From Promethearchaeota archaeon (lineage in GTDB: Archaea; Asgardarchaeota; Lokiarchaeia; Sigyniarchaeales; SOKP01), in assembly GCA_048940925.1 (NCBI GenBank), contig JBHLOC010000034.1, positions 23,069 through 51,150 on the forward strand: a stretch of 28,082 nucleotides of DNA. Reading direction: 5' to 3'. Positions 1 to 28,082 of this stretch are shown piece after piece. The notes under the pieces were generated by a model. It was not told the DNA's origin. It saw nothing but the letters and a program-made list of their open reading frames with translations, and did not search any database. A program made the position numbers and the translations under genes. The first letter of the stretch is position 1, and every line of letters starts with the position of its first letter.

Positions 1-707
1 GATTCTTTTGCTAGCTGTAAGAAGGCTCTTACTTTTCCCTCTTTAAAACCTTCTAGATAAAATGCAATATTTGATGTTTCTGGGTCTACACGGCTAAAGT
101 ATTCTAATAACATTACCTCATCTACAACTGCTCTATTGCCGATTGAGACTGCAGTTGAGACACCTATATTCCTTTCATTGAATTTCACGAAGAATTGATC
201 TACTAGCACACCTCCACTTTGGCTTATGAGTGCTACAGAACCTTTTGGAGGTTTTGTGATACGTTCTGTTGGTAAAAATATTGTGTCTACAATTGGAGGT
301 GCATAAACCCCGAGACAATTTGGACCTAACACCGCAATATCGTTTTCAAATGCGATTTTCTCGAGTTTCTCTTGTCTCTTTTTACCCTTCCCTCCGATTT
401 CAGCAAATCCACCCCCAATAATAACACTAGCAGGTATTCCTAAATCCACACAATTTTGAATATAACTTAATGTATCATCTGGTCCAACTGCGATTACTAA
501 TAAATCTGGAATTTCTGGTAAATTGTCTAAACATTTATATAACTGAATTCCCTCAATCTCTCCTGCACTCGGATATATTCCATAAACTTTTACGTCCATT
601 TCAAATTCATTTTTTAATAAAATGATCCTTCCTGGACTGAGTGGATTTTTCTTTGAAATTCCTACAACTGCAATTGATTTAGGTTTAAATAATTTCTCTA
701 AATCCAT
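1..707 (-). CDS. ADP-forming acetate/acyl-CoA ligase, alpha (CoA-binding) subunit; 3' end runs off the window
   Basis: Not in the ORF track. My translation from the ATG at 707 reads MDLEKLFKPKSIAVVGISKK...IIGGGFAE...LGPNCLG...VALISQSGG...VSIGNRAVVDE...FYLEG. It is open to base 1 and carries the typical AcdA-family motifs. Confidence 0.92.
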   Translation of the reverse strand, partial: MDLEKLFKPKSIAVVGISKKNPLSPGRIILLKNEFEMDVKVYGIYPSAGEIEGIQLYKCLDNLPEIPDLLVIAVGPDDTLSYIQNCVDLGIPASVIIGGGFAEIGGKGKKRQEKLEKIAFENDIAVLGPNCLGVYAPPIVDTIFLPTERITKPPKGSVALISQSGGVLVDQFFVKFNERNIGVSTAVSIGNRAVVDEVMLLEYFSRVDPETSNIAFYLEGFKEGKVRAFLQLAKE

Positions 708-949
708 TATGAAAAGAATATTATATGGTTTTCATTAATATATAATTTGTTAAAAAATAAGGTTATATTTATTTTTGTCTTAGGTATGTAGAATAAAATT
801 GTATACTTTCTTGGAAGGTTTTTAGTGTTTCTATTTAATCTTTGGTCTGGTTATGAATATTAAAATTTAAATATTTATTAAGAAAAAAAGTGAAATATTA
901 TCAAAACTAAATTTTAAGTTTTATTGAATTTAAATATGGAGATCTGGTT

Positions 950-2359
950 ATGACTGAACAGAGAAATCAAACAGACGAAGAATTTAGTCTATTAACAGCA
1001 GTTAAATTTGGTACTGGTCAATTATCAGATATAGTTGCATATCAAACATTCTTTTTTTGGATATTTACATTCTATTATACAATTGTAATCCGTAATACGA
1101 CACTTATTGCAATACCTTTTATAATTTGGAGTGTTTGGAATGCTATTAATGACCCTATCTTAGGATATTTATCAGATCGTACTCATACTAGATGGGGTCG
1201 AAGAATTCCTTGGTTAATTGCAGCAATAGGTCCTTTAGCTTTAATAATGTTCTTTTTATTCAGTCCTCCAAAAACTTTTGGCATAGATTCAGTATCAGCA
1301 AATTTTATCTATTTCTTTATAATTATTATTGTTTTTGAACTATTTTATACAATGTTTTCAATAAATCAAACAAGTCTTTTTCCAGAACAGTTCATTGATG
1401 TAGTTGTTAGAGGAAAAGTAAATACAGTTAAACAAATATTTTCTGTATTGGGATTAATAGTAGCTGCGATTTTGCCATCTCTTTTCATGGAGGACCCAAT
1501 GATTGAGGCATCATTACCTAATTGGTCTATTTTTGGTATCTTTTTAGCTATAATTACCTTTACTTTTGGACTTTTCTTTATAAAATGGGGGGCAAAGGAA
1601 AAAAAAGAATTTAAAGATGATTATAAGAAAGCTCCAAAAATTTTTAAGGCGATTAAATTATGTGTTAAAAGCAAAAGTTTTAGGTGGTATATTCCTGCAG
1701 AAATAGCAAATTGGTTTGTTTATGGAATGCTTCCTACAATAATTCCACTCTACGCGAGATATGTTTTAGGGATTGAAGCAGGTTCTATGGAAGTGTCAAT
1801 ACTACTAGGAATTGGTTTTATTTCTGCAGCAATATTCATTAATTTATGGAGATGGGTTGCTAAAAAAATTGGTCCAAGAAAAGCTTGGATGGCTTCTTTG
1901 TTCACTTGGATATTAACTTTATTACCTTTCTTATTTATTAGTTCATTCGAAGAAGGATTGATTTTCTTTTTTATAATGGGTATTGGATTAGCGGGATCAC
2001 TGGTTCTTATAGACTTAATTGTTTCTGATATTATTGACGAAGATGAAGTAAATACTGGAATTAGAAGGGAAGCAGCATATTATGGAGTAAATGCATTATT
2101 TTTACGATTCTCTACCGTTTTTGTATTTATAGCTGTAGGAGTAGTTTTTGCAGGTTTTGGTTGGGAAGAATATAATCCATTAATTAATGACCCGGATGCA
2201 TTAATTATTGCTCTAAAGATTTTGATGGTTGTCTTACCATTAATAGCAATAGCAATCGGAATCATATCACTTTATAAATATCCACTAGATGGCGAAAAGT
2301 TAAAACAAGTAAAAGAAAAGCTTAAACAAATTCATAAGGAAAAGAAAGTAAAAGTCTAA
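950..2359 (+). CDS. MFS transporter, glycoside-pentoside-hexuronide (GPH/MelB-like) family
   Basis: About 12 hydrophobic segments. Family motifs WNAINDPILGYLSDRTHTRWGRRIPW and DIIDEDEVNTGIRREAAYYG. Confidence 0.92.
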   Translation: MTEQRNQTDEEFSLLTAVKFGTGQLSDIVAYQTFFFWIFTFYYTIVIRNTTLIAIPFIIWSVWNAINDPILGYLSDRTHTRWGRRIPWLIAAIGPLALIMFFLFSPPKTFGIDSVSANFIYFFIIIIVFELFYTMFSINQTSLFPEQFIDVVVRGKVNTVKQIFSVLGLIVAAILPSLFMEDPMIEASLPNWSIFGIFLAIITFTFGLFFIKWGAKEKKEFKDDYKKAPKIFKAIKLCVKSKSFRWYIPAEIANWFVYGMLPTIIPLYARYVLGIEAGSMEVSILLGIGFISAAIFINLWRWVAKKIGPRKAWMASLFTWILTLLPFLFISSFEEGLIFFFIMGIGLAGSLVLIDLIVSDIIDEDEVNTGIRREAAYYGVNALFLRFSTVFVFIAVGVVFAGFGWEEYNPLINDPDALIIALKILMVVLPLIAIAIGIISLYKYPLDGEKLKQVKEKLKQIHKEKKVKV

Positions 2360-2456
2360 TTACTCATTATTTTTTTTTATATAAATATGAAGAAATTATC
2401 AAAATCTATTGAATTTATTATAATTGTTAAATATGAATTCAATTGTAAGAATATTT

Positions 2457-3767
2457 TTATGATTTTAATTTTATCAATTTAGCTACACCGCTACGTATGT
2501 TTGAAAGAATTTCGTCTAATTCTTGTTTTTGTACGATTAATGGAGGTAAAATTTTAATAGTATCTTTTTTATTATGACAATAATCAAGAAGAACTCCTTC
2601 TTTAATAATAGATAACATACCTAACTGACAATCTTCCTCCTTGTAGAATTCTACTCCCCACATTAGTCCTCTTCCTCTCACTTCTTTAATCAGGTCAGGA
2701 AATTCATTTTTTATCATTTCTAATCCTCTCTGAAAAATATCTCCCATCTCCCTTACGTGGGCTAAAAAATTTGGATCTGATTGGATTTCTAGCATTTCTA
2801 ACGCAATTGCACAACCGATATCAGATCCACCTGTAGTAGAGATTTGTATAAAAGGTTCGTCTTTATAAACAGCTTTTTCTATAAACGGTTTATAGCTACA
2901 AACAGAAAGAGGATAAATCCCAGAACTCATTCCTTTTCCTAATACTATAAAATCGGGAACTACTTTTTCATTCGGATATAAACCTCCATAAATAGCCCAT
3001 AATTCCCCCGTTCTGCCAAGTCCTGCTTGAACTTCATCTATGATCATCATAGCACCCGTGCGATCACAGATTTCTCTTACCTCTGCGAAATATCCCTCAG
3101 GAGCGATTAATAGCCCCGCAGTCGCTGGAATCGTTTCTAGTATTACACACGCAGTTTTATCGGTAACCACTTCCTTCATAGCATTAATATCACCAAATGG
3201 AATTTGCTTAAATTCTGGAAGATTCCATAAAAAAATATCCCTAAATTCTGGATCTCCCGTAGCCAAAGCGAAACCAGTATGTCCATGATAACCCCCTATA
3301 GCAGAAACACATCCCTTCCTCTGTGTGACAGCTCTTGAAAACTTAATTGCACAATCGATTGCTTCTCCTCCACTAACTCCAAATGTAGTTTTACTAATAT
3401 CACCTGGCATTAAATCTGCTAACTTTTTTCCTAATAGAGCTCTTTGCTCAGATAAAAGAATATGATCTCCTAAATCTAATCCCCCATCTAAAGCTTCTTT
3501 AATAATTTGAATTATTCGAGGATTTCGATGCCCTAAATTAAATACACCTCCAGAAGTCCGACAATTAAATAATTCTAAGGGAGGTTCCCCTTGTCTCGAG
3601 CCTTCTAAAGTTTTTAATTTGACTCCGTCTCTTTCACCAGGAATAAAACCTAATCCAAAACTCTTAAAAAACCGGACTTTTGGACCATTCACATATTTTG
3701 AATATAACTTTAGTAATTCTTTCTGAGATAAAGTTCCTATAAATTTCTTCTGTGGATTGTTCGTCAT
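2457..3767 (-). CDS. PLP-dependent class III aminotransferase (acetylornithine/putrescine aminotransferase-like)
   Basis: Motifs FNLGHRNP, SGGEAIDCAIK, GYHGHT, IIDEVQAGLGRTG and LGKGMSSG (PLP lysine), plus VRGRGLMWG. Confidence 0.92.
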   Translation of the reverse strand: MTNNPQKKFIGTLSQKELLKLYSKYVNGPKVRFFKSFGLGFIPGERDGVKLKTLEGSRQGEPPLELFNCRTSGGVFNLGHRNPRIIQIIKEALDGGLDLGDHILLSEQRALLGKKLADLMPGDISKTTFGVSGGEAIDCAIKFSRAVTQRKGCVSAIGGYHGHTGFALATGDPEFRDIFLWNLPEFKQIPFGDINAMKEVVTDKTACVILETIPATAGLLIAPEGYFAEVREICDRTGAMMIIDEVQAGLGRTGELWAIYGGLYPNEKVVPDFIVLGKGMSSGIYPLSVCSYKPFIEKAVYKDEPFIQISTTGGSDIGCAIALEMLEIQSDPNFLAHVREMGDIFQRGLEMIKNEFPDLIKEVRGRGLMWGVEFYKEEDCQLGMLSIIKEGVLLDYCHNKKDTIKILPPLIVQKQELDEILSNIRSGVAKLIKLKS

Positions 3768-3933
3768 ACTTTTAAAAAAACATGGTAAAATATATTAAAA
3801 TTTTGGAAAAAAAAAATGTTATCTCAAAAATTTAAATTATTCAATGATAAGTGCAATATTATAAAAGAAAAAGGGAAATTAAAAAAATCTTAAATGAAAT
3901 TTTCCAGATTAATGAACTAGATAAACTAATTGC

Positions 3934-4761
3934 TTAAAACTCATAACCACATTTTTTACAAACGTGTTTTTTTGCATACATTGGAATATGACCGACGTAA
4001 CTTAAAACTTTACTTTTATCTTCAACAGTTTTTATGTCAGTTCCAACCGCACCGCACATGGGACAAGTAATGCGCTCATCACTAGCAAATCCACCTGCAC
4101 CAATTTCTGGGGGCTTTAATTCATCCAATTCAGTTTCAACTTCTTGTAGGTGCGCAGTTGTAGATTCAATTGTTTGTTCCTTTTCTGCAAGTGCATCATT
4201 TAATTCTTGAATTTGAGTATCTCGTTGTAATAATGTATTATTTAATTCACTTAATTGAGAATTCAAAGTGGAAAGTTCTGAATTTAGATCTTCATTTTCA
4301 GATTTTAATTTATTTAATTCATCTTGGTTAGAGGAAATTGCGTTATTTATTTCGGATAATGTGGATTCTAAATTAGTGACGGTTGATTTAGCAGCTTCAA
4401 TCTCTGACATTAGACTATTAATTTGTGAATCTTTATCTGTTAAGTTAGTTTTGTGTTCTTCTATTTCAGTATTTAAGCTATTGATGGTTTGATCTTTTTG
4501 AATAATATCTGCTTTAGTTTCTTCGAGCGTGTTTTTAGTTTGAGTGAGTTCACTTTCAGTATTTTCAAGTTTTATTTTAGTATCAGCCAGTTCATTCTTA
4601 GTAGTTCCAAGTTCCTCTTGAGAATTTGATAATTCGGATGTTGCATCAGATAATTGTTTTTCTAAATCATTTACTTTATCTCTAAGGTCTAATAGAACTT
4701 TACCTATAACTGAAACTTTCTTATCGGGTTTTTCTTCTGCCTTTACCCAATCTATAGAAAT
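3934..4761 (-). CDS. Long coiled-coil protein with C-terminal Zn ribbon (~275 aa, probable ATT start)
   Basis: The 158-aa track ORF is open for a further 117 codons upstream with continuous heptads (SIDWVKAEEKPDKK...LRDKVNDLEKQL...TKNELADTKIKLENTESELTQTKNTLEETK). AGGTGA at 4773-4768 lies 6 nt before ATT at 4761. The C-terminus has CPMCG...CKKCGYEF. Confidence 0.8.
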   Translation of the reverse strand: MSIDWVKAEEKPDKKVSVIGKVLLDLRDKVNDLEKQLSDATSELSNSQEELGTTKNELADTKIKLENTESELTQTKNTLEETKADIIQKDQTINSLNTEIEEHKTNLTDKDSQINSLMSEIEAAKSTVTNLESTLSEINNAISSNQDELNKLKSENEDLNSELSTLNSQLSELNNTLLQRDTQIQELNDALAEKEQTIESTTAHLQEVETELDELKPPEIGAGGFASDERITCPMCGAVGTDIKTVEDKSKVLSYVGHIPMYAKKHVCKKCGYEF

Positions 4762-4767
4762 AATACT

Positions 4768-4773
4768 TCACCT
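4768..4773 (-). promoter_or_regulatory. Shine-Dalgarno-like site AGGTGA
   Basis: Matches the archaeal GGAGGTGA consensus and lies 6 nt upstream of the putative ATT start. A TATA-like TTTATATA lies at 4835-4828. Confidence 0.6.
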
Positions 4774-4966
4774 TATTTAGATACTTAATAATTTCGTATT
4801 GAATTTATGAATTTATTTTTTTAATGTTATATAAATCATATTGAATTAAGATTTTAATTGTTTTTCTTTTTGCTAATTAGATGAGTTAAAATAAATATTA
4901 TGATTTAATTAAAATCGTAGCTATAATATAATATAAAGAAATCATAATCAAAGTTCGATCGGTTCA

Positions 4967-5839
4967 ATGGAAAATACAGATGATCTACAATTTGAAATTG
5001 ATTTTATATCAACATCAGGTGCATATAAAACGTTATTTTCGTTTGTTATAATTTTACAGTTATTTATTGGTTGGACAATTATAATTTTTGTTAATTTATG
5101 GTATTATAACGATCTTTATTATCTTCTAACAGGAAAACGATTTTTAACCTTTATTTTAATTGGTGAATGGTGGGAATGGTTTTTACTCCCATTAAATCTT
5201 TATGGCAATCTTTTTTTATTCGCATTTTCAATTATCTTTTTTTCAGCAGGAATTTATAAAATTTTAAATAAATTAAGTCCCCCTAAAGAAGGAATATTTG
5301 AAAAAGGGAGCAGGGAATGGAAATATACTCATCGTAGATTCTGGACAGCGTATTTTCCAATTTGGTTAGCAAGAGCTTTACCAATTCCATGGTCCGATAT
5401 TTTTGTGTATCGATTCTTTGGGGTATCCATAGGAAAAAATGTAGTGGCTTATGAAGGATATATTGATCCTGAGTTTATTGAAATAGGAGATTATACAATG
5501 ACATCTCTAAATATTTGTATATTTTCTCATTTGATATACCATGATAAATTAATAATTAAAAGAGTTAAAGTGGGTAAAGCTTGTGTTGTAGGGCCTCAAA
5601 CAATCATCAGTCCAGGAACTATAATGGAAGATGGTGCTGTTTTGGGAGCAAATAGTTATACTTGGATAAAACAAAAATTGGAAGGCAATTTAATTCATGT
5701 TGGAACACCAGTGACTACGAAAATTCCTATACAAACCTTAGAGGAATCACAAGAAAAAGCAGAGAGAATAAAGGAAGAAATTAATGATAAAAGAACTTAT
5801 TTAAGTCATAAAACCAAACAGGAGGGTTCTGATAACTAA
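4967..5839 (+). CDS. Membrane-anchored left-handed beta-helix (hexapeptide repeat) acyltransferase-like protein
   Basis: N-terminal TM segments, PPKEGIF motif, then YRFFGVSIGKNV...IEIGDYT...IFSH...VKVGKACVVGPQTIISPGTIMEDGAVLGANS...GTP. Confidence 0.85.
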   Translation: MENTDDLQFEIDFISTSGAYKTLFSFVIILQLFIGWTIIIFVNLWYYNDLYYLLTGKRFLTFILIGEWWEWFLLPLNLYGNLFLFAFSIIFFSAGIYKILNKLSPPKEGIFEKGSREWKYTHRRFWTAYFPIWLARALPIPWSDIFVYRFFGVSIGKNVVAYEGYIDPEFIEIGDYTMTSLNICIFSHLIYHDKLIIKRVKVGKACVVGPQTIISPGTIMEDGAVLGANSYTWIKQKLEGNLIHVGTPVTTKIPIQTLEESQEKAERIKEEINDKRTYLSHKTKQEGSDN

Positions 5840-6580
5840 ATGTTTCAACCTGCAAGTTTAAAAGGGGCTTCTCCAACCCCTATAGATGAGAGAATTAGAA
5901 ATAAATATCTTTTTATTTATGTGATAATAATAATTTTAAGTTTAATTCCTTGTTCGATATTTGAATATTTTTACATTTTACTTTTTTGGAAGCCTAAAAT
6001 ATATTTATTCTTCTTTATACTATTTCCTATTAATTTCATAATAGTTCTATATATTCTTCAATTATCAGCTATTTTGTTTTCAGTACTATTTTTGAATATT
6101 TTAAGATTACTTTACCCTCCTGAAGAGGGGATATTCAATAGAGATATCACTGATAAAAATTATTTATTCTGGAATCTGAGAAATATCACTAAAAAGTGGG
6201 CTCTTTTTATTACAGCTTCTAATCCCTTTCCTTGGTTAAAAAATCGATTTACACTTAGATTTTTTGGAGTAAAAATTGGTAAAAAAGCAATTTGCGATAA
6301 TTGCTGGATCTCCTCAGAATTTGTATCGATTGGTAATGATGTTATTATTGGAATGAATAGTACCCTATTAAGTTTTGGAATTGTGCAAGATAAATTCATT
6401 TTAAAAAAGATTATTATTGAAGATGATGTATTAATTGGAGCTAAATGTGTAATATTACCAGGTACTCACATAGAAAAGAAAGTGAAATTATCTGCTCATT
6501 CATATACTAATTATAATGAAATATTAAAAGAAAATTTTATATATGCCGGTCATCCAGCTAAAATAAAACAAAATATTTGA
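5840..6580 (+). CDS. Membrane-anchored LbH acyltransferase-like protein, paralogue of the upstream gene
   Basis: TM segments, PPEEGIF, LRFFGVKIGKK...VSIGNDVIIG...IIIEDDVLIGAKCVILPGTHI...YAGHPAK. The ATG directly follows the upstream TAA. Confidence 0.85.
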   Translation: MFQPASLKGASPTPIDERIRNKYLFIYVIIIILSLIPCSIFEYFYILLFWKPKIYLFFFILFPINFIIVLYILQLSAILFSVLFLNILRLLYPPEEGIFNRDITDKNYLFWNLRNITKKWALFITASNPFPWLKNRFTLRFFGVKIGKKAICDNCWISSEFVSIGNDVIIGMNSTLLSFGIVQDKFILKKIIIEDDVLIGAKCVILPGTHIEKKVKLSAHSYTNYNEILKENFIYAGHPAKIKQNI

Positions 6581-6582
6581 AT

Positions 6583-8178
6583 ATGATATCAGAAAAGATT
6601 ATTAAATTAAATTCTAAACAGAGAGGAAAAAATAAGAAAAGACTAGTAATTATATCAGATACACATATAAGTCGGTCAATGGGTGCATTTAATCTTCATG
6701 CATACAATTTAGGTATAAAAAAAATCAATGAAATAAAGAATGCTTCTCTCTTTCTTCATCTTGGAGATATTACTCATACAGGGACATTATTAGAATATGA
6801 ATATGCCATAGAACAATTTAAAAAATTTGATCCAGTATCAAAATGTCCACTAATGATTCTAATTGGAAATCATGATGCGATGAATGTGGGATACCTGCTC
6901 TTTGAGGAGATGATTGGTAAAAGAGACTATGAATATGAAGATGATGAGTTATATGTTATAGGAATAGATAGTACTAAACCAGATCTACCTGGTGGAATCA
7001 TTCATCACTCTACTATTGATGATGTTCGAAAAAGATTAGAAAAACCAGAAAGAGAGAATAAGTTTAAAATAGTTTGTTTTCATCATCAGCTAATACCGAT
7101 CCCAAACACTGGAAAAGAGAGATCTGCTATTGATGACTCCGGGGATATGCTTAAAATGCTTTTAGAAGCAAAAGCAGACTTAGTTTTAAATGGCCATAGA
7201 CATACATCGAATTTATATACAGTAAGTAGTAGTGAAAAAGATTTATATATTTTTAATGCAGGTACCTTTTGCTGTAATAAAACAAGATATCGAGATTTAT
7301 TTTCTTATTCAATCATAGATATTGAAGATAACAATATTATTTTTAAGGTCATTCCAATATTAAATTCTAATTCTATACGTGAAATTCATCGCGAAGTCAA
7401 TTACTATGTCCCCTTAGAAAAAGAAAGGGGTCAAAAACCACTATGTAGATTTATACAAATATCACATTCATTAATTAATGAACAATCGGAAAACAACACT
7501 ACAAATTTAGATCGTGCTATTAAGAAAATAAATGCAATCAAAGATGTAGATTTAGTAGTGCATGCTGGAAATGTAACAAAAAACAGTATGAAAGATGAAT
7601 TTAGAATAGCAAAAGATAAACTGAATAATTTGAAATATCCTTATTTAGTTGTACCAGGATATACCGATTCGAAACCACCAGCTTGGGAATACTGGAAACA
7701 TTATTTTGGTGAATTTGATCCGTTATATGAGAATGAAAAAATATATTTCCAGGGGCTAAACTCTACTACCCGAGATTCTACTGAGGGATTTATTGGAAGA
7801 AAAAGAATGAATAAATTTATTGAAAAAGTTTTATCTCATAGTCATCAAAAAATCTTTGGTGTGTGCTGTTTTCATAGTTTAATTCCTACTCCTTTAAGTG
7901 TTTGGAGAACAGAATTAAATGATTCTGGAGATGTTCTTTCGCAATTTGCCCATTCTCAAATTGATCTTTGCTTAAATAGTTCCCCAAGTATCGCTTTCAA
8001 TGTAAAAGTCGATCATACAGTGTTTTCTAATGGAGGGAACCTTAATCCTGAACGATTTGATGAAGCTTTTATCGAAACGGAAATTTATAAAAAGGGATAT
8101 GTAATCTTAAAAGAACATAACTTGAAAACTGATCATATTAAGAATGTAGGTACTTATAATATTACAATTTTTATTTGA
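6583..8178 (+). CDS. Calcineurin-like (Icc/CpdA-type) metallophosphoesterase with a duplicated, degenerate second domain
   Basis: Domain 1 has ISDTH, GDIT, GNHD, FHH and GHRH. Domain 2 has ISHSL, GNVT, GYTD, FHS and NSSP. ATG at 6583 is preferred over TTG at 6577. Confidence 0.88.
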   Translation: MISEKIIKLNSKQRGKNKKRLVIISDTHISRSMGAFNLHAYNLGIKKINEIKNASLFLHLGDITHTGTLLEYEYAIEQFKKFDPVSKCPLMILIGNHDAMNVGYLLFEEMIGKRDYEYEDDELYVIGIDSTKPDLPGGIIHHSTIDDVRKRLEKPERENKFKIVCFHHQLIPIPNTGKERSAIDDSGDMLKMLLEAKADLVLNGHRHTSNLYTVSSSEKDLYIFNAGTFCCNKTRYRDLFSYSIIDIEDNNIIFKVIPILNSNSIREIHREVNYYVPLEKERGQKPLCRFIQISHSLINEQSENNTTNLDRAIKKINAIKDVDLVVHAGNVTKNSMKDEFRIAKDKLNNLKYPYLVVPGYTDSKPPAWEYWKHYFGEFDPLYENEKIYFQGLNSTTRDSTEGFIGRKRMNKFIEKVLSHSHQKIFGVCCFHSLIPTPLSVWRTELNDSGDVLSQFAHSQIDLCLNSSPSIAFNVKVDHTVFSNGGNLNPERFDEAFIETEIYKKGYVILKEHNLKTDHIKNVGTYNITIFI

Positions 8179-8342
8179 TTCGAAATAAAAATTTATTCAG
8201 ATAGTAACTCTCAGTTCAGAAATTTATCTAATTTTAATAAAAAATAAACTTAAAAAGCATATTTTTTTTATAAAACTAAATATAACGTTGACAAATGCTG
8301 TTTCAAAACTTAAATAGTTTAAAATAAAAATAAGGCATTTTT

Positions 8343-8624
8343 ATGGCAAGAGTAAAATTAAATTTGTTAAATATATTCCAGTTGAAACTTAATAAAAAGT
8401 CAATTGAATATGAGGGTAAAACTGTTGGTGATATTATCTCAAAATTTTTGAATGAATATAAAGAAAAACTTGATGATGCTATACTAAGTAAAAATAAAAA
8501 GAAGTTCCATCCCCAGATTCTCATATTACTAAATGGACGGAATATAAAGTATCTTAAAAATTATAAAACTCGGCTCAAAGATGCAGATGAGATATATTTA
8601 TCTTTTGCATTAGCAGGAGGATAA
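8343..8624 (+). CDS. MoaD/ThiS/SAMP-family ubiquitin-like beta-grasp protein
   Basis: 93 aa with TVGDII, ILILLNGRNI, TRLKDADEI and a C-terminal di-glycine (ALAGG). Confidence 0.9.
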   Translation: MARVKLNLLNIFQLKLNKKSIEYEGKTVGDIISKFLNEYKEKLDDAILSKNKKKFHPQILILLNGRNIKYLKNYKTRLKDADEIYLSFALAGG

Positions 8625-8771
8625 ACGTAACAAATTTTTATTCAATAAGCTTAAATAGCAAAAATATCTTATTTTTTTTACATAATACGATTATTTATTA
8701 GAAGTATTTAATATTGAATACCTTAGATTGTAATTTTTTTTTTATAATTTAGTAGGTGATATTTTATACAT

Positions 8772-9710
8772 ATGGCTCTCCACAAGGTATCTTTCTGTGG
8801 GTTAGATAATGCAGGTAAAACCAGTATAATCACAGCAATCACAAGACGCTTCGGTTTTGAGGAGGAAGTTGCAAGATTATCTCCAACAAGAAGAATTGCG
8901 AGAGATACATTCAGATTTCTAGGAATTGAGTTTACAAGAATGGACTTCGGGGGACAAAAGCAATATAGGGAAGAGTATTTAAAACGCCCAGAAAAATATC
9001 TTGGGGGAACAGATTTAATGTATTATGTAATAGATGCTCAAGATTTTAATAGATATATTGAATCTATAGACTATTTAGAGCAGATTTTGCTCTTCTTTAA
9101 GGAAGAACAGGAATATATTCCGATCTGTATTCTTTTTCATAAGTTTGACCCTCAACTTGTGGATGATGTGCAAATTAATAAGAGAATCCTCACTCTAAAA
9201 CAAGCATTAACTAGATATTCAATTGATTTCGATATATTTTTCTTTGAAACGACGATATTTGATATAAAATCTGTTATGGATGCTTTTTCAAATGGCTTAT
9301 CAATGCTATTTGAGAAAATGGAAATGGTTTCTAATTTATTTTCAGAAATAAGTGAAAACTACAATGCTATTTTAATAGCTTTATTTGATGCTAAAGGGAT
9401 CACCCTTGGAGAATTTTATCGCCCTCATCTTCAATTACAAGAGAAAATAAAGATTTATGAAATATATTTAGAACTTCAAAAACGGGTTGTTGCTGAAAAT
9501 CGCGTTTTATATGAATTTTCTGATACATTTGAAAGTGGAGAAAGGTTTTCAGGAGTTATAGAAGTATTAAAATTTGGAAAACTTGATTTCTATTTATTAT
9601 TTATTGTAGAAGAAGATGAAAAAAACTTAGAACAAACAATTGTTCTTTTAGATAAAATCGAGTCAGCTAAACCTCAAATGGAAAATCTTATTCTTCAGAT
9701 TATCCAATAA
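8772..9710 (+). CDS. Rag/Arf-like small GTPase with C-terminal roadblock/longin-like domain
   Basis: G1 GLDNAGKTS, G2 SPT, G3 DFGGQ, G4 HKFD and G5 ETTIFD (Rag-type HKxD and TSI[WY]D pattern). The ~130-aa C-terminal alpha/beta domain includes ILIALFDAKGITLGEF and FYLLFIVE. GGTGAT lies upstream. Confidence 0.88.
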   Translation: MALHKVSFCGLDNAGKTSIITAITRRFGFEEEVARLSPTRRIARDTFRFLGIEFTRMDFGGQKQYREEYLKRPEKYLGGTDLMYYVIDAQDFNRYIESIDYLEQILLFFKEEQEYIPICILFHKFDPQLVDDVQINKRILTLKQALTRYSIDFDIFFFETTIFDIKSVMDAFSNGLSMLFEKMEMVSNLFSEISENYNAILIALFDAKGITLGEFYRPHLQLQEKIKIYEIYLELQKRVVAENRVLYEFSDTFESGERFSGVIEVLKFGKLDFYLLFIVEEDEKNLEQTIVLLDKIESAKPQMENLILQIIQ

Positions 9711-9790
9711 AAAAAGGTTGATGTAAAGAGTAGTTTTATTTAAATTTATCTTATATAAATACTTAATTTTGCTAAGGAAATTTTGAAAAG

Positions 9791-9895
9791 CGCAGCTGGA
9801 GGGATTTGAACCCCCGAGCGCTTTCGCGCACCGGCTATCTCTTTTGCTAAAAGTAAAACTCGAGGCCGGCGTCTTTCCAACTAGGCTACAGCTGC
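9791..9895 (-). tRNA. tRNA-Ser(CGA) with a 22-nt intron (9837-9858) at the canonical 37/38 position
   Basis: Minus strand reads GCAGCTG TA GCCTAGTTGGAAAGAC G CCGGC CTCGAG[TTTTACTTTTAGCAAAAGAGAT]A GCCGG TGCGCGAAAGCGCTC GGGGG TTCAAAT CCCTC CAGCTGC G. It has a long variable arm and G discriminator; CCA is not encoded. Confidence 0.95.
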
Positions 9896-9924
9896 AATTT
9901 CTTATGAAACTTAAAACATAATAA

Positions 9925-9937
9925 GTATAAATTTCTT
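9925..9937 (-). promoter_or_regulatory. Putative archaeal BRE/TATA for the tRNA gene
   Basis: AAGAAA-TTTATAC on the minus strand about 30 nt upstream of the tRNA 5' end. The AT-rich background lowers certainty. Confidence 0.45.
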
Positions 9938-9997
9938 ACTCTTTCTAACAATAGAATTTAAATAATTAGCTCATTTTTGAATGAGGTTTTCAATAAA

Positions 9998-10300
9998 TTA
10001 TTGAGAAGAGGGAATATATATTTTTAATTTTAAAGAAGGATCTAAAAGCTTTATTATTCCTTCTTGTTCATATTGTTTTAAAAGCAGTTTAACTGTAGAA
10101 ACTCTTATATCATATTTTAAGGCAATTTCAGTAGCTAAGATTGTTTTTTTCTTTAAAATAGATTCTTTTATTTCTTTTTCAAGGTTTTTTGGTACATACG
10201 CATCACGTTCTACAATATTGATTTGTTTAGTTCTTCCGTACTTTCTTCTAAGATTTAAAGTAGCTTTTCTTACTAATAGCTTTTCTTCTTTTTCTGACAA
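9998..10300 (-). CDS. rps25e: Small-subunit ribosomal protein eS25
   Basis: Basic 100-aa protein with a winged-helix pattern (ILATEIALKYDIRVSTVKLLLKQYEQEGIIKLL...KIYIP) matching eS25. TTG start with GTGA 6 nt upstream. Confidence 0.8.
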   Translation of the reverse strand: MSEKEEKLLVRKATLNLRRKYGRTKQINIVERDAYVPKNLEKEIKESILKKKTILATEIALKYDIRVSTVKLLLKQYEQEGIIKLLDPSLKLKIYIPSSQ

Positions 10301-10451
10301 CGAAAATCACAAAAATTATTTTAATCGCATAAATTAAGAGAATTTGATACTATAAATAATTAAAATCTAATAAAATTTTTGATTTGATATTTATTGATAT
10401 ATCAATTAAAAAAAGAAATTAAACGATTTCATTAACACGAGCTTGTAGAAA

Positions 10452-11087
10452 GTGTCTAATAATTATTACTTCAATGTAAAAAGAAGAAGACCAGAAGAGA
10501 ATTATAAGGATGTAAGAGAATATTATAATAATGAAACTATTGTAAGATATGCTACTTCAAAAAGTATAATGAAAACTCAAGAGAAAATTACAATTAGAGC
10601 TTTAGAATTGTTAGATCTCAGAAAAAATAATGCTCTAATCTTAGATGCTGGATGTGGTCCAGGTTTTACTGCAATGTATTTAGATACAATTGGATTTAAA
10701 GTTATATCACTTGATATTATCTCAGGTTTTTTAAATTATTATAATATTAAAGATCTTAATCCAATCGCCGCTGATATGTGTTTACTCCCGTTTAAATCTG
10801 GAATCTTTGATGCCATAATATCAATTTCAGCATTACAATGGATTTATAAAGATCTACATGATAAGGTTAATCGAAAGAGGTTTATTAATTTAACAAAGTC
10901 TTTTGAAAAAATTTTAAAACCTGAATCGAAATTGATAATTCAATTTTATCCTAAGAATGAGACCATTATGAAAGAAATTGGAAGGATATTTGCGGAACAT
11001 TCCAATTTAAGAGGAACTTTTGTTATAGATAATCCGAATAATGCAAAAAAAAGAAAAATTTTTCTATGTTTAAAAAATCATAGATAA
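10452..11087 (+). CDS. Bud23/WBSCR22-like SAM-dependent SSU rRNA guanine-N7 methyltransferase
   Basis: RPEE...YYN...Y...Q.KITIRALELLDL, ILDAGCGPG, PFKSGIFDAIISISALQW, QFYPKN and VIDNPNNAKKRKIFLCL are collinear with the Bud23 motifs I recall (RPE, RALELL, FDAAISISAIQW, QFYPKN). GTG start. Confidence 0.85.
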   Translation: MSNNYYFNVKRRRPEENYKDVREYYNNETIVRYATSKSIMKTQEKITIRALELLDLRKNNALILDAGCGPGFTAMYLDTIGFKVISLDIISGFLNYYNIKDLNPIAADMCLLPFKSGIFDAIISISALQWIYKDLHDKVNRKRFINLTKSFEKILKPESKLIIQFYPKNETIMKEIGRIFAEHSNLRGTFVIDNPNNAKKRKIFLCLKNHR

Positions 11088-11255
11088 GAGAGAGAGCCGT
11101 TGATCATTGAAATATTAAAAAAATTCACAAATATTGGATTTTTTTTTGATATGTAAGAGCTTAAATATATATTTCTTATACTAGTGTAATTAATTATAAC
11201 ATATCTTAAAGAAAACTATACAAAAAGATAATCCTTTATTAAAAAGGTTTTAAAA

Positions 11256-14200
11256 ATGATAAAAAAACAAAAAGTGAAATCTTTATCATTGCTTTTGATG
11301 ATTTTAATAACTAGCTTTTTTACTTTTCTCCAATTAAACTTATTTTTCATGGACACTGATAAGTTCGATAAGGACTCAGAAATAATTACTAATCCAAAAA
11401 CAAGTATAAAAGGTAATGCTTCGTGGTGGGATAAATCATATCGATCCAGACAGTTAATTAATATTACAAATCCTTATCCTGTAAACTTCGAGAATTATGG
11501 GGTGAGTATTTCTTTCAATTATACTGATCTAGTTAATCAAGGGCAAATGAATTCCAGTCTAAAAGATGTAAGAATTATTGAATATGACTCTGAGGGAATT
11601 CCTTTTATAAGAAGATATTACTTTAAGATGAATTACCCGCAACAAGATATAGCGACTGTATGGTTTGATACAAATATTTCAGCTAGTACTACTGAATATG
11701 ATACGTATTTATACTACGGGAAAGAAACTGCACAAATAGATGATGAAGGGCATTATTTTATGAACACTGCTACAAATTCCCCATCAGATAGTTTTGGTTT
11801 GATTAGAAATGGAAATTTTGAATTAGATGTCAAAACAGGCACTTTAATTGATGGTACTTTTGGTTGGAATTTTACCGATGATGTACCTGAGGATATCGGT
11901 CCAGGTTATGCACCGAATGTTCCAGGGGCAAATTATCAACATAATTTATCAAATTATGTTGGCCAACATGAAGATGTGTATGAAGGAGATTATTCATTTA
12001 AATGGGGTACCACTGATCATTATTTACCTTCAGAAGGTTCTAGCAATGAATTTATAGGTACATTATTTAGTTATCCATTTATTGTTCCTAAGATAAGCGG
12101 AGCAGGATCACCTAAACTTTATATTCAAACATGGCGAAATGTTAGATTATATGATATGAGTAATCCTAGATGGATAGAATTTTATGCACGAACTTCAAAG
12201 GATTATAGTCAAACAATGGATACTGGACATAATGGTTTACCTGATGGACTTGCAGAGGATTGGATAAGTATAGGAGACTCAAAAGGATCAGAGTATATAG
12301 CAGAAAATCAATTAGATTTATCTCAAGCTAATACATATATAGGTGAATTAATGGATGTAATTTATCTAGATGTAACTAATCATCAAGGAGAACTTATATT
12401 TCTGGAATTTGGCATGTGGGGTATAGAAGGAGATAAAGTATCTGCATTTGCACAGGTTGATGATGTGAGATTTAATTATATTTTAACTACAGTATTAAAT
12501 CCTGAAATAGAAGAACGAAGATCAGATATTACAATTATAACTAGAGACGTTGATGGAAGGCTTGTTCCTAATGCCGAAGTCTCATTAATGAATATGTCAG
12601 ATTCTATTGAGACTAAATTTACTTCTCTAGATGATGCTTCAGTTACTTTCACGGGAATTGATTTTGGCGAATATAATTTTACTGTAAATTATACATTGCC
12701 ATCTGGAAGGGAAGAAGAAATGTATAACAGTTTTGAGAACGGTGAAGGTCCTTTTTATATACAACAAGCTATAGAGAATGAAACACTTTATATTGATATG
12801 TGGACAATCGATTTTGAAATGGTTGATTTTGACAATGAACCACTAACCATGGGAAATATCACAATACGGGATGCTGATGATGAATTTTTAACTAATTTAA
12901 CTCTTAATGATGAAGGAAAAGCAACATTTCGTTGGAGAAATCAATCCAAATATTATTATAAAGTATGGTACGATAATGACGATTATAATTTAAACCCCAC
13001 TGCGTTAAATGCAAGTTATATCTTAAGAGATACTTACAATCAACTAAATAATAAGTATAGAACCGTTACGGTTGATATAAATGCAACAAATACTGCTTCA
13101 GGACCAAATTTTGCAGTTAGTGAACTTTTTTATACAGATGGCTCACGAACAGAATTAGGAAATAAAAAAATAATCAAAATTAACGTAACAATAACTGTCC
13201 CTGAACCAGCTTCAACACTTTCATCTGTTTCTATTTATTACATAGATAAAAATAATTCAACTGATGGAAATCTTATTTATTATAATGATAGTTATACTTT
13301 ATCTGATAAAATAAACTTGATCCAAATAGATATCAGAAATCCTCTTATTATGTCTGGTAATCTAAAGAGCGATAAATTTGAAGTGTATGGCTTGAAAATA
13401 GAAGTAATTGGTGAAAATTCGTCTCGATGTGATGGTATAATTAAATTGGATTCAATTGAGACATGTAATATTTATAATGTTACAGATTTATGTAAAGTGG
13501 ATATCAAAATTATAGGTACGGATTATGCTGGTGTTGCTGGATGTTATGTAATAGTAAACAGTTCAAATAGAGATGGTCTTTTTAATGTTTCTTTATTAAC
13601 AAAGGATCTCACGGGATACGCTTACGGACAAATTAATACTAATATCCCACTCTGGTATTTAAGAGGATATAATTATACTTTTTCATTAGAGTTTTTTGGA
13701 GAACATCAAGATTTAAATGTAACCGAATCAGATAAATGGAAACCATCTGGTCCTAGATATTCTTATAATTATCGATTAAATCAATCCGCAGATCTTATCT
13801 TTCAACTTTACCTAAGTGGTGGCATTAATACAAGTTGGTACCTAACTAGATTTGAAAACTTAATGATGGTAGAACAGGTAATGTGGAGTGAAGATATTAC
13901 AGTCTCAGTGAATTTCACCTTAACTACTGATGAATGGCAAACATCTAGAGCCGTTGATCCTCCTGCTACAGTGACTTGCACGATTAAAAGTACAGGAATT
14001 AGTGCTAAAGTTTGGTTAACATTAGATATGGACCCCGGAGTTGGTCCAGGTATTTATACAATAACATTTGATTCAAGTGTTTTATCAGCAGGTAATACGG
14101 GTAAGATTTATTCTATTATTGTATCTGGAAATAAGGCAGGATATAGTCTCCCAGCTAATGTGAGTACCACAATACTCATTAGTACAGTCCCCACTGTGTT

Positions 14201-15509
14201 GTCAATGCACGATTATTACAATTCCTTAAATGTTATATCAGAATTTTCTCAAACATTTGGGGAATTTGTAAATTTAACAGTAAAATATTATAATGATACA
14301 AATTCACCGTTAGAGAATGCTATATTGACTTATGAGTGGCTTAATCTTGATCCTATTCTGTTTTATGAAGATCCCATTAATGATGGATATTATACTGCAA
14401 CAATTGATACATCAATAGCAGAATCGTGGGGTTTAAAATCAATCAAGATTATTGCCAAATTAGAAAACTTTACCACACAGACTCTTATAACTTCTCTCAG
14501 CATTACACAAAGACCCACAACTCTTAATGGAGAAACAGACTTAGTTTACATTAACTCGAGAGTATGGGTAGAGGATTCTCATCTATTCGAATTTCAATAT
14601 GCCGATGTAATTGAAAATGAGATTATAGGGAATTTAACTACTGCTACTTTCATCTGGGAAAAGTTATATCCAAACGGAACTAGAGTTCCCGGAATACATG
14701 GTACTGGAACATTGATTCAAAATGCGAATAAAACCTATATACTAGATTTTAATACAGAATTAAGACCCGTTGGTTATTATTATTTGTATCTTACATTACA
14801 AAAACAAAACTATGAAGTAAAAGCTGCACTCATTAATTTAGAAATTATGTTACGAAACTTTACAGCCACTTTAGACGCAACAGGATTGAGAGACAACAAT
14901 CAAATCAGGGTAGTTCAAGGTGATGATATTAATTTTGAAATCACTCTATGGGATGAAACACGAAATATAGAACTTGAAAACGCAACAATTACACTCACTA
15001 TTGGAGGTAATGATTACATTGTTGATATGACGGCTTCGGGCGTATACGAATTAACATTTAAAACGAATGATATTAGTGCGTTTATTACTTCTAGAACATT
15101 CTCAGGTAGGATTACAATTCAAGCATCCAATTTCACAACCAAAGAAATTATTATTACTGTAATAGTTCAAATGGAGGAAATATTTCCAGGAATGCCTACA
15201 TTTTATTTTATCTTGATAACTGTATCAATTATAGGCGTTGTGGGGAGTTTGGTAGCCTATAGAGTTATTCAACAAGCAAGAATACCTAAACATGTTAAGA
15301 AGATCAGAAAAGTTAAAGGATATATCAAATCAAAAAAGAAAATCACTGAAACAGTTGCAGTTCCAACAAAAGAAGAGATGATAGTTAAATTATTTGGAAA
15401 TGAATGGAAAGAAATTGGTCTTTCAATTGAAAAAGTGTTAGGCATAGAAGAATTAAAACCTGAAAAACAACCATTAAAAGAATTTAAAAAGGGAGGTGAA
15501 AGCGAGTAA
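11256..15509 (+). CDS. Large cell-surface glycoprotein A: DUF2341-like domain, CBM-like beta-sandwich, Ig/CnaB-like stalk, C-terminal TM and cytoplasmic tail
   Basis: N-terminal signal/anchor, then WWDKSYRSRQLINITN...LKDVRI...VWF...YLYYG (DUF2341-like) and a LIRNGNFE...VDDVRF domain. More than 30 N-x-S/T sequons. TM FPGMPTFYFILITVSIIGVVGSLVAY is followed by a basic tail. Confidence 0.85.
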   Translation: MIKKQKVKSLSLLLMILITSFFTFLQLNLFFMDTDKFDKDSEIITNPKTSIKGNASWWDKSYRSRQLINITNPYPVNFENYGVSISFNYTDLVNQGQMNSSLKDVRIIEYDSEGIPFIRRYYFKMNYPQQDIATVWFDTNISASTTEYDTYLYYGKETAQIDDEGHYFMNTATNSPSDSFGLIRNGNFELDVKTGTLIDGTFGWNFTDDVPEDIGPGYAPNVPGANYQHNLSNYVGQHEDVYEGDYSFKWGTTDHYLPSEGSSNEFIGTLFSYPFIVPKISGAGSPKLYIQTWRNVRLYDMSNPRWIEFYARTSKDYSQTMDTGHNGLPDGLAEDWISIGDSKGSEYIAENQLDLSQANTYIGELMDVIYLDVTNHQGELIFLEFGMWGIEGDKVSAFAQVDDVRFNYILTTVLNPEIEERRSDITIITRDVDGRLVPNAEVSLMNMSDSIETKFTSLDDASVTFTGIDFGEYNFTVNYTLPSGREEEMYNSFENGEGPFYIQQAIENETLYIDMWTIDFEMVDFDNEPLTMGNITIRDADDEFLTNLTLNDEGKATFRWRNQSKYYYKVWYDNDDYNLNPTALNASYILRDTYNQLNNKYRTVTVDINATNTASGPNFAVSELFYTDGSRTELGNKKIIKINVTITVPEPASTLSSVSIYYIDKNNSTDGNLIYYNDSYTLSDKINLIQIDIRNPLIMSGNLKSDKFEVYGLKIEVIGENSSRCDGIIKLDSIETCNIYNVTDLCKVDIKIIGTDYAGVAGCYVIVNSSNRDGLFNVSLLTKDLTGYAYGQINTNIPLWYLRGYNYTFSLEFFGEHQDLNVTESDKWKPSGPRYSYNYRLNQSADLIFQLYLSGGINTSWYLTRFENLMMVEQVMWSEDITVSVNFTLTTDEWQTSRAVDPPATVTCTIKSTGISAKVWLTLDMDPGVGPGIYTITFDSSVLSAGNTGKIYSIIVSGNKAGYSLPANVSTTILISTVPTVLSMHDYYNSLNVISEFSQTFGEFVNLTVKYYNDTNSPLENAILTYEWLNLDPILFYEDPINDGYYTATIDTSIAESWGLKSIKIIAKLENFTTQTLITSLSITQRPTTLNGETDLVYINSRVWVEDSHLFEFQYADVIENEIIGNLTTATFIWEKLYPNGTRVPGIHGTGTLIQNANKTYILDFNTELRPVGYYYLYLTLQKQNYEVKAALINLEIMLRNFTATLDATGLRDNNQIRVVQGDDINFEITLWDETRNIELENATITLTIGGNDYIVDMTASGVYELTFKTNDISAFITSRTFSGRITIQASNFTTKEIIITVIVQMEEIFPGMPTFYFILITVSIIGVVGSLVAYRVIQQARIPKHVKKIRKVKGYIKSKKKITETVAVPTKEEMIVKLFGNEWKEIGLSIEKVLGIEELKPEKQPLKEFKKGGESE
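15492..15499 (+). promoter_or_regulatory. Shine-Dalgarno GGAGGTGA embedded in the 3' end of the surface protein A gene
   Basis: Perfect GGAGGTGA 9 nt before the ATG at 15509. Stop and start overlap as TAATG. Confidence 0.8.
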
Positions 15510-16621
15510 TGCCAATAGGTTTAGTATTAATGAGATGGGATATTAAAGTAAGTACTGAAATTCTTGCTAAATATCCTGAAGAACTAGTTATAAGTGAAGA
15601 GACATTAATGCAAATATATGCAGCACATGAATATACAGGTGAACCAGGAATGATTAGCTTATTAGTTGGTCCATTAAATATTGCTTCATACTACACTGGT
15701 CGAGAAAAACCACTTTATATTATTCTTATTTTAAACTTGGATGAAGATCCAGATACTTTTGAAGGAGGTTTAGCTGATATTTCACGAGTGATATTTCAAA
15801 ATTATGAAGACAATGCATATCTTGAAATGATTCCGTTCCTTTTCCAACGTTTATCAACTTATCCTTATTTAAATGAGGAACAAAGTTTAGCTATTACTTA
15901 TATTGATGGTGTAAATAGATTGATAATAAATAGGTTAAGAGATGAGGGCGTAATTTCTAAATCAGAGTTGAAAATTTGGTTAAAAGATAAGTATAGAGAA
16001 GGATTCTTTGATGTAGATGCGATACTTATGGAATTAATCAAAAGGGAAATAATAAAAGAAGCTTCTGTGAAAGGAATGCCTTCAGAACTAATATTTCTCA
16101 TAAATGATCTGTTTATGATTAGAAGACCTCCAATTAAACTTTTAGAAAATCCAATAGAACGAGGACTCCCTGATAAATTCGTTGAAGAGTATAATACAGC
16201 TGTAAAAAATTATTTTCAGAAATATAGTCCATCGGACGAGGACAATCTTAAAATTCTTGATAATGTTATAGCTGATCCTCAAGTCTATGAAATCCTGAAA
16301 TTATTAAGAATTTCAATCGTAACTAAGAATGTCTTAGAAAAACTTAGAAAAAAGGGAGTAGAAGACATAGATGGAGGATTGAAAAAGTTATGGGATTGTC
16401 AGATGATTCATGTATTCCAAGATACTAAAGGCAATGAGTATTATGCATTGCTTACTGACTTCTATAATTCATTGGTTTACCCAAAGTATATGTTAAAGAC
16501 AATAATTTATCAATATAGTGTAAAATCTAAGTCAGAAGGAGTATTAGTAGAATATCTAAACGTTCTTGAAGATACTTATCGACCAACTAAATTTTTAATA
16601 GAAGAAAAGAGTGAAGATTGA
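15509..16621 (+). CDS. Cytoplasmic protein with predicted N-terminal longin/uDENN-like domain and two winged-helix repeats (copy 1)
   Basis: The N-terminus has a beta-beta-alpha-beta-beta-beta-alpha pattern (GLVLMRWD...ILAKYP...LMQIY...ISLLV..NIASYY...IILILN...LADISR). Two repeats follow: RLIINRLRDEGVISKSEL...LMELIKREII and YEILKLLRISIVTKNVL...LKKLWDCQMI. The fold is inferred. Confidence 0.65.
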   Translation: MPIGLVLMRWDIKVSTEILAKYPEELVISEETLMQIYAAHEYTGEPGMISLLVGPLNIASYYTGREKPLYIILILNLDEDPDTFEGGLADISRVIFQNYEDNAYLEMIPFLFQRLSTYPYLNEEQSLAITYIDGVNRLIINRLRDEGVISKSELKIWLKDKYREGFFDVDAILMELIKREIIKEASVKGMPSELIFLINDLFMIRRPPIKLLENPIERGLPDKFVEEYNTAVKNYFQKYSPSDEDNLKILDNVIADPQVYEILKLLRISIVTKNVLEKLRKKGVEDIDGGLKKLWDCQMIHVFQDTKGNEYYALLTDFYNSLVYPKYMLKTIIYQYSVKSKSEGVLVEYLNVLEDTYRPTKFLIEEKSED

Positions 16622-16698
16622 TTATCTTAATTTTTCTTCTCTAATTTTATTTATATTTTTTTTCTTTGAAAAGTAGAAATATGAAATATCCAATTTTA

Positions 16699-17733
16699 TT
16701 ATTTTTCAGGTAAATAAGCCTTTAATTTTTGAGCCTTTTCAGAGAATTCTTTATAAAGAGAATCATCTCCTAATTCTAAACATAAATTCGAGATTTTCTC
16801 GAAATAGTTAGCAGTTTGAGCAATATCACCGTTTTCTAAACAAATTCTAGCTTTATTAATTAATTGTTCTCTTTCAAACAATGGTTGTAATAAAGGAGAT
16901 GCATCTGTGTTTATTTCTAAGATATCTGCGATTATTTGAATCATTTTATCACGATTTTCTGGATCGATTGCAACCATAGAATAAGTCTTCAAACCAAGAA
17001 TCTCTTGTATTTTATCGATTTTTAAAGCTTCAGGTAAATCTTGTTTATTCCCAATCACAGCAGTATGGGCATAAGGCGCATGTTCTCTGACTAATTCAAT
17101 GAAAAATCTACTTTTTTCTACATTTTCTAAAGTAGAATCCGTAATTATAAGAACCGCATCACTACCGAGAATAAAATCATTCCATAAATAACTAAATTGC
17201 TCTTGTCCTGCGAAATCCCATAAATGAAAATATAATTTTCCTATTTTAATTGTCGATATCTTTCCTGTAATTGTAGGTACATGAACAGAAGGGATCTCAT
17301 CCAAGCATATTAACTTTGTGGTTGTAGTTTTTCCTACTCCAGAAAAACCAACCAACGAAATTTTAGTTTTAAGATTTCTATGAGTTGTATCAATTATGGG
17401 GTCCAAAATCTCCATGAGAGCTGGATCTAAGTTTTCTATATCATTTCCGAATGTTTCTAAAAATTCTCCCTTTAAATTATCCAATCCTCTTTTTGTGCGA
17501 TCAATATCATCATTAATGTCTGTTATAAATAAAAAAGTTAATCCTATATCCTTTAATTGGGTATAAACAATTTTGAATTTAAAAAAATCATAACTATCAA
17601 GGCTAGTTCCTTTATCAGCGTCTTCTAATATCTCTTGATAGAATTTTTGAAAATCTTCAATAGAAAGTGCTCTTCCAAAATTTTTATTATACAACACTTT
17701 CTCATCTTTTAGGATGTAAACTTGTCTCAACAT
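16699..17733 (-). CDS. Longin-like domain + Ras/Arf-superfamily small GTPase + C-terminal helical (MIT/TPR-like) domain
   Basis: G1 GFSGVGKTT, G2 VPTI, G3 WDFAGQ and G4 NKQD. The N-terminal ~120 aa (LRQVYILKD.KVLY...IVYTQL..GLTFLFITD...LKGEFLETF) look longin-like. The C-terminus is amphipathic helices. Confidence 0.88.
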   Translation of the reverse strand: MLRQVYILKDEKVLYNKNFGRALSIEDFQKFYQEILEDADKGTSLDSYDFFKFKIVYTQLKDIGLTFLFITDINDDIDRTKRGLDNLKGEFLETFGNDIENLDPALMEILDPIIDTTHRNLKTKISLVGFSGVGKTTTTKLICLDEIPSVHVPTITGKISTIKIGKLYFHLWDFAGQEQFSYLWNDFILGSDAVLIITDSTLENVEKSRFFIELVREHAPYAHTAVIGNKQDLPEALKIDKIQEILGLKTYSMVAIDPENRDKMIQIIADILEINTDASPLLQPLFEREQLINKARICLENGDIAQTANYFEKISNLCLELGDDSLYKEFSEKAQKLKAYLPEK

Positions 17734-18166
17734 AATTAATTTCCCTTAATGTTTTAGATGATTACTCCTAATTAGTTAACATTTCCTAATCTAATAAAAA
17801 TAATTTTTGTTTTTATACTTTGATCCTTCAATCTAAATCAATCTATTTAAATTTTTAGAAACGAAAATATTAATGATATTGAAACAAAGTTAAGATTCCT
17901 AAGTTTCAAAAAATAAGAGTTTGATAAAATTACAAAAGAAATTAAGGAAATACTCGAACAATGAAGATCTTTTTTCAAACTCATTGTTTTATATTTGCTA
18001 TCTATTAGTAAAAATTTTTATTTACACACTTTATTATTTGTACACATTTTCTAAATATTAAACGTTAAGAAAATGTTATATACCAAAAATGGTATCTATA
18101 ATGTAAAAAAAATCTAATTTTTAGTATTCAAAAAAATATAATTTTGTTATAAAAAAGGTATTAAGT

Positions 18167-21100
18167 ATGATAACTAAAATACATAATAAGAAAAAAAACC
18201 TGAAGATCGCGATACTTTCGATTATACTTACCGCAAGCTTCTTTCTTTCTGTAGTACCAATGTTTAATTCTAATTCAGAGGATCCCAGTGTAGTTGAGAA
18301 TGAGGATCTTTCAGAGAAAACGCCATTATTGAGTACAATTGGTTATGATGTTTGGTGGAATGCATCTTTTCCTTACAGAAGACTTATTAACATTACTAAT
18401 CCTTTTGGGGTCGATCTAATTAACCGCACAGTATCAGTAGAGTTCAACTATTCGACATTAGTTAATGAAGGAAAGATGAACTCAAGTTTGAAGGATATCA
18501 GAATTGTAGAAAATGGAAGATTAAGGAATTATTTCTATATGCAAGATTTCCCCCAAACTGATTTAGCAACTGTATGGTTTCAAGCAAATATCACGTATGA
18601 TGCAGTTAATCCTGACATGGATACTTATATGTATTATGGAAATAATACTGTTGGACTTGATGAAACTTATTTTATGTCGAATATAGAATCGAATGAGATT
18701 TGGTATCAATTTGAAGAGGGGCAAGGTAGTGATGTTTCTGATTCAATAGGTAATTATAATGGTTTACTTTATGGAGGAATTTGGCAGAGTGAAGGAGCGA
18801 TAGGTGGAGCTTTAGAACTCAATGGTGTGAGTGATTACATAGCTATCTATGATAAGTATTATCAAAACGCAGGTGAAATTACTGAATTAACCATTTCTTG
18901 TTGGTTTAAAACATCTTTTGGAGGTGCAGGTCAATGGGATAATTGGGCTTTTTTCGATTATGACAGATCAGAATATTTCAATTTTTATATTAGAGGTGAT
19001 AACGGACGAGTAGGATTTTCATCTACGCACGGAACTTCAATTGACGATTTCAGTTCAAATGAGCAAAATTTAAATAATGGAGAATGGCATTTTGCTTGCG
19101 CAACATATGATGGAACCAATAAAAGGATTTATATTGATGGAGGGTCTCCTACGGTAGATACCGCTAATCCGACAGATATAGGGTCTGGTAATTATGTTAG
19201 ATATGGCTTTGTTGGTGATGGTTCTGAAGCAACTAATTTTGATGGTAATAGGAATAATTTTTATTATGAAGGACTTATTGACGAAGTCAGGTTTTTCAAG
19301 AATGCACTTTCAGCCAATGAAATCGATTTTATTTATAAAAATTATAGCGCTCCTGCTTACTTAAATGAAGAGCAGATAAAAGCCGCCAAAGTTACTATTA
19401 CAACTTATGATATCGATGGTGGAATAGTGGAAAATGCTAATGTTTCTTTATATAATGCTACTGGAGGTTTTGTAGTGAATGGTTTTACATCTAGCGATGG
19501 TTCAGTAACTTTTATAGATTTAGAGCAAGGAGGATATAATATAACTGTTCAATATACAATGAATGGTAATACCACCTTGGTCTATAATAGTTCTGATACA
19601 GAACCAGATCGATTTGATTTTCAAGAACTCGTTTATGATGAAGATATTATTACAGATTTATGGACAATTGATTTTGAAATAGATGATTGGAATGGAGATC
19701 CTCTTAATTATGGATACATTAATGTTAGTATTTCTGAAGGTGGACCTGTTCTTGATACAATAAATCTTGATGCTGATGGTTTAGCCAGTTTTGTATGGGA
19801 AAATAGAGGATCTTATTACTATGAAGTGTACTATAATAATAGTGATTATACTCCCATTCAAACTCCCTTGAATGCTAGTTATATCTATAGATCAGATTAT
19901 GATATTGAAGGTCAAAAATATCATAATTACGGCCCATTAGATGCTAATACTGAAAAGGTTTCTCTGCCTGCAAATAAATATTATATAGATTTTGATCTTT
20001 ATACTGATGGAAATTCAAGTTTTAATTACAACAAATTAAACAGAATCAATGTTACGATTAAAAATATGGATGATTTTCTTGAGAAAGTTCAAATTTTCTA
20101 CATTGACAAAGATGGACAAACATCAACATTAGATCATTTACTATATGAGAATGAAACTTACGCTGGAGGAACTTATGATAATGTCGAATTTAATATAAGA
20201 AATCCACCAGAAATCCCAGTTAAGTTACGAAATGATAATTTTGAAGTATATGGTATACATCTATATGTCGAATTTTACGATTCAGATGGGAGCACCAATG
20301 GCGTAATAGAAATTAATACCACTGAAGCATGTCATATTTTTAATAAAACTGACCTCACTAAAATAAAAATTAAAGTTCTTGATAATACACTTAATGCGCC
20401 AGTATCTGGCGTTATTGTTCATGTGACAAATCAAACAAATTCAATTGTAAATTTAACTACCAAAGCTGATGGATTTGCTTATGGTATTATAAATAGCGAT
20501 GTCGAATTTTGGTATACAAGAGGATATAATTATACTTTTAGTTTAGAGTATTTCGGACAATTAAAACCATTTTACATTAATAAAACAGACCCCCCTCAAT
20601 GGAAACCATCATCCCAAGTATCAAGTTATAATTACACTCCCCTTGGTAATTCATCCTTAATTTTTAAAATGGTGATTGATCCTTCCCAGTATAGCACGAA
20701 TTTTACATCTGTTTCAGGCTCTTCTTCTGCTACGTGGGGACAAAACCTTAATTTTCAAGTTACATTTGAATATACTGACCCTGTTGGAAGTGGACCTATT
20801 GACAATCCAGATACATTGACAGCGGTAGTTAAAAGTCAAGATACTTATGAAACAATGTTAACCAGAGAGCTAGGTGATTTCAGCCCCTTAGGAAGTGGTC
20901 AATTCTTATTGAGTATTAATTCCAGCCTGTTCTCCGCTGGAAATTCAAGTAAGAACTATTTTATCACGATTACAGGGTCAAAATCAGGTTATTCGAATCC
21001 ATCTCCAGTCTATCTTGGATTTACAGTCAACGCTGTTCCAACTTCAATTAGCATTCATGATTATGATAATAGAAACCTGGTCTTAACTGAGGTGTCGCAG

Positions 21101-22387
21101 TATTATGAAGAATCTATAAAAATTCCAGTTAAGTATTACATTACTAGTTCAGGTTCTGCGATAGCTGGTGCCACTTTAAGTTATGAATGGCAATTCGGTT
21201 CGGGACCTATTCCTACAGATCCGTCTGATTCTGATTATTATATTTTCGAAATTGATACATCAGTAGCAACTAATATCGGAAAATATAGAATTGATATTAC
21301 CGCGTACTATGAAAATTATAGCATGCAGGTAGATTATCCAGTTGATATTAATATCATAGCGCGACCAACTTTGATTAATGGGATAAGTGAATTATTGCAA
21401 CTCTCACCAAAATTATGGGTGAATGAATCAGCTAACTATACATTTGAATATAGAGATGTCTTAAGAGATGAAAGAGTTAGTGGATTAGAAACAGCATCAT
21501 ATACTTGGTTCAGATTAGATGAGAATGGTAATCCTCTTACTGGTGAAGGTAATGAGGGATTTGGTGATTTGATAGAGACTAATGACAGTTTGTATACCTT
21601 AGATTTTGATACTGAGACAAGAGAGGTTGGTGAATATAGTATTTTTGTATCTTTACAGAAAAACAGCTATGAAATTAGACATTCTTATTTAACTTTAACT
21701 ATTCAAAAACGATTGATAAACGCATCATTAGATATAACTGGTTTGACTGAAAACCGTATAGACATTGTGCAAGGAGATACTATCAAATTTAGAATAACTT
21801 TGACCGATCCCACCAATCAAGATCAATTATTAACAAGAGCAACAGTGACATTTACATTTCAAGGTAAAAATTATACGTTAACTCCAGATGAAAATGATCC
21901 TGGAGTATATATATTATCATTACCAACAAGTAATATAGATGCGTTTATACTACCAAATACACTACGAGGAATACTTACTTTTGAGAAGGAGAACTATGAA
22001 ACAAAAACTGTTGAATTGATTATTGTAGTAGGATTAACTGAGATTTTCCCAGGTATGCCTATGTTCTATTTTATATTGATTGTAGGCGGCATTGTAGCAG
22101 TAGTAGGCAGTTTAGCTACTTATCGATTTGTTCAACAAGCAAGGATACCTACTTTCGTCAAAAAAGCAAGAAAGATGAAAAAAGAAATCAAAGGTAAAAA
22201 AACAATATCGGAATCATTATTGTATCCTTCAAAAGAAGAATATCTTGTCAAAAAGTTAGGGGATAAATGGGATACACTTGGACTTTCGTTAAGAGATGTT
22301 TTAGGTGTCGAAGTCGAGAAAAAGAAAACAATACCTGAAATAAAAGAAGAAATAAAATTTAAAGAACCTATGGGAGGTGAAGATTAA
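18167..22387 (+). CDS. Large cell-surface glycoprotein B: DUF2341-like domain, LamG/pentraxin-like domain, Ig/CnaB-like stalk, C-terminal TM and cytoplasmic tail
   Basis: Paralogue of 11256..15509. LamG-like motifs WYQFEEGQG..VSDS, GALELNGVSDYI, TISCWFK, NNGEWHFACATYDG..KRIYIDG and GLIDEVRFF..ALS..EI. TM FPGMPMFYFILIVGGIVAVVGSLATY. Confidence 0.88.
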   Translation: MITKIHNKKKNLKIAILSIILTASFFLSVVPMFNSNSEDPSVVENEDLSEKTPLLSTIGYDVWWNASFPYRRLINITNPFGVDLINRTVSVEFNYSTLVNEGKMNSSLKDIRIVENGRLRNYFYMQDFPQTDLATVWFQANITYDAVNPDMDTYMYYGNNTVGLDETYFMSNIESNEIWYQFEEGQGSDVSDSIGNYNGLLYGGIWQSEGAIGGALELNGVSDYIAIYDKYYQNAGEITELTISCWFKTSFGGAGQWDNWAFFDYDRSEYFNFYIRGDNGRVGFSSTHGTSIDDFSSNEQNLNNGEWHFACATYDGTNKRIYIDGGSPTVDTANPTDIGSGNYVRYGFVGDGSEATNFDGNRNNFYYEGLIDEVRFFKNALSANEIDFIYKNYSAPAYLNEEQIKAAKVTITTYDIDGGIVENANVSLYNATGGFVVNGFTSSDGSVTFIDLEQGGYNITVQYTMNGNTTLVYNSSDTEPDRFDFQELVYDEDIITDLWTIDFEIDDWNGDPLNYGYINVSISEGGPVLDTINLDADGLASFVWENRGSYYYEVYYNNSDYTPIQTPLNASYIYRSDYDIEGQKYHNYGPLDANTEKVSLPANKYYIDFDLYTDGNSSFNYNKLNRINVTIKNMDDFLEKVQIFYIDKDGQTSTLDHLLYENETYAGGTYDNVEFNIRNPPEIPVKLRNDNFEVYGIHLYVEFYDSDGSTNGVIEINTTEACHIFNKTDLTKIKIKVLDNTLNAPVSGVIVHVTNQTNSIVNLTTKADGFAYGIINSDVEFWYTRGYNYTFSLEYFGQLKPFYINKTDPPQWKPSSQVSSYNYTPLGNSSLIFKMVIDPSQYSTNFTSVSGSSSATWGQNLNFQVTFEYTDPVGSGPIDNPDTLTAVVKSQDTYETMLTRELGDFSPLGSGQFLLSINSSLFSAGNSSKNYFITITGSKSGYSNPSPVYLGFTVNAVPTSISIHDYDNRNLVLTEVSQYYEESIKIPVKYYITSSGSAIAGATLSYEWQFGSGPIPTDPSDSDYYIFEIDTSVATNIGKYRIDITAYYENYSMQVDYPVDINIIARPTLINGISELLQLSPKLWVNESANYTFEYRDVLRDERVSGLETASYTWFRLDENGNPLTGEGNEGFGDLIETNDSLYTLDFDTETREVGEYSIFVSLQKNSYEIRHSYLTLTIQKRLINASLDITGLTENRIDIVQGDTIKFRITLTDPTNQDQLLTRATVTFTFQGKNYTLTPDENDPGVYILSLPTSNIDAFILPNTLRGILTFEKENYETKTVELIIVVGLTEIFPGMPMFYFILIVGGIVAVVGSLATYRFVQQARIPTFVKKARKMKKEIKGKKTISESLLYPSKEEYLVKKLGDKWDTLGLSLRDVLGVEVEKKKTIPEIKEEIKFKEPMGGED
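22373..22380 (+). promoter_or_regulatory. Shine-Dalgarno GGAGGTGA embedded in the 3' end of the surface protein B gene
   Basis: Perfect GGAGGTGA 6 nt before the ATG at 22387, with TAATG overlap. Confidence 0.8.
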
Positions 22388-23502
22388 TGCCTATTGGGTT
22401 AGTTTTAATGAAATGGGATGACAGAGCAGGAACAGAGGTTTTATCTAAGTATCCAGAAGAAATTGTTCTAACTGAAAAAACACTCATGCAGGTATATAGC
22501 ACTCATGAATATAGTGGAGAATCAGGAATGATAAGCCTAATGATTGGTTCCCTTAACATTGCTTCCTACTATACTGGTCCGGAGCAAAGCTTTTACATTC
22601 TTCTACTTTTAAATCTAGATGATGACCCAGATGCATATGAAGAGGGATTAATTGATATTTCTAGAATTCTCTTGCAGAATTTGGAGGATGATGCATATTT
22701 AAAGATGATTCCTTCATTATTTCGACGATTAGCGGTATATCCTACCCTCAATACTGAACAACGACTTGCGATTACATACCAAGATGAAATAAAACGGATG
22801 ATAATTAACCGTTTAAGAGATGAAGGTGTAGTGTCTAAGTCAGAATTGATGATTTGGCTAAAAGATAGATATAAACAAGGTTTTGTTGACATTGATGGAG
22901 TTATTATGGAACTAATTAAACGAGAGATAATTAAGGAAGCCTCAGTAAAAGGTATGCCCTCAGAATTAATATTTCTAGTAAGAGATATTTTGATTATGAG
23001 AGTTCCTCCTGTTAAAATCCTTAGTGATCCTTCTGCCCAAGGTTTACCCTCTCAATTTGTAGAGAACTATAAAACTGATGTTAAACGATATTTCCAGACT
23101 TATCGACCAACTGAGGGGGATAATTTGAGAGTGATTGATGTTCTTAGTAATCCTCAAGTTTATGAAACTATGCGTCTTCTTAGAACGGCAATTGTTACAA
23201 AGAATGAACTTGAAAAACTTAGAAAGAAAGGAGTTGAGGATCTGGATGATGTACTTAAAATGCTGTGGGATACACAATTAATTCAGGTATATAGAGATGA
23301 GCGAAATATCGAATATTATGCACTTCTTTCAGACTTTTATTTAAATATTATCTTTCCAAAATATCTATTGAACATAATAAAAACAGTATATGACCAGAAG
23401 TCTAAAGTTGATCAAGTTTTAATGGAATACCTTACTGTACTTGAAAACTCTTACCACGACATTAGAGTAGCTAAAAAAGAAGCAGCTAAAGCTGAAGACT
23501 AA
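22387..23502 (+). CDS. Longin-like + tandem winged-helix cytoplasmic protein (copy 2)
   Basis: Collinear paralogue of 15509..16621 with long identical blocks such as LNIASYYTG, IINRLRDEGV, MELIKREIIKEASVKGMPSELIFL and LEKLRKKGVED. Confidence 0.65.
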   Translation: MPIGLVLMKWDDRAGTEVLSKYPEEIVLTEKTLMQVYSTHEYSGESGMISLMIGSLNIASYYTGPEQSFYILLLLNLDDDPDAYEEGLIDISRILLQNLEDDAYLKMIPSLFRRLAVYPTLNTEQRLAITYQDEIKRMIINRLRDEGVVSKSELMIWLKDRYKQGFVDIDGVIMELIKREIIKEASVKGMPSELIFLVRDILIMRVPPVKILSDPSAQGLPSQFVENYKTDVKRYFQTYRPTEGDNLRVIDVLSNPQVYETMRLLRTAIVTKNELEKLRKKGVEDLDDVLKMLWDTQLIQVYRDERNIEYYALLSDFYLNIIFPKYLLNIIKTVYDQKSKVDQVLMEYLTVLENSYHDIRVAKKEAAKAED

Positions 23503-23510
23503 AAAATTAT

Positions 23511-23540
23511 AATTTTTTTCCTTTTTTTATTACTTTTCCT
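23511..23540 (+). terminator. Putative archaeal oligo-T terminator after cassette 2
   Basis: TTTTTTTCCTTTTTTTATTACTTTT immediately after the stop codon. Confidence 0.45.
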
Positions 23541-23610
23541 AATAATATCATAAAATTTTTGAATTCAATACCATTAATCTCCCTTAATAAATTCAAAAAT
23601 ATCAAAAGAT

Positions 23611-24954
23611 ATGAAAAAAATGACAGATGAAGAGATTTTTGATTCTTGTGCCCAATATTTAGATACACCTGAGGCTTTAGGATTGGATGGTATAGATTTA
23701 GAAAAATATATCATCGCAAGTTATATTATAAAACGACCAAAAGGACAAAATGTTAATTACTTATCTCGTTTTGCAGCGATAGAGCAATCAACTGGAACTT
23801 GGGTTAGAGTACCCGAAGAAACTGCTGAAGTTAGGAAATATCATGTTGCTAGAGTATTAGGTGTTTATGAGCTCCCAATGTATGAATATATTATTCCAAA
23901 AGATATAAAAGAAAGGACTTATTTCGTGCAGATTGGATTTCCTGTTGTTAATATTAAGGGAATGGGCATTCCCATGTTGTTTACCACAGTGATAGGAAAC
24001 ATTAGTATCACCCATGGGTTAAAATTGGTAGATCTTGCATTTCCAAAAGCATGGTTAGAAGATTTTAAAGGTCCAAAATTTGGAATTGATGGTATTAGAA
24101 AGCTTATGAACATTCCTAAACGTCCTTTATTGAATAATATGGTAAAACCATGTACAGGTCATACTTGTGAAGTCGCTGCGGATTTAGTTTATAAAGCGGC
24201 AGTTGGAGGTTGTGATGTTGTAAAGGATGATGAATTAATTTCTGATCCCTCCTTTAATACTCTTGAAGATAGAATCGTTAGCGTTATGGAAGCTGTAGAT
24301 CGTGCCGATTCAGAAAAAGGAGAAAAAACATTATATACGATAAATATAACTACTAAATTTCCAGAGATGTTTGAATATGCTGATAAAATGATAGAATTAG
24401 GCGCAAATGCATTAATGATAAATTATTTAACTACAGGTTATGAGGCTTTAAGGCAAATAGCTGAGGATCCTTCAATAAAAGTTCCAATTCTAGGACATAT
24501 GGACTTTGGGGGTACTTATTTCGGAGGAGAATGGACAGGAATGACAAGTATGTTGACATTTGCAAAATTACCTCGTATTTGCGGTGCAGATAGCGTTGTA
24601 ATTCCCGCACCATATGGTAAAGCAGAGATTTTAGACGAGAGATATGAACAAAATCTTAAAGCTCTAAGATATCCATTAAAACATATTAAACCTACATTAC
24701 CTATGCCCTCTGGAGGTATCACGCCAGGAATGGTTGAGAAATGTATAAAAGAAGCTGGAACAGATATCTTAATCGGAAGTGGTGGGGGAATTCATAGTCA
24801 TCCCGACGGTCCAATCGCTGGTGCTAAAGCATTTAGACAAGCAATAGATGCTGTCTTACAAGGAAAGAAAATAAAGGATGTCGCTAAGGAGAAAAAAGAG
24901 TTAGGTATAGCATTAGGAGTATGGGGTACTGGTAAAACAGCCTTAGTTGAATAA
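23611..24954 (+). CDS. RuBisCO-like protein (form IV)
   Basis: EQSTGTW, GPKFGIDG, GGCDVVKDDE, SGG and GGGIHSHPDG are present. Carboxylase residues are substituted: KPCTG for KPKLG, GHMD for HRA, and DSVVIP for DHIHAG. Confidence 0.92.
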   Translation: MKKMTDEEIFDSCAQYLDTPEALGLDGIDLEKYIIASYIIKRPKGQNVNYLSRFAAIEQSTGTWVRVPEETAEVRKYHVARVLGVYELPMYEYIIPKDIKERTYFVQIGFPVVNIKGMGIPMLFTTVIGNISITHGLKLVDLAFPKAWLEDFKGPKFGIDGIRKLMNIPKRPLLNNMVKPCTGHTCEVAADLVYKAAVGGCDVVKDDELISDPSFNTLEDRIVSVMEAVDRADSEKGEKTLYTINITTKFPEMFEYADKMIELGANALMINYLTTGYEALRQIAEDPSIKVPILGHMDFGGTYFGGEWTGMTSMLTFAKLPRICGADSVVIPAPYGKAEILDERYEQNLKALRYPLKHIKPTLPMPSGGITPGMVEKCIKEAGTDILIGSGGGIHSHPDGPIAGAKAFRQAIDAVLQGKKIKDVAKEKKELGIALGVWGTGKTALVE

Positions 24955-24959
24955 TTTTT

Positions 24960-25922
24960 TTATTTTATTATTAGATAATCACTTAAAAGGACTCGTATAT
25001 TTTTATTAAAGTCATTGTGAGTTACCTTTTTAGCAATTTCATTATAGCGCAAATCTAAAAACTTAATGCTTGGCATTTTATTTATATATTCAATATTCTC
25101 TAATTCGCTAATTCTATTATTTGTTAAGATTAGATGAGTTAACTTTTTTAATCCGACTAATTCTTTTATATTTTTGATGTGATTATTTGAAAGATCAATT
25201 TTTTTTAAGTTTTTTAAGCAAGTTAGACCCATTATTTCAGAAAGCGATTTTATATCATTTTTCCACCCCCAGGGGGTTCCTTTCACTTCAAATTCGAGAA
25301 AATCTGATAAATCTAATTCCTTTACTAATCCATTTTGACAGTCAACTTCGTAAAAGGCATTAGGATAACGCTTAGTTAGTTCTTTAATGGTTAAAAAATT
25401 AATATAAATTTCAGCTAATTCTTTATTGCTAAGAAGATCAAATTTTTTGATTTTTATTAATTTCTTAATAACTCTTTTAAATCTTTTATTATCGATTTTT
25501 TTCTCTTTATTTATGTATTTAAGTTTTGTAATCCTCTTTACTTCTTTAAAAAGTATCAATTTAGATTCCTGATTATTAACTTTCTTTAAAGTTTTAATTA
25601 TGTTTATCAAACAATAATAATCAGATTCGTGTTTAATAGCCCATTCTAAAGGTCTTATTGCTTTATTTAAAAACCATATATTAAGATATTTTATTGCTAT
25701 ATTTCTAATTTGTGAATTTGAATCAGATACGATTGTTCTTTCTAAAATTATAAAGAGTTTATCATCATATAGACCAATTTTATCTAAATTCTCTAATGAG
25801 TCTATTATGATATTCTCATTTTCACTATTTTCAATGAAAGATATTAAATAATTATAAGCAGAGTATTTATCTATATCTTTTCTCTCAAAAAGCTCAAATA
25901 TCTTGTTTGGTGTTAGTTTCAT
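24960..25922 (-). CDS. HEAT-like repeat + leucine-rich repeat protein
   Basis: N-terminal helical repeats (SDSNSQIRNIAIKYL...AIRPLEWAIKHE). C-terminal LxxLxLxxNxI repeats (LKKIDLSNNHIKNI, LTHLILTNNRISEL, IKFLDLRYNEI). Confidence 0.88.
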   Translation of the reverse strand: MKLTPNKIFELFERKDIDKYSAYNYLISFIENSENENIIIDSLENLDKIGLYDDKLFIILERTIVSDSNSQIRNIAIKYLNIWFLNKAIRPLEWAIKHESDYYCLINIIKTLKKVNNQESKLILFKEVKRITKLKYINKEKKIDNKRFKRVIKKLIKIKKFDLLSNKELAEIYINFLTIKELTKRYPNAFYEVDCQNGLVKELDLSDFLEFEVKGTPWGWKNDIKSLSEIMGLTCLKNLKKIDLSNNHIKNIKELVGLKKLTHLILTNNRISELENIEYINKMPSIKFLDLRYNEIAKKVTHNDFNKNIRVLLSDYLIIK

Positions 25923-26145
25923 TTGAAAGATTGTAGAAATTTGTTAATTCACAGCGAAATGTCAAATTTTTTTGTTTTTAAAAAATTAAATAATTATCTT
26001 ATAAAAATGGTTAATTGCTTTATTTTTTATTTTCTTTTATTATTTCTTTCTTCTATTAACCTTATTATTTGATATTTAATCATAATTAATTATTAGGAAA
26101 GAATATAGTAAAAAATTCAAAGAATATCATTATAATTTCTATTAT

Positions 26146-27342
26146 TTAATCAAATCTAAAAGGAGGGAATTTCCTTCTCTTAGCAAAATTTTTTTCTAAA
26201 ATAACTTTTAACTCATTAAAAGGTTTTAAATTTCCTGAAAAAACTGTATTTGTAACCTCATTAATTGGTTCCAATAATTCTTCAACTTGTTCTAGTTTCC
26301 TTAAATTCCCTTCAGATAATAAAGATAGAAAATAATCATTTTGGTATTTTTTAAACGTTAAAAATCGATAATACTGAAATCCTAGTTTTACAGCTATCCA
26401 TCGAGGAATAGCACTGGTGTTACCTTGAGTATTTGCAGCTATTGCTTCAATTTTTGCAGTAAGCATAGATTCTTTCATTTCTTTTTCTTCTTCGGGATTT
26501 TCGAATTCTCCTGGAAATTCAATATTAAGTTCATCTCCTAACAATAGGGATATGACACCAATTGACATGGAAGATAACCCTAAATAATCAATTCGGATAG
26601 AATCTTCTACATAAGGAATTTCTTGATCTGAAAATACCTCCTGTAATTTATTTGCATATTCATTTAAAATAAAATGTGCTCTTTTTTCGAACTCTTTCTC
26701 TATTTCATATTTTTCAAATTTGTTCAATTGATCAACATCCCTATTTCCTAACAATTCAGAATAATTGTTTGACATCTGTTCGAGAAGCCATTTCCCTTTT
26801 TTATCAGGAAATCTACCATATACAAGATATATAATATTGTCTTTAACGTAAAATTGGCATTTTTCCTCAATATTCTTATCTTCAGATATTAGAAGCATTT
26901 TAAAAAGTTCTCCACCTAAAATACTTGTGGCTATCGAATTTAAATTGTTTGAAAGCTCTAATAAATAAATTAAATTATCATTGCTGCAGAAAAGTTGAGT
27001 TCTTTCAACTGATGTTATACCGAGTAATTTTACATATTCATCCTTTCCTAACTTGATTTTATTTTGATCTAAGGAAATAACTAATGGTTTATGATCATTC
27101 TTAATTTTTACTTTGCTCTTAAATTTTGAAGATAATGTAGTAGTTTTAGGTTTAAACTCTTTTGGTTCTGTTCTTTCTTGATTTTCTGTAGTTAAGTCAA
27201 ATAATTCAGGTAAAAATTTACGACAACTGGGACATAATTGATCTTTAGGAAAAGGTTTTACAACGTTATATCCACAATTTTGACATTGAACCATATTTTT
27301 AGGTTTATTATTTGGAAGTAAAGCATTTGGAATTATTACCAA
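26146..27342 (-). CDS. Hypothetical protein: N-terminal Zn ribbon, charged linker, two alpha/beta (possibly longin-like) domains
   Basis: CQNCG...CPSC near the N-terminus. The start is TTG 27342 or ATG 27294. The fold call comes from secondary-structure pattern only. Confidence 0.6.
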   Translation of the reverse strand: MVIIPNALLPNNKPKNMVQCQNCGYNVVKPFPKDQLCPSCRKFLPELFDLTTENQERTEPKEFKPKTTTLSSKFKSKVKIKNDHKPLVISLDQNKIKLGKDEYVKLLGITSVERTQLFCSNDNLIYLLELSNNLNSIATSILGGELFKMLLISEDKNIEEKCQFYVKDNIIYLVYGRFPDKKGKWLLEQMSNNYSELLGNRDVDQLNKFEKYEIEKEFEKRAHFILNEYANKLQEVFSDQEIPYVEDSIRIDYLGLSSMSIGVISLLLGDELNIEFPGEFENPEEEKEMKESMLTAKIEAIAANTQGNTSAIPRWIAVKLGFQYYRFLTFKKYQNDYFLSLLSEGNLRKLEQVEELLEPINEVTNTVFSGNLKPFNELKVILEKNFAKRRKFPPFRFD

Positions 27343-27398
27343 CTCGGCTTTAGATTCAATAGTAATTAAATAAAATTTTAAATATTTTAATTTTTGTA

Positions 27399-28082
27399 TT
27401 ATAAATATTTATTTGCTATTTCTTTAAAAGCATCCAAAAATTTGGTATTATCTTCTTCCGTCCCAATAGTGACTCTAATGTAATTATAAAGACCAGGTTT
27501 GCTGAAATGTCTTACTAATATCTTCATTTCCCTAAAATCCCAGACAAATTTTAAAGTCTTAGACTTATCCTCAAATTTTATAAAGATAAAATTAGCGTCT
27601 GAAGGCAAAACGCTTACACCATTAAATTTATCCAATTCCTCACTTAATCTTTGTCTTTCGGAGATAATTTTCTTATTTTGGTCAAAAATCTTTTTACTAT
27701 TCTTAATACATGATAATGCTGCAATTTGACCTAAGTAATTTGTGTTATAGGGTAATTTAACTCTATTCATCTCTTTTATTATATCGGGATCAGCTAAAGC
27801 AAAACCAAGTCTTAAAGAAGCTATAGAAAAACTTTTTGAAAATGATCGAATCACAATTAGGTTTTTTACTTTTTTTAATAGAGATAAACAAGTCTGATTA
27901 GAAAAATCAGCATACGCTTCATCGACTAATACAATTCCTGAAAAACTTCCACAAAGTTTAAGAATAGTAGCATTTCCAAATGACTTTCCGTTAGGATTGT
28001 TTGGTGAATTGATAAACATCAATTTTCCCTTTGCTGTATAAGTAGAATCAGGTATGGAAAAATCTTCATTTAGAGGTATTTC
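27399..28082 (-). CDS. hisC: Histidinol-phosphate aminotransferase (5' end beyond the window)
   Basis: SPNNPNG, VLVDEAYADF, RSFSKSFSIASLRLG, PSDANFI and IRVTIGT. The frame stays open to the window edge (EIPLNEDFSIP...). Confidence 0.88.
   Translation of the reverse strand, partial: EIPLNEDFSIPDSTYTAKGKLMFINSPNNPNGKSFGNATILKLCGSFSGIVLVDEAYADFSNQTCLSLLKKVKNLIVIRSFSKSFSIASLRLGFALADPDIIKEMNRVKLPYNTNYLGQIAALSCIKNSKKIFDQNKKIISERQRLSEELDKFNGVSVLPSDANFIFIKFEDKSKTLKFVWDFREMKILVRHFSKPGLYNYIRVTIGTEEDNTKFLDAFKEIANKYL

Follow-up and report, generated by a model that had tools for sequence, protein, structure and literature searches.

Two paralogous gene pairs, each coding for a surface receptor of about 1400 residues and a soluble protein of about 370 residues (the adaptor), flank a gene for a longin-bearing small GTPase within the window, i.e. 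the whole stretch of 28,082 nucleotides that was analysed, and the open reading frames lie where the original prediction had placed them. Receptor A (11256-15509, + strand, 1417 aa), a single-pass surface glycoprotein, is followed by adaptor A (15509-16621, + strand, 370 aa), and its paralogue receptor B (18167-22387, + strand, 1406 aa) by adaptor B (22387-23502, + strand, 371 aa). The two receptors share 35% identity over their full length (BLASTP, E = 0) and the two adaptors 62% (E 1e-167). The longin-Arf-like GTPase gene (16699-17733, - strand, 344 aa) is convergent with adaptor A across a gap of 77 bp and divergent from receptor B across an intergenic region of 433 bp (17734-18166), in the orientations that had first been described. 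A Gtr1/RagA-like GTPase with a C-terminal extension is encoded at 8772-9710 (+ strand; Gtr1_RagA, E 1.6e-23). It is a neighbour in conserved synteny within family f1 and was seen once at about 7 kb from a cassette in one distant genome; among the fetched loci, no adjacency pattern to the cassettes was found beyond the general synteny. This protein is a possible second client of the cassettes.

Each receptor has a hydrophobic anchor or signal at its N terminus, followed by an ectodomain that is about 1270 residues long, one C-terminal transmembrane (TM) helix and a basic tail of about 80 residues. In receptor A, the anchor/signal (aa 6-32) is followed by a DUF2341-like region, Ig-like/CarboxypepD_reg modules, the TM helix (approximately aa 1309-1339) and the basic cytoplasmic tail. 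Receptor B carries a LamG domain (aa 220-386, nt 18824-19324), whose counterpart in receptor A is an unalignable segment, a TM helix at approximately aa 1292-1322 and a similarly basic tail. The ectodomains contain 39 and 36 N-x-S/T sequons, compared with 17.4 and 18.0 (sd ∼3.6) in shuffled sequences, and none occurs in the tails, the adaptors or the GTPase. Next to the membrane, the tails display a short motif, RIPKHVKKI in receptor A (aa 1342-1350, 15279-15305, + strand) and RIPTFVKKA in receptor B (aa 1326-1334, 22142-22168, + strand), which is kept as (R/K)IPx(F/I/V)(I/V)KK in adaptor-linked receptors of families f1, f2, f7 and f18; the conservation of RIPxFVKK thus spans classes. A TM helix together with this motif is found in only three of the 4264 ORFs of the genome, all three adjoining an adaptor. 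The tail is also better preserved than the ectodomain (56-80% in the tail, 37-55% in the receptor as a whole), and it ranges from 59 to 83% in a set of 198 or more receptors whose adhesin-type ectodomains vary.

Both receptor-adaptor pairs are translationally coupled through an SD sequence and a stop/start overlap. In copy A (15492-15511, + strand), GGAGGTGA at 15492-15499 precedes TAATG, with the stop at 15507-15509 and the start at 15509-15511; in copy B (22373-22389, + strand), GGAGGTGA at 22373-22380 precedes TAATG, with the stop at 22385-22387 and the start at 22387-22389. The same stop/start abutment is present in most fetched loci. Moreover, the two genes are fused in frame elsewhere in the same genome (C43:82322-88924), and such fusions form nine representative clusters, in all of which TM helix, tail, linker and adaptor are retained. 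Since coupling, recurrent fusions and the conserved tail motif all point the same way, the receptor tail and the adaptor are functionally tied, as initially proposed, and we consider this link as strong.

The adaptor is predicted with a pLDDT of 95.2 as an N-terminal longin followed by winged-helix-type domains, an assignment made earlier from sequence and now borne out by predicted fold, Foldseek, structural matches and a profile match. In adaptor A, the longin (aa 1-120) is followed by a winged-helix-like domain (123-206), an ArsR-type winged helix (240-325) and a C-terminal helix. The first 120 residues have the topology of the longin superfamily, beta-beta-alpha-beta-beta-beta-alpha(-alpha) (DSSP: E4-11, E15-22, H30-43, E47-53, E56-62, E69-75, H81-97, H104-120), and match NPRL2 (Z 11.8), VAMP7 (11.1) and the solved Lokiarchaeal longin 8yqg (10.9), with Lst4 in the same range (Z 10-11.8) and DENND1A and FLCN/FNIP2 as further fold matches. 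Foldseek gave a probability of 1.0 to Sec22b, VAMP7 and Ykt6 for this domain, while its best matches for the full-length chain were GATOR1 NPRL2/3, Fuzzy-Inturned, BLOC-3 and Mon1-Ccz1. Residues 246-317 match the ArsR/SmtB-type wHTH proteins PH1932 (E 3.8e-4) and HlyU (0.011) by profile, and the ArsR-type relation of this second winged helix is also apparent from its fold (Z 8.3-8.5). At the sequence level, Pfam and NCBIfam returned sub-threshold noise only (e.g. SufBD_N, KaiB) and the ESM Atlas only unnamed archaeal clusters, and no eukaryotic longin regulator was detected with Pfam or by comparing the adaptor profile with PDB sequences. In particular, there was no NPR2/NPR3 Pfam match at E ≤ 0.1 and no NPRL chain among the PDB profile matches, and no DENN Pfam match follows the longin, where winged-helix domains stand instead. 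No position in aa 1-120 reaches 80% R+K across the family, so that no NPRL2-type arginine finger was found; Arg65 was ruled out for this role, because the GTPase-linked clade varies between R, G and K at this position and copy B has P there. Among the residues that the adaptors do conserve are H40, S60, G64, R205 and R267.

The GTPase of the cassette interval is composed of a longin (aa 4-119), a G domain (124-272) and a three-helix bundle (283-339). Its N-terminal domain, already recognised as longin-like in the original prediction, belongs to the longin superfamily by topology (E4-9, E12-18, H25-39, E45-50, E53-60, E65-72, H77-95, H104-119) and by predicted fold (VAMP7 longin, Z 13.2, 111 residues aligned, rmsd 2.6). 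The G domain is a member of the Arf family (Pfam Arf, 68.1 bits against a cut-off of 22.3, 8.9e-19), with Arl1/Arf1 and the Asgard ArfR1 as best folds (Foldseek ∼6e-10). It conserves G1, G3 and G4 (GFSGVGKTT, WDFAGQ and NKQD), including the catalytic glutamine. The protein has no Arf-type N-terminal amphipathic helix, its G domain being preceded by the 119-aa longin domain, and no TM segment was seen.

How far adaptor and GTPase travel together can be judged across Asgard genomes. Among the best non-self orthologues of the GTPase (62-91% identity), 42 of 47 lie within about 0.8 kb of a copy-A-type adaptor. The whole window is syntenic in family f1, housekeeping genes included, and adjacency in that family therefore says little alone. 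A distant family has the gene order inverted, yet its three top-ranking GTPases directly adjoin its three top-ranking adaptors, and likewise in genome G002; the paralogous locus on contig C43 repeats the arrangement. In other Asgard classes, a longin-Arf-like GTPase was found at 400 bp or less from the adaptor in 10 of 18 loci picked on adaptor score alone, seven of these ten being tight receptor-less operons whose genes often overlap or nearly abut. Altogether, adaptor and GTPase are neighbours in at least seven families other than f1 (f5, f7, f13, f17, f18, f20 and f24), with differing orders and orientations. The expected linkage with the GTPase is thus conserved in distant lineages with rearranged gene order. 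In f2 and f6, the complete adaptor does not adjoin the GTPase, and a separate paralogue of its longin is encoded 2-5 kb away. SRPRB is among the Pfam matches of the related GTPases in the loci of other classes. The operonic pairs do not correspond to the Roadblock-Rab-DENN operon of Liu et al. (bioRxiv 10.1101/2020.10.19.343400), which combines a Rab-like GTPase with LAMTOR1-like roadblock and DENN-domain genes, as the operonic GTPases are of Arf type with an N-terminal longin and their partner has no DENN match. No adjacency was seen in f12, f26 and f8, and the most widespread GTPase paralogue of f1 is not adaptor-linked. Receptor-adaptor cassettes outside genera g1 and g4 of f1 mostly have no such GTPase within 10 kb, and the four top-scoring cassettes examined in f2 all have none either. 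Since adaptor and longin-GTPase often occur without a receptor and many cassettes have no GTPase nearby, the receptor appears as a lineage-specific attachment to a cytoplasmic module and not as its founding part; the adaptor-GTPase link predates the receptor.

Several known systems help to place these proteins. NPRL2-like longin families have been reported from Asgard archaea (Liu et al.), although a coupling or fusion to a surface receptor is not described there. The NPRL2-NPRL3 pair of GATOR1/SEACIT, which acts on RagA/Gtr1 as a longin-dimer platform for a small GTPase, provides the best whole-chain fold matches of the adaptor and has the same order of a longin and winged-helix-containing C-terminal parts in paralogous pairs. 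The likeness concerns architecture and fold only, since the adaptor has neither a sequence match to these proteins nor a conserved arginine finger, the GTPase linked to it is of Arf type, carries a longin itself and is not a Rag, and no DEPDC5-like partner was seen. A partial local resemblance is found with the Arf GAP complex C9orf72-SMCR8 (CSW; PMC12290439), whose client is an Arf-family GTPase, the type linked here. In the β1-β2 loop, the adaptor motif W10-D11-x-x-x-G15 reproduces the spacing of the essential W33-D34 and G38-P39 of C9orf72, with W10 in 53, D11 in 47 and G15 in 53 of 58 family members. Adaptor B has W10-D11-D-R13-A-G15, and adaptor A has W10-D11-x-K13-x-S15...P23, with serine in place of the glycine. 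Asgard longins with the GP motif are known (PMC12290439), whereas the residue at position 16 of the adaptor family is T, A or V and not proline; the adaptor also has no DENN module and no Arg-finger partner was identified. The GTPase itself has the architecture of Lokiarchaeial longin-GTPase fusions, with the longin ahead of an Arf/Rag-like G domain (Tran et al. 2024, PMC10933270; Liu et al.). In strain MK-D1, GTPase genes are generally not in operons with longin or roadblock genes (Tran et al., PMC10933270), whereas one GTPase subfamily here consistently adjoins a specific longin protein. In the prokaryotic MglA-MglB system of Myxococcus, a small GTPase governs the complexes for adhesion to surfaces and for motility, and is itself regulated by a dimer from the roadblock/longin superfamily (PMC10933270), but MglB folds as a roadblock and not as a longin, a fusion to a receptor is absent and MglA lacks a longin of its own. 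In the signal recognition particle receptor (SR), too, a longin-like domain binds a membrane-anchored, Arf-related GTPase: SRX of SR-alpha, which is among the adaptor fold matches (Z 8.9-9.1), pairs with SR-beta. This similarity is at fold level only; in SR the GTPase itself is the membrane anchor, there is no giant ectodomain and the role is in co-translational targeting. Finally, plexins are receptors that cross the membrane once, carry a GAP domain for Rap on the cytoplasmic side and form a kinase-free route from the cell surface to a small GTPase. They are an analogy only, being eukaryotic, with an unrelated RasGAP-like fold and the activity in the receptor chain itself.

Our preferred reading, to which we give a probability of roughly 0.45, is that the adaptor together with the longin-Arf-like GTPase makes up an ancient two-gene switch of Asgard archaea for which the giant surface proteins serve as membrane anchors and possibly as sensors. 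We infer all of its binding steps, the biochemical activity and the direction of signalling. The acidic longin/winged-helix body of the adaptor would dock on the basic RIPxFVKK-type tail of the receptor, to which it is fused in some paralogues; the tail has a net charge of +6 to +8 and the adaptor longin of -11. The adaptor longin may then pair with the N-terminal longin of the GTPase into a heterodimeric platform with the G domain seated on top, in the manner of NPRL2-NPRL3, FLCN-FNIP, C9orf72-SMCR8 and Mon1-Ccz1. Because a longin replaces the Arf membrane-binding helix and no TM segment was seen, such pairing would bring the GTPase to the membrane beneath the receptor, where its nucleotide state might be set or read. 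A complex prediction for adaptor and GTPase, run without controls, scored 0.04 against a mark of 0.32, which counts neither for nor against the pairing. The outside-in pathway from receptor through adaptor to GTPase that was originally put forward is only partly supported, by the predicted folds, the tail-adaptor tie and the conserved GTPase linkage. No arginine is conserved at the expected place in either longin domain. Together with the retained catalytic glutamine, this favours recruitment, scaffolding or exchange over an Arg-finger GAP mechanism. Clustering of the receptor by an external ligand or a partner cell would be the preferred input.

The same parts could be wired in the opposite direction, with the adaptor-GTPase switch governing the clustering, exposure or turnover of surface proteins, for instance in protrusions or partner-cell contacts, and the ectodomain as output rather than sensor. 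MglA and MglB direct adhesion complexes in Myxococcus, which this inside-out control would resemble. As such a scheme would have it, adaptor and GTPase were associated before the receptor became linked to them and often occur without one, and the ectodomains are adhesin-like, heavily sequon-rich and fast-evolving with swapped lectin-type domains, on cells of Lokiarchaeia that have many complex surface proteins and no S-layer (PMC9834061). Nothing separates it from outside-in signalling, however, and the long conserved docking tail fits both; we view it as rather unlikely. In another reading, the adaptor is a dedicated partner of the receptor only, which might chaperone the tail, assist assembly or anchor the receptor to some structure in the cytoplasm, the GTPase being nearby through shared regulation or inherited gene order. 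The general synteny of f1 and the many cassettes with no GTPase close by would suit this explanation, but it hardly accounts for the adjacency in at least seven other families in varied order and orientation, often in receptor-less operons, and is improbable.

The three components also mirror a cargo tail, a longin-fold adaptor and an Arf-type GTPase. The AP and COPI complexes that Arf1 recruits contain small subunits of longin fold. By analogy, the adaptor could read the tail motif as a sorting signal and be recruited by the GTP-bound GTPase, for membrane remodelling or receptor delivery. Sigma-adaptin and zeta-COP are among the adaptor fold matches and the N-domain of one operonic GTPase matches the sigma-adaptin family PF01217 (22.8 bits against a cut-off of 22.5), but coat scaffold genes are absent from the loci, the amphipathic helix is missing, the fused forms would be unable to cycle on and off cargo, and internal membrane compartments were not reported in the two cultured Lokiarchaeia (PMC10933270), which leaves such a proto-coat with a low probability. 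Lastly, the ArsR-type winged helix raises the question of a membrane-tethered transcription regulator that binds DNA and is held or released by the receptor upon an outside signal. The fused forms would then recall ToxR and CadC. The PH1932 relation and the CodY-like sensor-wHTH proteins among the weak Foldseek matches agree with this role, against which stand the acidity of the adaptor (pI ∼5), the neutral to acidic character of both winged-helix regions throughout the family (median net charge -1 and -2.5), a presumed recognition helix, mapped by eye, with an acidic start (VEDIDGG/VEDLDDV) and no conserved basic residues, and a conserved partner that is a GTPase. We thus regard it as very improbable.

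We found no paper, PMC12962969 included, that describes the receptor-adaptor-GTPase module, of which separate parts, NPRL2-like longins and longin-GTPase fusions, are already known. More tentatively than the two-gene switch itself, and with some doubt, we suggest that, in Lokiarchaeia and at least one further class, an ancient longin-platform and Arf-like GTPase switch became hard-wired, by a dedicated tail motif or by fusion, to giant surface proteins that bear lectin domains. It would be a prokaryotic transmembrane route linking the cell surface with a small GTPase, and may have been the precursor of both the longin GAP/GEF complexes of eukaryotes and the vesicle-coat logic of cargo tail, longin adaptor and Arf.

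Asgard genomes encode dozens of small GTPases and longin/roadblock proteins that could not be matched by gene order (Tran et al., PMC10933270). The module is an exception, in which a specific longin meets a GTPase subfamily and, in some lineages, a surface-protein family. Binding, exchange and hydrolysis can thereby be assayed on defined pairs, and the tail motif is short enough to be mutated. If the link holds, the connection of longin platforms with membrane proteins and Arf-type GTPases would predate eukaryotes, and the unexplained 'complex surface proteins' of Lokiarchaeial cells would be connected to an intracellular switch, with implications for the way in which the archaeal host might have sensed partner cells or kept hold of them.

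The five ORFs of the original prediction were found at exactly the coordinates proposed: receptor A (11256-15509, +) with adaptor A (15509-16621, +), the longin-Arf-like GTPase (16699-17733, -), and receptor B (18167-22387, +) with adaptor B (22387-23502, +). The two cassettes are indeed paralogous, their receptors sharing 35% identity over the full length and their adaptors 62%. The window (GC ~30%; G000:C19:23069-51150, genome and contig) also encodes a Gtr1/RagA-like GTPase, a Urm1/ThiS-like protein, eS25, a methyltransferase, a RuBisCO-like protein and an LRR protein, and is syntenic as a whole across its family, f1. The long block around the cassettes (8343-11087 and 23611-28082), which includes housekeeping genes, keeps its order in 10-17 f1 loci: Urm1/ThiS-like, RagA-like GTPase, eS25, methyltransferase, cassettes, RuBisCO-like, LRR protein, a 398-aa protein and an aminotransferase. 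The 398-aa protein (26146-27342, -) carries an N-terminal zinc-ribbon-like CxxC...CxxC, is conserved in 10 syntenic loci and had no match in a Pfam search.

Of 151 genomes sampled within the class, 143 have the adaptor and 141 the GTPase family. Most of the best non-self GTPase matches (42/47; 62-91% identity) lie at most ~0.8 kb from a copy-A-type adaptor; four others have a copy-B adaptor at 4-5 kb, and the last sits on a short contig. Since the whole window is syntenic across f1, this adjacency is weak evidence when taken alone. The orthologue of the window GTPase is confined to genera g1 and g4, and a widespread paralogue (54-61%) is not adaptor-linked. Adjacency in distant lineages is decisive: in a genome of family f7 (G010), the three best adaptors abut the three best GTPases despite an adaptor-then-receptor order, and likewise in G002 (f5). 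Across the phylum, the adaptor profile detected the family in 148/201 genomes. Among 18 loci of other classes, picked by adaptor score only, a longin-Arf-like GTPase of 275-323 aa lies less than 400 bp from the adaptor in 10; seven of them (f13, f17, f20, f24) are receptor-less pairs on one strand, one with a 4-bp overlap, and three (f18) show the order GTPase, then adaptor and receptor. No such adjacency was seen in the f8, f12 and f26 loci of this sample. The anticipated adaptor-GTPase linkage recurs outside f1. Loci with copy B only lack the GTPase. In f2 and f6, a coiled-coil gene and a stand-alone paralogue of the adaptor longin domain are found 2-5 kb from the GTPase. A stand-alone 'WD...G' longin protein (125-131 aa) repeatedly neighbours a 330-450-aa coiled-coil protein (loci L054 8492-13207, L055 8053-14832 and L056 372-4243; G000 C18:14764-16236); since the pair lies near a long form of the longin-GTPase in f2, f6 and f7, it suggests a second conserved small module.

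Neither Pfam nor NCBIfam assigns the adaptor family, whose members are all annotated 'hypothetical'. Its reading as a longin plus winged-helix protein was borne out by an AlphaFold2 model (58-sequence alignment; pLDDT 95.2, pTM 0.89), fold matches and a profile match. Residues 1-120 show the predicted strand/helix order of a longin, matching NPRL2 (Z 11.8), VAMP7, a solved Lokiarchaeal longin (8yqg), Lst4, DENND1A and FLCN/FNIP2; GATOR1 NPRL2/3, Fuzzy-Inturned, BLOC-3, Mon1-Ccz1 and C9orf72-SMCR8 head the whole-chain Foldseek matches, and sequence searches with the adaptor found no eukaryotic longin regulator. The beta1-beta2 loop carries W10-D11-x-(R/K)13-x-G15, then P23; the W10-D11...G15 spacing equals that of W33-D34 and G38-P39, which are essential in C9orf72 (PMC12290439), but T, A or V follows G15 in place of Pro. 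Residues 240-325 form an ArsR-type winged helix (fold Z 8.3-8.5; sequence profile PH1932, E 3.8e-4). Binding of DNA by the adaptor's winged helices is unlikely judging from their charge: the adaptor is acidic (pI ~5), and its winged-helix regions are neutral to acidic across the family. Some metagenomic homologues bear a C-terminal SIR2-like and TPR fusion, or TPR alone (P0174, P0179, P0232), and other members of the adaptor family, 574-603 aa in length (L043-L045), have long tails of coiled-coil or low-complexity type.

The GTPase model (pLDDT 82.4) has three parts. It confirmed the longin domain (residues 4-119; VAMP7 Z 13.2), followed by an Arf/Arl-like G domain (Pfam Arf 8.9e-19; Foldseek ~6e-10, with Asgard ArfR1 among the matches) and a predicted three-helix bundle. 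The G1, G3 and G4 motifs are intact and the catalytic Gln is kept. In two g4 genomes (L013 6612-8201; L017 12026-13402), the orthologue is extended at its C-terminus by repeated D/N-rich DPNDSDSDDDGLTDGQE units resembling thrombospondin type 3 or calcium-binding repeats. Two paralogues align from residue 1 (ILRQV...) and start with ATT (G000:C87:31868-31870; G000:C43:82033-82035, - strand), with GGTGG or AAGGTGA at Shine-Dalgarno distance; because there is no in-frame ATG, GTG or TTG upstream, these are probably non-canonical start codons.

Both receptors comprise an N-terminal hydrophobic segment, an ectodomain of ~1270 aa, a single C-terminal TM helix and a basic tail of ~80 aa. N-x-S/T sequons number 39 and 36 in the ectodomains, versus ~17.5 ± 3.6 in shuffles; the same count gave none in the tails, adaptors or GTPase. 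Pfam identified CarboxypepD_reg-like Ig modules and a weak DUF2341 signal, with LamG (E 7e-16) in receptor B only. The receptors share a DUF2341-like start but cannot be aligned from there to the first Ig-like module (11790-12475 versus 18700-19400); this stretch, LamG in B and an unassigned segment in A, has the appearance of a binding domain swapped into a common framework. The tail is the most conserved part of the receptor (56-80% identity versus 37-55% overall among copy-A orthologues), and it is 59-83% identical in a set of at least 198 receptors (822-1913 aa) whose ectodomains mix LamG, Big_1, DUF2341, SdrD_B, SpaA and invasin-type modules. Immediately after the TM helix, adaptor-linked membrane proteins of f1, f2, f7 and f18 share (R/K)-I-P-x-(F/I/V)-(I/V)-K-K; f8 and two further G000 cassettes carry a KYP...RKIR variant. 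TM helix plus motif occurs three times among the 4264 ORFs of G000, each adjoining an adaptor.

Both receptor-adaptor junctions have GGAGGTGA within the last receptor codons, then a TAATG overlap, and the adaptor start abuts the receptor stop in most fetched loci. Further cassettes of G000 include a more divergent pair (C43:21719-26590), a divergently oriented pair (contig C78) and a single 2200-aa ORF (C43:82322-88924) joining receptor, TM helix, tail and adaptor in frame, with neither stop nor start codon between the receptor and adaptor parts. Its neighbouring GTPase (C43:79975-82035, -; L050) is a ~686-aa fusion of longin, Arf-like domain, helical region, roadblock/LC7-like domain and Rab-like GTPase; its Arf-like domain has a degenerate G3 (LRDFTEQ in place of WDFAGQ), and it may be a pseudo-GTPase scaffold. 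An exhaustive representative search returned nine fused receptor-adaptor clusters (588-2548 aa, some partial), all retaining the PGxPTFYF motif, TM helix, tail, linker and adaptor. The receptor tail has a net charge of +6 to +8 and the adaptor longin domain of -11.

In the best-supported model, the adaptor would be a longin platform paired with the longin-fused Arf-like GTPase and docked, in the window, on two lectin-bearing surface proteins through their tails; we infer every binding step. Recruitment or exchange is favoured over Arg-finger GAP action, since the catalytic Gln is present in the GTPase and the adaptor longin domain lacks a conserved arginine (at position 65, adaptor A has Arg and copy B Pro, and GTPase-linked orthologues vary between R, G and K). 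As to the direction of information flow, the findings agree equally well with clustering from outside in and with inside-out control of adhesins. Lokiarchaeial cells have no S-layer but expose many complex surface proteins (PMC9834061).

The separate parts are known in Asgard archaea: NPRL2-like longins and longin-GTPase fusions of the same kind (Liu et al., bioRxiv 10.1101/2020.10.19.343400; Tran et al., PMC10933270), and GP-motif longins (PMC12290439). Liu et al. reported few conserved ESP neighbourhoods, with a roadblock-Rab-DENN operon that differs from the adaptor-GTPase pair, and Tran et al. stated that operons joining GTPase and longin genes are generally absent in MK-D1. Our literature search retrieved no description of the adaptor-GTPase operon, receptor coupling, receptor-adaptor fusions or tail motif. 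Because their adjacency recurs in distant lineages and other classes, often without a receptor, the adaptor and longin-GTPase are the old core of the system, and the receptor is an attachment seen in Lokiarchaeia, f18 and f8.

Follow-up and report, generated by a model that had tools for sequence, protein, structure and literature searches.

A and B, the two large surface receptors encoded in this stretch of DNA (the window, 28,082 nucleotides), share one scaffold and carry unrelated lectin-like domains at the same position; they are probably ancient tandem receptor paralogues, in which an ancestral LamG head was displaced once, in the A lineage, and the new head was then fixed. A preliminary interpretation, that of a constant scaffold with an exchangeable tip, is partly supported: the scaffold does carry unrelated lectin-like heads, by rare, ancient and fixed replacement in co-resident paralogues and not by polymorphic exchange. 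The analysis shows the anatomy of the receptors, the non-homology of their heads, the single origin of the A-type head, the synteny of the locus and the co-divergence of the partner proteins.

The window lies on contig C19 of a genome of 4.8 Mb in 90 contigs, and has a G+C content of 30%; it also codes for Gtr1/RagA-like and Arf-like small GTPases, an LRR protein and a RuBisCO-like protein, and homologues of its large proteins carry Promethearchaeota or Lokiarchaeia annotation. The genes and domains considered here are the following.

11256..15509, forward strand: gene A, type-I membrane surface protein P0001, 1417 aa (open reading frame; 181 homologues at E ≤ 1e-5)
11406..11771, forward strand: N-domain of A, aa 51-172, weakly DUF2341-like, common to B
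11772..12488, forward strand: slot domain of A, aa 173-411, the swapped head, an orphan, predicted CBM4/MAM-like jelly roll
12489..15185, forward strand: linker and stalk of A, aa 412-1310, CarboxypepD_reg / Ig-like beta-sandwich domains (weak Pfam matches)
15186..15269, forward strand: transmembrane helix of A, aa 1311-1338 (hydropathy scan)
15270..15506, forward strand: cytoplasmic tail of A, aa 1339-1417, highest conservation within the protein
15509..16621, forward strand: partner gene of A, P0003, 370 aa, cytosolic (stop/start overlap with A)
16699..17733, reverse strand: Arf/Ras-like small GTPase gene, between the two cassettes (Pfam Arf, 8.9e-19)
18167..22387, forward strand: gene B, paralogous surface protein P0002, 1406 aa (open reading frame; alignment with A)
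18332..18676, forward strand: N-domain of B, aa 56-170 (N-domain HMM 156 bits; 48% identical to that of A)
18677..19360, forward strand: slot domain of B, aa 171-398, Laminin_G_3 / LamG jelly roll (PF13385)
19361..22042, forward strand: linker and stalk of B, aa 399-1292 (alignment with A, Pfam, HMM)
22043..22384, forward strand: transmembrane helix (aa 1293-1322) and cytoplasmic tail (aa 1323-1406) of B
22387..23502, forward strand: partner gene of B, P0004, 371 aa (62% identical to P0003)

Regarding the general anatomy, each receptor has an N-terminal hydrophobic segment and one C-terminal transmembrane helix followed by about 80 residues; in A, the hydrophobic segments correspond to aa 7-32 and 1311-1338. 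The DUF2341 model (PF10102) scored 16.3 bits on the N-domain of A, under its gathering threshold of 23.4, and did not match B; among the relatives, P0171 reached 23.4 bits, a value at the threshold, paralogue C had 18.1 bits, and one homologue bears the NCBI name DUF2341 protein. As for the stalks, that of A gave weak Pfam matches to CarboxypepD_reg, Big_3_5 and SpaA, and it is 37% identical to that of B.

BLASTP of A against B returned a single collinear, end-to-end alignment with 35% identity, in agreement with a preliminary description in which the two proteins were collinear outside one exchanged domain; the boundary motifs quoted there are present, with YFMN (A) and YFMS (B) on the N side, and SDITIITRDVDG (A) and AKVTITTYDIDG (B) on the C side. 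The exchanged domain had been placed at 11790-12475 in A and at 18690-19345 in B, and both intervals fall within the limits given above. When Smith-Waterman scores were compared with those of 200 shuffles, the flanks of the slot were strongly similar, with z values of 43.9 for the N-domain, 36.2 for the first stalk domain and 46.8 for the transmembrane helix and tail, against 1.2 for the slot core (A173-398 and B171-376), for which 23 of the 200 shuffles scored as high. Profile comparison by hhalign, with 56 A-type and 20 B-type slots, aligned only the last strand and the linker (A399-429 / B369-413, 92.6%), with the C-terminal helix of LamG appearing as an insertion within this alignment, and the last strands of the two heads pair as VDDVRF and IDEVRF; the slot cores stayed unaligned, the second match being at 0.3%. 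The two inserts do not align as members of one family, and, judged from their sequences, the dissimilarity between them is real and no chance effect.

The head of B is clearly assigned: it matched Laminin_G_3 (PF13385) at aa 220-386 with 59.1 bits against a gathering threshold of 27.6 (E 7.1e-16), and the isolated slot gave 63.1 bits for the same model, together with a weaker match to Laminin_G_2 at 5.5e-5. This agrees with the LamG-like domain proposed for B at the outset.

The boundaries of the head of A had been described as typical of CBM4/9 or galactose-binding-like sandwiches, and CBM4 is matched by the predicted fold and not by the sequence. The AlphaFold model of the slot, built from the 56-sequence alignment (pLDDT 85, pTM 0.85), is an all-beta sandwich with a beta-jelly-roll fold that superposes on CBM4; its first strand reads N-G-x-F-E and its last one V-D-D-V. 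The invariant N185-G-x-F-E189 and D402 might make up a structural metal site, of the sort that many CBMs have. Neither the A slot alone nor the 56 A-type slots had a relevant Pfam match, the CBM_4_9 / CBM4 model included; Laminin_G_3 matched 0 of the 56 at E ≤ 1, P0001 had no match in NCBIfam, and the A-slot alignment profile found only chance-level matches among PDB sequences. A fold search over 48,161 representatives, independent of Foldseek, scored ConA-like folds (GH16, Emp47p, calreticulin) at 8.5 at most, and no LamG domain was among the best 50 matches. Because the fold scores grade with no clean break, the name CBM4/MAM-like jelly roll is used for the modelled domain at the level of fold only; moreover, A has no catalytic domain, so its slot is no CBM in the strict sense, and fold likeness to CBMs is no demonstration of sugar binding.

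The HMM of the A slot was also used for an exhaustive search of 1.84 billion representative proteins, with 34 matches; all but two of them have the domain at about residues 150-480 of the same receptor, or are fragments thereof. One outlying match, the choice-of-anchor J protein P0203, had an E of 1.3e-5 relative to the whole library, and hhalign aligned it with the A slot at 92.5% over 49 columns, which cover the last two strands only and include Q-I-D-N-V-K-F-N-Y-T; at the sequence level, the link to choice-of-anchor J is weak. The other outlying match, P0204, has a repetitive Ig/PKD make-up and was set aside as junk. In the 1.84 billion proteins, then, this work defines a jelly-roll domain family confined to one receptor context.

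About 175 proteins were collected with the stalks and tails of A and B as queries; the slots were catalogued by using HMMs of the N-domain and of the first stalk domain as anchors, and by clustering the stretch between them. A-type heads occur in 116 proteins, LamG heads in about 20, a type named T1 in 23, and a C type in two. No two of the A-type, LamG and T1 jelly rolls can be aligned with each other, so that at least three slot types exist among about 170 homologues. The C-type protein P0005 is encoded on contig C43 of the window's own genome and has DUF2341 ahead of its slot; from its sequence and a partial Pfam match, its slot reads as a LamG domain interrupted by an insertion of about 190 aa. 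In the sister family, which belongs to the same taxonomic order, two genomes (G036, G039) have an N-domain with LamG, and two further ones have FG-GAP repeats on proteins with the same tail and partner gene (L018, L019). Within the LamG group there are three outliers, P0125, P0131 and P0148, with slots at most 31% identical to the others and scaffolds 47-54% identical to their kin; the slot of P0148 gave a pentraxin match. Homologues therefore do vary at this position, and the picture of a constant scaffold carrying different domains is upheld: N-domain, Ig-like stalk, transmembrane helix and tail are kept, and unrelated beta-sandwiches occupy one membrane-distal position.

As to how often the head has changed, a FastTree phylogeny built from the stalk and tail of 167 sequences, leaving out the slot, placed all 116 A-type proteins and four fragments in one clade with support 100. 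In a second tree of 43 sequences, the A clade again had support 100 and branched from within the LamG lineages, and four changes of slot type suffice for the whole tree; the large tree is a FastTree one, the small tree comes from a quick IQ-TREE search, and the rooting depends on the clade of T1 and C. No head exchange was found among the 116 A-type homologues in these scaffold trees. LamG heads also occur in the outgroup clade, as well as in G036 and G039 of the sister family; LamG is therefore the most parsimonious ancestral state, with the A type as a single later replacement.

The distribution of the A-type domain is narrow. Its profile matched in 60 of 151 genomes, with one copy in the window's own, and it was found only in the taxonomic family of the window, where 59 of 126 genomes have it; none of the 24 genomes from the other families of this class does. 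Positive genomes nearly always have one match, in almost every case within an open reading frame of about 1450 aa; two were found in G086 and G123, those of G086 being fragments of one domain. Profile searches of the genomes and of the 1.84 billion proteins gave no donor and no silent cassette of the A-type domain; for this reason, the word displacement rests on the discontinuity between the heads and not on an identified source.

This discontinuity might also reflect a very deep common origin of the two heads, or have arisen in place, the A slot being the LamG domain of the ancestor, changed past recognition in a fast burst after the duplication, with no swap; divergence in place is unlikely. 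The two slots are jelly-roll sandwiches of similar length at the same position, their last strand and linker align as described, no donor family emerged, and the slot is the region that evolves fastest within the A clade: the mean identity to the reference is 53% for the N-domain, 35% for the slot, 45% for the stalk and 67% for the transmembrane helix and tail, with corresponding values of 51, 43, 38 and 62% in the LamG clade. However, the stem of the A clade measures just 0.27 changes per site (IQ-TREE, 43 sequences), and elsewhere the slot changes at no more than about 1.3 times the rate of the stalk, so a total loss of profile similarity would need an extreme, one-off burst. Besides, the last strand with its FNYT motif also matches the choice-of-anchor J protein, and therefore this motif may stem from an incoming domain. 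The argument from stem length and rate is the main case for displacement over divergence in place; its weak point is that no donor was found.

The cytoplasmic side of the receptors is the part that has changed least. The tail is the best conserved part of the A clade, with I-P, K-K and W as invariants, and tails sort into sequence types that match the head types. A partner gene always lies downstream of a receptor gene; in the window, both genes of about 370 aa begin on the final base of the stop codon of the preceding receptor gene, and in paralogue C receptor and partner are fused in one reading frame of 2200 aa. In a tree, 30 partner proteins group according to which head the neighbouring receptor carries, with supports of 100 (A), 100 (T1) and 95 (LamG); together with the matching tail types, this indicates that whole cassettes were duplicated and co-diverged. 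Pfam gave only sub-threshold matches for the 30 partners, the best being an extended winged-helix at 0.052 and SufBD_N at 19.8 bits against 23.5, and P0003 found nothing in a PDB sequence search or in NCBIfam.

P0003 and the tail of A (aa 1336-1417) were modelled as a complex, each with its own alignment, and gave an ipSAE of 0.80 (runs 0.83, 0.79 and 0.80) with 0.00 for the best control; 58 of 80 solved complexes and 2 of 110 mismatched pairs attained the mark applied to this score, a calibration that is only roughly valid here because own alignments were supplied. The runs share at least 92% of their contacts, the partner has a pLDDT of at least 71, and the predicted interface joins partner residues 200-241 and 319-360 with tail residues 9-60. 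The model supports docking of the A tail on P0003, and the constancy that the preliminary description ascribed to the tail is borne out.

Regarding the locus, the opposite-strand GTPase gene stands beside the A cassette in all 11 A-cassette loci fetched, with 75-91% identity to that of the window, and the order A-type receptor and partner, GTPase, LamG receptor and partner is complete in 9 of the 11. In L012 (genome G017) the contig ends, and the LamG cassette of this genome is on a separate contig (L013); in L015 (G023) the LamG receptor is degenerate, with a short remnant only. Two genomes additionally have a cassette of T1 receptor and partner upstream. The closest orthologue with DNA available has 63% amino-acid identity, a divergence too great for region-wise dN/dS to give useful synonymous rates. 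An assembly chimera was considered for A and ruled out, because its layout is common to more than 100 homologues from independent assemblies.

The putative glycosylation of the receptors distinguishes the heads from the parts that carry them. When the sequons N-x-S/T were counted against composition-matched shuffles, they were enriched 2.1-2.8 fold in the N-domain and stalk, 1.15 fold in A-type slots and 0.48 fold in LamG slots, and the slot had a lower density than the stalk in 112 of 112 A-type and 15 of 15 LamG proteins, counts that are not independent since the proteins are related. In the window, the N-domain of A has 4.1 sequons per 100 aa and its stalk has 32 in all, the slot of B has 0.4 per 100 aa, and none occur in the tail or in the partner. 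The pattern is alike in two unrelated head folds, and would fit a glycan-shielded shaft with a bare, exposed binding face on the head.

We infer a different extracellular ligand for each head, probably a glycan, and a coupling of the heads to the cytoplasm through the contact between tail and partner. A further step, which is possible but should be taken as tentative, would make the two or three tandem cassettes parallel inputs of an Asgard-specific outside-in signalling or adhesion system, with unrelated heads for different ligands, such as the glycans of syntrophic partners, a co-evolved adaptor of its own for each tail, and adaptors that converge on the GTPase. If so, a receptor-adaptor-GTPase circuit that already existed in the nearest prokaryotic kin of eukaryotes would have gained a new input by the displacement of a head.

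The heads may have a structural role instead, and make lateral or cell-to-cell contacts in a non-crystalline coat, where different heads would let the paralogues pack; this is quite improbable. Cryo-tomography of a cultured Lokiarchaeon found unordered surface densities and complex surface proteins in place of an S-layer, with the proteins unidentified (PMC9834061), the stalks are rich in glycosylation sequons, and a Laminin_G_3 domain at the N-terminus, followed by repeats of the CarboxypepD_reg type, is the most frequent layout in huge archaeal proteins, whose function is unknown (PMC11573180). A pure coat protein, however, would not be expected to have a conserved tail, a co-diverging cytosolic partner and a syntenic GTPase gene; sequon-poor heads are expected of a binding face, although protein-protein packing would fit them too.

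The preliminary description went further than displacement and proposed a polymorphic family with an exchangeable tip, in the manner of phase-variable or cassette-switching adhesins whose heads are still often exchanged; this is very unlikely, for although the slot types, the FG-GAP heads and the three LamG outliers amount to roughly six turnovers in about 170 proteins, and tandem paralogues would favour recombination, slot types and scaffold tree agree, A-type heads arose once and have been fixed since, the partner genes co-diverge with head type, the A-type domain occurs in receptor context only, mostly as one copy per positive genome and with none of the spare cassettes expected of a polymorphic family, and the 35% identity between A and B rules out recent gene conversion.

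In conclusion, the displacement reading can be laid out as follows. The receptor family would be specific to Lokiarchaeia-type Asgard archaea, with A and B as its ancient tandem paralogues. From the outside inwards, each receptor consists of a signal or anchor segment, the N-domain, one jelly-roll head and a putatively glycosylated Ig-like stalk of about 900 aa, followed by one transmembrane helix, the conserved tail of about 80 aa and a translationally coupled cytosolic partner. The starting state would have been a LamG head; in the A lineage, an unrelated CBM4/MAM-like jelly roll, now present only in the A-type receptor, would have displaced it once and then been fixed. Another paralogue clade, T1, bears yet another jelly roll, unalignable with the first two; in a few LamG lineages the LamG or pentraxin-like head is very divergent, and FG-GAP heads occur in further relatives. 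Each genome would thereby display two or three distinct lectin-like heads, all borne on one kind of stalk and tail and each served by a partner that diverged along with it.

Unrelated heads on a common scaffold in one genome constitute a natural experiment: swapping or deleting a head should alter what the cell binds and leave the inner machinery untouched. Each head in isolation measures about 230 aa and lends itself to glycan arrays and to structure work. The family is also a candidate for the complex surface proteins of Lokiarchaeia, with its glycan-poor lectin-like head, its sequon-rich stalk, and its tail and partner encoded beside a GTPase gene; such proteins are thought to mediate the cell-cell contacts of syntrophy, and perhaps of eukaryogenesis (PMC9834061).

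Domain replacement among paralogous surface proteins is a familiar event, and it is met here in a little-studied Asgard receptor family. The literature on Asgard DUF2341 proteins, on carboxypeptidase regulatory-like proteins and on LamG surface proteins of Lokiarchaeota/Promethearchaeota yielded neither the A/B family nor the replacement of its head, and the Nerearchaeum preprint has generic adhesin-like proteins only. The giant archaeal Laminin_G_3 proteins (PMC11573180) resemble B and the inferred ancestor, as they have an N-terminal LamG domain and a long run of CarboxypepD_reg-like domains; unlike them, the A/B family has a conserved transmembrane helix, a tail of about 80 aa and a coupled cytosolic partner, and A has another fold in the place of LamG.

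As for the A-type head, with its N-G-x-F-E and V-D-D-V strands, the nearest known domains are CBM4 (such as CBM4-2 of the Rhodothermus marinus xylanase) and related galactose-binding-like modules, MAM domains and choice-of-anchor J domains; it has a weak profile similarity to one choice-of-anchor J protein. By sequence it belongs to no Pfam or NCBIfam model; in comparison with CBM4, it is about 70 residues larger and is joined to no enzyme.

Eukaryotic type-I adhesion receptors, built of a lectin-like head, an Ig/FN3 stalk and a short tail that binds adaptors, include neurexins with LamG domains, RPTP-mu and meprin with MAM domains, and integrin alpha chains with FG-GAP repeats. The Asgard receptors have the same topology and logic, with LamG and MAM-like folds among their heads and FG-GAP in the relatives L018 and L019, and the tail of A is likewise predicted to dock a cytosolic protein; however, stalk, tail and partner have no detectable sequence homology with the eukaryotic proteins, and the resemblance is one of architecture only. 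Finally, modular bacterial adhesins and phage receptor-binding proteins also place non-homologous, binding-type domains at one site of a conserved shaft; unlike in those systems, exchange in the Asgard family is rare and ancient, with no frequent swapping, either horizontal or intragenomic, and each orthologue group has one fixed head.

A third receptor paralogue of the window's own genome (G000), here named C, combines in one naturally fused gene what the window keeps as two, the receptor and its cytosolic partner; its layout comprises a head of DUF2341 plus split LamG, the stalk, the TM helix, the tail, and an in-frame partner-like domain. The same genome has additional partner-like paralogues without an adjoining receptor of the A/B family, and some of them correspond to the N-terminal ~120 aa alone; the one on contig C78 adjoins a 1817-aa ORF, whose tail match is faint.

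Receptor C and partner-like paralogues in G000
L001:3323-9925 (contig C43): paralogue C, 2200 aa
C43:21722-22864: partner-like
C41:4718-5812 and 19008-19385: partner-like
C18:15862-16254: partner-like
C8:40253-40894: partner-like
C78:16196-17479: partner-like

As for the neighboring genes, the A cassette is adjoined by an Arf/Ras-like GTPase gene:

Window 16699-17733, (-) strand: Arf/Ras-like GTPase gene; counterparts at loci L004-L012, L014, and L015

These counterparts, with 75-91% identity, occur in all 11 fetched A-cassette loci, invariably on the strand opposite to the cassettes, and in nine of them the gene separates the A cassette from the LamG one. Immediately upstream of C, the fused receptor, is a 40% identical paralogue of this GTPase (L001:979-3048). 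In the window, the cassettes are also flanked by a C-terminally extended Gtr1/RagA-like GTPase (8772-9710), a RuBisCO large-subunit-like gene (23611-24954), and an LRR protein (24960-25922).

Regarding the receptors and related proteins of other genomes, those considered here are:

L011:3222-8951 and 11623-17496 (G008): A-type and LamG receptors
L018:2473-7302 (G038): FG-GAP-headed protein, ~1600 aa
L019:3939-8813 (G030): FG-GAP-headed protein, ~1600 aa

Both L011 receptors have 1900+ aa, being ~450 aa longer, with the added length within the stalk; therefore, stalk length varies independently of the head. In the complete, 2.3 Mb genome G023, the place held by the LamG receptor in other genomes has just a 187-aa frame with the TM-tail (L015:6311-6871), and the partner gene after it is still intact; the frame is possibly a receptor that has decayed or been truncated. 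Finally, in the sister family, the L018 and L019 proteins have a head of FG-GAP (integrin-alpha-like) repeats and the TM-tail of the A/B receptors, and the gene downstream is the same partner as in the A/B cassettes.
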